This document shows positions 1 to 64,000 of a stretch of DNA of 64,000 nt, piece by piece. This DNA is from Isurus oxyrinchus (lineage: Eukaryota), in assembly GCA_026770705.1 (NCBI GenBank), contig JANJGN010000021.1, positions 29,388,001 through 29,452,000 on the forward strand, read 5' to 3'. The translations under genes and the position numbers were made by a program. The notes beneath the pieces are model-generated. The model worked only from the letters and a program-made list of their open reading frames with translations, did no database searches and was not told the origin of the DNA. Each line of letters starts with the position of its first letter. Position 1 is the stretch's first letter.

Positions 1-200
1 ATGGAGGGTGAACAAATCCTGGGAAACTTCATTGCTAATGTCCCAAAGCTCTCCTTGAAAAATTATTCACCTCCACTCAATACCAAGGCTGATATTTAGA
101 ATTCAGCGGGTGGAGAGCAATAAGCACAACAAATTCCTATATACCATCAATGATCCTTATTAAATTTAACTCCAAAATACGTGTTCTACAGCTGCTTGGA

Positions 201-344
201 TGCTTGGCCTAAATAGCCAAGTGGTTATGGTACTGGGGTTGTAACCCCAAGATCAAGAGTTCAAATCTCACAATGGCAAACTATGAAACAATATAACTTC
301 ATCTGAAACAGATGGAAATGGGTTTGTACTCAAAAGAGTTCCAA
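201..344 (+). mobile_element. Short tRNA-derived SINE with TSD
   Basis: Pol III A box TAGCCAAGTGG and B box GAGTTCAAATC. Flanked by direct repeat CTGCTTGGA (192-200, 345-353). Confidence 0.7.
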
Positions 345-3300
345 CTGCTTGGAGGTGGAGATTGTTCATTCTTTTGTGCTTTATCTCTGTTAAAAGTGCC
401 TGGGGATTTTACATAATAATTAATGCATGGCAACTCTTTACTGTAAATGAACAATTTATAAAATCAAATTGTTATATTTGAAATTGTTGTTGTGAGGAGA
501 TTTTTTTCCAGTACTATACTAAACGCAATTCGGTACCACAAAATCTATCTTATATGACCAACAACCAACCAACTCAAACAGAAGTCATAGATGATAAGCG
601 ATGAAATGTGAGCCGTCTTCATTCACTTGTATTGACACACAAGGAGATATGTCCAAAATCTCCATACTTGAGATGTAGGATGCTGACAGCACTAGCTTGG
701 GTAAGATGGGGGCCCTCGCAATATGTAAGAAAACAAAAAAACATACGAAATGTGCGAATCCCCTGTACTTCAACTGCATACACTCACTCAAGGTTGCGAT
801 GCTTGAGAGTTATGATGACTGTTAGAAATTTTTTTTAGCCTACATGTGTTTAAAAAAACAACTGCGCTAATGTCACTCTCGAAGCGGTCAGATTTGGGTG
901 AGTTTCCAAACTCAGCTTCTCAAAGCTATAAGCAGCTTTGCTGAATTTTTTTTTTGCCCCTATCAGTACAACGAAGGCGCCAACTAGCGGCAACGTTGTG
1001 GCATTAGTCGTCAACAGTCCTGAACCAGAGAAACATCCATTGAGGAAATGCTGTCTCCTATACAGAGCTACGTCCTCCTTGTGCAAACTAACAGACCCAA
1101 CTGTATGATGTTGTTGGAAGTAATTTCTAATTGAATAGTTCAAGGGGGTGGGGCGGGGGGGGGGGGGCATTTTTTTAATATAACCATGGCTTCGTCACGT
1201 CCTCAATTTAGGAATAAAAGACAATTAGAATTTGAGACAATTTCAGAAATTGTCTAACTTATTAAAAGATTGCTGACTCTAATTTCTGAATTTAAAAAAG
1301 ATCAAGTGTAAAATGCAAATGTTGTTATACTAAGAGATGCATGACTCTGTGATTATGTGATTGCTGTTGATGTAGTAGCTCCTAGCTAGGAAACTGAGCG
1401 ATACAGGGTAAAAGTGGCACCGTGGTCCACAGACGCGCGCAGCCTTGAAGAATTTCGGGATATGAATATATAGCTCTGCTTTCAGGTTTACCTATTGGTC
1501 TGTGTGCGATTTTACTCCGAACAGAATGATTTTGCAAAGACACTATTGATCGTCGAACCTTTGTTAAGCTGTAACGGGGAATACCTTCAACCTGATGTTG
1601 GGATAATTTGGGAACAGGGAAGACGGGAGCTGCTGTAACGGGGCAGCCTTTTCGAAATCGGCAAAATTGGCGCGATTAACTTCCCATTCGACCATTCGAA
1701 TGAAGATTTTAAAACATTTATTCTTAATCTCAATCACATTTCTCGACCAGAAAGATTTCATGAACAGGTTGGATTATCTGATGGATTGTGAAATAATCAT
1801 AAATCTATATACATCCAGCTCAATCATTTTAAAATCACGCAGGGGGATTTTATTTTGCACATCTTCAGTGGAAACTGATCCAAATTGATTTAAGGCGTTA
1901 GTTCGACAGCTTTGAAAATATTGACGCCTCTCAATGCCCATGAATTTCAGCAAGAATGCGTGTTTTCGTTAAATATATTTGCAACACTTCATATTGCAAA
2001 ATCTGGAGCAATGTAATAGCTGTCTAGGTCTCATGAAAATCCGGCAGGTATTCGACTGGCGACAGATTTGAATGAGACACCCGCTCAGGGAGATACACAC
2101 CTAGAAAACGCCCTCTTTCAGATATTTCGTTTCCTAACTTCTGCTGAAATTCTGGGATAAGGATTAAATAATCAATGAAGGAAACTACCGAGGGAGTTCT
2201 TAGAAAATAGAGGGCAATATTTGATGACAGACTGACCCTTCCGTTTTCCCCTGAATAACTAACAGCCTAAGCAGTCCTTTTGGAAAGTGAGCCCTTTGGC
2301 AGCAACCGCCAGCAGCGGATTTTGTGTGTGGTGAAAACGGAACAAATGAAGCGCCAGTGATTTCAAAATTTTGATGAATAGTGGCTTAGATTCCATATTT
2401 TGTAATCTTCAGAAAAGCGCTATTAAAAAAAAAACCATGTTGAAGCCAATGTTGCCTGTAGTAACTTGCACTCCAATGGGTAGAATGAAAACAGCATCTT
2501 GATCTCGGCAAGTACTCGCAGTACATGAGGAATAGCAGCAACATTTACCAGTTGCTTATGCTCTCAATGCCAGTAGCTCTACACATCTCACTGCATTGTC
2601 CATGTGCAGCTGTGGCTGAGAGACAGAAATCCTGACAAGAAGCGGCTTATGGTAAATTCTTGTGGCTATTTTATGGTGAAGGTTATTGACAGGTCTTACA
2701 CCGCACTTAATAAACAATCTGTCACCATTCGACAATCCTACCTGTCATTTCAAACAGCGAGCTACATACTTCGAAAACCCAATATAGGTTTAAAGAGTCC
2801 TTGTTAAGTGGTCTGAGTGGTAGTTTGAGAGGCTGGGTTGGGGGGGGGGCAGATCAGTGGATATTCATTGTAAACCAAACAGTTTGGAACTAGGCTATTA
2901 AACAGAACGATAGGGTTATCTTCAAAAAAATAATTCAGGTCTTAAAGCATCATTGCGAGCTGAAATTATGTAACTGAACAGCATCAAATTCACTATTTTT
3001 ATTAAACTAACTTGCACTACCTGAAAAATCAGTAGCAAAAATAAAAATAAATATTTTCCTTATCAGTTGCACCAATTGAATACCTGCAATTTAAATTCTT
3101 CGTTTTACTAAGGGATGCTTAAGCACTCTGATGGGATATTTCAGTCGTCAAATTTTCTAAATATCTGTATCATTTAATTTGAAAAGTTTCAAGAGAGAAA
3201 AACAACCCCTTTGGTTTCCTGATTATAATTTTGCAAGAATTGAACAGAATGTTCCTATATTTATAAAATTCTGACCACTGCATTCGATAGTCTATGCTTT

Positions 3301-4469
3301 CTCGGGTTTGATTGGGAATGTACAATGCGGTTGTACATGTTACTTTATTCTTATAAAAACGGAATCCCATGTAATCAAACCGATTATGCAGGTGACCAGC
3401 TAAAATTAAACCGCAAACGTTATTTAACAGGGGAAATGGCAGATTATTGTTCCAAAGAAAGGTTATAGGAATTTCTATCACGCTTGTTTCCAAATTGTAT
3501 TGACTACAATGGATAATATTGTATTTAATTAGTAAGGCAGCGCAGAGTACAGAACTGGTGATGGTTTTGGTGATTTCTTCTGCATGTTAATATCGCACAA
3601 AGAGTCGAATTTCATCCACGAAAATTAAGTCTAGGCGCCCATGTTCCTTGTGTTCCGAGCCGGCGATGAGCACAATGCTCTTATTGCCACATTCCTGGAA
3701 GGATGCTTGTGATTGTCTGACACCTGGGTTTGAGGGGGTGGGGAGGTGCTTTTCACCAAAATTATTACATCTATGTAGTTTCGTTTGTCCTTGCCTGGTT
3801 TTGATGAAGACACTTTAATGATCCCCCTCACTAATGGAGTGGGCGGCTATGTCATTATTAAAGCTATACCCATAATCATTTCAATTGTGCTAAAGAAAAA
3901 GATAATATAAAAGATAATATCATGACATGCATACAAGATATCATCTCAAAATGTGTGTGTGGGGGTGGGGGGGTTAGTGGTGAACATCTAGGCTGGAACC
4001 AATCTATCCAAACCTGTCTGTAATCACATTTATTATGTGATTTATACGCAGCGCATGTAAATGGCATAACGACCTGTTCCTGCAAACACTCGTGGAATAC
4101 AAGGATGGTCCTAAACAATTGATTTTACTGTTTATAATATTTATGTATATAAGAGTGCACATGCATGCATTCCATTTAACCTTAGTTTACAGGGATCCGC
4201 ATGTTAATGTAGAATTATCTGCGCAATGTTGTGTTGCGTGTCCTCGCTGCCTGATCTATCCCCACTGTTCTTATTCCGAGTTGTGGAAGTCCTATTGATG
4301 TTAGCCTTTCGTTATAAAGCAAATAAATCCTGTTCTAAGCAGCACTGACTTGTCGACCTTTACCCAAGGAAAGTACTGTTTGTAATTTTCTGTTGAGCTA
4401 TGTCAGCTATGTAAACATATTAATAAAACGCAAAACGCATAAGCATCTGAATGAGGTTGGGCTCAAAAC

Positions 4470-4640
4470 GTGGGGGTGGGGTGGGACCCAAGGGTCGCTC
4501 CACCTTCTTCGGGGCGTGACCTGCGCTCATTGGCTGCAAGAGTTTCAAGGGTGACATTAAAGGACGTGACTGGCTGAGAGATCTGTCAATCACTGCCAGC
4601 CCCCTCAGGTTAGGTGACGGAGGCTGTATATTGGCAGCTC
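4470..4640 (+). promoter_or_regulatory. Candidate RUNX3 P2 core/proximal promoter
   Basis: GT/GC boxes (4472-4485; GGGGCGTG 4511-4518), two reverse CCAAT boxes (ATTGG 4529-4533, 4630-4634) and a PBX/PKNOX decamer CTGTCAATCA (4583-4592), about 750-900 bp upstream of the ATG. TSS not determinable from sequence. Confidence 0.55.
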
Positions 4641-5332
4641 AGTGCACTTCCCTGCTCTAATCTGAGGAGCAAGCAAACTTTTTGAAAGAAACCCAAGGAT
4701 TTCAGTAAATTTATGTGGAGATTCGTCTAGCAGATTGCAACCTTTAGGAATACTGTAAAAAAATTGTTTCTTTTCTGCATATCTTGTTTTGAAACGCTGC
4801 AGCGTCGGTTTGTGTGCGCGTTTTGGAGGTGGTCAGATCTCTGTCTTATTGACGTTGACGGGGCTGCAGTGATACTGAGAAGTCATCGTCGCCTCTCTGG
4901 GTTAGCTCGGCGTGGGGAGCTAGAAGTTACGGCTTCACGATATGATCACCACGAGCTACATGGGGGGAAATGGTTTTCAGCCGCTTTGAAGTTGCAGAAC
5001 TCTTGGCTTGAAGAGCTTGCTGATTCTGAGGTCGTTTGCAAAAAACACAAAACCCTCTTGGCACCAGACGCGGATCCTCATACTTCTGAGTGATCTATGG
5101 GCAGGAGGAATGGACTATTCAGTATCTCAATAAATAGGAAGGAATCAAGTTGAGAGTATTTGGAACTGAAAGGACATTTCGATTGACGATTTGAAACGTG
5201 ATTGCGTTGACTGAAAAAAAAAGTTGATCGGGTTTTTTTTTCAAAAGTTGGCCTTTGAGAGGAAAGACTTTCTCCAAACAAAAAAAAAAGACACAGGGTT
5301 ATTTAACCGCAGCCACTGTTTGAAGCGGTTGA

Positions 5333-5800
<468 letters not shown>

Positions 5801-7115
5801 TGAAAACCTGAGAGACTTTTTTGGGGGGGAAAAACACATTAAAATGTAACAAAATAAGCATAAAATTACTTTTAATATCTACACCGTCCGTGCAAAGAGG
5901 TTCAATTAGACTGTGTTATTGACAATGAAATGGATCATTTTTAAAAATTATACATAATCCTCTTTAATTAATAAATTGTTACTAATCTAATGGAATTAAC
6001 AAGGCAAGTGTATACACCTCCAGACAGTGCGGGACTGTAATGCCTGTCTGGTACGAATACAGTTAAAGAGCTGCACAGATATGGTGCTGGATCTGTGATA
6101 ACCAACCTGGCAAATAGCATAATATGTGCTGAATTCACCTAAAACATACAAATTAACGGCTAAAACCTCCCCGGCAGCTTTTCATCATTTTAAGAAAATA
6201 CACGTTCGATTTTTTTTTCTCACTCTCTCTTCTTTGGAGTTAAACAAACATTACCAACGATTGGAGACTTCTTAATGTTTCACCGTCCTGTTCCTGAGCA
6301 TGAGCCCCACAGCTGAGGCGGATGCCCTGTCAACTAAAGTCAGAACGTAGGCCCAGTTGCTCTCTGCGGTGTTAATCACAGCATTCTGGAGCTGAGAGAA
6401 AGGTTTATTTTTGTCAGTGCGAATTATGCCAAATGCATAAGCAGCTCCTAAAATTACACCCTTCGACACACAAATTGGACGCATCAGAATTTCCAGATAA
6501 CTTAACATGGACAAAGACGTTAAGTAACTAAAATGAGAAAACAATCAAATCCTCCCTTTTAAATGCGCAGGATATAAATCGAAATGGGTTCAGCCTTCGA
6601 ATTTTAAGGGTTCAGGCGAGCTCAGTTTGTGCAGGTGTTCAGCAATCCGCCTGCTAACATCCAGTTCCTGCAGTTTAGAACCAGGAGAGGGGATATAACC
6701 TTGCTCATACCCGCCTTCATAATAACACCAATGATTTCACCCAATCTCGGTGCAAATTGATATTTAAAAAAACAATAACGACGCCAGAGAATTTCGCCAA
6801 AATTCGAAGTGGTGAAATGAATGCCGGATTGCTGCATTCGAGCACAAACTGATTCAGGGGAGGAAAAAGCCTGAAATTGGCTGAAATACATGGACAAGGT
6901 TCCAGTTACTTTTCGTTAAAACTGATGTCCTTGTTCAGGACAAAATGTCCAATAAATTGGGTGTTTTGTTCTTATATATTTAAAGAAGTATTTATGTAGA
7001 CTGGCGCCGAATGCACCAAAAGTTAAGGTCACCCCTTTTAAAAAAATATACTATGGGGGGGGGGAGTAATAATGAAATCATTTATAGTTATATCTAATGG
7101 TTGTTGATTTTCTGA

Positions 7116-7517
<402 letters not shown>

Positions 7518-10500
7518 TGAGGCATTTGGCGCACTTTTTCTCCACCGATTTGAGGCTTTTCAATTCACCTGTAATCATTTCATACCGCAATTCACCAGCT
7601 ATTTGACCGCACCAAATCTATTCTCTTGCTTGGAAGGCTGTGACAACCTAAGGTTTTGGCAAACCTTCTTTTTAAACTTATTCAGTGGTTTTCAGTGCAT
7701 TAATTTGCAGTTGTTTCACAAATTGAAATTAACTCGTGGACAGTTTGCCATGAATTGAGGTAATTTCTGTTTTGTATCCCCTTGTAAATACCACAAAATT
7801 TTCACTTGTTCTTTGATTTTTTCTTTAAAAATAGGAAAAAAGTGTTCCCACTTTTAAGCAAAGCCCATTCTATTAGAAGTGAATTGTTATTAGACAACTT
7901 CGTATTTCTTCTCCGTGAATTAGGATATCAGGAAATACAGTCAGTTTATTAATGAACTTCGAGCTTTAATAGGGGGCTCATTTTAAACCTGAACTCAAAT
8001 TACTTACACTGCCTTGTGGCATTTCCCTTTTCCTCCCGATTCTCTCCTGCTTTGCCGATTTTCAAAAAGGAAACAAATTTCTAACCACTTGTAGAATGAG
8101 GAAGGATTCCATTCCCTTTACGGCTTCGTAGCAACATATTCTGAAGTGAATTATAATTACAGAGAAACTGATGCTTCTTTTATAGTGTGGGTGAAGATTA
8201 TGTTTGAGCCGTTATTCATAGATTTTTTTTTTAATTCGCATACATCTTTAATCTGGGCCGACTTTAAGGTTTCACTTTGATGACTGACCTCCCCTCTTTT
8301 GTTGGATCCATTAGGATCTTGCCGCCTTTTTATTAAAGGACTCCCTCATCTTCTGTAAACGGCCCACGGTCTGTTAGAATTATAATTTTTCTCAGTAACC
8401 ATTCCACAAAATTATCCAAATACACAAGAACAACAACAAAAAAGAGCGATAGCTCTGAAGTTCCGACGTGCAATAAGTTTTTTTAAAAAATCGCAAGCTG
8501 TCTGCAGGAGGTGAAGACACCGATTGGAAGATAAGCAGAAGAGTTGTTTTTCAAATTGGCCTTATCTTTTAAATCGTTGCAAGTAAATGCTACGGCTTAT
8601 TTATTCAGAAATTAATTTCTGCCTACGTTTTGCACCATATATTAATTTTGCATTCAGAATGGTCCATAATGACCATTCACATTTGCCTTTTTAAGAGGGA
8701 CCACCTGTAACAAAATAGCCATCACATACAAAGCATATGCTCTTAAATAATATAAATCACCACAGTACAAATATGTTATTCAAAATTTAGCTGTCTAATA
8801 CCCTTAAAGCACATGAATTCTGGGTACCTTAAGAGTATCAGCTTCAATCTGTTTTCATGCACATCTATTTGTTCTCATGCAAGATATGATCTTTTGCAGT
8901 TAAAGCCATTTATGAAAGCAAGAAAATGTAAGATTGTTACCATAAGAAAACTGGCATGTAATTTAAGTCATAAATATGGTTTAGGAAATATTTAAGCAGG
9001 AAGGGCAATGTTTTATTAACTGTATGATGCATTGCTAGGAGACAATTTCCTTAGTAAGAGCTCTGCGTAGACACAATTCTTTCACTAGCCAGTTGTGCAA
9101 ATGTTGATGCCTTTTTTAAATTCATCCATGGGATCTTGCCATCACTGGCAAGGCCTGCACTTATTTCCCATTCCTAATTGCCCTTACACAGGCAACTGTG
9201 AACCTGACCTTGGATTTCATTTCTGCTTCTCAATTATTGGTACATATTTTAGAATATTCCTGCTGGACTACATCTGCTGTTTAATCAGCATTCCATTCAC
9301 AAAGTGCCACACAAAATTTATTAAAATCTGATTTTTGCATCCGCATAAAAACTTAATGCAACCCCCAGGTTAGATTTAGATTTTTATTCCCTTATAATTA
9401 GCATTACCAATACTTCACAACTGTGCTTAATTCTGAAAACTGTGAAGGATTTGACCAAATAAGGATAATTTTTAAATTTACTTTAATGACACCATTATTC
9501 AAAAAAAATCCTTTACTGATAATTGAAAAATGCTTTGGATTTTGTGACCAGGTGCATTTTGCAGCCAAAGCATTGAAAATAATTTCAATATTTAGTCTTT
9601 CCATTTACAGGAGATGCTGTAGAATAACACATCCAAGGTAATTTTAGTCAAAATAAATGCAAGAATAGGACAGTGGCTGGAAGCCTTTGAAGTACATTTG
9701 TGTACATTCATAGCAGTTGCTTATTTTTTAAAAAATTGTACATGGAGGCAGTGGCCCCTTTCACTGTATTTTGCTTATTCAGTTTTACAATTCCAATTCT
9801 CTTAATTGTGTCTGTAGAACGCATTTCTATAACTCACACATAGGAACCACAAAAGAATATTCAGTTCTAATGAGTTAGCAATAATTGACAGGTGTATTCT
9901 TTTAATGCTTGGAAAAGTTTTTTTTAAGCTTTTCCAAAAAAGTGAACAGATTCAGGCAAATAGGCAAATACTGTATTTACTTATATAATTGTAGTGTTTG
10001 AACATAATGTGAAGCAACTCGTAGCTAGGAAAAACAAAAACTCCAGATGAACATTGTATATAAAGAACCTAACCTGAAATTATATAATATAAAATTATAC
10101 ACAGAAGGAAATTTTAAACAATCAATTGATTTTGACATAGAACAATTTCAGCAATTAAACTGACTTGTAAACATAGTATTTGATCTCTTGGCTCAAACAT
10201 GAATATTATTTTGTAAATTTGACGTGAACAAAAAAATGTTCAGAAAACCTTTAAATTAGAAAATGTAGGAATTATTTCCGTTTTTTAATCTGCTGAAACC
10301 ACCAAAAGTATTATTTAACTTTCAAAGGTAGTCTGTAAATAAAGATACACTTGCACATTTTTTTTGTAAAAAATACACTGGTTTAAAATTAATCTTAATG
10401 CAAATTCTATTACATCTATCTAGTATTATGGCACAGTTTTTAATGCTGGGATTATTGCTGTTTGTTCAGTGACCTTACTATTCTATTAGTATACACTAGT

Positions 10501-12548
10501 CATTTTCACTATGTTAATGTTCATAATGGCCTTGCAAACATCATCTTCCTGCCAGAATGCAGTTGTTGGTAGTAAACACAACATGCTAAGAAGCACCAGA
10601 GTACAACCTTCTGTGTTAACATGTACCCACTCTTGCAGTCCTAAATCTTACATTCATAACAAAACAAATCTTTCCACTTAGAACCAATCATATTTCTTGT
10701 GCAACAAATCGAACTCCTTCAATCTGTTTTAATTAATATGAATCCTCAGCTAATTACTTAGAAACTCTAGTGACCCATTTTTTGTGGGTTTTGGCTGGTG
10801 ACGATATATGATGATATAAACTGTATCAAAAATAGAAGTTGGTTCCTGTTGAGTGGAACCCCTGTTTACCACAACTTAATGCCAGCTTGAAAGCACTTCA
10901 CTCAGTACATTACAAGTATGTAAACTGATGAGTGAATATTTCTAATAATAAAATTGAAAATGAAAAAGTTGCCAAAATATCAGTCAATGTAATTTATATT
11001 TATAAAATTTGATTTCATAGTTCAATTGTATATTTCTGTCACGTGAATGGTTTCCCTCTTCCCCTAGCTCATGTTTACATTTACAGTCCAGGTTACCTGC
11101 AATTACATTGGAAAAACCTTTTCACAGAATCAACCAGAATAGAACAAGAACACCGTAAGACTTAGGCTTACTAAGTGTTGTGCTGTTCACAGTTAAGCGA
11201 GAAAGCTGGCAGTAATTCAGGACTACAAAGAGTGATTCCTATTGGTGGAACATGGTTTCATTCATCATTTTTCCTGTCAGTGTTTTTACTTAAAAAGACC
11301 AATGTAACGTGCAGGACAATTTCACTTCAATCAGGTCAAACTATACCAGATTTACCTTTATAGTACTCATTCCTATTGCTTGTCCAATTAACAACTGTTT
11401 GAACATGGCCTTCTAACATCTGCTGTTGCTAATGTGAAACAAACTGCAAAAAAGATAGTGAAATTATGGAAATGTTGCAAACGATTGCCCAGACTATTAT
11501 TTCCTTTTAATCTATTTGATAAATATTCCTGATCAGTGAATAAGAATTGAGTTGGTAAATCCGACTACAGAGCAATGGTTTATAATAAATATAATGCTAT
11601 TAATAAGGTGAATGCTGACTCATGGCCAGTTTGATTCTCCTTCTCACAGGCCACAATGAACCACAAGACTGCCCCAAAACAACAGTAGGCAGTGAACCAC
11701 ATCACAGGACTGTGTTGAGCACCATGTTACCTCTATTAAGTGTCAAGCACCACACCAAAATGTAAACTTGAAAACTTTAAGAAACAGCTCTCGAAATCTT
11801 TTGAAAATTGGAATGCCTGTTGTAATACTAACATCATACTTCTCATTTGTTATCTGGCAAACCTTTAAAGCTTTTCAATTTGTGTAATGGTGCATGTAGT
11901 GTGATGCAAAAACAAAAGAAAATCAGAAGATGGTGGAATAATAGATAAACTGGGTTGGTACAAGACCCATTGTAATGATGCATGCTTCTCAACCTGAATC
12001 AGTGCAATTTTACCTGTATTGCATGCTCTCTTTTCCAGTAGCGGACATTTCAAACATTTATTTACTTAATGTTGCCTGTGTGAAATTTTACAGAACCAAA
12101 ACTTGTGATGGTCTAATGTGATTTTGTCGCAGTGGCTGAAAGACTATGGTTACTGTTCTCAGCTGCAGTCACAACACAGTGATGAGCCTTTCTAAGCTTC
12201 ATGTTTCCAAATTTGTTCTTTAGTGATTCTTCCCTTAACTTCCTGACCTTTGGAGATCAGAGTTTTGAGGAAACTGAATAATATATATCCTTGTTTCTTG
12301 ATCTAACAAAGATTAGGATTGCTCCTCACCTGCAGATGCCCTGTATAGGGAAGGTTAGCTGATTCTCTCTTATTCAGTAGCATAAGATAGATTTATGGGA
12401 TTATAACCTCTTATTCTCCAATCATTCTTGCCAGTTGTAAATAGCTAGGTTCTGTAGGTTAAAAAGATACAAGATAATTTTTATTATTTAAGGATGTCCA
12501 CTATTTTAGTCCTTACATTCCCTGTGTAATTTGAAAATTACACATATC

Positions 12549-13309
12549 GGGGTAGAATTTCTGCTTTGGGCGCAGTTGCTGATTCTGGTGCAAATTCTGC
12601 CCCAGATTGTGCCTGTTTTGAAACATGTTTTTTTTTTCTACCCCATCCCCCCAAACCCCCCAAGTTTTTGCTCAAACCCATTTGCATGAATTCAAAATCT
12701 GCTGTGAATCAATGCAATCGGGTAGCGTTTTAAATGGTAATTAAACGATGTTTGTTATGAATAATTTTCCTTCATATATTTAAAAATGGTAACTAGGTGA
12801 AGCTTGATTAAAACAGCTGAAATTAAGGTTATTACAAAATTAAACATTTGTAATCACAGTGACAACCCACCACATCTGAGTAAAAGAAAACTAAATTACT
12901 GAAATTCAACTTTAAAAATGTATTAAACTATTTTCCAGTTATTTAGGCGTGCATTAGTCAGTTTCTTTGCAAGTTAAAACAAAAATCACAATTTAAAACT
13001 TCTAAAGACCTTTTAATGTCCTTGCAAAAAGTCATTTTTACAAAATGTTGCCAAAAGAGCCAGCTTAAATTTTAAAGCCTCCTAGAAGGCCTGCAAACTA
13101 GTGCAATTAGTGGAAACACCTAACGGTTATTAATTCACCTTGGGGCTGTGGTCAGTTTTGTGAGTGGGGCCTGCTTGCAACACAAAATGTTTTTAACACG
13201 AGCTCAAAAGACCTTGGAAATATATCAGTTACGCTGAACTTAAATTGCACATAAATCTTTTGCACAGTTTATGCTGATTTCACCTGAATTTCTCGGAAAA
13301 ATTCGGCCC
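12549..13309. mobile_element. Non-autonomous TIR DNA element (possibly PIF/Harbinger-derived)
   Basis: Ends GGGGTAGAATTTC ... GAAAAATTCGGCCC form imperfect inverted repeats shared with other elements in the window. Confidence 0.4.
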
Positions 13310-14288
13310 AATCAAGTGGAAATTCCAGGTCATGCTTCCCATGCTACAGAGTCGCGAGGGTCAATATTCAGTGGAGGTGAAGTGCTGAACTGTATGAAGA
13401 GGAATAAGATTAATTTATCCGTAAAATTCTCTGAATAAAGCAGCACTTCTAGATAAATTATTTCCGATTCAAAAGAAGCCACACAACAAACCTTCCCAGA
13501 ATAATATATTTGATGGAAGCACACTCCCTTTCAGAATGCAGGAGTTTATATTGTCATATGATGGACTGTACTGCCCTGTCAGACTAACACGAATCCATTT
13601 GTGAAAATAGAGAATTGTCTCATTCAGTGAACAGGCATTCCTGAATGGTGCTGACAAAATTAACCCGCTATTGATTGTAGCCTCAATGTGAGTGAATGCT
13701 TGAAAGTGACCAGGAGATTTAGCTTCATTCTGAGGGCTGCCTGGATTTCCACACACCGCTCTCAGCTGGTTGATTTCTTGATAGTCACTCCTGATGCAGT
13801 TGATGACCACTGTCCTACTGTGGGCGTCACCTTCCCAGGATCAGAAAAAGACCTTTCAGAACCCAAGTTGTTCTATTTGAATTCCACCTCCAAATAACAG
13901 ACCGTGGAGCAAGCAGTTGGTGACCAGGAGATGACAGAAATATCCCATTTTATTGACTGGAAGGTGGGGGGGGGGAGGCAAGTTTGGCAGGGAGTGGGAG
14001 TGGCCAAGAAGCTTTTTTTAAAGAGCAAGTCGAGATAAGACAAGTTAGCTCTTCACTCGCAAAAGGTACTCCCATAGGGGTGCAGCATGGAACCAATGAA
14101 ATCCATCCCTAATGCATCCATGAGGTATATTTCATAATAAAATTTAGTTTTCTGTGTTTAAAAAAAATCCACAGTGGAAAGCAAAGCTATCCTACATGGA
14201 CAGGCTGGGGAATGTTGTCCCCTTCCTGTTCCCTTTCCTTTCCCAGTCTTCAATGCTTGACGTGTCTGGCAGAAACATGGCAAAATAA

Positions 14289-14441
<153 letters not shown>

Positions 14442-15380
14442 TAAATATCAAACATAGAATACATTCATTCAGGATTAATTATCATCTGAGATTGGTGCTT
14501 TAATCAGCAGTAATTACTGCAAGTAAAGTGTTCATGAATAGGTTTATTCACTGCTCGAAATGCGAATTCAGAGTTGTGTTGTACAGTGATATCAAATATT
14601 ATACATTTACACTGAAAACTTAAATACATGACAAAGATAACATGGAAGGTATTCACACCAGGATTAACAGTCATTTCAAATCAAAGGTTACAATCAGCAT
14701 TAATTAACTACAGTATTTAAGCAATGAATGGGCAGATTCAGTGCTAAAATGCAACTGAATCTTGAAGTATTATTTAGTATTTTTAAGCTAATGAGAGGGA
14801 TCTGAAGCTATGATATTTAATGGCTAAAGATGAATCACATCTGGAAAAACAATGAATTGGCCAACATGAAGTATAATTTGTATTCTTGGTAATGGAATTG
14901 GTGTGAGATACTGATGTTAAGCCATGATTATAAATAGAACTGTGACACTGAATGGTTTATTTGCTCCTTGACTGTAGTATGCACATTGTAAATAATCAAC
15001 TTCTTTAGCTGAATAATTTGTTCCTGCTCCCTTATTATCAATAAATAAATAGAAGCAGACAAAATAGATTATTTTGTTGAGTTTAGCCAGCTTGGGTCCC
15101 TGCAGACTATAATCCTGGCTGAAGTGTCCACAATGCTTACCCTTTATGTTCAGATATTTAAAGCTTGTGTTTTTCAGCCAGAGTTTTGGAAATAATAATG
15201 GAATAAAAACATTTTTAAAATCACATTTCAGATGTGCCGTGTCACAGAAATGTACTTTTTGTGTGACAGAAACTGAACTGTGGAACCATGCAGTTTATTT
15301 GCTAACTGGGCTGAACTCTCCTCTTCTTTGAGAGTTCCTGCCAATCAAAGAACGAGGAACTGACAACAAAGAGGAGAGAT

Positions 15381-16152
15381 CAATTAGTCAGGGATAAACA
15401 CTTGTCAAATAGTTACAAAGTTGTTTATTTATTTTCTTATGTGGTTGTTGCACTATTTGGAGAACTCAACAAGTCATTTCGTATTTTTCAAACATACCAC
15501 TATGGAACACAGAAAATTGCAAGTTTTTAGAAAACTCCTTTAAATATTATTTTCGTTGGACATCTGTGGCCTAACTGGGAATATAATCCTGTTCATAATA
15601 ATAGTAATAATATAATATTATTATATTATATAATATAATAATTAAAAAGTCAGGTCTAAGTATGTAGTAATTTGGAAAAGGATAGGAAACCAGTTTAGGA
15701 AAAGCATACCTCTTTACCAGCACAAAGAAAGTTCAGAAAATGCCATTTTCTGTGAGTGCCAGTGAGATGTTATGAAATGCCTCACTTTTCTTGTGGATAA
15801 AAGAATGCTTCAAGCAGACAGTCATGGATAAGAAAGTGTTTATTCCATCATTTGCAGTTGTGTTGCGAGTGTAGAACCTAGGCCAGGCTTGGTGCTGGCT
15901 GTGACTGGTGATGGTGACATGATAATTTGACGTAAGGGACTTGATTTAACCTAAGTAAATTATTGCCTGGCTGTCCAATGAAAAGGAATAAAGGAATTTT
16001 CTGAAAAAATTGCAGATTTTCTGTGTTCCATAGTGGTATGTTTGAAAAATACAGAATGACTTGTTGAGCTCTCCAAACAGTGCAACACCCACATAAGAAA
16101 ATAAATAAATCACTTTGTAACTATACAACAAGTGTTTATCCCTGACTAATTG
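15381..16152. repeat. Long inverted repeat, ~180-bp arms (15381-15562 / 15972-16152), 409-bp spacer
   Basis: Arms are reverse complements at roughly 85% identity by eye, including a 36-nt exact match GTATTTTTCAAACATACCACTATGGAACACAGAAAA. Confidence 0.9.
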
Positions 16153-16198
16153 CCACTGAAGATCAACTCTGGAAGCAGCATTAACACACAGTTTGTAT

Positions 16199-16848
16199 GG
16201 GAAGAATTTTCCCGTTGGCGAGCGGGGACAGGGCCCACTTGCTGATGTGTAAAATGATGCGCAGTGACATCGGGCGGATATCCCGATGTCACCGTGTGTC
16301 ATTTAGATTTTCAGTTTGGCGGGCGCGCAGCCCGTTAAAGAATTATTAAGGCCTGTTAAAAACTAATTAATTCAATGTAATGAGCTGCCCGTCCACCCTT
16401 AAAGCCCAGGCGGCCTTTGCATTTTTCATGGGTGGGATGAGGTTTCATGAAGTGTTTTAAAATCTAATAAAAATTTATACTTTTATTCTTTGACATGTCC
16501 CACCTCATGACACATGAGAGGACATGTTTTAAAAGTGTTAAAAACCTTTATTTAAAATTTTAGCGCTGAAACAAATTTCCCTGAGGCACCTCCATGCCTC
16601 GGGGAGATCTCTGCGCTCTTTCGCACGCATGCATGAAAGAGCGCAGGGAACTTCTCAGGGAATTCCGCACCCCCACCCCCCCTGCCTGCACAGGGAGCGC
16701 TTAGCACTTCTGGTGAGCAACACGCTGGGCGGGCTTTAATTAGCCCACCAATGTAAAATGGCGCGTCCCCAATCAGGTGTGCCAATTGGGTTTACGCCTG
16801 CCCCCGCACAAACCCCCCCCCACCCCCGATGGGGGGAAATTTCTAGCC
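16199..16848. mobile_element. Non-autonomous TIR DNA element
   Basis: GGGAAGAATTTTCCC ... GGGGAAATTTCTAGCC termini; GC-rich interior contrasts with the flanks. Confidence 0.55.
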
Positions 16849-18729
16849 TGTGAATGGGCATATTCAAGTAAGAAGGTGCCAGCTGTGTGATGACAGAAAA
16901 GAGGCACATGAAAGCTATCAGACTGCCTTGATGTATATTTGGTGTTCTATATGAGGATAAGACAGTTTCAGAGCAGGCCCAACTAGACTTGGAAAAAACA
17001 ATTAACTCTTTAAAATTATCCCCAAGTTTGAATTATTGGTGATACAAGACTTCTGGGAAGAAGTAAGTGAACCAATTATTGCAAACAGCCATTGATAATT
17101 GGTAAAGGGTTATGTTGCACAGTGAGGACCTTTTGGAGGAGCTTGACTCCTACAACAGCCAGGAACAGGTCAAGAATGTCATTTAAATGTCGATTATCTA
17201 GCTTTGTTCTGAATGTGTATCTCTTTTTATTTATTGCATCAGAGTATATTCATTATAGAGTTTGATAACCTGCAGTTTCCCAACTTAAAGCCAGCCTGTT
17301 CTGCTTTGCTTTTAATTGAGAAACTTCAGGTGAAAGTCCAAGGCCTATAGTTTACGAGCCCATCAGGCATAAAAAGAGAAGTGAAGTAAAATGAGTACAG
17401 ATTTGCTGACACCAAGATTGGGTTTAAATGCCTATGGATTGTAAGAATCTAAAAAGTTCTACAATTCTGCAGCTTTGAGGTATAGAGGAGAGTTTGTGAT
17501 AAGTCTGGGTGCAATTTGTGAGGCCACCTGTTGGGTGCTATTGGATAGTAATTCCCCTAAAACGGTGGAGAATGATATGACATCTCATTCCTGCTGACGA
17601 TGCAGCCAATGCCATCTTCATTTAGGACCTTCTGCTGGGCACCTAGAGCACATGATCCTGCTAATATGCAAATTGTGGTACAATGACATACATCGATCCA
17701 TAACTCAACCAATGGAGCATGCGCCATGCAGATTATACACAGTTCCAGCAGGTGATCTGGCCCACGAGGAGCCAGAAGTTAAGATTTAAATATTTCTGTG
17801 GGGCCAGGTAGAAAAGAAATGCTTCCCCAGGTTCCACAAAAATAACCTGAGCCATTGTTGCAATAGGTCACCCTCCATTTTTCACCCATAGCTTTAATGA
17901 GGCCTGACCTGGCCCTCAAAATAGCCCTCTATCAGCATTATTAGCCAGCTGGTTAACTTATTCTGCTGACTGAGCATCCAAAACCTGAAAAATCTACTCT
18001 AACATGGTAAGACGACAAGGGGAGAGAAAGCATGGAGAACTTACATAGATTTAGGCCATTGTTACAAATGGCCTGTGTCAGTGTTTCTAATGCTCCATTG
18101 GGGCCTCCTCCCACCTTAACAGTATTTAGAGCTGGGAAATGAGAGAGAAACATACAGGGTAGCAATGACTACTGTTGTGTCAATAAATAGAAAGGTAAAT
18201 ATAATTCAAATCCAAGCTTAAATGTACAATTCTGTTCAATCTTATGATTAAAAGTCAAGACTTCCATATGCAATTGTACAGATAAAATATGCCTAATTAT
18301 TCATATTTTAAAACCCATTACACTAAATGAAGCCATGATTTTGCTATAATTTACCATATGATATAAATAGATTTTGACAGCATAATCTCACTATAAGTAA
18401 TGGAGGCTGCCATGGTGAGAATATTTACTATTCTGTGTTGAACTTACTATATGAACTTACTATATACTAAATACTGCCCAATATTTTTCCTTGTTAATTC
18501 CTTTCACTTTCCTACTTATCCTCAATGTACTGACTGCTTGTCGCTCTCTGGTGAACATGTCTTAGTCCTCCTAGTGAGGGACAGCTATTTGAAGCTTGGC
18601 CAGCTTCTGCCCTCATCTGACATCCACACATGTGCATTTCCAGTCTGATTCATAATCCCCACCAATACCCTAGCTGAGGTCAGCTAGCTTCATATAGATC
18701 AGGGATTAAACCTGGGACCATTTTAAAAA

Positions 18730-18900
18730 ATATATATTCTTGGGATTTAGACAATGCTGGAAATGTCACATTTATTACTCCGCTATATGTGCTGGAAGCC
18801 TTTGTGATGACAGTGCTCCTGCGATAGTGTTAGGTCGGGAATTTCAGATTGTCTCAGTGATCATGAAGGATCAGAATTATATGTCCAAATCAGGATGATG
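18730..18900 (-). mobile_element. Degenerate 3' end of the 30.1-31.6 kb LINE family
   Basis: Similar to the reverse complement of the 3' end of the 30.1-31.6 kb LINE and to 42425-42630. Confidence 0.4.
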
Positions 18901-21204
18901 GTGCATGCCATTTAACTGAATGGCTCGGGTATTCAGTGATCACTCGCTGAGCCATCATGGGAGCACTACTACCTTCATCTTTGTGGAAAACTCTGGCATA
19001 AAATACATAACTTTTGTTGGCTAGTTATTGCTTTCATCAAGGTTTAAAAGATCACTAATTGCTTTCAATAAGTTCAGTTTATGGAAGCATTTATTTCATC
19101 ATCCAAATATTTTAAATTAGAAATTGTTGCATAGGAACATACTTTCATCACAAAAAGGAAATTAACATTTTTAAAAGTGCATTAAAGGAAATGTAAATTA
19201 TTGATGATAACAATTTCTTTCCTCACATAATTGACCAATTAAGCGTATTGCTGTTTGTAAGTGTCAGTTACATGGTTTTAAGGTGAGTTTTTTCTTTAAA
19301 TAAAAGATTTTATGAACAGGTTCATAGCAGTGAGGGAGCTCTCCTTGTACATTGTCTTTGCTCTCCGCGTGAGTTGAAGTGAGTGTGCATTGAAATAGGG
19401 TGCAGTGATTTCAGGCTGAATTTGTGCACAGGTTGCAAAACATTGGCTCTTTGCAAGTGGGCAGGGCAATAATGAATTAGATGAAACAGTTCGTATTTCA
19501 AGCAAACAAACTGATAACAACACCCACTTTCACCATTGCAATACACACAAAGTTCATGAGCCTGTCCCACTGCTGTGAAGTTTATTTTCTATTTCACACT
19601 TGAAGTCAATTTCAAGACAATTAAAATTAAGAGACTCAAAAGGAGCACAGAAAATTATAATTAGAGGAAGGAAAATGTTTTAAATTCCCGCAGTGGTTGA
19701 CCATAATGTGATAATAGTTTTAAGTTTAGGCATGTAGGTGGTTGATACCCTGAATGTTGCATTTCAGAACTATTCCTGATTATGCTGTCACAAACCATGT
19801 TATGGGTATGGTCCATATACACATTCATTTACAGCATGTTACATACTTTTGAAATTTGTACTGTTTTCAAATGCTTACTAGTAGGAGAGGTTTTCAGTGA
19901 AATTATCATGCTGGTTATGCAGCAAAATTGGAATCAATCTAGCGTACATGGTGAACTGCACCAGTCTCTCATGAAACCATTCAAAACAAATAATGTATTT
20001 AATTATTCCCCATCAAGCCAACCAATAACTGAATATTCAGCCAGCATGTCTACGCAGGATTCACTTGGATTTAGTTATTTGATATTAGACCATTCAGGGA
20101 GTTCTAAATCAGTGGCAATCAACAAGTTTAAAACATTGCCCTAAATCCAACAAAGTAGTTATCGGTGCTGAGAACTGGGAACTGGCAAAGAAAGATAACA
20201 TTTTCCTTAAATGTTGAGGCCAAAATTTGGTGGTCAAATGTTGGGTCAACAATGACTACCTTAGGCTCACTAATGATTACTGCCTGAGCAAAATTATGTT
20301 TTGTGTCATTTGGTGGGGCTCACAAAGGCCAATCCCTAACCAGCAAAACATGAAATAAAAGTTCTATTGTGCTGTCAATGCACAAGCTTGTTCACTGACT
20401 CAGGTGTAAGATTTTAAAACAGTTGAAGAGCACAGTAGTGCAGCTGCTGAATATCAAACAAGTTTAACTACGCATTTAAAAGTAGAACACTGATCAGCTA
20501 AGTGTGTGACAGAGCAAAGCGTGAGAGTATTTTTGAAAGTTGCCAATCACACCTCACACTAAAGGGATTAAGCATGTAACACGCAGATATGAAAAAATGT
20601 TACTCTGAATGTGATACATCGCTATGAGGAGATGATTATCATCTATGTTTTTCCGTTAAGAAACCGCGCTGCTGGGTTTTTTTTAAAACACTTAAGTACA
20701 AAGTTGTGGTAGAAAACTACTTAACCCTTTGAGCACTGTAATATCTTTTCATACCTAAAGACACAGTGGACATCACAGCATGGCCTATTAATGAGATAAC
20801 AGTATACAAAGGAAAGCATTGTCTATTTGTGTAAACTGCTGTTATCTGATTTTAAAATATTACTTTCAAATGTACAAGAGAGAATGTCAGTGGTTGCATG
20901 CTGCACAAGGCTCTACATGTTCATACACCTGAACCAGTCTTTGGAGATTAAACATTTCCTGGTGACGTCTTATTGTTGCAGAGTTTATGAAATTGGATAT
21001 GAACCAAAAATTTAAATAGAAAATAAACTATAATGAAAATGAATCATTTGAGGGCTTCATGATATTTTTACACCAGGTATCTAGCATCTAAGGAGCTGGA
21101 TGAGTAGACAATAAACGTTGGTTACAGACAAATTGGCGTAACCCAACAATCAACAGACCATCACTGTCCCTTGAATATGGGGCAATCTAATAGAAATTAC
21201 TTGA

Positions 21205-21590
21205 TAGGGCCCATAGAGGGAATCTATCTTCTCTGGTTGGAGAATTCAAAACACGGGGGAATGACCTCAAAATTAAAGCTAGGCCGTTCAGGGGTGATGT
21301 CAGAAGGCAATTTTTCACATCAAGGGTAGTGGAAACCTGGAACTCTCTTCCTCAAAAAGCAGTTGAAGCTGGGGTTGGGTCTGGAGGTGGGGGGGGTGGG
21401 GGGGGGTGGGGGGGTGGGGGGTGTGAATTGAAAATCTCAAAATGGAGACTGATACATTTTTGTTAAACAAGGATATTAAGGGTTACAGAAGCAAGGTGGG
21501 GGGTGGTGTATAAATGGAGTTAAGGTACAGATCAACCATGATATAACTGAGTGTCGGAATAGATTTGAGGAATTGAATGACCTACTCCCT
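21205..21590 (+). mobile_element. CR1-type LINE 3' fragment with internal G-rich expansion
   Basis: Degenerate CR1 ORF2 C-terminus (F..RVV..WN.LP; GGGTAGTGGAAACCTGGAACTCTCTTCC) and CR1-like 3' UTR (GTACAGATCAACCATGAT...GAATGACCTACTCC). Confidence 0.65.
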
Positions 21591-22869
21591 AAAAAAACGG
21601 GTTTGGACTGAACAATGATGTATTTATCTTTGCATGTGTTTATCTATGATTAGCATAAGTGTACTCTGATTTATTGCACATCTATACATAAATATAAAGC
21701 TCAATATACACCTGGAAGCCTCCTTTACACTTAAAAAAAACACCTGATGAAAGACTACGCTTAAGGCAGTGAAACAGTAAGGCAGTATCATCAAACCCAC
21801 AGCAATACCAAACCTGCTTAGACAGTTTCTTTAAAAGTAATTTTGTTAATGTTTTGGTGGAAGAACTGAGTGAGACAGTGAAGTTTATTCACATCCATAA
21901 CTTTTGGTGTGCAATGCATACTTGTATATAAGACACACTCCTAACATGCTGGAAATTAATTTCTTATGTTACATACATTTGGGTTTTGCATCTATTTTTC
22001 ATTAAATGCTCGATTCGTAAAAGAAAAATAATCACTGGCTATTCAATTTGTTCAGTGTTTCCATTCATAGTACTTAGCATTTTTAATTTTTGGAATGTGA
22101 TGTATTTCTCTAGTGAGGACCATAGTGAAGTATCTGGTAATTAGGACTGAGAATTTGGACAAATTTGAATTTTACGTTTAAGTGGAGGGTGGAGGGGCAA
22201 TGTTACAAAATTTACATTCCATCAATTTGACATTTCAACAAGATGCCAGTAGTGAGATCAAGGAAGACCAAAAATACAACCACATCTAAGAACTATAGGC
22301 TATGTATTTGCCTCAGTCGAACTTCAGGGAAATTAGATACATTGTTATACCCAACTATGTGTCAGCACATTAGAAAATTTGGACACATCCCAACTATTAG
22401 GAAAATTAACATAAAATAACTAAATCACAGAAGTAGAAATTCAACTGCCATCATTAACACAAACAGAAACTCAACTAAACCATCAATTAAACAATCAGAA
22501 TTCCAACTTAACCATTATGAAACCTGAAACCAACTAAAGCATTTCTAAAACACTAATCAAACTAATCATCAGCTCTAGTGATACTGCCACTTTTGTGGTA
22601 ATGCAAAACAGCATAAGGTTAAAAAAAAAACAGCATAAGGTGAACATTGATGTGAAATTGGTAGTATAATGAAGGAATCCAGTCCCACTCGGGTGACTCC
22701 TGAGTGCACAAGCAGGGTGATATGACACCTTCTCAAAAAGAGTTTACAAACTATTTGGGCTCTTTTGTAAAATGGCAAAAAGCTTCAAATTGATTTGAAG
22801 CCTGAACTAAAAATGTTGGGCAAATCTGTTGGATCTCTGGGCACTTTGTAAACTTACAATTAAGTCTAT

Positions 22870-23090
22870 TTGAAGATCAGAAAGTCTTCCTATTCTCCTG
22901 ACAAATATTCCTCCTCAAATCAACAATATTAAAATCTGTTTAATTAGTTATCCATGGCATTACTGGTTGCAGAATCTTGCTGTGAATAAGATGGCTGCTA
23001 CACTGACTACATAAGGATGTTCCCTGCACTTTATACTGGTCATCTAAGACATTTATAAGATGTGGTTAGGTGCTATATAAATGCAACACT
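22870..23090 (+). mobile_element. Degenerate SINE 3' portion (Deu-type, tentative)
   Basis: Reverse-complement similarity to the SINE copies at 26485 and 48125; ends with GTGCTATATAAATGCAA. Confidence 0.45.
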
Positions 23091-26000
23091 TTTGTTGTAA
23101 TAACAACATTATAAGTCACATTCTCCTGCCATTAATAAAAAAACCAAAAGAATACAGCACCGCTGCATGCAGATATAAAAATAGGAATGTACAGCTTTTT
23201 CTCATGGACAGAGTGAGTGGTGTCAGTAGTACTTAGCACTTGACAGCTATCAACATTAGATTGTTAGTGCATTAATAAGGGCGGCCTAAAAAGAACCAGC
23301 TAAATTATAACCGCTTAACAAAAATCGGTATGTATCTACTAAACAAATAATTTTAAAAGATAGATTTATGGCATTAAAGCACTAAATAATATCACTGCTT
23401 GCCTTTTAAATAGTCACTTGCCTTTGTCTGCTTACATCTATCCTGCTGCAAGGAATAAAATAAAATCGCACTCAGGGAGAGAAAAATACTCCAGTAAGTT
23501 GTGCACATGCAGGTTCCCATTTTATTAAAGGGCCAGGCACATTCCAATGCGACGTGTCCAAAATTAGTCCATATCTGAATTTATCAGAATAAGCCACTTA
23601 AGATTTGCATTAACTCTGTCAAAACAGTAGACTGTTTTCTCAGAGATTTGGGTTAAAATCCAATTAGAATATATGGGGAGGTGATAGCAAGCCTTGACTC
23701 CTAAATGGAAGTGTTAGTTTTTAAAATATCATGGCTAAGTTTCCACTACTGTTATTCTGTCTCACTGAACAATGTTTCAAAGCTCACAGAATTATTCTTC
23801 ATCTTAATGTGTATGTATATTCCCAAAGATCACTGTATAGACATTCCATTCAACAGACTGTATCTGTGGTTGTGTCCATTATTCACTATATAGTGTTCTT
23901 GGTCTTAGCTAATCTTTGTAGAGAATACCAAATGTTCTTCAAGTGTCAGAGAGAGAAAGAAAAAGTCAGGGATAGACTCGTTAAAGTGAGCACTTTGATC
24001 ATCACTCAGTGGCTGGGCATTCGTTTTAATGATCATTTAGTTGGGTTTGTGCATGTCTCTAGATGATTTATTCATGTTTGTTTTTTGTGATGGAAAGTAT
24101 TTTAAAAATACAAACATATGTACCTTAATTTAGTACTTATACTAAACCCAGCCAATCTAACTTCCTTCCACTTATCTTCACATAGAGTGGTAGACGCGAG
24201 GGAACCTGTCACCTGTGTCTCTGTACTGCCTAGTCTAAAAATCATATAATAAACACACACTTAATTGACAGGTTAGTGGTAAATTTAATCTGAACAATTA
24301 TACTAATGAAAGAAAGATCTTGCTGTGAGATATTGAAAATACTGTATTGATGGAGAATATGAGCTCAGAAAGCTGTGGTTACTAATTCTATTTCATTATC
24401 CAATCCAGATTTTCAAAATTTGCAGGCCACAATCAGCTTGGCACAAGGAATAAGACGACTAAATGTGGAAATTGTGTCATTGTGGACTAAACTTGGAGAT
24501 TGGATAGCAAAATGTTTCCCTTCTCCCATCCCATTTGACCTTGTGGTTTGGAGGCAGATGCTCCAATTCTTTGGAACAACATTAGCGAAACTAAGTCTGT
24601 ACTCACGACTACTAACAGCAGGCCCACGGGGGTTCATAATCTCTCCTTTTATGAGTTTTGACTAACACGCATCCATCACACTTCAGATGTCGCACTTTGT
24701 TGCAGCTGTAAACTGACCTTAGATAAAGAGAGAAAGAAAGCTAACTCCTTTCATGTCGAGCTTTTCAAACCTGCAGCCAGATATTTACAAGATCTGACAA
24801 TTACCCTCTGACCGATCCCAGGAGTTTACCAAGAGCTCCATCTAGCTGGCTTTGTCTATGTAACCACCTTATTTGAACAGTGACCTTAAATGAGGCAGAC
24901 CAAGTTAAACATCACAATCATGTTCAAGACCTCAAGTTACCCTCCCCACAAGCAATACCAAGGGAAATCTGTGATCATAGGATTAAATGCACCACCATGT
25001 TTGGTTGCATCTATCTTGTTTCTCCATATTTTTTTTTATCTGTTTGTTTTGAAGTTTGAAAAACTCAAGCTGGGGAACCTGTTCCCATCTGATTTAATTT
25101 CTTTGCACTGTACTGACATGCAGTTCAAAGAACTAAGTTGCTATTTGATCATGTTTGGAGGCAAGGCTGGAAGCATGATTGAGGCTTTGAGGGCTTCTTA
25201 CTTGACCAAGAAAACTCCACCCTTAGTTAAATGCCAACAGCTTCAGATGTTTGCAGCTGTGGGCAATAACAGATTTTACTGGTTACAATATATAACACTT
25301 AATTCAATAGATATGGGCAAATAAGCCAAACAAGTGATGGGCAATCATGCATGAACATCATTAGTTTAACTGAAATATTGGCTCAATTAATGAGATACTT
25401 TATTTTAGTACTTGCATCATTTAAGGTATTTACGATATTAACAAAAAGGAACATTTTCACCTGAATAATTCTTAATTCTGTGTGCAAAATGTTGAATTTC
25501 ATGATGTGGTTTAGCACTACCATTCATGATTTTTGGTAAAGTAATATTAATTGTATTCCAGTCCTCCATTCCATGGTTTGTGCTATTGAGTTTTGTTAAT
25601 GGCAGATGCTGAAGAAAGTTCCTTTTAATCTGTGTCATCTCTAACAGGGTTTAGGACATTTCTTTATCAAAAGGCAGCACCAAAGCTTTGCCTAATAACT
25701 TACTCTCCCACTCCACAAGTTTAATGTCCCACGTAAAGCACAAAGTGCTTGAAGTGTGGATCACGTGGCAAAGCTCAGAGTGACTCCTCCAGATGTCTCA
25801 GTTCAATTCTTTCTATATTTCCTCTGTAAGCTGCAGCATCGGTACAAAAGTCAAACTGCTTCATTACACTACAACATTACAATTGGAGTGTGAAATGCAT
25901 TGAAACTTTCAAGTAATCGGGTATATCCACATTGCACCTGTTGCAATGTCACCTACCCATCTAATGCTGCCTCTTTGCAGTTCAAAGCAGTGCAGCAACA

Positions 26001-26484
26001 ACAGTCTTCTGCACCATTCTAACATTTCACAAAGCCACACGTTGGAAAGGGCGTATCCAGAAAAAAACCCTCAAGTACCTCTGGTACCTAATTCATTGTG
26101 CATTTACTAAAACTGAATAAAGAGCATTTTTTATTGCTATCATTCATAAACTCCACATCAAATTGAAATATTGAAAAGATTTATAATCACAAATTGTAAA
26201 AATCTAAAGAGAATACATGCTGATGTCAATTTACATTAAATTGCAGGTTATAGATCTTAACCATGCACAATTCAGATTCACTCTTTTAACAATAGTTACA
26301 CACTGATCTATCATTTCACATTTCGCTGCAGTAAGGTACTGCCTTACACTAAGGACATTAACCACATCATGTGGTGTGTGTGATTGGTGCTGCAAAGGTT
26401 AAAGGCCTCATGCTTTAGGCAGATATTTCTCCCCAACACAATGGCTGCTTTGCCATCAAAATGTCACCTAATTCTGATTTGAAG

Positions 26485-26910
26485 AAAGATTTGCTTTTAT
26501 GTAGCACCTCATCATATTCATAGGAAGCGGCAAAGTGTTTTGCAACCAACAAATTTCTTCCACGCCCCCAGCCCAGAAAAGCACTGTTGTGTAGACAGAC
26601 TTAGTGGCCAATTTGCGTTCAGCAAAGTCCTTTTTAAGCGGCAAATGAATGAATAGATAATCCGTTCAGGTGGTGTTGGGTGAGGGAGGAATGTTGGCTG
26701 GTACCCCAGGAGAACTCCCTGTTCTTCAAATAATGCTATGAGGTCTATTACATACATTTCAATGGACAAATAGGGTCTCGATTTAATATCTCATCTCTGA
26801 CAATACATCACTCCCTCTGTGCAGCACTGAAGTGTTGGCCCAGCTTATATCCTCAAATCCTGAAGTGGGGCTTGAACCCATAACCTTCAGGCTCAGAGTC
26901 AAGCTGACCA
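26485..26910 (-). mobile_element. tRNA-derived SINE (Deu-type, tentative)
   Basis: Minus-strand B box (GTGGGGCTTGAACCC on +). Body is shared with 48125-48570 and 59720-59975. Confidence 0.65.
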
Positions 26911-26929
26911 GACTGATTAAGATATTCAT

Positions 26930-27661
26930 GGGGTGGAATATTCTGGTCCTGCCAGTTGAGGGTAGTTTGGCGGGCGAGGTAACTTAATTTGCCGTGAGGC
27001 CAAAAATCAGTTTCACAATGGCGGGATGAACTTTAGCAAATATGTTCTTGGGGCTGTAAAGGCAGGTTCCTGATGAACAGTGTCGGGATGTCCTTTTGCA
27101 TTAGCATGTCATGCATGCTTATTAAAAGGCCAGCTCGCCGGAATTAAGTTCAGTTCCCCACCAAGGAGAAATTTGAACGTTCACTTTTACAACTGCTCAT
27201 AAGTGGTGCACCTGGCAAGATAGACTTCTTCACTGCGATTAAAGGTGAGTTGCCACTGCAGTAGCATTGTCCTCTTTTGGGAGTGTCTGTAAATGCCAGC
27301 CAATGCTTGAGAGCGGGTGGCGGCAGTGCAAGTTGTGTGGTGGATGACCAAAGAAGGGAGGAAGGGTTAGTGGGGAAAGATGAAGTGGCCAGGCAAAGGT
27401 GGAAGGGATAGTGCAGGCTGTCCGGGTGCCCTTTAAATATAGCAGCCGGACCTTCAACCCCATGAGGTAATGGCAGGGATGGCAACTTCTTGTCTGCCCG
27501 TGCCGTGAGAATCGGTGAGCTCCTCGCAGATGCATATTTAATGAGCTGAACAGTGCAAGATTGTGCATGATCAGCTGTTCCTCCTGCCCTCTAACCCAGC
27601 GGAAATTCCTCCACCTTATGCCCGCCACTGAACTTAGACTCCAAAATGGAAGATTCTGGCC
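26930..27661. mobile_element. Non-autonomous TIR DNA element
   Basis: GGGGTGGAATATTC ... GAAGATTCTGGCC termini; GC-richer interior. Confidence 0.5.
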
Positions 27662-28351
27662 ACTGATATTTTTTCCCATGTTTTATACATCTCCATGGTG
27701 CAACATAGTGTAATATCGAGCATCAGGCAACTAAAAGAAGCAGGACTGATCAAATTGTGCAAGAACCAATCCAAATTCTTAATATAAAATCAGCTTTTAC
27801 TGGTAAAGTTGAAAGATATGCCTGGAGGCAAAAGCCTCTACAGTCATGCTAGTAAAGCTTGTTTTTCCCAACAAAACAGATGATGTCAGTCAATGAGAGT
27901 TGTTTTGCTAAAACATTCCCTCACTTACATTGTGGCTGAAGAAAACACTTCAAACACTGGGGTAGGAGACAGGTTTTATTTTCAAACTTTGTGTTCGTTG
28001 AAGGAAAATGCAAAGGAATAAATGTGCATGGAATTGTCCATTTCCTCTCAATTTATTTGAAATATTTTGTATTAAAATATAACATTTATATATTTTTGCA
28101 AAGATGGCTTGACTGAATTTGAAAGGGGTACCCAGCAATCTGAAAGGGCCCATCAGCCTCCCAATGAATTACCAAGTCACTTAGTTAAATCAAATAGTTA
28201 AACACAGAATTTAAAAAAATATTTTAAAGTTCTCTGATGTTGTGTCACTTGTTTCACTCTGACTCTATATACTTCTGATCGACACAGGCTTCTTTTTTAC
28301 TGGTTGAGTCAGGACACCCACAGCTCATAAAATACAAGCTACCTACCCAAT

Positions 28352-28578
28352 CACACAGCCTTCATAGCGAGAAAGTTGCACCTAGGGCAGGCACAGTGCT
28401 TATTGAAAGCCACTTCTTCAGGGCAGATAGCTTTCATATGGAATCACATTGGGTACAGACGATGCTGATAAAAGCTGCCTATCCCATTCACACAGCTTTC
28501 CTACAGTGAGAGTCACATACGGCAGGCATAATGCTTACTGAAAGCCACCTGTGCAGGGCACACGGCTTTCATATGGAT
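28352..28578 (+). repeat. Diverged direct duplication (~90 bp, period ~137)
   Basis: CACACAGC...GGCAGGCA..TGCTTA.TGAAAGCCAC....CAGGGCA...GCTTTCATATGGA occurs at 28352 and again at 28489. Confidence 0.75.
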
Positions 28579-30124
28579 AGTTGCAGAAGGCCTAATGACT
28601 GCCACCAAGTTAGGCTACATTTCATACTGAGAACTCTGTATGTGCATGTACTGTTCATAAGGGAACATGCAGGCAACTGACCTGCTCATGTTGACCTTAA
28701 ACCTTGTGCTCGTAGCTATGCCAGAGTAATGTGGATTAGCCTTGCCATCCCATTGCCCCCACCCACTCCTTAGGGAAAGATGCTTTGCTTCCTGAGCTAA
28801 AGTACTTATAGGGAATCGCTACACAACTATTCAGTAGAGTGATCCAATGCACAGCCCAGAGGTGACAATATTTTGATACAATCGCCCCTTCTCCACATCA
28901 TGAAGATCAGAGAAGGGAGAGCAGAAAAAAAGTCAGGGACGTAAAATCTGCGAAATCTTAAATTCAGAAGATTTATTTTCATCCTTATTGTCAACATCAA
29001 ATCCTGTAACATGAAGCAGACGACTTTTAAGATGAGAGTCAACATGCCCTCACTTTCATTTTAGTACCTAGGTTTAATTCTGGCACTCCCCTTTAATTCA
29101 GAGCACTGTCTCTCTCCCCCCATTAATTTCTCCTATGAATTCAGATTACTATTTCAGTTCTGACACTCCTCTTTAATGCTGAGTACATCCAAGCTGTGCA
29201 GTCACCAGTCAGCGCATGCTTTTATTTTCACTGCAAGCTTCTGTACTAGCAAGTCGACAAAGTAAACAAATCATAGACATGAGGAACCAGTTTTATTGTT
29301 GCACTTTATTTTAATGCAAATACCAGGGTAGCTAGTCAACTTGGGGAATCTTCATTACAAGAGACCTGACGCACATAAATAATGTCTAGACTGCAGGCGT
29401 CAAGTAAAATTCTATTTACAGCTAGGAGCATGTTGAGCAGTAGTGCTCATCTTTTGGCCAATATCTGAATGTTGCTATCTGTGGATGGAAGACAAGCTTG
29501 TGCCTCAATGCTTATATACTGCTGTACTTTTTATGAATGTGCAACTGGTCAGTTGCATAATGAAGAGAAACATTTTTTTAATTAGAACAAATTGATAACT
29601 CCCTCCTTTCAGCCCTGGCTGGCTTTAGTTAACTGTATTCCACAGTTTAACACATTTGCTTCCTTAACACTGGTGAGAAAAGGTTCCACAACATTAACCC
29701 TTTAGCTACTAAATGCTTTGAAAACATACAGCTGCATCATGTGTGAAGATAAGCAGAATCAGAAGCACAGACTAAGCCTTCATTGAATCAGTGGTGTTGT
29801 TGGCATTTTGTATTATTTATACTTTTTTGTCCTCAGCAAGGCTAAGGATGTTAGTGCTGTGTAATAGAAAACCCTTCATTTAAGGCAGCCAGTATCAGCT
29901 AAGGCACTAATATAAAGTTCCCTCTGTTTTGCTGCAATCTCAGAAGAGCACCCTCTACTGCAACAGTGTTGCACTTACTCCATTTCGCACAGCAACCATT
30001 TTCATGGCTGCCGGAGTGACATGTCCAATTAATTCCAAATTAGTATTATAGACCAATACACACAACAAAATTGACTGAGATTGTCCAAACTCATTTCACA
30101 CACAGACCTTAGAAGCACAGGAAA

Positions 30125-31640
30125 GACAGCAAAGTCTAAGGGTCCTGACAACATTCCGGCAATAGTACTGAAGATTTATGCTTCAGAACTAGCCTAGCCA
30201 AGCTGTTCCAGTACAGCTACAACACAAGCATTTACCCGACAATGTGGAAATTTGCCCAGGTATGTCCTGCCCAAAAAATCAGGAAAAATCCAACCTGGCC
30301 AATTAATGCCCCATCAGTCTACTCTCGATCATCAGCAAAGTGATTGGAAGGTGTCGTCAACAGTGCTATCATATAGCAATTGCACAGCAATAACCTGCTC
30401 ACTGACGCCCAGTTTGGCTTCCACCAGGGCCACTCAGTTCCTGACCTCATTGCAGCCTTGGTCCAAGCATGGATGAAAGAGCTGAACTTCAGAGGTGAGG
30501 TGAGAGTGACTGTCCTCGACATCAAGGCAGTATTTGACTGAATATGGCATCAAGGAGCCCTAGCAAAACTAGAGTCAATGGGAATAAGTGGGAAAACTCT
30601 CCACTGGTTGGAGTCATACCTAGCACAAAGGAAGATGGTTGTGGTTGTTGGAGGTCAATCACCTCAGCCCCAGGATATTGTTGCATGAGTTCCTCAGGAT
30701 AATGTCCTAGGCCCAATCATCTTCAGTTGCTTCATCAATAATCTTCTCTCCATCGTAAGGTCAGAAATGGGGATGTTTACTGATGATGACTCCTCAGATA
30801 CTGAAACGGTCCATGTCCATATACAGCAAGACCTGGACAACATTCGAGCTTGGGCCGACAAGTGGCAAGTATCATTCACATCACACAAGTGCCAGGCAAT
30901 AACCATCTCCAAGAAGAGAGAATCCAAACATCTCCCTTTGACATTCAATGGCATTACCATTGCTAAATTCCCACTATCAGCATCTTGTGGATTATGATTT
31001 GCCAGAAACTGAATTGGATGAGCCATGTAAATACTGTGGATACAAAAGCAGGTCAGAGGCTGGGAATTCTATGGCGAATACCTCCTCCTGACTCCCCAAA
31101 GCCTGTCCACCATCTATAAGGCACAAATCTGGAGTGTACTGGGTGAGTGCACCTCCAAAAATACTCAAGAAGCTCGACACCATCCAGGACAAAGCAGCCT
31201 GCTTGATTGGCACCCCATTCACCACCTTCAACATTCACTCCCTCTAACACCGATGCACAGTGGCAGCAGTGCGTACCATCTACAAGATGCACTGCAGCAA
31301 CTCACCGAGATTCCTTCGACAGCACCTTCCAAACTCATGATTTCTACCACCTGGAAGGACAAGGGCAGCAGATACATGGGAACAGCATGACCTGCAAGTT
31401 CCCCTCCAAGCCACACACCATCCTGACTTGGAACTATATCACCGTTCCTTCACTGTCGCTGAGTCAAAATCCTGGAACTTCCTTCCTAACAGCAGTGTGA
31501 GTGTACCTACACCACACAGCACAGGGTGGCAGTGGTTCAAGAAGGCAGCTGACCACTACCTTCTCAAGGGCAAATAGGGATGGGCAACAAACATTGGCCT
31601 AGCCAGTGATGCCCAAATCTTGTGAAAGAATTTAAAAAAG
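30125..31640 (+). mobile_element. 5'-truncated non-LTR retrotransposon (CR1/L2 group), decayed reverse transcriptase plus 3' end
   Basis: Frameshifted RT motifs GPDNIP, PISLLS, QFGF, LDIKA.FD..WH, VPQ..VLGP, MFTDD, QQDLDNIRAWADKWQVSF. Ends with an A-rich tail at about 31634-31640. Confidence 0.9.
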
Positions 31641-32938
31641 TACAAACTGAAGAGACTGCCCTCCCACTTGTCTGGTTTTAATTTGAACTCATGTTCCAGC
31701 AGTGAAAATTCATAGTCCACCCCTCTGCTTCACCACCCAGTTCCCTTATTTTCAATTTTATTTCAATGTATGAATGCTGCTGACACCCAGAAAGTTAAGG
31801 TACAGATCAGCCATAATTCTAACTGGATGACAGGACAGGTTTGAGGGGCTGAATGGCGTACTTCTGTTCCTAAAGGATTAGCCTGGTAAATCTCCTCGAC
31901 TATTATCTGTAAGCATAGCTGGTTTTAAAGCTACCGTGATAAATTTTGATAGTTTTCAGCACTTACATGACAAGCTGGGGAGCTCAGGCATATATTTGTA
32001 CAGCTAGAGATTGTGGCTGAGGGCTGGGGTGCAGGAAATGTTAGTAAAATGTGACTTTTCCCTTCTCCACCCTTTACTCTCACTTCAGAAACCATTCAGT
32101 TCCAGACCGCCTTCTTCAACCAAGAGAGTCATTACCACAACCAAAGATACAACATAACTATTCAGCAAGGTGAAAGAGAATAGAAGACAGTGACAGGATC
32201 GAGGCTAAAGTATTTATATTGTGTTCAAGTGTCCCAGGTTTGACCATACCAGGCTTTTTACAGCACATGTAAATGTGCACGGGGTATAAATTATATTGAA
32301 TATTTTTTTTAATTGATATATATTTATATAAACAATATCAATGAGATTAGAAATAATTATCTTGGTGGCTGCACCAGTTTGCTTTTCCAGTTAACAGTGT
32401 TTACACAGAGTGAAGTGATCGATGTAGTAAACGTTCCAAATACATATCAGAGTAGGAAAACTGCTTTATTGGCCAATGTAACTGTAAGTATTGTGGACAC
32501 TTTAGCTTATACTGTTTGAAGAAGATGCATCCAAAAGACTTGAATGTAACTAGAGGTTACATCCCTCTGTTGCATGTGAGAATGTTGCTGTATTTTCATA
32601 TCAGGTCTGCTTGAACTACGGTACTAAAAACAGATTGGATGACAGGTAGGCTTCTAGAACTTTGCCAAGTTTAGGTATGCCATGAAAGTGCAACTCTGAG
32701 CAGGGCTGTCTATTTGCCTTCATTGTGACATTGAACTCCATCTAATAGCTTGGCTGAAATTCAATGAGATGCTCTCAAATGCAACAAGGGAGATCCGGTG
32801 ATAGAATTCCAACTGCCAGGTTGGGGAAAAGTGCTCTCCTGCTCCAGTTGGAGGATGGGGAAGAATGAGTAGACAAAATGGGAAGAACCGAGGTCAAAAA
32901 AATCCTCTAAACTTTACAATCTCTTTCTAGGCTCCCCC

Positions 32939-32977
32939 CACACCACCACCACCACCACCACCACCCCCACCCCACCC
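32939..32977 (+). repeat. (CAC)n microsatellite / C-rich tract
   Basis: CACCACCACCAC... read directly. Confidence 0.85.
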
Positions 32978-33029
32978 CAGAAAATCTGCCTCTCTCTCTA
33001 CCTTTTCAAATATTGAGCAACGGTTTCCA

Positions 33030-33403
33030 TAACTACTTTAAGATGATAAAGAAATTTAAAAGCGGAGATGTGGAAAGGATGTTTCTACCTCTGAGGGAAT
33101 CCAAAATTAGGAGCTATAAATACAAGATTGTCAGTAATAAATTCAATAAGGAGTTCAGTCAAAACACCTTCATTCAAAGCAGTGCAAATGTGGAACTTGC
33201 TACCATGTGGACTGGCTGAGGCAAACAGCATAGATGCATTTTACGGAAACCTGGATAAGCACACGAGGGAGAAAAGAATAGAAGGATATGTTGCTAGGCT
33301 GAGATCAGGCAAGTTGGGAGGAGGCTCATTTGGAGCATAAACACTAGCATAGATGTTAGGCCAAACGGCCTGTTTCTGTACTCTAAATTCTGTGTAATTC
33401 TAT
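33030..33403 (+). mobile_element. CR1-type LINE 3' fragment
   Basis: ORF-track peptides FKMIK..DVERMF and V.MWNLLP...EANSIDAF..LDKH resemble the CR1 ORF2 end; 3' tail GGCCTGTTTCTGTACT...ATTCTATG. Confidence 0.7.
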
Positions 33404-35974
33404 GTGCTGCAACATGTTGGGGTTCAAATTATTTTAACTTTTTCCAGTCTAGTTATGCTTTGTCACCTCCAGAAATAAACCTGCACTGTTTACTGGCCAA
33501 GGCAGTCGGCTGTGGCACGTCTATTGGCTGCAGGCCATATCCTAGTTGAAAAAGAAACCTCATTTCTGCATTCCTTGCTAACTTGTTTGTTCTGCTCACA
33601 GAAAAACAACAGGAAGAAAACTGTTAGCTATAATTTTACATTACAGGTATATTCTTGACCAACTTTATTTATACTGGCATTGTTTATCAGTGTCTTTGGA
33701 ATAATGGTATTGAATCTACACAGAAGGGATTTGTATCATGGGGGATTCATCAATCATACCTAGCTGCATATAGTGAAGAGCCTTCATTATCTCAGTGAAT
33801 AAACATGCTGCTGTTCACATGAGCTGGCAGAAAGGCATCAAATAGATACCCTGATAGTTCCCTGAGGCAAGTAAATTATGGGATGTGTAATCAATTCTTC
33901 TTTATTTTTATTTCTCTCCTGCTGTCTCCTTTCTTTAAAGACTCATCACTGCTGCCTTCCACTCCCACTACTTCCTTCTGGATTCAGAATTCATTCTATT
34001 GACAGACCTAGCAGAAAATGCCAAGGTCCATAGTGCAAAGCATCAGCACGGTTGAAAAGGGTAAAAGTTGGGGTAAAGGAAGAATTAGTGATTAGCTGAT
34101 GCCAAACTTGATACTAAAAACCTAAAGATTGTGGGGGAGAAGGAAAGCTGTGGGAGGAAAGGAGTTCCGTAGTTTGCATCATGGCACAAAGTCAGAATAC
34201 TTTACAGCGAGTCTGATTCTACGGTGAAGCAGAGCCAGGAAGAGGACGGTGCCCTCCCAGCTTGGTGGGAAGTAGAGAGCGAGGTTGAGAGGGGCACTGA
34301 ACAGGCTTAGATTAAAAAAATAGAGATAGGGGCATCAGTGCCATGCGTTTCTTCTTGGTCTATCACAACAGTGATCTATGATTAACCAATAAGAGGTGCA
34401 TTTTTGCAGGATGGGTTTGGTCTTGCTTTCTGTTCTTTTCATTGCTGCATTTCAACAAGTGCTTGACCAAGAACATTATCATTTTCCTCAAGACAGCAGG
34501 AGAACTTAAATGTTATTCTGGACTTGCATTCAGGCACATTCTTATAGAAGGGCATTTTTCATTTGATCCTAGAATTAGTTTAGCATCAGTAACTGTACAT
34601 TGGTAATTAGGTCATATTACAATTGATCGCTGGTTGAGCTGGTAACATTAGAATGCAGCCAGTAATTACCATTTGTTTTCAATATATTCCTGTCTCTTAA
34701 GCATCTAGGTAGATTATAAATGACTGGATGAATTCTTACCGTTATTAATGGGCCAGAAATTGTCAAAATTTGGTTGTTTGCATGCTGTTGCTTTTGTGTA
34801 AGTTGTCCAACTATTTGTGGTGAAGAGGAGATGGCCCGAGCTTTGCAAATCACCACAAGCTGCTGGACGATCTGCACCGCTCCATCATTATCTCATGGAA
34901 ACTGCAGCTTGCCCACAGCTTCGCAATGAATTTCAAGAAGTTGCTGTATTTGTCCGTTAAAATCACCACAAAAACTTAGGGCTGCTACTTAGCTGAGCGA
35001 ATACTCTTTCAAATGAGATTTATATTCCTGCAATGCCATTCAACATTGTCAGCCCAGAAAGGGAACAGTTGGAACTGTAGTCTCATTCCTGCAGGTAGTA
35101 AATTGCTGTTTGGAAATTTTTAACATTTTAAGTGTTTTAATATTTTTCATACCTTTCCCTTTTTTCTTTCTCTGTCTTAATTCAATCTCTTTTTCCCTTT
35201 CTTTATTTCACTAGGACTGTTACACCTGACATATTACTACCTATTCTTGCAGTGGGAGAGATAATAATGCGAGCATCATAAAGAGTCCAGTTGCACAGCA
35301 CTTCTGTCTGTTGCTCACATTAAAAAAGACCACATTGAATATTACTCATTGTTAGTATCTTTTTGGGTGCGTGCCTTTTAGCTTGTGCTTAACAAGTTCT
35401 ATATAACTGAGTATATATTCATATGTCTGCTTGAATGTTTCTTCCCCTACTACAGACACAGGAGAATGAATTAAATTGTGAAGGTCAGATTCTGAGAGAA
35501 TTTCTGCAAAATGTTATGTTGCTTTACATGCTTTGCCACTCCATTCTCCCGAACTTTCTCCTCACTATTGTTTTACTTTTGATCCCTCCTTTTGCTCTGA
35601 CCTCACTCCTGCATCTCACACCTGTGCTGCCAATGTCCTACCAATGTGGGTTTCAGAGATAAATAAATTGTAATATATTGGTGGTATTTAAGTTTCTATA
35701 AGTGATCTTACCAAACACAAATTTGCAGCACATACCTAGGGTGTTGGAAATAAATCTGCTTTCTTACAGGCTGAAGTGATTGCTCAGTTAACAACAATAC
35801 TGGGAGCAACTGGAAAATATTGTGTTTTAAAATAAAATCTGTTGTTTCCAATGTCAACTGATAGAAGGGGTGCTCTTTAGTGCCTCCATTTTGCCTGATG
35901 CCATTTGGGTCTGCAGCTACCCCTTCAAATGTGCAGCAGTAAAATAGGCTTGCTGTAGCTCCTGGCTAAACAAC

Positions 35975-36345
35975 ACCTCAGTTCTAAAACTCCTATTCTC
36001 ATTTTCAAATCCCTCCATGCTTTCTCCATCTCTGTAATTTCCTCCAGCTCAACAGCCCTCAGATCCCTCTGCTCCTCCAGATCTGGCCTCTTGAGCATCC
36101 CTGATTTTAATTACTCTGCCATTGGCTGGCCGTGCATTGGCTCTAAGCTCTGGAATTTCCTTCCCTACCCTTTTTGCTTCTTTATCTCTTTTTCCTCCTT
36201 TTAGTCAAACTAAAGCAACTCTTTGAAGAAGCTTTGACCATCTGCTCTAATATCTGCTTATGGGGCTCGATGTTAAATTTTGTTTGATTATGCTTCTGAA
36301 GTGACTCATTACATGTCTTTATGTTGAAGGCACCATATATAAGTC
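35975..36345 (+). mobile_element. L2-type LINE 3' fragment
   Basis: Reverse-complement-like similarity to 56655-56975 (CTAAGCTCTGGAATTTCCTTCCCT; TTTGACCA); pyrimidine-rich L2-like end. Confidence 0.55.
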
Positions 36346-39300
36346 GCTGTTGATGGTGATTCTTACTATCTCAATGAGCAGTTTAGGAAATGTTGGGAAG
36401 AGAAACCTTATCTATTCTCTATTGCCTCATACTGTATTCCACAATCTCCTCTAATATCGGATGGAGAGACGATGACTTTTTCTATACCAGCACACCTCAG
36501 CTGGATGGTACATTAGGTAACAGAGAGACTTGGAGACACACCAAGCAATTCCTGTATCTCGGGTGCCCACCAACATGGTACAAGTGCCCAGTGTGTCAAC
36601 ATCTGCTAAATGTCTATCGCTCATTATTAATAGTTTCACTATTCAGGCCATGCTTTTGTCGTTGATGTTAAGAGAAAGAGCATAATGGGTGTTCCCTTAA
36701 CTATTCAGCTGCTCAGTATCTGTTAATTCCACTTATAGAGAGTATCCAGTATTTTCTAAAAACGTAATGGAACGAACATGTTATAAATGGCTCACAATAA
36801 GAATGTGTTACAAATGTGTTATCAGGGTATAATGTATAATATAAATAGTAATTATTCAGCTGTCGAGTGCACATTCCTCTTAGATGCAATGTGTATTACA
36901 AGTGTGTTATTACAGCACAAGAGAGATTGTGATGGAACTGTTATAAATGTTCAGATGTTTATCTCATGTTCATGTTGCTCAGGATGAGAGAGCATTACAT
37001 GTATATTATGAGGGGAATATGCATTTTATAAATGGTTCACCTGGTCAGCGCATATTTCTGATGCTTGCAATGGGACAGGCAACTGCAGGTGTGTTAGAAC
37101 AGTGTAACATGTGGTTCATAAACAGTTAAACAGCTCAGTGCATGACTAAGTGACAATATTAAGGGGAAAGCATGTAATGGGTAGGTTATAAGAACATAAG
37201 AGTGTGTTATTAGCAATTCAGCTGCTCGATGCAGGTTCCTTTTTCCTGGGAATGAGAGAAAGCATTACGACTATGTTATAAATAGTTCATCTGGCCGCCA
37301 CAGACTTTCATTACTTTCAACAGGACAGAATGTGATCGGTGTGTTATAAAACTGACTATTATGCTTCCGACTGCTTTTGCCTTCTGTATAGTCCTGGACT
37401 TCTGGAAACTTTACCTCCACATAATCAACATCAGGCCTTTAATGAACATTTCCCCCACTGTTCTGACTAAAGGCAGTCCAAATCTCTCAGACTTCAGCAG
37501 CTGACATCCTTCTGCCAACTGGATACCAGCCAACCTATTTCCCTTTAAATGGATATTTTCTTTACGCCTTTAGAGGCAGCCAATTCATCACAAGTGTAAT
37601 ATAACCTTAAGCAATATGAATTATTGTAGTGTTGGAATGATTCTTTTTTTTTTTCTTGCCCTATATTTGTTAAAGCTGGTTTTAAAAAAAAATCCGAGCG
37701 AAGCACAGACACTTTGGCTTTGGGCGGGTTTCTTTTTTAAAAGTTGACATTTGGAACGTTGTGGGGAGTAGACAGTAGCTGCAGTGTTTAAGCAGAACAG
37801 AGTACAGCCAAGGCAAAGACTTGGCGTGACTGGATCCCTTTCCAAATGGCGCAAGCAAGCCAACTTCAAACATGTGAATAATAATCTATCTGTGACTGCC
37901 TCTGTTAGTCGCTAGAAGAGTCTGTTCCCTCCTAAATATTTCCCTGGCTGTTTATGCTGGGTCTTGTGGCTTTTGCGTGTGTTCAATTATAAGATGGGCA
38001 TCTGTGTTTGGAACTTTTTTTTTAAACTAAGTTTTAACTGAAAAATTTCGTGAATAAAAATATAGACCAAATTACTAATGGTAAAGAGGCATGGAAATTG
38101 CCAAATGCCAAGGGTGTAACTGTTAACATATCAATTAAATTTTGGCAATAGGAATTAGAAACCCCTTTGCCTATTTTTTCTGACTGATGAATATCTGCAG
38201 CACATTGCTGCCTTACCAATATTACCTCATCTCCTATTTTGGGTGAAGTTACTCCTCTTCAGCACTGGAAATGCAGGCAAGTGTCAGAACTGAGCTGTGT
38301 TCTGTTTTAGATTGGGGAACAAAAAATGAGCTCAGTGTTTTTTTCTTATTCTGGGCCAGGAGGTGCTGCTTTCTAGAGGACAAGTGGTACAGAGCACAAC
38401 CATCTCCTCGTCGGGCAATTAAGTTTAAAAAAGTGCAAATTTCTACCCATTGTGGACCAAATAGCAATGGTCACTGTATCATTTTCAGAAGTTTTATCAT
38501 CTTGTTGAAATCACAGTGTATATAGCAGGGAGGTGTGGTGACAACGTCATGGACATTTGATTGGTGAAGCAGCTCCCATGAAATGGAGTGCTGCAGTTCC
38601 ACATGGTGATGTCTCAGTCTCAACTGAATGAGGTAGAGAACTTTAAGACGAGGCATTTCGCCACCAGGTGCAGGAAGGAAATGGTGGAGAGCGAGTTATT
38701 CCGTGTCGCAACATTGAGAGAGCAACATTGTTTTGCTAGTTGTATTTTCATATAGAATTTTCCAGGGTTACAGCCTGAACGAAGAGCCAATTAGCATCAC
38801 ACAGTGAAGCTGAAAGTGGGTAAATGATGGTCAAGGCTGTAGATTTGATTTTGTATTTAGTCCAGTACATTCCCAAGGCAACTAATGACTATCCATGACT
38901 GTCTACCTCAGTGTGCATTTTCATTGGTTAATCATATTTTTGTTGTTTTTGAAGGTCATAATATATAAATGCAGATGATGCTTACCCTGCTCAAACCCAA
39001 TTTTCCAGAATAAAAATAATGAATATTAAAACTCAACCATGACTTACACAGTGATTAATGGGTTAATTTGGAGATTGCCTATATTTTCTATTGCCTATTT
39101 CTGTGTTCAGGCATTCTTGTTCAAGGCTCTGGGATCTGAGTCTGCAGTGCTGAATTGTTCCCATGCTCACAATGAGCAAAAAGCACCAGCCTTCTCAAAA
39201 CAGTCACTGCCATTGAGTTCAGCTTGCTGTATATTCTGGAAACTGGAGGATCTGTCACTAGGTGATAGAAAATTAAATACCCTTTAAAATTCAAAAATAT

Positions 39301-39554
39301 GATTCAAAATAAAGAGAAGGGTTCACACTGGGACATAAGATAAACATAAAACAGAGACGCTATTCAGGCAATTGAATGCTGCCGGCTTTGAACCATGTGA
39401 TCATTAATAATAATACATGCATTTATATAGTATCTTATCACGTTGAAAAGTTTCAGTGCTTGACTCAATGAATTACTTTGAAGTGCAGGAACAGTTAGGG
39501 CAAATGATGTAACCATCTTGTATAAGCAATATCCCACAAATAAGCATAAGTTCC

Positions 39555-40552
39555 ACCAGCCTCCACATTCAAAGGATCATCCTCCACCATTTCTTCCACC
39601 TCCATCGTGGTGCCACTGCCAAACACATCTTCCCCTCCCCTCCCTTGTCACCGTTACCTCTCCAACACCTGGGTTCACTCCTCAGTCACCCCTAACTCCT
39701 CATCCCCTTCCCACCGCACCTTCCCATGCAATCGCAGAAGGTGTAACACCTGCCCCTTTTACCTCCTCGCTCCTCGCCGTCCAAGAGCCCAAACATTCCT
39801 TCCAGGTGAAGCAGTGATTTCCGTGTACTTCTTTCAATTTAGTATGCTATATTCACTGCTCAGAAGACACAGTCTCCTCCACAGTGGGGACTCTAACTAT
39901 GTAAATTGGGTGACTGCTTTGCGGAACACCTCTGCTCAGTCTGCAACTGGCTTAGCTTCTGGGTGCTTACTACTTTAGTTCACCATCTTGCTCTGTCACT
40001 TCCGTCTCCGGCCTGCTGCAGTGTTCCACTGAAGCTCAGTGCACACTCAAGGAAACAGCACCTCATCTTCCAAATAGGCACCTTACAGCCTTTTGGTCTC
40101 AAAGTTGTGTTCAACAATTTCAGCCCATGAACTCATGTTCCCCATTTTGATTCTGTTTCTTTTTCGCTGTGTCCCAGTCTGAATCCTGTTTCTCGTTATT
40201 TTGCTTTTGGACAGAGTTGTTCATTATTCTGCCATTTACACTCACTCTGGACAAATGCTTTGTTTCTTTACTACAATCATTACCACTTCCTTTGCCTTTT
40301 ATTCCATAGCATCTTTGTCATTTACTCTCTCCCACTCTCTACCCTTTCCCAGACCTTCCCTTTTAATCTCCCCCTTCAATGACATAAATCCCATCACATT
40401 TCTACCTTCCTTCAGTTCTGAAGAAGAATCTTGTTCAACTCGAAACATTAACTCACTCTCTTTCTTCACAGATGCTGCCAGACCTGCTGAATATTTCCAA
40501 CACTTTGTTTTTAGTTCAGATTTCCAGCAACCGCAATATTTTGCTTTGATTT
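39555..40552 (+). mobile_element. Penelope-like element, decayed GIY-YIG endonuclease region plus 3' UTR/pLTR
   Basis: Frameshifted peptides SLHIQRIILHHF..KHIFPSPP, TFPCNRRRCNTCPF, LGDCFAEHL, QHLIFQIGTLQP.GL..VFNNF. Followed by a hammerhead-like motif and the GATGCTGCCAGACCTGCTG tail. Confidence 0.85.
40413..40454 (+). ncRNA. Degenerate minimal hammerhead ribozyme (PLE)
   Basis: CAGTT-CTGAAGA-...-GAAAC-ATT-AACT. Core is present; stem II and the stem III palindrome are damaged. Confidence 0.55.
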
Positions 40553-41142
40553 TACTAGGAATTGACCTACTTAATCTATACATTTAGCTATAAACTTTAT
40601 GAACATTGGATTTATGCAGCTTTGCTGCCTCTAACAAGAAATATGTTTTCTTAAATTGATACAAGATGCTTTAAATCATTATTTGCTTAGTCAATTTTGA
40701 ATTGAAACTATGCCTTAATTGCCAATTTATTAAACAGCACAGGTTAGGATTAGTTGTAAATACTTAATTTCATCTCATGCCCAAACTGATCCCTCTGCAC
40801 ATTATAATTAGCAATTAACACATTCCTTCAGTTGTTCTGTTGCTTAATCTCATAGCCAGTAGGATGGGCAGGAAAGTACATTGACTTTCAAGTATATTGC
40901 TTGAAGGCTGTTTATGAAACTTTAATGCAGCAACTGGGCACATTTACAATATAAAAAATTCAAAGAGATTTTTGTCACTTTTCATCTCTAAGCTGCACAT
41001 AGTTAAGACCTGGCTTTGGTCAGTTCTGTTCCTCGTGTGACTATTTGCCTGCTTTTAAAACATGTTCAAAAATAGGCATCTTTGCACAATGCGCCCAAAA
41101 TAAATTTGAATGACAACTTTTGTTGCATGCTGTAGTATAGCA

Positions 41143-41400
41143 ACAAGAGCAGCAGATGCATGGGAACACCACCACCACCTACAAGTTCCCTCCAACTTTC
41201 ACCCTGACTTGGAACAATAATTCCTTCACTGTCGCTGTATCAAAAGCCTGGATCTCCCTCCCTAACACCATTGTGGATGTACCTACACCACATAGACTGT
41301 AGCAGTTCAACCTCCATCTTCTCAAGGGAAATTAGGGTTGGGCAACAAATATTGACCTATCTAGCAAGGTTTGCAAACCATTAATTAATTTTTAAAAAAG
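41143..41400 (+). mobile_element. 3' fragment of the 30.1-31.6 kb LINE family
   Basis: Aligns by eye with 31360-31640 (GCAGCAGATGCATGGGAACA...CTTCTCAAGGG). Confidence 0.8.
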
Positions 41401-42424
41401 GTAACAATAACTAAAAGGTCCAGACCTATTAAGATCTACTTTATTTATGAAGCTCTTAGAAATTGGGAATAATTGCAGCATATGGCAGGTGCTGCTTTAA
41501 CATTGTATCTGTTTCCAGCTGTATGTCGACTACAAACCTACTTCATATTGCTCGTTAGCCAGGAGCATGTTGTTAGTCAAATGACCATAGTGCATACCGT
41601 TTTATGTTAGCGCAATGTGGACGTATGGATTGTTGAAGAGTGAAGGAAAAACAAACTAAAAAAGTTTACAATGAAATCAAAGACATTGAAAGTCCATTAG
41701 ACTTTGAAAGCCTTCTTTATGGTCTCCAGCAAGATTGGGTTTGGGGAGAAAGAGATTTTATTAATTTAACAGAATGCAAACTGCCAGATTAAAAACCCAT
41801 CTGGCCCTTGTTCCAGGCATGCGAATCTACCATCCCTCCCCTGTCTGGCCCACCTGTGTATCCAGTCTCCTGTCACATGCTTGATTCCAAATTGGGTTGG
41901 CAAGCCAGTCAGTTGTAAACCTATTGCTAGGAAAAGAAAACTCTATTACCATCTCATTAGAAGGCCTCATTAGGGCAACAGGCCTGAAAACTAATGTGGC
42001 CTCGCCCATCTAATCACGTCCCAAGAAGAAACAAAGTCCATATCAAAATCACTATATACTCAGTACTTCTATGCAGACTGGTAATTTAAATAAACCCAGG
42101 CACTAGTTAGTATAGCAAATTAGTAACTTTAAATAAATCTCTATTCCTCACATTGCTAGCCAGGTAAGCTCCAAAAAACGCCACCCCATTTGTGTGCCTG
42201 GTCGCTAGTGCTACATGCCAACATACTCTGGGGTCTCTGTGGGAGTCTTTCAAAGCTGGAGAACTGTGTTAAACCAATACAACTACCAGCAGCTTGCTAG
42301 ATATAAGGCGCTTGGATTTCGTAACGTTGGAAGGAGGAAACTCAGGAAAAATGAGAAAAATGTTTAGAGTTATACATGTCGCTTGATCAAAGTTTACTGA
42401 AAATTCTAAAGTAGCTTGGGTTTC

Positions 42425-42630
42425 TTTTTGTTTATTTGTTCACAGGGTGTGGGCATTGCTGGCTAGGTCAGCATTTATTGCCCATATCCCTAATTGCCCT
42501 TGAGGTGATGTTGGTGTGCCGCCTTCTTGAATCGTTACAATTCACATGGTATAGATACACACACAGTGCTATTAGGAAGGGAGTGCCAAGATTTTGACCC
42601 AGTGACAGTGAAAGAATGGGGATTATAGTT
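42425..42630 (-). mobile_element. 3' fragment of the same LINE family, reverse orientation
   Basis: GGGCATTGCTGGCTAGG...CCCTAATTGCCCTTGAG is the reverse complement of 31560-31615. Confidence 0.8.
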
Positions 42631-43689
42631 TGTATTATTACTTCTCACCTGTTGGGAAATACCTCAGAATGTTTTTATCTGGAACTAATGAAAAAAAAAG
42701 TCAGTTTGACCCCTCCTGTACTGACATGTTGTACAACCTTATCTTTCATTTAACATCTGTATAGATGGCCCTGCACCTGTGTAGGTGACAGTTATAAAAT
42801 ATAATTTGGAAAAATGCTTAGTTCATAGTCTTTGAGAATTTAGATACAAGTTTCTTCTGGTTCAGAATAAAGCTTGTAGTGCTGAATCAGTTTTGAAACT
42901 GAATGAACAGAGCAAATGATTCTTAGGAGAATATCTAAACTGCCATTATGCTGATTAAATTTATCATGTTTAATGGATTTTACTTCATGAAGTCAATGGT
43001 ATTCAGTATGCTCAGCAGATATTAAGAGGTAGTGCCAATCTCAGTGCCTAACACCAGCAGGATTTGTGGCAGTGTGCAACATAATAAACATAAAGTACTC
43101 ATAACCAACAAAGCTGTGAAACATTAATCAGTTCAAGACAAGGAAGGTGGTTCAGGAAACACCCCCACCCCCCACAGATGACCATGACTTTTGTCAGCCT
43201 TAATTGCATATGTTTTGTCAGTGCTCTACCACACCAGCAGGTGGAGTCATTTGTTAATGCTGTCCTACTGGTTCATCATCATATAGCAGACAATAGTATT
43301 GAAAAGGATGGATGTGATGAAGTAGCCATTTTGAATGAAAAGACTGGGTAAATAACATTTGCCACATACTGCAATAGGAAGCTGGTTCCCTTCCAAAAGA
43401 CAACAAAATAATATAAAATGCACATATTTTGTCCAAATTTGAACATGAAAATCCCTGCCTTGCATCTTTCTTCAATTTTTACCGAAGGATGTGAATTTAC
43501 CTATCTGTCCCAACTCTCACTTCTAGCTAATTATAAAGATTTTTTCTTCCCTTCACAAAAATTTGTACAGCAATAGGTTTACAATTAAAGGAAGATTCAC
43601 TGGTAGAGGCTAACAGCAATGTGAATGAACATGAAGAAAAAGTGAAAAGACTAAAGCGTTTTAATGTAATGTGTTATATTTTATTGCAG

Positions 43690-43863
43690 GGCACAGGCAA
43701 AAACTTGAAGACCAGTCAAAACCAGGCACACTTTTCTCGGATCGTCTAAGTGAATTGGAACGTTACCGCCAGACAGCCATGAGGGTTGGTCCTTCAACGC
43801 CCAGCCCTCGACCTCTTGGAGTGCCCACCCACTTCAGCCCACAAGCTCAAACACAGATGCAGG
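43690..43863 (+). CDS. RUNX3: RUNX3 coding exon 4 ([11 protein letters not shown]...QAQTQMQ)
   Basis: Acceptor ttgcAG|GG, donor CAGG|GTAAGT. 174 nt, phase 1-1. [10 protein letters not shown] and PSTPSPR...HFS.Q.QT..QG match RUNX3 better than RUNX1/2. Confidence 0.95.
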
Positions 43864-44767
43864 GTAAGTGGAACATAAACGTGCCTTTGGGAACAACTCT
43901 GGGAAATCCTTGCAAACAGTCAAAAATTAAAATATTTCCGTACAATGATGCATCATAAAATCAATTAATATAGGGAGTAAGCATGGTTACAAGTTACAAT
44001 AAACACTTCTTTTTGTTTTGGTCGTGAGAAGCTTTTGACATTCCTGTGCGGTGAGTTCAAGCTTTCTTCCTGCATCCAAGTCCCCTAATTTCAGCGTAGC
44101 TTAATCCATGCCCAGATTCACATATGCTTCTTGTGACAGCATTTTATCTAACTTTGTAGAATCCGTGTAAAAAATACTTCTGATAAATGCAGAACTGGAC
44201 TATGTGCAGTATTTATAAAATGCTCCAGTTAAGTATAGCAGGTGAAAGCAGCGTAGAGCCCCCTACAGTACATTGTTCCTATCAGACTTCAGACCATGTA
44301 GTTACTGAACTGAACAACAGCACATTGCATCACTGAAAATGCACAGTAAACCCATTGTTCTCTGTGATATACATCAGCGCTATATCACATATTATTGATG
44401 ACTCCCTGGTAGAAAAACAGTATTATTATAGCACAGGTCTGTTGTCAGTTCTGGCAAAAATATATAATTTATGGTTCTCGGATTATTAAAGATCACAAAA
44501 TAACTTCATTCCAATTCACCATCTACTATAACATGTGTTCATATTACATAGAGAGGTTTACTGCATCACAGCAGCAATTTGCATCATATTTGTTCAAAGT
44601 TATTTACCTAACACTTGAATAATACTTTGAATAATACCTTGGTGTCAGAAAGCTTTTGGAATTCAAAGCAACACAAAGCTGATCACATTATTGATAGTTT
44701 CTGTTCTATCCACTTGTGGTTATATTGCAGACACCTGCATTTTAGCACATTAAAACAAAACAATTTA

Positions 44768-44976
44768 GGAATCACAGAATCTCACAGTGCAGAAGAGGAC
44801 CATCAAGTCTGCACCGACACGTGAGAAACACCTGACCTACCTACCTAATCCCATTTTACGAGCACTTGGCCCATAGCCTTGAATGTTACGACATGCCAAG
44901 TGCTCATCCAGGTAGTTTTTAAAGGATGTGAGGCAACCCGCCTCCACCACCCTCCCAGGCAGTGCATTCCAGACCA
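44768..44976 (-). mobile_element. CR1-type LINE 3' fragment
   Basis: Minus strand reads VWNALPGRVVEA...F.KYLDEHL, then a CR1-like 3' UTR. Confidence 0.7.
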
Positions 44977-46814
44977 AATGAAAATCTTTTTCTTCCATTC
45001 TGTTACCCACAAGAACTTTTCATGACAACGAATCAACAAAATAAATTTATCCCCCTTTCTTTGAGAAGGAATTTCTATTTAGAGTTTAGTGCAGTATTTT
45101 GGTGTATGGTCTCATGAAAAATGACAAATAGTATTAAAAAGTGATGTCAAGAATGGGATATAATTCAGAATTGGCAGGGAGATGTATGGCCTGGACAGTG
45201 TAGATGAACAGGTGTCTAATCCAACCAGAGAATTTCGACAAAAACAGCTCCCCTATTTCATTTGGTCCTCTAGAAATCAAGTTAGAAGCATCTTGTTTAT
45301 TTCCTCTTAATCCAAGCCAAGAATCTGCAATCTCCCAATTAATGAACTACTTTTGACCTAAAACTAGTTTAGAACCCAATTCTACAGCTGCAGTGCACGC
45401 AGATTAAAGTTAATTTGGACCTGAAAGAATAACTTCTTAGTTTTGGCATTTTACTAGACAGATTTCCTGCCATTGCCACTTTTGCTGCATATTTATGATG
45501 TCATATGCAAATACTGTGATGGTTTAATGACACAAATGGCATCTGTGTGTATGCATCATATCCAAACTAAACTGAAAAGCAGTCCTCATGACCACTTGTG
45601 GTTAGTTATATAATTCCTGCCCTTAGCCTGTTTTCATGCACAGGTCTCAATATTCCTTATGCAATAATCTTTCACAATTATAAAATACAAAATTTCCTGA
45701 AAGAATAAGCTAAGCAGCATTAATGGACTTATGGGACAGCGTAACTGTTGATCTTGAGATATATTTGTAATGGAATGCTTGCTTGACTACTCATGCCCTT
45801 GTCCATGTTGCTGCTCTCATACTGCCGGTAATGTACTCCCACGCATGCATTTTTACTTAACAACAAACACACCCACTTTAGTGCGTTTCCAGTCAAAACA
45901 ATTAGACTGGAAGGTGGAGATCAGACCCATTCCTTTTTACATAAAAAAACAAACACACAGCATTCCCTCTGTGGAGCAAAGCAAGCCCAGAATGGAAAAA
46001 GGAAAAATCCTTTTCATATAAACCCAACCAAACTGAGGAGGCAGAGTGTGCTGGCAGATCCATCCCATTCACCCCTTCTTTTGTAATGTTATGAAAATAA
46101 ACGTCACAAAGTATTATAATGTGACTTAGAATTTCATGTAAATAGGAACAAAGAAAATCAAACAAATGTCCTCTGATGTGGTTCTTAATATGGAACACCT
46201 GCTTTCATACTAACTGGATGGTTGGTTAAGATCCTTTGGCTGCCTAATATTCAAATCTCTCTGCCACATGTGCCAAGTGTGTTTTCTTGATCAGTTTGAG
46301 AGAATAGATTCTATAAGGGAGATAAAAAAAATTGAACAGGCTTCTTGCCAAGTGATCATAGACCAGAATTGATAGTGGTCATGGAGAAGTGAGCTGTATA
46401 TAGATCATCCTACCATCCACAGTCCCGGTGAAAGGTAACTCTGATAGGCAATAAAGGAAACAAAGCCTGGAGGAGGGTGGGGTGGGGGTGGGAGCGGAGC
46501 GGTGTTGGGGACGGGGAGGTCAGCTGTTGTATATTTTATATCTCGGAGCAATGCCAAGTTGACACCAGTTCTATGTGTGCAACGGGTTTTAGTCAGTGCT
46601 TTAAAATGTCTACTCCATGCCTACAGCTCGGGCTTCCAGCTTTTCCTACAGTTTGTTTCATTTTCTCTGAGTCCACACCTAGGCTTAACCAATTAAGTAC
46701 ATTGAGCTTGGATCAGTCACCAGACTCTCATAATAAAAAGCACAATTGAAAACTACAGAAAGAACAGATATTAAAGCTGCACAATAAAATCTTCCAAGGA
46801 GAGAGGAAAATGTA

Positions 46815-47300
46815 GAATGTTTTCTTTATCTGTAGCCGATTGGTCTCCAAAGAACGACAAAGTTTTCTGGAACTATATAGTGCTCTGTTCAGATCACATC
46901 TTAAGTACTGCATACTGTTCTGGTCACTGAGATAGGAAGATAGCTAGGTACTGGAAAGGAGCCTTGAGACTGATCTCCAGTGTCACAGGCCAGAGTCATG
47001 AGGAAAGAAAGTAGAAACCCGTGCATTTTATACTTTAAAAGTGACCTTAAAGGTATACAAGCTGATACATGATATGGAAAAAAGATATTTCAAAGTAAAC
47101 CATGACATTAGGACAAGTGGACACAAATTCAAAACAGTCAGCAAGTTTCTTTTACTTCAAGGAGTGGTTACAGGGAACGGAGTTCTGTGTTAGGTAGTGA
47201 AATGGAAAACCCTGGAATCTTTTAAGGAGCAGTTGGATGCCATGATAGGGAGTCTTTCTGGACAAATGAGCTTCAACGGGCCCAATAGGCTTCTTCACCT
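46815..47300 (+). mobile_element. Old CR1-type LINE fragment
   Basis: Degenerate LY.AL.RSHL.YC..FWS and TLESFKEQLD motifs. Confidence 0.55.
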
Positions 47301-48124
47301 TTTTGGAGCTTGCAGCTTTATGCTTTGGTTTGAAAAAGATAATAGGCTAGAAATAGTTGTTGTCAATCTTAGCAGTTAAGATATTTATGTGGTGTATCTC
47401 TGTCCATTATTTTAACTGAGGTGTGAACCCTTGCTTGTTTAAAGAGGCCAACAGCTGCTTTAAGATGATGGGCAGAAGAATAGCAAGCAAGTGTATTGTC
47501 CACTCTTATGCCAAAAGTAATTTATGGCCTCTATGGATTACATTTTAATTGGCAGAGTGTGTTTTAGGTGTTGCCCCCAAAGCAAAAATACAAACAGTGT
47601 GCAGTTATGGAAACTCAAAAGAACAGCCAGGACTGTGATCTTATTAAAAAACAGACTAAAATCTACATAGATTGCAACTCATAATAATGATTACATTACA
47701 CTCAACTCCAGCGAGACAGGAATTAAAAAACATCAGACCATTTGAGCCATTTTCCACAAATCCAATTTCAGGGTTCTTTCTCTGATTTTTTTTTGATTAG
47801 ATCCAGTTTCTGTTATTAATTATGCTTTCTTGTCACCTTGGAGTAATACTGAACCTCCAAAGGACATTGCACCTATTTTCAGGATCCTTTACACTTTTGA
47901 GGTCTGAATATGGTTACAGCATGGCTAACTATCATGGGCTGAGCATATTGTCAAATTGTCAGAGCTATTTTCAGCAAGTAAACAATGCTGAAAGCCATTA
48001 GTACCAATAGTCTGCATCTGACTACCCTACTTGACTTTATACAGCACCATTCTGCCCTGATACAGGTAACACCTCTCACAAATGATGTATGAAAATAGAT
48101 AGACAGATGGACAGACAGATCAAT

Positions 48125-48570
48125 TACCCGTTTATGAAGTGCCTTTCTTGACTTCAGCAGATCCCACAGCAATTCATTTCCAGTGAAGTACTTTTGATGT
48201 GTGATCACAGTTGTAGCGTAGGAAAGGTTAATTTACACACAGCAAGCTCACACAAACAAAGAAATAATGACTAGATGATCTATTTTAGTGTTGCTTATCA
48301 AGAGAAAATGTTGGCCAGAACACTGGGGAGAACTCAACTGCTCTTAGTTGAAAAAATGCTATGGAATCTTCTGTGTCCACTTGAGAGGGAGGGAGGGGGC
48401 TTTAGTTTAACACCTCATTGGAAGACAGCACCTCATCCAAAAGACAGGGCAGCACTCACTCAGTGCTGCAGTAGATGGTCAGCTGTGATAAGTCAAGACA
48501 CTAGAGTGGGACTTGAACCCACAGCCCTATGACTCGGCGATGCGTGCCACTGCTATAGTAATCAGGCTGA
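48125..48570 (-). mobile_element. tRNA-derived SINE (Deu-type, tentative)
   Basis: Minus-strand B box (GTGGGACTTGAACCC on +); body similar to 26485-26910. Confidence 0.65.
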
Positions 48571-50039
48571 TATTTGAAGTGGTACCAAAAGCATCCGCTT
48601 CTACAAAAAAATAGTCACAGCAAAGGACGTAAATAAGTGCAGCACCCAAAATTCAATGGATCGTGCCTTCATACCAGGAACTGGGAAGTTTTATTTTAGA
48701 CTATTCCAGATTTACAATATCCCAGAATATCGATTCTCTAACTCAGAACTTTGCTTGCTATCTGATTCCACAGTTTCATTTGATTCTGTATGGAAAGGCT
48801 GCCTGGAACAAAATCAAGTAAAATAGAACCCATCGGAAATTAAAAATGAAAATCAGCCTGGGCCGAAGCTGGGGCTAACTTCTAACCACACTTGTTACTT
48901 TGTACGGTTACTTCAAATAATAACTGCTGGTGGTGTTGATAATAGAATGTAGTACCCTAAAATTATTTTGCCAAACAAATGAACATAACCTGCCATCAAG
49001 GGAACATGTGGAGAGTTCTTTATTTGCAATTGTATAGAAATCTGCTCCAGCACTGCCCAGATACCCAACTAAAGGAGGACAAGGTCAAGTGGCTAAGTAG
49101 TGGTAGATAGTTTGGAAAAAAGGAGAAGTTTGAGGGTTAAGTGGCAATGGAGGAGGGAGCTGTTTGACAATGAGTGGCAGAAGAAGGACAATAGGATGTG
49201 AGGTTAAGTGTGAGTGAGTGGCTGTGCAGCATCATATTGAGACATTGTGTTGAGGTTGTGACATTTTACTGCCCACACTGCTGTTGCATAACAACAAATT
49301 AGAAATTTCAAAAGTGGAACTCCAGCAATGTGCTAACTCACTATCCTCAATTGTGGTTGCAAACAGATGTGAAGGCCCATTTGGAAAAGTGAGTGTCCGG
49401 CCTGCGATGATGATAAGGTTTTGTTGTGTACTGAATAAGACTAGGACATGTTCAACTGCAGACAGGCATTACTGAACTAATTTGATTTACACCTTCCCAG
49501 CAGAGTGGGCAATATAACAAAATGCTCAGATATTACAATAAACTACATTCCCACCTCACTTAAAAAAAAAACTTTTATATTAAAATGTAAAATGGTATGT
49601 GTACATAATTTCCTAAAATACAATATGACCAAACCAACATCAACAATACCTGAAAATTTAACAGGTTGGGATGCTTACTTGTTTTTACTGTAAGCACAAC
49701 CAAAACATATATGACTGATACTGCAGAATAATTTACATGATAACAAATGTTTTTCCTCAACGTCAGTATGCATTTAACAAAAATATCATTTGATAAGAAA
49801 TAATGAAAAGAGCAACTTTTTTCTTTTTCCTTCCTATATACTTTCACTTAACTTATCTGGAATCTCTCTCTTTCTGTGTGGGTATCTCCTTCCATTTCTA
49901 TTGGCTTGACTTTGCTCTCTTAATGTTTCTGACTGTGCCAAATCTTTGACTTTGACTACCAATACCACATAATGGTTGGGACTGTAACATCAATTGATTC
50001 GTCTTAGTCAAATATTCTGTAATATTGACAAACTTTTGG

Positions 50040-51343
50040 TTTCCTCAGTCTTGCATGCTGTCTGGATATAATCAACTTTCCCAACGGCCTAGCACTTTGA
50101 CTGGAAATGAGGATATTTAAATGGTTGGTGGCTACCATGGCAATGGTAACATGTAAATTTCTGAGTCTAGAACTGTGAACTTGGCTGCTGTGAGCTGAAT
50201 CTTGTTGAAATCTGGTGTACCGCCCATGCTGGCTCAGGCAGAGAACTTACTTGCACACTGCAACTCTCTCTTTCTGCCATTTCCATTGCTGTGGCCTCAT
50301 CACAGGTCTCTTTTGAAGTCAGCTTATTGCTTTTGCCCAAAATCTTTGCCTGGATTTTATTGTTCTTTAGACCTCCTGCAAATGTGTCTCTAAGGTTGAT
50401 TAAGTTCACGCCATATCCACAGTGGCGAGAGTGTTTCTTCAATTCAAGAATGTAATCTGCAGCAGGCTCACTTGGCAACTCTCAATGCAAAAACAGAATT
50501 ACCTGGAAAAACTCAGCAGGTCCGGCAGCATCAGCGGAGAAGAAAAGAGTTGACGTTTCGAGTCCTCATGACCCTTCGACAGAACTGTCGAAGGGTCATG
50601 AGGACTCGAAACGTCAACTCTTTTCTTCTCCGCTGATGCTGCCGGACCTGCTGAGTTTTTCCAGGTAATTCTGTTTTTGTTTTGGATTTCCAGCATCTGC
50701 AGTTTTTTTGTTTTTAACTCTCAATGCAATCTCATTCTCAGTCATGCCATGAGTCCAGAATCTCATTAATTCTAGCATATTCTATGGTACTGGGGTCTTG
50801 CAGGCAACACTGGATTGACACCACCCCAAAAGCATCTGGCCGCATTTTGATGAAGAAAACATTTACTTTATTCTCATTTCCTATTTTATTCATTTTCGGC
50901 CAAATGTGTAACCTTCATTCCTAATTACACCTGTCCTCTTTGTTCGGGTTGAATTCCCCCGTTGTCCCCAAATATGCCTTCAATGCCATTTTTTTTCAGT
51001 TACATACAGCGGTGGCTCACTGTGTACGTGATCACAATGTTCAATGTACACAATCTTTCAAATTGTTCAAACTTCCTCAGAATCAACTATCGGAGTTCCA
51101 AAAATGTGACACAATCTTCTTCAGGTCTTAATTTCTCAAATGAAACGTAATGTAAAAGAAAATTCCATCCCAGCTTTATCGTCATCTTTTTGTTGTGTAT
51201 TGAACTAAGCAAGACTAGCTCAGCTGCAGGTAGCTATTATCGAATTAACTTTATTAACACCTGCACAGTAGAGGGCACAGCAGAGAGGGCAACAAAAAAA
51301 GAAATTCTCAGTTCGAGCAACAGGTTTATATGCTGTTGTTACA
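50040..51343 (-). mobile_element. Decayed Gypsy-like LTR retrotransposon 5' portion (putative LTR end plus gag pseudogene)
   Basis: Minus-strand peptides GIFGDNGEFNPNKED, KVNVF, PSTIEYARINEIL, EPAADYILELKKHSRHCGY..LRDTFAGGLKNNKIQAKIL, and a zinc-knuckle remnant CYHCHGSH...C*AVGKVDYIQTAC. Upstream TG...CA segment 51343-51191 has TATAAA and AATAAA. Confidence 0.75.
50491..50715. mobile_element. Palindromic PLE-derived insertion (perfect 95-bp arms, 2-nt loop, 36-nt tail) with 14-bp TSD
   Basis: 50488-50582 is the exact reverse complement of 50585-50679. TSD AACTCTCAATGCAA at 50477-50490 and 50716-50729. Confidence 0.93.
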
Positions 51344-51402
51344 CTGGAACTTAAGTGCAGAATGGAATCCTATGCTAGAAAATGTCCGGTGTTAGGAGGA
51401 AC

Positions 51403-51998
51403 AAAAACAGAAAATGCTGGAAAAACTCAGCCGGTCTGACAGCATCTGTGGGAGGAGAAACAGAGTTAATGTTTCAGTCTGTATGGCCCTTCTTCAGAGC
51501 TAAAGAGAATTAGAAATGAAATGAAATTTATACTGTTTAAGGGGAGTGGAGCAGGTGAAGCTGGATAGAAGGCCAGTGATAGGTAGGGGTAAAGGAGAGA
51601 TTGACAAAGATGTTGTGAACAAAAAGGACAAAGGGAATGTTAATGGTAGTGGTAAGGGCTCAAAAAAGATGCTGATAGTGGCAAAGGTAAGAAAGCAGAA
51701 TGTGATAATAGCAGGACAAGGGTAAGCACTCTGAAAAGAACAACATGAACATGCAATAGATGGCCCTTGTGGGGGTGGGGTGGGGGGGGGGAAGGTCAAT
51801 GATGGCAAAAAAGGATGGAGAATGGGATAAAAAGGGGAATAAAAAAGGGGTTAGAACAATGAATAAAAATGAAAATAAAAAATAATTTAAAAAATTAAAA
51901 TAAGCGGATAAAAAATAAAAATGAATTTTGAAAAAAGGGATTAAAAAAGGGGGTGAAGATAGAGGGGAGAGTTCATGGTCTGAAGTTGTTGAACTCAA
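51403..51998 (-). mobile_element. 5'-truncated PLE 3' end with 13-bp TSD
   Basis: Minus strand starts with the ORF end IEFNNFRP* then the 3' UTR. TSD TGTTAGGAGGAAC at 51390-51402 and 51999-52011. Confidence 0.88.
51463..51503 (-). ncRNA. Minimal hammerhead ribozyme motif (partly decayed)
   Basis: Minus strand: TAGCT-CTGAAGA-AGGGCC-ATACA-GACT-GAAAC-ATT-AACTC. Confidence 0.55.
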
Positions 51999-53005
51999 TG
52001 TTAGGAGGAACCTTGGTCAGGCAGGACTGGCAAACTGAGCGATTCTGGTGTGGATGTGTGTGACTTTCAGAATTTTCCATTCTAAGAGAGCTTGCTGCAA
52101 ATGTATAGAGCAATAACTGAGCTTGGTTAAATTGGTACCTGGTAGAGCACAGTCACAGGAACGTGCAAAATACATCTCCAGGGAGGCCACCCACACTAAA
52201 AAATATGGTTGGAATAAACACTAAAGCTACTGTGCCTGCTGTGCACATGTAAACTTCTGTGCACACAGACTCAAAGCAGGCACAGTGTAGTGACTGGAAG
52301 GGAAACTTTAACTCTTATGTCTAGCATACACCAGCAGAGGCTAGAGTTAAAACCAGAATGTGTCCATTTCCACCCCGTGGCACCCGCCCCCAGGCAGACT
52401 CTGCATATATTTATGCAAATCAGAGTCCATATTGTGCACAGGAACCCAGTGACTTTTTAAATGCTGAGTGAGTAGGCCTCCTACAATGGCTACCTCGTTT
52501 AGTGAAACTGAGACTGAATGAGGCCACATTGAAACTTTCCCTTGTGGGGCTAAAGAGAGCAGGAATATTCTCCTCTAGGCTTGATGAGGAAAGTCTGGGC
52601 CTCACTGGTCCCTTCTCACTTGAGAGATGCCTGTGAAACCGCCTGTGCTAAAATAGCAAAGGACTGTCATTCTATGGCATTCATCCACTAATATTGCAAC
52701 AACACTTTTTAGACTAGTGTTTTAATGGTTAAGAGATCAGATCAAGGAAGAATTGTAAAGTGGTTGGGCACTTGGAGCAGATGAAGATACAGTGCAATAG
52801 GATCACTTTTGTATGGCCCCAATAAAGAGTTGGCACAGACATGATGGACCAAACCTTGTAAACTTCTTTGGTCTCATGATTTTGTAGTAGTTAACAGAGC
52901 AATCTTCCCTTTGCAGGCCTTTTTGCAAATGGCTCATTTTTAAAGAATCACAGTCAAATATATCTTTGAATCAGTGAGGTTTAACACAAGAAATTCCCAG
53001 ACATT

Positions 53006-53057
53006 GGGCTGCATATTACAGGGGGGTGGATGGCTCACCCCCACCCCCCACTCCCTC

Positions 53058-53147
<90 letters not shown>

Positions 53148-53693
53148 ACCAAATCCCCAAAAAGCCGACTCACTTCACACCAACCACCCCGCAGCCATAA
53201 GGCAGTCTGAGTGAGTTAAGTAGCCACCGGTGGGACTTGCGTTGCTCACCGGGGAGGAATTCCCACCCTCAGGAGCTGCCAGCCAATCAGATTTTGGTGA
53301 GCAGGCAGGTAGGAAGAAAGGAGAGGGTATTGCCCCTTGATGAGCTAAGGGCACTCCCCGAAGACAGTATCCTCTTCCCGCCCTTTTGAATGTTTTTTGT
53401 AAAACTGACCTGCCCACTTCTGCCTGACTGCCCACACCAACCATGTTATGGCGTGGGCAGTGTATTATTAGGGTCAATTGACTTGTTAACCAGCTCAACT
53501 GACCCATGATTATTTATTTAAATTTGGCAGGTGGGCTGCCAAGTTTAACACCTGACTATCTAATATGTTATGGGGGTGAGCTCGGGAGTGGGCAGGCAGG
53601 TGGTGGGATTGGCACCTGCCCTATTTTACATGCCTCATCACCAAAATCATGCCCAGCAAGGAGGGGGTGGGGGGGGGGATGTAAAATCCAGCG
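53006..53693. mobile_element. Non-autonomous TIR DNA element containing a (CA)n tract
   Basis: GGGCTGCATATTACA ... TGTAAAATCCAGCG imperfect terminal inverted repeats. Confidence 0.55.
53060..53144 (+). repeat. (CA)~42 microsatellite
   Basis: Uninterrupted CA run. Confidence 0.98.
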
Positions 53694-53950
53694 TGTTGTA
53701 TTACTCGAGAACTGTCTTCTCACAAATTGTTAATCACGCTTATGTACATGTTGTCAGGAATCATGTTCCTTTTTTATGACATACCCACCCGATGATTGAT
53801 GAATGTGTCTGTCACTCCATGAATCAGGCAGGCAGCAAGGTTTAATGTTTGTTCATCCCAATAAAATGAAAGAATAGTGGCATTTGCTTAATAACCCAGA
53901 GAAAGAGAGATATTCTTTCACAGTTAGTGCATGTTTAAAATCTAACAGCT

Positions 53951-54163
53951 TCACGAAAATGAAAGCAAAATACTGCGGATGCCGGAAATCTGAAATAAAA
54001 ATAGAAAATGCTGGTAAAACTCAGCAGGTCTGGCAGCATCTGTGGAGACAGAAACAGTTAGTGTTTTGAGTCCGTACGACTCTCATACGGATTTGAAGCA
54101 TTAACTCTGTTTCCCTCTCCACAGATGTTGCCAGACCTGCTGAGTTTTTCCAGCATTTTCTAT
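53951..54163. mobile_element. Older palindromic PLE-derived insertion with 10-bp TSD
   Basis: Imperfect arms (AATAGAAAATGCTGG...GAGTCCGTA / TACGGATTT...CCAGCATTTTCTATT). TSD TCTAACAGCT at 53941-53950 and 54164-54173. Confidence 0.88.
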
Positions 54164-55675
54164 TCTAACAGCTGCATAGTTCGACCAAAAGCAGAGACAT
54201 TTAAAAATCCTTAGAGCTTTTTAAAAGCAGATCAATGAAATGTTACTTGCAATCCCTACACACAACCTCCCCTCCGCCCCCCGCATACACTCCTCTCCTG
54301 TCCAAATATTTACTGCACACTTCAAGTTACACTCACTTAAAATTAGAATGGAAATGAAGCTCTTTCTCCTTCTCAGGATAATTTTTCTTTTGTCTCATGC
54401 AAAACAAAGTGGGTTAAGACACTACAGTCATCTCTGGAACCTTAGTTTGAATTGAACCAAAGCAGAGGATATATTCACCATCTCTCACTAACTGGTGGCC
54501 GTACAAGCACTGTCTTCTCACCTCCAGAACCTCAGTTTGAATGTATCCTCAAAAGTAGGGCTATGGTAAACTGGAGAGCATCCTAAATACTGTTTGTTCG
54601 CCTCTGAGACCTTGGAAATTAGGGATGGAAAGTCTTTTTCTCTCCTAAATAAAATGAGCTAGTAAGTACTTGCAGTGCTAAAGTGATAAACTGGGGGACC
54701 AAAGTTTAAGTCTTATTTTTGACTGGCATTTGGCCTCAGGCTTGCCGCAAGAGAATGTACCAATTCTGACTGGTCAGCCAGGCGAGATTTGGGTGGAGAA
54801 TGTGCTCCATTCACATCCTGCTCAAGGACATGCGCTGATGTATTGCCTACAGAGCAGCATTAACAGAGCGTATGGAAATTCTATAACCTGCTCTTTTTCT
54901 TTCTTTTGAAAAAGATACTGCATGTGCCTGTGTTTCTCAGTGCGTACACGTGTGCGCGTGCGCAAGTGAAAGAGCCTGTCCAAAAAGTCATTTCCGTTCT
55001 CATTGCACAAATGTTCCCTCAAATTAAACATTTACTAGGACTAAAGTAACATAAGAAGATTCAAACTAAAAATGAATACGGCTTGAATGTTTAACTGGGT
55101 GGGAGCCAAAACAGTGGAATTAGTTGCCTGACTAAACTCAAAAAGTTATTTCCACAAAATGGGCCGCTGACCAATGTGGTTAGGTTACAGTTACCATTAT
55201 GTTAATAGTCCAGGTAAGGTATTTATCTCTTAGGTTGTGTGTAATTCATGTGTGTGCCGTGACCTGGTCAGAAACAAAAATCCGCCAGTGCTGGGGTCCT
55301 ACTCATTGCTTTAATTTTAGGTCTCTTTGTGCTCAAACAAGCAATTGTTATCACCTATCATCTCCCTCTAATCTGAGACTACACTGAAAAGCTGTATTTT
55401 TTTTATTGGCTTTTAAGAAAGAGCTTTGTGGTGAAGGGCAGTTTCAACTCAATTTATTTATTAGCAGAATTACCTACTTCCATCAAACAAGATCAGTGCA
55501 TTTTGAGAAATTGGCAGTTCTTTATCATCAAAAGATATCACCAAACGTAAATTTGAAACGAAATGATTTCAGAAACTAATGAAAAGCAAAATACCGCAGA
55601 TGCTGGAAATCTGAAACAAAAACAAAAAGAGCTGGAAAAACTCAGCAGGTCTGACAGCATCTGCGGCGAGGAACA

Positions 55676-55716
55676 CAGTTAACGTTTCGAGTCTGTATGG
55701 CTCTTCATCAGAACTA
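55676..55716 (-). ncRNA. Minimal type I hammerhead ribozyme with intact core
   Basis: Minus strand: TAGTT-CTGATGA-A-GAGCC-ATACA-GACTC-GAAAC-GTT-AACTG. Stem I TAGTT/AACTG, stem II GAG.C/G.CTC, palindromic ACGT stem III. Confidence 0.75.
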
Positions 55717-56194
55717 AACAAATATAGAAATGTGGTGAAATATAAGATGGTTGAGGGGGTGGGACAGCCTTCTCGACTTAACATTGAGTTCAACAACTTC
55801 AGATCATGAACTCTCTTCTCCATCCCCACCCCCTTTTCAATCCCCCTTTTTCCAATAATTTATATTTTTTAAATATATTTTTCTTTTCCCACCTATTTTT
55901 AAATTTATTTCGATCTATCATTTTATCTCCACCTTTTAGCCCATTTCAATCCCTTCCCCCCACCCCACCCCCACTAGGGCCATCTGCCACTTGTTTGTCC
56001 TGCTTTCTACCCTTAATGTCACCATTAGCACATTCCTCAGCTAATATCACCACTCTCAACATCCCTTTGTCCTTTTGTCTACGACATCTTTGGCAATCTC
56101 TTCTTTGCCTCCACCTATCACTGGCCCTCTATCCAGCTCTACCTGTCCCACCCCCCTCATCCAGCTTATATTTCGCCTCATTTCTATATTTCTT

Positions 56195-56235
56195 TAGTTC
56201 TGATGAAGAGTCATATGGACTCAAAACATTAACTG
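56195..56235 (+). ncRNA. Hammerhead motif with inactivating core change
   Basis: TAGTT-CTGATGA-A-GAGTC-ATATG-GACTC-AAAAC-ATT-AACTG. CGAAACG has become CAAAACA, consistent with CpG decay. Confidence 0.6.
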
Positions 56236-56654
56236 TATTCCTCTCCGCAGATACTGTCAGACCTGCTGAGTTTTTCCAGCTATTTTTTTGTTTCAGAAAC
56301 TAGTGAGTCAGTTTGGCAAAGCTCACTGAACTGGTGTGTATTGGTAATGTGATTTATTTACAAAATTCGCCTTGCGTTTCTGTTGATGATAGTAGTTTCC
56401 AGAGTTGCATAGCGCTGAATGAATGGCTGCCTTTGGAATGACTGTTTGTGTGATTGCATCACTGCAGAATATTTCAGAGAACCAGTGAATAAAATACTGG
56501 AAATGTACAAGATTGTCAGGATCTCCATAAGATATGAAACATGGAAACATAATGAATGGGAAACAATGACATGAAAAGTTGTCAGGTCTGTGGAACTTTG
56601 AAGTGATTGATCCAGACTAACATGTGGCAAAACAATCTGGTTTGGCAACCATAT

Positions 56655-56975
56655 ATTACTTATTTCTATAGCACCCTTAACATAATGAAATGTCCCAAGA
56701 TGCTTCACAGGAGCATTATTAAACAAAGTATGACATTGACCCACATGAGGAGATATTGGTTCAGGTGACCAAAAGTTTGGTCAAAGAGATGGGTTTTAAG
56801 AAGATTCTTAAGGGCGGGAAATGAGGTAGAGAAGCAGTGATGGGTAGGGAAGGAATTCCAGAGCTTGGGGCCGAGGAAACTGAAGGCACAGCCAATGACT
56901 ATTAATGGTGGGGTGACTAAAATTAGGGATGAGCAAGAGGCCAGTTATCTTGGAGGGTTCTAGGCTGGGGGAGGT
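56655..56975 (-). mobile_element. L2-type LINE 3' fragment
   Basis: TTTCTATAGCACC...GTCCCAAGATGCTTCACAGGAG...GGAATTCCAGAGCTTGGGGCC, typical of a reversed L2 3' end. Confidence 0.65.
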
Positions 56976-59719
56976 TTTTGTTATTCTATTTAGATTAGGA
57001 ATCTAGTAATATCCTCCCTTTCTCTGGATAACTTGCCATAGCGACTATGGTAACAATTAGAGAGCAGGTCAATGACCTGTTTAAGTAACAAATCCTGCCC
57101 ACAGCAGAGAATATTTCATGCATCCCCACAGGGTGGAGAAATTGGTGAGTGAGTCATCCCAGGCTGTTCTTGCACAACTACTGTATATACACCAGGGAAT
57201 GGCTCACAGAACAGAGTGAACTAAACAAAAACGTAAAATTGGAACGAGGGAGAGGTAAATTCATTTAAAAACAAATAAACCCTGTTGGTTTTGTAAAACA
57301 CATTGCCTGCACGTGGGTGCTAAATCAAAGATGAAAGACTTCACTGTAATTCATTGTTTCTTGCAGTTTAGCATTTGATTACTGAGAGCAGTAATTTTCT
57401 TTAAATTACTGTCTCACACCTAACAGTCCACCCTAAAATTCAGACTTGATATCATCATTTAATTATACTGTTGTAAACCATCTCAAGTATGCTGATTAAC
57501 AGTCTGCCCCTGTAGCATATTGTGTGCATGCCAGAAGAGTCAGACTGAGGTGCTGGCATACTTGACAGGAATTATAGCTTTATCCGAGAATGGCACCTCA
57601 GGAGCTCAGTTTCTTGCAGTGCACAAACAGCCGGCCTGTTTTTTTTAAACTGATCAGGAGGAGTTGCTACACCTTCTTCTAAAAAAATTGTTGCCCTGTA
57701 GAAAGTACTGCTGTGGAAATATTGCTAAAATCTGATTTAAGTACATCAGCTGAGCCATAGTTTATGTGTTTTACTTGCACTGTAAAAGATTCACTGTTGT
57801 CAGATGAAAAGTCTTTACAAAAATGTTTTGGCTTTGAATTATATTAGATGATGTTATTTCCAATAGCTCCATGACCAGACTTTGCCAGCTAACCTTAGTA
57901 ATCATATTGACCAGTCGTGCTCTCTCACCATCCTCTCTGCATGTGCCCTGGCCCTGGTAATGCTAAGCAAATGTGCAGAGATATTGGTTGCAACACTGTG
58001 GCTCCATTTCACTCCTTGTAAATATGGCTACCTGCCTGGACCTTGGGAACACAAAATTTACTTGAGTGATTTTACTACTTGCCCAGGTGGGGGTGATTCC
58101 TCACCAGACTTATTTTATGTGGAACCTTTGGCTTGATTCTGGTATGCTGCGAGTGAAACTACTCTGTGGCTGCTCTATATAATGTAAATAGAAATGCAGC
58201 TAATAGCTTGTGGCAGTACTTTCAAGTATTATCAGTTCCTGAAGCCATAGACTTCAGTAAATCACATTGCATTTTTCTACTGTTCACCTGCTGTATTAAC
58301 CACATTTCCGCAATACAATGCTAGTATACGTGCTGCACAAAAGAAACCATCTCAGGGTCATTTTAGCCTAGTGAGGTAAACAGGCAGCTCACAGGACCAG
58401 GTAGAACACAGGTTTTACAGCCCGCTCATTGATTTCAGTGAAGAGTAAAATTGCATGGGCACCTGAAGCCATCAGTTTCCCAATGAAGTTAGATTTAAAT
58501 TACCTCATTGACCTCCAATACAATAACAATGAACACAGAACTCTCTGTCAAAGTTCAGTAATGGGTACATTTGCCTTTTTGCATCCATACATCTACAATA
58601 CTTTATTTTTATTGCTATGTCAATCTGGAGACAAAAATCACCTGAGAAGTAGGTGGGGTTGAAGTGTTGTAATCTCAGTTTTGGTTTTCCATGGAATCCA
58701 GATGATGAAAATTGAATACTTCAGATTTCTGGAGTTGATGCAATTGCGGAGGCTGGGCTGGCAGCAGCCCAGATTATTCTTCAGGACTCCAGAGGAGCAG
58801 GAGTGGTCCTCCTGGTCCAACAAAAATCATTTTAAACTGACTGGTATTAGTCCTCCAGTTGACTGTACCACATTGCTGTCTCTCAAAGTGGCAAAGTCCA
58901 ATGGGCATCATACAATCCTAATTGGCATATTAAAAACACCTATCACCTGAAAAAGGTGAGTACTCCATCCAGGCTCGTCTCAGGATTGGAGTGGGAATGG
59001 GACAGTAAATTTCTCTGTAATTTTCAGGCTGTATACTTAAAATCTGGAAACCAGTAAGAAATCCAGTCTATGGCAGAAAATGGACAAGTATAGAGGTTGG
59101 GTCCTTTAGAAAATAAAAAAAGAAGCATATTGAGATATAAAATTGTATGATATAAGAAATAGCCACTAGTTTAAAAACAGTCACATTAATAAGCTGACAT
59201 ATTTTGGTGAAGTTGTTGTGGCCTATTTGGAATCATTCCAGAGCGACAGCATACACAGATTCTGCAGAATGAGAGTCCTGTTGTAGTTGTGTAAGCCATT
59301 CCACATGGAAAATCATTGGAGTCAAGGGGTTTCCAGCAGTACATAGTCTGTTGCTTGGCTTTGTGACTCAGCGCTTTGGCTGGGTACTTTCCTGTTTGGG
59401 TTTAGCAGCCCTTCATTGACCAGTAGCATTGCTCAACATTGAAGCAGTTTCTGATTGTTTATGCAGAGTTCTGTACTCACAAGGCTTTTATTCAGCAGCA
59501 GGTTATAATATAATATGAGCGTGTTTATACTTTCTTTTGAATGATGCAGCTGGATTTTACAATCACTTCCAAATGGTGCTGCACTGAACACAAACAATTC
59601 CAGATTTAAAAAATAAGGAGCCCTTGAGTATATACACAGTTCAGTGAATTAATCTTTTACTCCTTCATTTCTTCTGTTTTGACTTCATCTTTTTAAATTT
59701 AAATGTTTTATGCTCATAA

Positions 59720-59975
59720 ATAAGTCAAAATATCTCAAAGGCATTTTATGAGTTTTTTTCAAATGCAGTCACTATTGTATTGTAGGGAAATGCAACAGTC
59801 TAATTGCTCCCAGCATGGTCCCACAAACAACAATGGTGTAAATGACCAGTGACATTGATTGAGGGATTAAAAATTGGCCAAGATGCTGGGAGAACTTCCC
59901 TGCTCTTCTTTGAATGGTACCATGGGATCTTTTTCACCCTTCTGAGGGGGCCTCAAGGGTATCGGTTTAATTGTA
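59720..59975 (-). mobile_element. SINE fragment (same family as 48125-48570)
   Basis: Shared body: TTGGCCAAGATGCTGGGAGAACTTCCCTGCTCTTCTTTGAAT..CCATGGGATCTTTT. Confidence 0.6.
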
Positions 59976-60070
59976 AATCAGTGTAAAGTATAGCTTCCCC
60001 AACAATGTTATAAGAATGCTATACTTGAAATGCCAATATCATATAATGACCGTTCAAACATTTACTTTGA

Positions 60071-60610
<540 letters not shown>

Positions 60611-62700
60611 AAAGCCAAAGATGTTTGAGCAACAGTAATTATTCAAAAATTTAAACCTTCTCTCTGTATACATTAATTCTAGCTGTAGCTGAGAGAATAG
60701 TGGAAAGAAAATATCCTAATATGTCCATGTACAGAATGTGATTTTTGGTTAAAGGTACTTATTGTATATACGTATTGTCAAATGGTGAGCCATGGTGGAA
60801 AATAATCAGTTCACCTTATAGTGGCCAAATACCCACCAAGTCAAAATGACTTCCAACCAAAGATGATGACCATCATATTTCAAAAACAACAAACAGATTG
60901 GCATGGGTTGGATATAATTAACATTTTAGCATCTCACAACCATCATTTGTTGATCAATTGCAGTTATATAATTGTGATTGGCCACGTGGATACTGGATTG
61001 TTTTCTGCTATGGTGGGACCATAACGTAGTGTTTCAGCACTTGTGTTTTTAAACTGAATTGAAGTGACAGTATATTCTCTTAGCCTGCACAAAATTGCCA
61101 CAGCGACTATCAAAAATATGATAGGCCTCTTTTAATTGACTACTGTGTAAAGATTAGAAGAATCTTGTAGTCACGCCTCCGCTCTTTAGAACATGCACAA
61201 ATACTTGTGTATTTTATCAGAGATTCAAACAAGCCATGCTGAAGTTCTCATGAAGACCAAAAAACAGAAAATAGGGGCCACAAGACATTATCTAGTGACG
61301 GTTGAGTAAACTTTGGAGAATTGTATTTTGATGTTATTGTCCATGTTACTTTTTAAAAATGAGGCAGTGGTGCACGAGCCAAATGATTATAAAAGCATTA
61401 GACATTCATATTCTGAAGTCATCCAAGCCCAGGTACTTCAGTTTACAGCCTGTGTGTGATGGACGAGGACCAAACCAGAAACTTTGGTCCGAACCAAAGG
61501 ACACACTTGGAAATGTTTCTGAAAACCCATGTATTGTATTGTATTTGTGTAAGAAATGTTTTGGAACTGTAATTTGGCATACTTAAAGATACCTACTTAC
61601 ATCTTTGTTCCTCAATGGGCAGGGTTGTACTCATGAAATAACTGTGGATTTTGGTTTTTGGTTTTACTGCACTCCTTAGAGCAAGCTGTGTATGCTGATT
61701 TAGGACACACTCTTTTTAGCTGAAATAGTGCATTCTATACTGGCAGAAATTAATAATTTTAATGTTTGAGTTAATCACCACCAATGAGCTGCAAATGTCT
61801 TTATGTCCATATTACATTTATAAGTAGCAAAATATTTCTTTATATTTACCACTGAATTGACAAAAACTTGATATATGCTTGGATGGATCCAGGAGTAGAT
61901 TAAAGTCCAATTAATTATTTCACTCACCGTGAACTGTAACTTAAAATGCACGAAGACACACAGTGCTACCAATCAGCTGGTGAAATTCTTTAAATAGTTG
62001 GTGAATTTGTGATAATTATGTGCTCTTATGGATATAACAGGGTGACAATTTAATGGCACATTACTTGAGATTGTCTCTATCCTATAAGCCCTTGCATGGC
62101 TAATGTGCATGTGTAGTATGTATTCCAAAAGCAGTGTTACAATGAAGCTTTCAGTTGGTCATCCATACTTTACACTCAGTAGCCAGCGAATGGTTGCAGC
62201 TTTCAACAAAAAATTAATTGATCAAAATGTAAAGTACTTTTTCAAATAATAATTTGTGGTCATTTCACCAGATGTTTGATTACACAAAAGTGTTAAGTAT
62301 TGCTATTCATTGAAGAAAAAGCAATACTTCTGATTAAGATGATTTTTAAAAAAAGTACACTGCAGTCTTGGTTATCCAGAATAATCCTTATTGAACAGAC
62401 CAGTAAATGGCAAACATTGCCTAAACAAGTTGAGGTTTCTTGAGAGCTACCTTTATTTTCGCATTGTTTTCTATTATACTGGCTGTGTTCCATTTAGCTG
62501 CATGTTTCAAAAGACATCCCGCCATCTTTTTATACTCAGTATAAATGATAGCATGAGGAAAGCTTCCAGTTTCTTTGCCTAATGGACTAATTTTCTTCAA
62601 CATTCTGAAGGTGTGTAGTGGCTACCCGAAATTGCCCTGTAAAACACTGATGCATAGAAATACTTTCCAATTAAACAATAATGTAAACAGCCACTGGCAG
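60611..62700 (+). other. RUNX3: Probable RUNX3 3' UTR (end uncertain)
   Basis: Sequence without recognisable repeats after the stop codon. Candidate poly(A) signals: ATTAAA 62670-62675 and AATAAA 63379-63384. Confidence 0.4.
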
Positions 62701-63019
62701 CCTAGAAAATATATTATCGTTTGTACACATCACTAGGCCCTTTACCAATAATGTGGCAGTGGATCTGTTCTATCAGGGATTATTTGGATAATTAAGGTGA
62801 AAAATTGGAAGCTTTGTTGCACCTGTGTTTTGAAATCATCCAGTCATAGTTGGGGAATTAAAATCTAACAAAAGCTTTAAAAAGAAATCGCTTTATTCTA
62901 GATTCTCGATTATTTTTGGTTCATCAAAAGGTTCTCACACTAACAATGAATAAGATTTTCTTTATGAATGTCTGGCTTAAAATCCAAGTTGATTAAATCA
63001 ATACTTCTATGCCTTTGTA

Positions 63020-63170
63020 AGCAATTTTTAACGTCAAATATAAGTTGCCAATCTTTCAATTTTTCAGCACACAAGATGGTGTCTTTTAAATCCTCAGTTA
63101 GGTACATTTTAATGTCGTCAGGTATAGAACATGCAACTTTTATGATTGCAGTATCTCCCTGAACCTTCAA
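63020..63170 (-). mobile_element. Very old CR1-like RT remnant
   Basis: ORF 62940-63170 contains GDTAI...LTEDL...KDWQLIFDVKNC, resembling ADDTKI...LQEDL...WQL.FNV.KC. Confidence 0.4.
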
Positions 63171-64000
63171 AGTTTAAGTCTTAGGAATTCAATAAGGTAC
63201 AATTAATAGTGCACATTCAGATAAGACACAGATGCCACTACAAAGTCTCTCTACCAATTGCATGCTATGGATAATGCTGCTTCATGACAACCTAAGCCTG
63301 GATACTTAGTCATATGTGGAGAGCAGGGAAGATCTCACTTAAGTGCAAGTAGATTTTAAAAGGTTTTACAGGCTGAACAATAAACAGTATCCCATTGTTC
63401 CTTATTCCTTAAGCATGGATCTAGACTGGGACAACACTTGCTAAAGTGTACATTTTAAACACGTGAAAGCTATTTTGACATCTAAGATGTTATTACAAGT
63501 AATAAGTTCGCCCACAGATGTTATTTGGTTGACATAAAGCAATACCCTTTTAGCCAATGGTTTGTATTACAAACCTCTGGTATAAATATATTTATTTTCC
63601 AAAAAGAGAAGCAAAATATAATCTTATTGAATACAGCCTTGTAGTTTCAGGAGGTCCAAAGCCTCTTTGAAAAAAAACAGTGCCAGCTTAACTTTTTCCG
63701 GCTTATCTCTTTTAAGCGTAAAGTCTCCTTTGTAATTTATTTATTAAGAGTGGGAGCTGGAAGCTGTCCACATACAGACATTTATATTTCTGTACAGATG
63801 TATCTTATTTGGATTAAGCAGTAGCACTTATACAAGGGTGTCGGGTTACACGCTTTTAAGTTTGTGTCAGTACGATTCCATCCTATTTAATAATTGAATA
63901 TATTTGTTTTTCAAAAGATTAATTATCTGCCAAGCTGGGCTTTTTAGAAGATTGGAATATTATTTTTTTCTTACTAGAGAAGTGACAATTCTATGCTAAG

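Follow-up and report, generated by a model that had tools for sequence, protein, structure and literature searches.

Fold-back elements in an intron of a RUNX gene

The window analyzed here is a 64,000-nt (64-kb) stretch of Isurus oxyrinchus DNA (contig JANJGN010000021.1). Its + strand contains five coding exons of a RUNX gene, with the ATG of the first counted exon at 5384; we take the gene to be RUNX3 rather than RUNX1 or RUNX2. Three inverted elements (E1, E2 and E3) and one single-arm copy (S51) lie between the fourth and the last coding exon, hence in intron 4 counted from the ATG exon, where the first-pass annotation had placed them. A fifth copy (S40), located in intron 3, falls beyond the range of that annotation and was overlooked there. 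The density amounts to five insertions per 64 kb, three of them inverted, and the clustering is weak and was assessed post hoc (p about 0.01-0.015).

39540..40553 (about), + strand: S40, single arm, 5'-truncated, tailed; intron 3, 5' limit approximate
43690..60087, + strand: RUNX host gene, fourth coding exon (first nucleotide 43690) up to where the last one begins (60087)
50477..50490, + strand: E1 left TSD, 14 bp, exact repeat at 50716-50729
50491..50587, - strand: E1 left arm, tail-less; whole predicted minimal hammerhead on the minus strand
50585..50715, + strand: E1 right arm, tailed; begins at the first nucleotide of the predicted hammerhead core
50716..50729, + strand: E1 right TSD
51403..51998, - strand: S51, single arm, 5'-truncated, tail-less; starts in the last ORF codons
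53941..53953, + strand: E2 left TSD, 10 bp exact (13 bp if one mismatch is allowed); second copy 54164-54176
53954..54083, - strand: E2 left arm, tailed; 5' end within predicted hammerhead stem II, without the catalytic core box
54083..54163, + strand: E2 right arm, tail-less; begins at loop II
55567..55582, + strand: E3 left TSD, 12 bp exact (16 bp if one mismatch is allowed); second copy 56291-56306
55583..55767, - strand: E3 left arm, tailed; short, reaching only 57 nt 5' of the predicted core
55764..56290, + strand: E3 right arm, tail-less, long; ORF end, 3' UTR and predicted hammerhead

E1, E2 and E3 are real fold-backs, each made of two head-to-head arms within a single TSD, and we rejected two separate insertions per fold-back because only one TSD surrounds each. 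The three insertions were found at the places first reported, except that the extended TSDs (13 bp and 16 bp, one mismatch each) put the starts of E2 and E3 probably 3-4 nt further in, at 53954 and 55583. The TSD range of 10-14 bp given earlier stands for E1 (14 bp, exact), and E2 and E3 more likely have 13 and 16 bp with one mismatch. Among 1500 random boundary pairs, an exact match of 10 bp was reached by 2 and one of 12 bp by none; 13 bp with one mismatch was reached by 1/1500.

In E1 the two arms are 98% complementary over 100 nt, in E2 93% over 58 nt and in E3 89% over 142 nt. The two E1 arms are identical (0/80 differences) and overlap by 2-3 nt at the axis (50583-50584); at its 5' end the left arm is 5 nt longer than the right arm, and the loop therefore belongs to the left arm. 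Arms differ at 10/80 positions in E2, with an axis overlap of 1-2 nt, and at 11/80 in E3, with an overlap of 3-4 nt at 55764-55767. The description of these elements as ORF-less has to be qualified for E3, whose right arm retains the final 14 ORF codons and the stop (55765-55809). E3 and S51 both begin in the same ORF end. S51 is flanked by an exact 13-bp TSD (51390-51402 and 51999-52011); at the ends of S40 the best match was 7 bp and none was credible.

Arm ends fall into two classes

Counting the 1-7 nt shared with the TSD, the 3' ends of the 8 arms from the 5 insertions are bimodal: 12-19 nt past a fixed anchor in 4/8 and 50-58 nt in 4/8, with none in between. The tail thus delimited is ~35-45 nt long. 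As the first-pass annotation had noticed, one arm has the full 3' terminus and the other is short in 3/3 fold-backs, a pattern with p = 0.125 under free choice. The single-arm copy at 51403 likewise stops short, in the same end class as the tail-less fold-back arms. An optional tail of 30-40 bp on one end only is a feature of EN+ PLEs, and these elements display it. Tail-less ends have 3, 1, 3-7 and 3 nt in common with the presumptive priming end of the TSD; the lizard PLE reportedly starts at a site without homology to the cut DNA. When arms were folded singly, no consistent sign of structure emerged (z -2.1 to +1.1, 6 arms) that would account for the two start sites.

These ends bear on whether the elements could be DNA-transposon MITEs with long terminal inverted repeats, a reading that we consider hardly credible. 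Its appeal lies in superficial form only (inverted arms, no ORF, a TSD). The TSDs vary between 13 and 16 bp, the ends are unequal by a tail, and the terminus is joined to a putative GIY-YIG-type ORF end; neither a fixed short TSD nor equal terminal inverted repeats were found in the elements. Single-arm 5'-truncated copies with their own TSD also exist, and S51 and S40 contradict the MITE reading.

A predicted hammerhead lies near two of the three inversion axes

A minimal type I hammerhead, as known from PLEs, is predicted near the 3' end. A hand-written descriptor gave no perfect match on either strand of the window; with at most one core and one stem mismatch it gave 5 matches on both strands, 4 of them arms of this family. 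In an alignment of 5 arms, 88.6% of the stem cells are paired compared with 16-40% in slid controls, without two-sided covariation in the stems. Descriptor matches and stem pairing together agree with the minimal hammerhead motif proposed earlier. Rfam reported no hammerhead at gathering score, with 0 hits in the whole window. None of its 12 weak matches within 50300-56500 was a hammerhead either; the best were miRNA hairpins, an identity that we rejected since these matches are below gathering score and reflect hairpin shape only. The predicted core starts at 50582 in the E1 left arm (cut after 50552, core position 6 being U instead of A), at 55711 in the E3 left arm (cut after 55681) and, with one core mismatch, at 56200 in the E3 right arm. 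In the E1 right arm, the 5' strand of stem I is missing, and the descriptor scan found no intact hammerhead on the plus-strand arms of intron 4.

In the two short elements the axis indeed lies at or inside the predicted hammerhead: at the first core nucleotide in E1 (50583-50584) and in stem II in E2 (about 54083). The E3 axis (55764-55767) is 57 nt and ~435 nt upstream of the cores of its two arms. Axes set by hammerhead cleavage were considered and rejected. All arms (8/8) run past the predicted cut and none (0/8) begins there, which indicates that self-cleavage did not set the axes. In the 2/3 elements whose axes are near the hammerhead, 20-36 nt separate the axis from the predicted cut downstream of it; the template was therefore not cut there by the ribozyme.

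Evidence for a Penelope (PLE) origin

As first proposed, the terminus appears to be linked to PLEs. The link is at motif level, through a chain of Neptune-like motifs in the ORF remnant of S40, and database searches did not confirm it. S40 contains a broken ORF end spread over three frames, followed by a 3' UTR and a predicted hammerhead (core start 40418). Its putative motifs are a CX4CxxC finger (39727), a pre-GIY cysteine region (39824), an FxxH helix (39903) and a terminal motif (40080), with a stop at ~40130. The window has one such ordered chain, and 60 shuffled windows had none, a weak control since the patterns were written after sight of the sequence. The finger precedes the pre-GIY cysteine by ~32 codons and would correspond to the CX2-5CxxC finger of Neptune; Nematis has such a finger too, but with a shorter spacer than S40 and Neptune. 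By eye, and with a post hoc pattern, motif spacing in S40 resembles the Neptune rows in Fig. S2 of PMC8557442.

Protein searches with the S40 ORF were negative: Pfam matched 0/5 stop-free pieces, word-index searches with the pieces found nothing, a PDB search gave two chance matches only (E 0.29-0.39), and Atlas scores (0.77 and 0.75) were below usable level. The sole full-HMMER match, P0001, is a repetitive protein without a Pfam family that aligned mostly with the out-of-frame part of the remnant, and it was discarded. As each piece holds 18-30 in-frame residues, these negatives carry little weight. The 64-kb window contains no RT domain, and no copy reaches the RT; neither a full-length copy nor a partial tandem pLTR is present in the window. 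Bacterial and archaeal scans returned 0 and 3 matches, the three lying in long bacterial contigs, matching over only 26-36 nt around the pattern and dismissed as chance.

As in PLEs, the elements combine 5' truncation with a second copy, inverted and likewise 5'-truncated, both enclosed by one TSD of variable length. Overall, E1, E2, E3, S51 and S40 are very likely ordinary, heavily 5'-truncated Neptune-type PLE insertions, each produced in one event from a different source copy.

Separate insertions or a mobile hairpin family

E1, E2 and E3 differ from each other at 16-20/80 positions. Arms are closest within an element; between insertions they differ at 12-23 of about 80 positions. This similarity is clear for E1 only, whose arms share 6 private states; E2 and E3 arms are nearly as close to S51 (12-13 of ~80), and tree support for their groupings is 41-62.

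We considered whether the fold-backs form a non-autonomous retro-family comparable to MITEs, each copy being transcribed and moved on as a unit by PLE proteins acting in trans. Fold-backs make up three of the five insertions in the window, trans-mobilisation requires no more in cis than pLTRs (PMC3846280), and non-autonomous PLE derivatives such as MRC1 and retrozymes exist. On the other hand, axis, length and subfamily are common to 0/3 element pairs, both ends coincide with the start sites of single-arm copies, and plus-strand arms in intron 4 are without an intact hammerhead. The signature of an amplified hairpin family (common axis, length and diagnostic changes) was thus found in 0/3 pairs within the window. 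The idea of a distinct hairpin family is not supported: the elements show 16-20/80 differences, unlike axes and lengths, and the standard PLE form of an inverted copy plus tail. Independent mobility is improbable, and equally so the idea that an ORF-less family of RNA hairpins, mobilised by PLEs and amplifying as a unit in cartilaginous fishes, has its master copies among these fold-backs. If they were, double-stranded, small or circular RNAs would be expected out of host introns. The candidate master copy is E1, with identical arms and a perfect hairpin of ~92 bp. Between the two options offered in the first-pass annotation, a recurrent by-product is the better one and an independently mobile hairpin class the poorer.

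Both-strand priming as the favored mechanism

The best explanation overall, to which we assign a probability of about 0.65, is that Neptune-type PLE insertions arose here by both-strand priming. That both target strands primed on two template copies is, in turn, the likeliest mechanism, with the odds moderately in its favor. It had been suggested earlier, and it agrees with arm polarity and with in vitro extension of both strands in a lizard PLE. According to PMC11167929, both target strands are nicked and extended in vitro in that system, two RT start sites bound the tail, hammerhead cleavage is unnecessary, and a dimer is predicted.

By analogy with the lizard PLE, a GIY-YIG endonuclease would nick both target strands 13-16 bp apart, the spacing seen in the TSDs. 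From each 3' end, reverse transcription would then proceed on a separate copy of the 3' terminus, supplied by two RNAs or by two repeats in a partial-tandem RNA, starting at one of two U-rich sites ~35-45 nt apart, consistent with the bimodal ends. The template would be uncut by the hammerhead, in keeping with the 8/8 arms that pass the predicted cut. Both cDNAs would stop early and their 3' ends may anneal over 1-4 nt, the overlap observed at the axes; filling of the gaps would yield a head-to-head pair in one TSD. When cDNA is made from one strand only, a single arm such as S51 or S40 would result. Where a short arm ends close to the hammerhead, this may reflect run-off from a transcript starting there or a stall at stem II. 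The products would be dead-end by-products. The case has as its base 3 fold-backs and 5 insertions in one window.

Alternatively, with the PLE identity unchanged, an antisense RNA or cDNA could fold back and prime itself, with one arm trimmed at the pre-tail site on integration. Such self-primed hairpins have been proposed for junction palindromes (PMC3846280), and resolution by the endonuclease has been proposed as the source of the tail (PMC8557442). The identical E1 arms with their 6 private states, their 2-nt loop at a natural short palindrome and the E2 axis in stem II all speak for this model. In E1 and E3, however, the tail-less arm carries extra 5' sequence, so the tail of the other arm was not copied from it. 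Simple snap-back of a target-primed cDNA is rejected for these two elements: the loop is on the tail-less arm and the tail cannot be supplied. In E2 the loop is on the tailed arm, and simple snap-back fits equally well. Self-priming would thus need extra trimming in E1 and E3, and the trimmed end equals the end of S51, a single-arm copy without a hairpin. Extension of both strands has been demonstrated in vitro (PMC11167929). We regard self-priming as unlikely.

Finally, an inverted pLTR joined to pLTR-ORF-pLTR might have lost its ORF later by direct-repeat recombination, which would leave an inverted pair within the initial TSD; this three-repeat form is typical of PLEs and solo pLTRs are on record. 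Yet E1 looks young (0/80) and is already minimal, the formation of the axis is left unexplained, and 5' truncation is the rule in PLEs, so secondary reduction is not needed. We judge it very improbable.

Significance

On the PLE reading, the fold-backs are tidy examples of a known PLE structure and not a new class of mobile element. How PLEs make inverted repeats and one-sided tails is undefined according to PMC8557442, and the value of these minimal insertions is mechanistic: priming ends, axis and TSD all stay readable. If the density observed here is typical genome-wide, the junctions of one assembly would be enough to decide between two-template priming and self-priming. We see an even chance that, genome-wide, a fixed rule of one tailed and one tail-less arm, together with cDNA stops at the 5' edge of the hammerhead, would provide in vivo proof of two-template priming. 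For annotators, such PLE remnants can mimic MITEs and miRNA precursors. In host pre-mRNA, E1 would fold as a hairpin of ~92 bp, and young copies like it would bring long double-stranded RNA into host introns.

Comparison with known systems

We found no literature on fold-back PLE remnants in cartilaginous fishes, in a search confined largely to openly available papers. The form of the insertions is that described for PLEs, an inverted 5'-truncated copy with a tail at one end only (PMC8557442); in rotifer examples, junction palindromes are most commonly head-to-head and TSDs are 8-10 bp (PMC3846280). With Neptune EN+ PLEs (PMC8557442; PMC3846280) our elements share 5' truncation, the head-to-head inverted copy, a usually one-ended tail of 30-40 bp, junction palindromes or overlaps, a variable TSD, a predicted minimal hammerhead near the 3' end and, as putative motifs in S40 only, a CX2-5CxxC finger ahead of a C-terminal GIY-YIG domain. 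In contrast, both copies here are too short to retain more than a remnant of the ORF, if any, their TSDs are 13-16 bp compared with 8-10 bp in the rotifer examples, and this window has no partial tandem and no RT domain.

PAc, the Poseidon-clade element of Anolis carolinensis, is alike in its two tail-bounding RT starts, in the nicking and extension of both strands and in the use of uncleaved RNA as template (PMC11167929). PAc lacks the extra finger and starts at an AC-rich stem-loop without target homology; our elements appear Neptune-type, with ends in U-rich tracts and 1-7 nt in common with the TSD.

The predicted hammerheads resemble the minimal type I hammerheads of PLEs (PMC4209133) in their short stem I, bulged base before stem II, G-C first pair and palindromic helix III needing a dimer. 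In Schistosoma, pairs of minimal hammerheads occur on opposite strands, 100-700 bp apart (PMC4209133). Unlike the hammerheads of that study, all copies here are decayed (0 perfect), with a stem II of 5 bp and U at core position 6 in E1. Non-LTR retrozymes (PMC7229834; bioRxiv 10.64898/2026.07.22.740005) are also short, ORF-less, hammerhead-bearing and PLE-related, but form head-to-tail tandems that contain two or more complete ribozymes, and they have circular RNAs. Our elements are head-to-head with incomplete plus-strand ribozymes, and no tandem of the terminus occurs among the 8 arms.

DNA-transposon MITEs are similarly small, with inverted arms and no ORF; the elements described here differ in having no fixed short TSD, unequal ends, single-arm 5'-truncated relatives and no identical copies. 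In L1 twin priming, a second cDNA starts from the other target strand, and the inversion is joined by microhomology inside one TSD. On the both-strand reading, the present elements would resemble it in these three respects. Both L1 primers use one RNA, however, and the inverted part does not repeat the 3' end; both arms here carry the same 3' terminus, and two template copies would thus be needed.

Insertions and their genomic setting

Searching the window with a profile built from the arms detected 5 insertions, comprising 8 arms in all, and no further match better than E = 0.5. Three of the insertions are fold-backs (E1, E2 and E3), in which two arms of the same 3' terminus meet head to head, and two are single-arm copies (S51 and S40).

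Insertions carrying the terminus, with their target-site duplications (TSDs)
50491-50715: E1, fold-back; arms 98% complementary over 100 nt; TSD 14 bp exact
53954-54163: E2, fold-back; TSD 10 bp exact (13 bp allowing one mismatch)
55583-56290: E3, fold-back; TSD 12 bp exact (16 bp allowing one mismatch)
51403-51998, minus strand: S51, single arm; TSD 13 bp exact
~39540-40553, plus strand: S40, fifth insertion, tailed, with a broken GIY-YIG-type ORF end

The three fold-backs reported by the first-pass annotation are thus present, with one TSD each, and S51 was also listed there; S40 had been overlooked, and no TSD was found at its boundaries. Among 1500 random boundary pairs, exact duplications of 10 bp and 12 bp occurred in 2 and 0 pairs respectively, and 13 bp with one mismatch in 1.

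The plus strand carries five RUNX coding exons. Counting introns from the ATG at 5384, E1, S51, E2 and E3 sit in the fourth and S40 in the third. A motif scan of the fourth intron gave no convincing extra RUNX exon, which would fit the exon structure of RUNX3. The clustering proposed earlier has a p value of ~0.01-0.015, calculated post hoc.

Several other repeats were observed in the window, and a search of it for tRNA genes returned none.

Other repeats in the window
15381-16152: inverted arms of ~180 bp, 89% identical, flanking a ~410 bp central part; does not match the terminus; unrelated to the family and probably a DNA-transposon-type MITE
28332-28577: ~136 bp unit in two degenerate tandem copies, 79% identical over 112 nt
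31359-31639, 41143-41367, 42426-42630: dispersed family one, copies ~70% identical
36074-36330, 56675-56956: dispersed family two, copies ~70% identical
53060-53145: (CA)n microsatellite of ~85 bp between S51 and E2, containing 0 of 4 TSDs

Two 3' ends and a probable link to Penelope-like elements

Measured from one aligned anchor and including bases common to the TSD, the 3' ends fall at 12-19 nt in four arms and at 50-58 nt in the other four. Each fold-back pairs one short-ended with one long-ended arm, in agreement with the full and shorter termini noted earlier (3/3); S51 lacks the tail and S40 has it. Read in the RNA sense, the two end zones are rich in U. Each tail-less end shares sequence with the TSD end that would serve as its primer, by 3, 1, 3-7 and 3 nt in the four arms, counts made soft by T-runs. 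The tail itself (55583-55640, minus strand, and the other tailed arms) repeats a ~10-nt motif that also stands immediately ahead of the first end zone, and has a splice-acceptor-like pyrimidine tract ending in CAG; that of E3 is able to pair with upstream sequence, in a fold inconsistent across arms.

On its 5' side, S40 runs into a broken ORF split across three frames.

Motifs in the S40 ORF
39727: CX4CxxC finger
39824: cysteine and GIY-like stretch
39903: FxxH helix
40080: terminal motif

By eye, these motifs are ordered and spaced similarly to the Neptune rows in Fig. S2 of PMC8557442. Across the window this chain has a single occurrence, against none in 60 shuffled windows, for motifs picked after seeing the sequence. 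None of five ORF pieces matched Pfam, none of three word-index protein searches gave relatives, searches against PDB and Atlas were negative, and a single HMMER match was rejected as false. Taken together, the S40 motifs, hammerhead, tail and TSD pattern point to Penelope-like elements (PLEs), an assignment to which we give a probability of about 0.85; the PLE origin proposed earlier is supported at the level of motifs. The elements behave as, and by most testable features are, Neptune-type PLE remnants of the known inverted-copy-plus-tail form. The 5' ends of the E3 long arm (55764-55809) and S51 (51960-51998) both lie inside the last codons of the S40-type ORF, each within ~12 nt of one common point, which may mark a pLTR boundary or a favoured stopping place.

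A decayed hammerhead motif

Rfam returned no hammerhead match in the window or in 50300-56500. With a descriptor modelled after PMC4209133, the window held no perfect match, two with one core mismatch (both in family arms), and five with at most one core and one stem mismatch, four of them in family arms. Across five aligned arms, 88.6% of stem cells are paired, against 16-40% with slid partners; two-sided changes were sought in the same arms and none found. Because its boxes are conserved and its stems pair, the minimal hammerhead proposed earlier is supported as a sequence motif, though not by covariation, Rfam or a perfect descriptor match. All copies are decayed, and no plus-strand arm of intron 4 has an intact ribozyme: the right arm of E1 lacks stem I, that of E2 lacks the core box and that of E3 has one core change. 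In both E1 arms (50580-50587, 50579-50588) U replaces A at core position 6, either a subfamily state or a private change, which may inactivate the ribozyme.

The cut is predicted ~30 nt past the start of the core, and all eight arms reach at least 20 nt upstream of that cut. The templates were therefore uncut, and hammerhead cleavage is ruled out as the setter of the axes.

Probable separate origins of the hairpins

Over 80 common positions, the two arms differ at 0 (E1), 10 (E2) and 11 (E3) sites, against 16-20 among the three elements and 12-23 across all insertions. Private states common to both arms number 6, 1 and 1 respectively, with weak tree support for E2 and E3, and the within-element signal in these alignments is strong for E1 only. 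The axes lie at the hammerhead core start in E1 and in stem II in E2, consistent with the first-pass annotation, which had them at or inside the motif, and 57 and ~435 nt upstream of the core in E3; no pair of elements has a common axis (0/3). The hairpins look to have been made separately, each on the spot from its own source copy. These three loci show no sign of the distinct, amplified hairpin family or new class suggested previously, which is improbable, though amplification may have occurred elsewhere. Two scans of prokaryotic genomes found no relatives.

In orientation, the left-arm plus strand and the right-arm minus strand each read as cDNA growing from a TSD end. Under simple snap-back of one target-primed cDNA, the loop-owning arm is the template and the other arm can hold nothing absent from it. 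In E1 the loop belongs to the tail-less arm, which extends 5' by 5 nt beyond its partner, and in E3 the tail-less arm has ~375 nt of unique sequence; simple snap-back fails for these two of three, because the tail is on the other arm. E2 is compatible with snap-back or two priming events. A self-primed hairpin trimmed on integration, after PMC3846280, seems an unlikely origin. The best reading is the two-strand priming put forward earlier, which fits all three elements: two priming events would yield two cDNAs, one per TSD end, whose ends would be joined over 2-3 (E1), 1-2 (E2) and 3-4 nt (E3). According to PMC11167929, a lizard PLE protein nicks and extends both strands, starts at two sites bounding the tail with uncleaved RNA, and is a predicted dimer. 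In E1 and E2 the stops of the two arms are at most 5 nt apart, near the hammerhead, which could reflect transcripts that begin there or stalls at stem II. As RNA, E1 folds at -187 kcal/mol on either strand.

Comparison with described systems

Our literature search found no study of fold-back PLE remnants in cartilaginous fishes. The inverted-copy-plus-tail form is already known for PLEs: PMC8557442 describes an inverted 5'-truncated copy as often present and a tail of 30-40 bp, often at one end only, and both inverted repeats and tail are named as PLE traits in a curation guide (PMC8969392). Inverted pLTRs with 8-10 bp TSDs and junction palindromes, most commonly head to head, are described in PMC3846280, inverted terminal repeats are given as the most frequent Drosophila form in PMC2377424, and minimal hammerhead pairs on opposite strands, 100-700 bp apart, are reported in PMC4209133. 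In contrast to retrozymes, described as head-to-tail units (PMC7229834; bioRxiv 10.64898/2026.07.22.740005), the fold-backs reported here are head to head, and their value lies in offering a clean test set for the question of mechanism.

What the first reader, a model, noticed from the sequence alone, without database searches (positions are those of the whole stretch)
50477..50729. Perfect 192-bp palindrome centred on the start of a variant hammerhead core (CUGUCGA)
Seen: 95-bp arms with no mismatch and a 2-nt loop (AA 50583-50584), a 36-nt unpaired tail and a 14-bp TSD, implying a very young insertion. Both strands read CTGTCGA-AGGGTC-ATGAG-GACTC-GAAAC-GTC-AACT right after the axis. This has a canonical GUC cleavage triplet but U at the normally invariant A6. 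Only the minus strand keeps stem I (AGTT/AACT). The axis is a CAG-AA-CTG microhomology. Inference: a possible cruciform in DNA and a 95-bp perfect dsRNA in the RUNX3 pre-mRNA. A6U in a young copy suggests a subfamily that transposes with a non-canonical or dead ribozyme.
Basis: partly seen in the sequence, partly recalled or inferred. Interest (0 to 1): 0.7.

Follow-up and report, generated by a model that had tools for sequence, protein, structure and literature searches.

The report
Penelope stub carrying U6 hammerhead variant
This perfect DNA palindrome is one of thousands of near-identical stubs likely left when a Penelope-type jumping gene folds back on itself during insertion; what is unusual is that the whole young family carries a hammerhead ribozyme with a changed core base (A6U) while likely selection has kept the rest of the ribozyme intact.

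Summary
The palindrome is ordinary. It is a 5'-truncated, head-to-head insertion of a Penelope-like retroelement whose intact RT + GIY-YIG master lies elsewhere in the genome. 1,071 places share this axis and 8,104 have a junction within 30 nt. Inverted copy, tail and TSD are published PLE anatomy, and this scan met such stubs before in other genomes. Perfect arms are the norm (33 of 51), so they do not date this copy. U6 is not private: only 131 of 75,507 exact cores have A6, and the intact master has U6. Across a ladder of U6 subfamilies, changes hit free hammerhead positions (4 of 7) but not core or stems (0-1 of 31). So the fold looks selected although A6, required in published descriptors, is gone. 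Whether it cuts is untested; in this copy the 95-bp hairpin is predicted to bury both motifs. Junctions pile up 0-15 nt upstream of the core, about 18-fold above the next zone, likely at the RNA 5' end, and not at the cleavage site. No RUNX-specific role is supported.

The parts
50477..50490 (+). left target-site duplication (14 bp); last 3 nt also match the end of the short arm
50488..50582 (-). short inverted arm: pLTR positions +1 to +95 of the Penelope-like element, no tail
50548..50586 (-). minimal type I hammerhead motif with U6 and native stem I (AGUU/AACU); predicted cut after 50552
   Evidence: sequence; native upstream; min-HHR consensus; cut site inferred
50583..50584 (.). 2-nt loop at the head-to-head junction (AG/CT microhomology), shared by 1,071 places
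50585..50619 (+). second U6 hammerhead motif, lacking the 5' strand of stem I
50585..50679 (+). long arm, paired part: pLTR +1 to +95
50680..50715 (+). 36-nt PLE tail (+96 to +131); in masters it runs on into the 5' UTR and ORF
50716..50729 (+). right target-site duplication (14 bp)

Best explanation
Shown: parent element, copy numbers, two preferred 3' ends (about +97 and +131), junction hotspot at 0 to -15, U6 throughout the young lineage, changes confined to free positions. Inferred: the endonuclease nicks both strands about 14 bp apart. One nick primes cDNA near +97 and the other near +131, which defines the tail. One cDNA reaches the template end near -5 (likely the transcript start, about 30 nt below a conserved TATA-like box), self-primes at AG/CT, copies itself and anneals to the other cDNA. 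Either cDNA can fold, which gives tail-left and tail-right forms about equally. The U6 ribozyme most likely cleaves weakly or only with help (dimer, element protein, metal), and insertion uses uncut RNA. This copy is a dead end: in pre-mRNA both motifs would be buried in the 95-bp hairpin.
For: Parent: tandem 3.35-kb units 99.5% identical, 926-aa ORF with RVT_1 (E 7e-8), YIDD, CX5CxxC linker and a GIY-YIG match (E 9e-4, below Pfam cut-off), each unit ending in the U6 pLTR. Axis shared by 1,071 places. In 51 loci (window plus the first 50 listed of 1,071) each has one tailed and one short arm, tail side 29:22 (p 0.40), short arm 92-102 nt in 34, TSD 12-16 bp in 46, arms identical in 33. Variants sit in both arms of a copy, and several haplotypes use the same axis, which points to repeated de novo formation. 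Junction zones: 302 (+30..+45), 698 (+17..+32), 2,148 (+3..+18), 8,104 (-15..+1), 456 (-32..-17). 36 of 101 arms end within 12 nt upstream of the core. In 4 of 30 loci two successive pieces both end at -2 to -17. TATATT lies 31-36 nt before the core in 64 of 64 copies where it was found. U6: 131 of 75,507 have A6. Constraint: 4 of 7 free versus 0 of 31 constrained positions changed (p 0.0005; 1 of 31, p 0.002, if a tie in a 4-copy subfamily counts), while upstream DNA changed about 0.24 per column. Literature: inverted copy plus 30-40 bp tail (PMC8557442, PMC3846280); two RT start sites define the tail, both strands are nicked, HHR cleavage is not needed for insertion (PMC11167929).
Against: No RNA data; transcript start and cleavage are untested. 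No cap-derived G was seen at -6. 18 of 30 ORF-bearing copies read through the hotspot, so longer templates are common. Zone counts use anchors that differ in length, CpG content and subfamily coverage, so the ratios are rough. The free/constrained classes were set after I had seen the sequences; subfamily samples are 3-14 copies; +51..+80 is almost as invariant as the hammerhead, so the constraint need not be catalytic. A6 versus U6 split has support 88/85 only, and the root is inferred. In a high-throughput study all CUGA mutants but the C3/G8 swap had low activity (PMC9901934, passages). PMC3846280 prefers self-priming on an antisense template for head-to-head forms.
Confidence: 0.8

Rival explanations
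1. Same origin of the palindrome, but the U6 hammerhead is catalytically dead; the sequence is kept because it doubles as promoter (initiator and downstream element) or as the RNA structure that the element's protein binds.
For: A6 changes lower activity (PMC3088659; A6C 3.6e-6 versus 0.30 per min at 0.3 mM Mg2+, PMC7151607). HHR mutants still insert in vitro (PMC11167929). No excess of 5' ends at the cut site: about 5-7 of 100 listed arms start at +32, counted by eye. +51..+80 is equally conserved. The Penelope promoter lies in the pLTR and has a downstream element (PMC2377424, passages).
Against: Changes fall on N7, H17 and loop II and spare G8, G12 and all stem pairs. Canonical A6 families also lack cut-site 5' ends (3 places in that zone versus 267 at the hotspot; anchors not equivalent), so the absence does not show death.
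Confidence: 0.4
2. The junction hotspot is a reverse-transcriptase stall at the base of the folded or protein-bound hammerhead, not the RNA 5' end.
For: The zone coincides with stem I and its predicted extension. Junction frequency already rises inside the core (2,148 at +3..+18). No cap-G signal. Many copies read through.
Against: A stall would be expected on the 3' side of the structure (+32..+45), where counts are lowest (302-698). The drop beyond -17 is sharp (456). The TATA-like box keeps its distance while the spacer sequence turns over.
Confidence: 0.3
3. The palindrome is a non-autonomous MITE-like or retrozyme-like element that spreads as a unit from a palindromic master.
For: 1,071 copies with the identical axis; near-constant size and TSD.
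Against: Tail on either side (29:22), short arm 34-105 nt, several source haplotypes with the same axis, a continuum of other junctions, the same axis in older A6 families. No tandem direct HHR repeats as in retrozymes.
Confidence: 0.07
4. This copy acts on its host gene through a DNA cruciform or a 95-bp dsRNA in the RUNX pre-mRNA.
For: Intronic position and a predicted perfect hairpin.
Against: More than 8,000 equivalent loci; an older head-to-head stub sits 3.4 kb away in the same intron; the site looks empty in a related organism (a hint only). No sign of locus-specific selection.
Confidence: 0.05

Closest known systems
Insertion units of endonuclease-positive Penelope-like elements: pLTR, adjacent inverted 5'-truncated copy, 30-40 bp tail, TSD (PMC8557442; PMC3846280)
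   Same: Head-to-head inverted pLTR, palindrome at the junction, 36-nt tail at one end, TSD, partial tandems, RT + C-terminal GIY-YIG master.
   Different: Reduced to the pLTR alone; junctions concentrate in a 15-nt zone just 5' of the hammerhead, counted here genome-wide; TSD mode 14 bp versus 8-10 bp in the rotifer examples.
Minimal type I hammerheads (min-HHR) of metazoan PLEs (Cervera and de la Pena 2014, PMC4209133)
   Same: 4-bp stem I, extra base after A9, G10.1-C11.1, 5-bp stem II, GAAA, palindromic ACGU in place of helix III, UH cut site; opposite-strand pairs were reported 100-700 bp apart.
   Different: U at position 6. All 56 representative motifs in their Fig. S3 have A6, though their descriptor required it; the reported core variant is U3-A8.
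Anolis Poseidon element PAc, in vitro (Frangieh et al. 2024, PMC11167929)
   Same: Two internal RT start sites bracket the tail; both strands nicked and extended; uncut RNA is the substrate.
   Different: PAc is Poseidon clade with its tail inside the ORF and priming without homology; here the linker is Neptune-type, the tail lies in the 5' UTR (first ATG at +171) and 32 of 48 short ends overlap the TSD by 1 nt or more (partly chance).
Natural A6C hammerhead of phage Bcep176 (PMC3088659; PMC7151607)
   Same: Natural pyrimidine at position 6 in an otherwise conserved core.
   Different: C rather than U; one phage locus, active and Mn2+-preferring, versus about 75,000 exact copies in a vertebrate, untested.
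Animal non-LTR retrozymes (bioRxiv 10.64898/2026.07.22.740005)
   Same: Short non-coding PLE-derived sequence with a type I hammerhead.
   Different: Retrozymes are tandem direct repeats; this is one inverted pair that does not appear to propagate as a unit.

Membership tests
EN+ Penelope-like element | Single ORF with RT and C-terminal GIY-YIG endonuclease in the autonomous partner | tested here: met
   926-aa ORF, RVT_1 above cut-off, GIY-YIG E 9e-4 (below cut-off) with YIGET motif
EN+ Penelope-like element | Tandem or partial-tandem units forming pLTRs | tested here: met
   3,353 and 3,340 bp units, 99.5% identical; 18 of 30 partial or full tandems
EN+ Penelope-like element | Inverted 5'-truncated copy, 30-40 bp tail at one end, TSD | tested here: met
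   window and 50 more loci
Neptune clade | CX2-5CxxC linker between RT and EN | tested here: met
   CPRKRCNTC at aa 792; the motif is shared with Nematis (PMC8557442)
Neptune clade | RT phylogeny with reference Neptune elements | not tested
   no reference sequences fetched
min-HHR (type I) | Core CUGANGA | tested here: not met
   CUGUCGA; A6 in 131 of 75,507
min-HHR (type I) | GAAA, NUH, stems I and II, extra base after A9, G10.1-C11.1, palindromic 15.2-16.2 | tested here: met
   native copies and minus arm; fold; consensus
min-HHR (type I) | Self-cleavage as dimer or with protein | not testable with these tools
   needs bench assay
Rfam hammerhead families | Score at gathering threshold | tested here: not met
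   0 matches in the window, including its A6 copies
Non-LTR retrozyme | At least two tandem direct units with a complete HHR | tested here: not met
   arrangement is inverted
MITE or palindromic master element | Fixed structure inherited from one master | tested here: not met
   tail on either side, variable arm, several haplotypes

The most novel reading that the evidence does not exclude
A natural U6 hammerhead (CUGUNGA) that still cleaves, as a dimer or with the element's protein or Mn2+, has been kept by selection through at least six successive master subfamilies of the dominant young Penelope lineage of this vertebrate genome (about 105,000 motif copies), invisible to CUGANGA-based searches; damping the ribozyme may favour uncut template and so the burst.
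Probability: 0.3. Interest if true: 0.65.

Novelty: new variant of a known kind. Interest (0 to 1): 0.42.

Why it matters
What hammerheads do in Penelope-like elements is stated as unclear in PMC8557442 and PMC4209133. This genome offers a natural experiment: one lineage lost A6, went on to make most of the intact-looking motif copies, and kept the rest of the fold. An assay of U6 against A6 is informative either way. Cleavage would add a core variant present in about 100,000 copies that standard descriptors miss. No cleavage would show that the fold is kept for a non-catalytic job. The thousands of junctions also map where reverse transcription ends, which tests models of PLE insertion. The single palindrome in the RUNX intron has no importance of its own.

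Tried and rejected
DNA search of the own genome with the long arm returned nothing because common words are skipped; patterns were used instead. Rfam: no match. Polymorphism within the species: the one run of the best-matching organism showed no listed piece across the junction, inconclusive; no RNA holder was listed. Cap-derived G before AAGTT: most Gs in the 100 listed matches of 2,354 come from self-templated CAGAA or GTCGAA overlaps, so no signal. 5' ends at the cleavage site as a sign of activity: no peak in U6 or A6 families, so it does not discriminate. A second, permuted hammerhead from the upstream GGACTCGAAATC copy: rejected by inspection, no stem I possible. A single-cDNA fold-back model: cannot give a tail on the second arm (29 of 51). 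Genome-wide counts linking 5' ends to ORF-bearing copies were not obtained; 30 loci were classified instead. Lunse et al. 2016 on PLE hammerhead variants is not held and may list position-6 variants; supplementary file 1 of PMC4209133 was not searchable. No earlier scan note by sequence or in this genome.

Full report
Observation. The palindrome is as described: perfect arms 50488-50582 and 50585-50679, loop AA, tail 50680-50715, 14-bp TSD. The last three bases of the left arm belong to the TSD. Native copies read TCAAGTT before the core, so the true microhomology at the axis is AG/CT, and the minus strand carries the native stem I. The element lies between RUNX exon-like stretches at about 43.7 and 60.2 kb on the + strand; the paralogue name RUNX3 and the host being a cartilaginous fish are recalled, not tested. 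Rfam finds nothing.

Parent. The 35-nt core with positions 6 and 7 left free has 75,507 exact matches in the 4.98-Gb genome (arms, not insertions). Some sit 3.35 kb apart. One such array has units 99.5% alike and an uninterrupted 926-aa ORF with RT (Pfam RVT_1, YIDD), a CX5CxxC linker and a GIY-YIG match below cut-off. This is an endonuclease-positive Penelope-like element with a Neptune-type linker. The window's arms are its pLTR, and the tail is the sequence that runs on to the 5' UTR.

The palindrome is a routine product. The identical 32-nt axis occurs at 1,071 places; head-to-head pairs with 0-30 nt between the cores at 8,104. I examined the window and the first 50 listed same-axis places. 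All 51 have one tailed and one short arm; the tail is right of the AA loop in 29 and left in 22 (p 0.40); the short arm is 34-105 nt, 92-102 in 34; the TSD is 12-16 bp in 46, mode 14; arms are identical in 33 and differ at two places or fewer in 48 (these loci were picked by an exact 32-mer, which favours young copies). Substitutions are shared by both arms of a copy, and several haplotypes, including the master's and the window's, use the same axis. Older A6 families form the same junctions, including CAG-AA-CTG (267 places). The palindrome is therefore built anew at many insertions and is not a unit that spreads. Craig et al. (PMC8557442, passages) and Arkhipova et al. (PMC3846280, passages) describe the inverted copy, junction palindromes and the 30-40 bp tail. 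Frangieh et al. (PMC11167929, parts 1-2 of 4, main results) show two RT start sites bracketing the tail, extension of both nicked strands, and no need for ribozyme cleavage. This scan noted such stubs in other genomes.

Where junctions fall. Counting head-to-head pairs with a 0-30 nt spacer at five anchors gives 302 (about +30..+45), 698 (+17..+32), 2,148 (+3..+18), 8,104 (-15..+1) and 456 (-32..-17) (anchors differ in CpG content and subfamily coverage). Of 101 arms in the first 4.4 Mb of one contig, 42 scored 12 nt or less of native upstream; six of these carry an older subfamily's upstream, leaving 36, against 5 at 13-30 nt. A TATATT box lies 31-36 nt before the core in 64 of 64 copies where it was found, while the spacer sequence turns over. 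In 4 of 30 ORF-bearing loci two successive pieces both stop at -2 to -17, but 18 of 30 read through. I infer that the zone is the RNA 5' end; a structural stall remains possible, and I found no cap-G signal. There is no peak at the cut site in U6 or A6 families.

U6. Of the 75,507 cores 131 have A6; 98 of the first 100 listed have T. With a looser motif, 6,177 of 111,301 have A6 (old copies are under-counted). A tree of 38 copies from upstream DNA that excludes the hammerhead (60 of 124 had enough length; thinned to 7 per group) gives a ladder from A6 copies with long end branches to the youngest U6C7 copies with the shortest. All 11 A6 rows lie on one side of a branch with support 88/85; the root is inferred. 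The path from that branch to the youngest group sums to about 0.24 changes per column (summed by hand). Over the same U6 series (72 of 78 copies staged, 3-14 per group), majority sequences change at N7, H17 and two loop II positions, and at none of 31 core and stem positions, or one if a tie among four copies counts (p 0.0005 and 0.002). The classes were set after seeing the data, and +51..+80 is as stable, so this shows constraint on the region with a hammerhead-shaped pattern, not catalysis. The native sequence folds into stems I and II, and ACGU can pair between two motifs. All 56 min-HHRs in Fig. S3 of PMC4209133 have A6 (main text parts 1-2 of 4 read). Natural A6C is weakly active and Mn2+-preferring (PMC3088659, PMC7151607, passages); CUGA mutants are generally poor (PMC9901934, passages). 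Searches for a U6 core in print (titles and counts only) showed none, but Lunse et al. 2016 was not available.

This copy. Its RNA is predicted to be one hairpin of about -198 kcal/mol on either strand, which would bury both motifs whatever stem I does. In three runs of a related organism a contig matches the left flank to the end of the TSD and then has 26-29 letters that do not lie on the element; the letters are not shown and are under the tool's 31-letter bar, so an empty site is a hint. Polymorphism within the species is unresolved.

Verdict. The palindrome is known PLE anatomy and a dead end. The family-wide U6 hammerhead with a conserved scaffold is a new variant worth one cheap assay. 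Interest 0.42.

Noticed in passing
window 53941-54173: Older head-to-head stub of the same element class in the same intron, junction inside the hammerhead, flanked by a 10-bp direct repeat.
   Followed up: partly
window 55582-56293; 51400-51492; 40438-40542: Older relatives with canonical CTGAWGA cores; the first is a head-to-head pair with 158-bp arms 88% alike.
   Followed up: partly
L028 1470-1500 and subfamilies S2-S6: The 25 nt upstream of the core turn stepwise into copies of downstream words (CAACTCTTTCTT and GGACTCGAAA); in the youngest subfamily this is predicted to extend stem I. Patchwork copying or selection is not resolved.
   Followed up: partly
L243, L245, L260, L268: Multi-jump insertions in which two successive pieces each end at -2 to -17, the inner one starting within the ORF region.
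   Followed up: partly
L046 (G000:C1:460500-470000); L256-L258: Near-identical tandem arrays of full-length units; in L046 one 926-aa ORF is uninterrupted, so the family is likely recently or still active.
   Followed up: partly
runs X5, X9, X13 (organism B): A related organism, about 96% alike in the flank, holds the same young pLTR haplotype at very high depth.
   Followed up: no
window 15617-15642: A 13-bp-arm perfect palindrome without loop, the next longest in the window.
   Followed up: no
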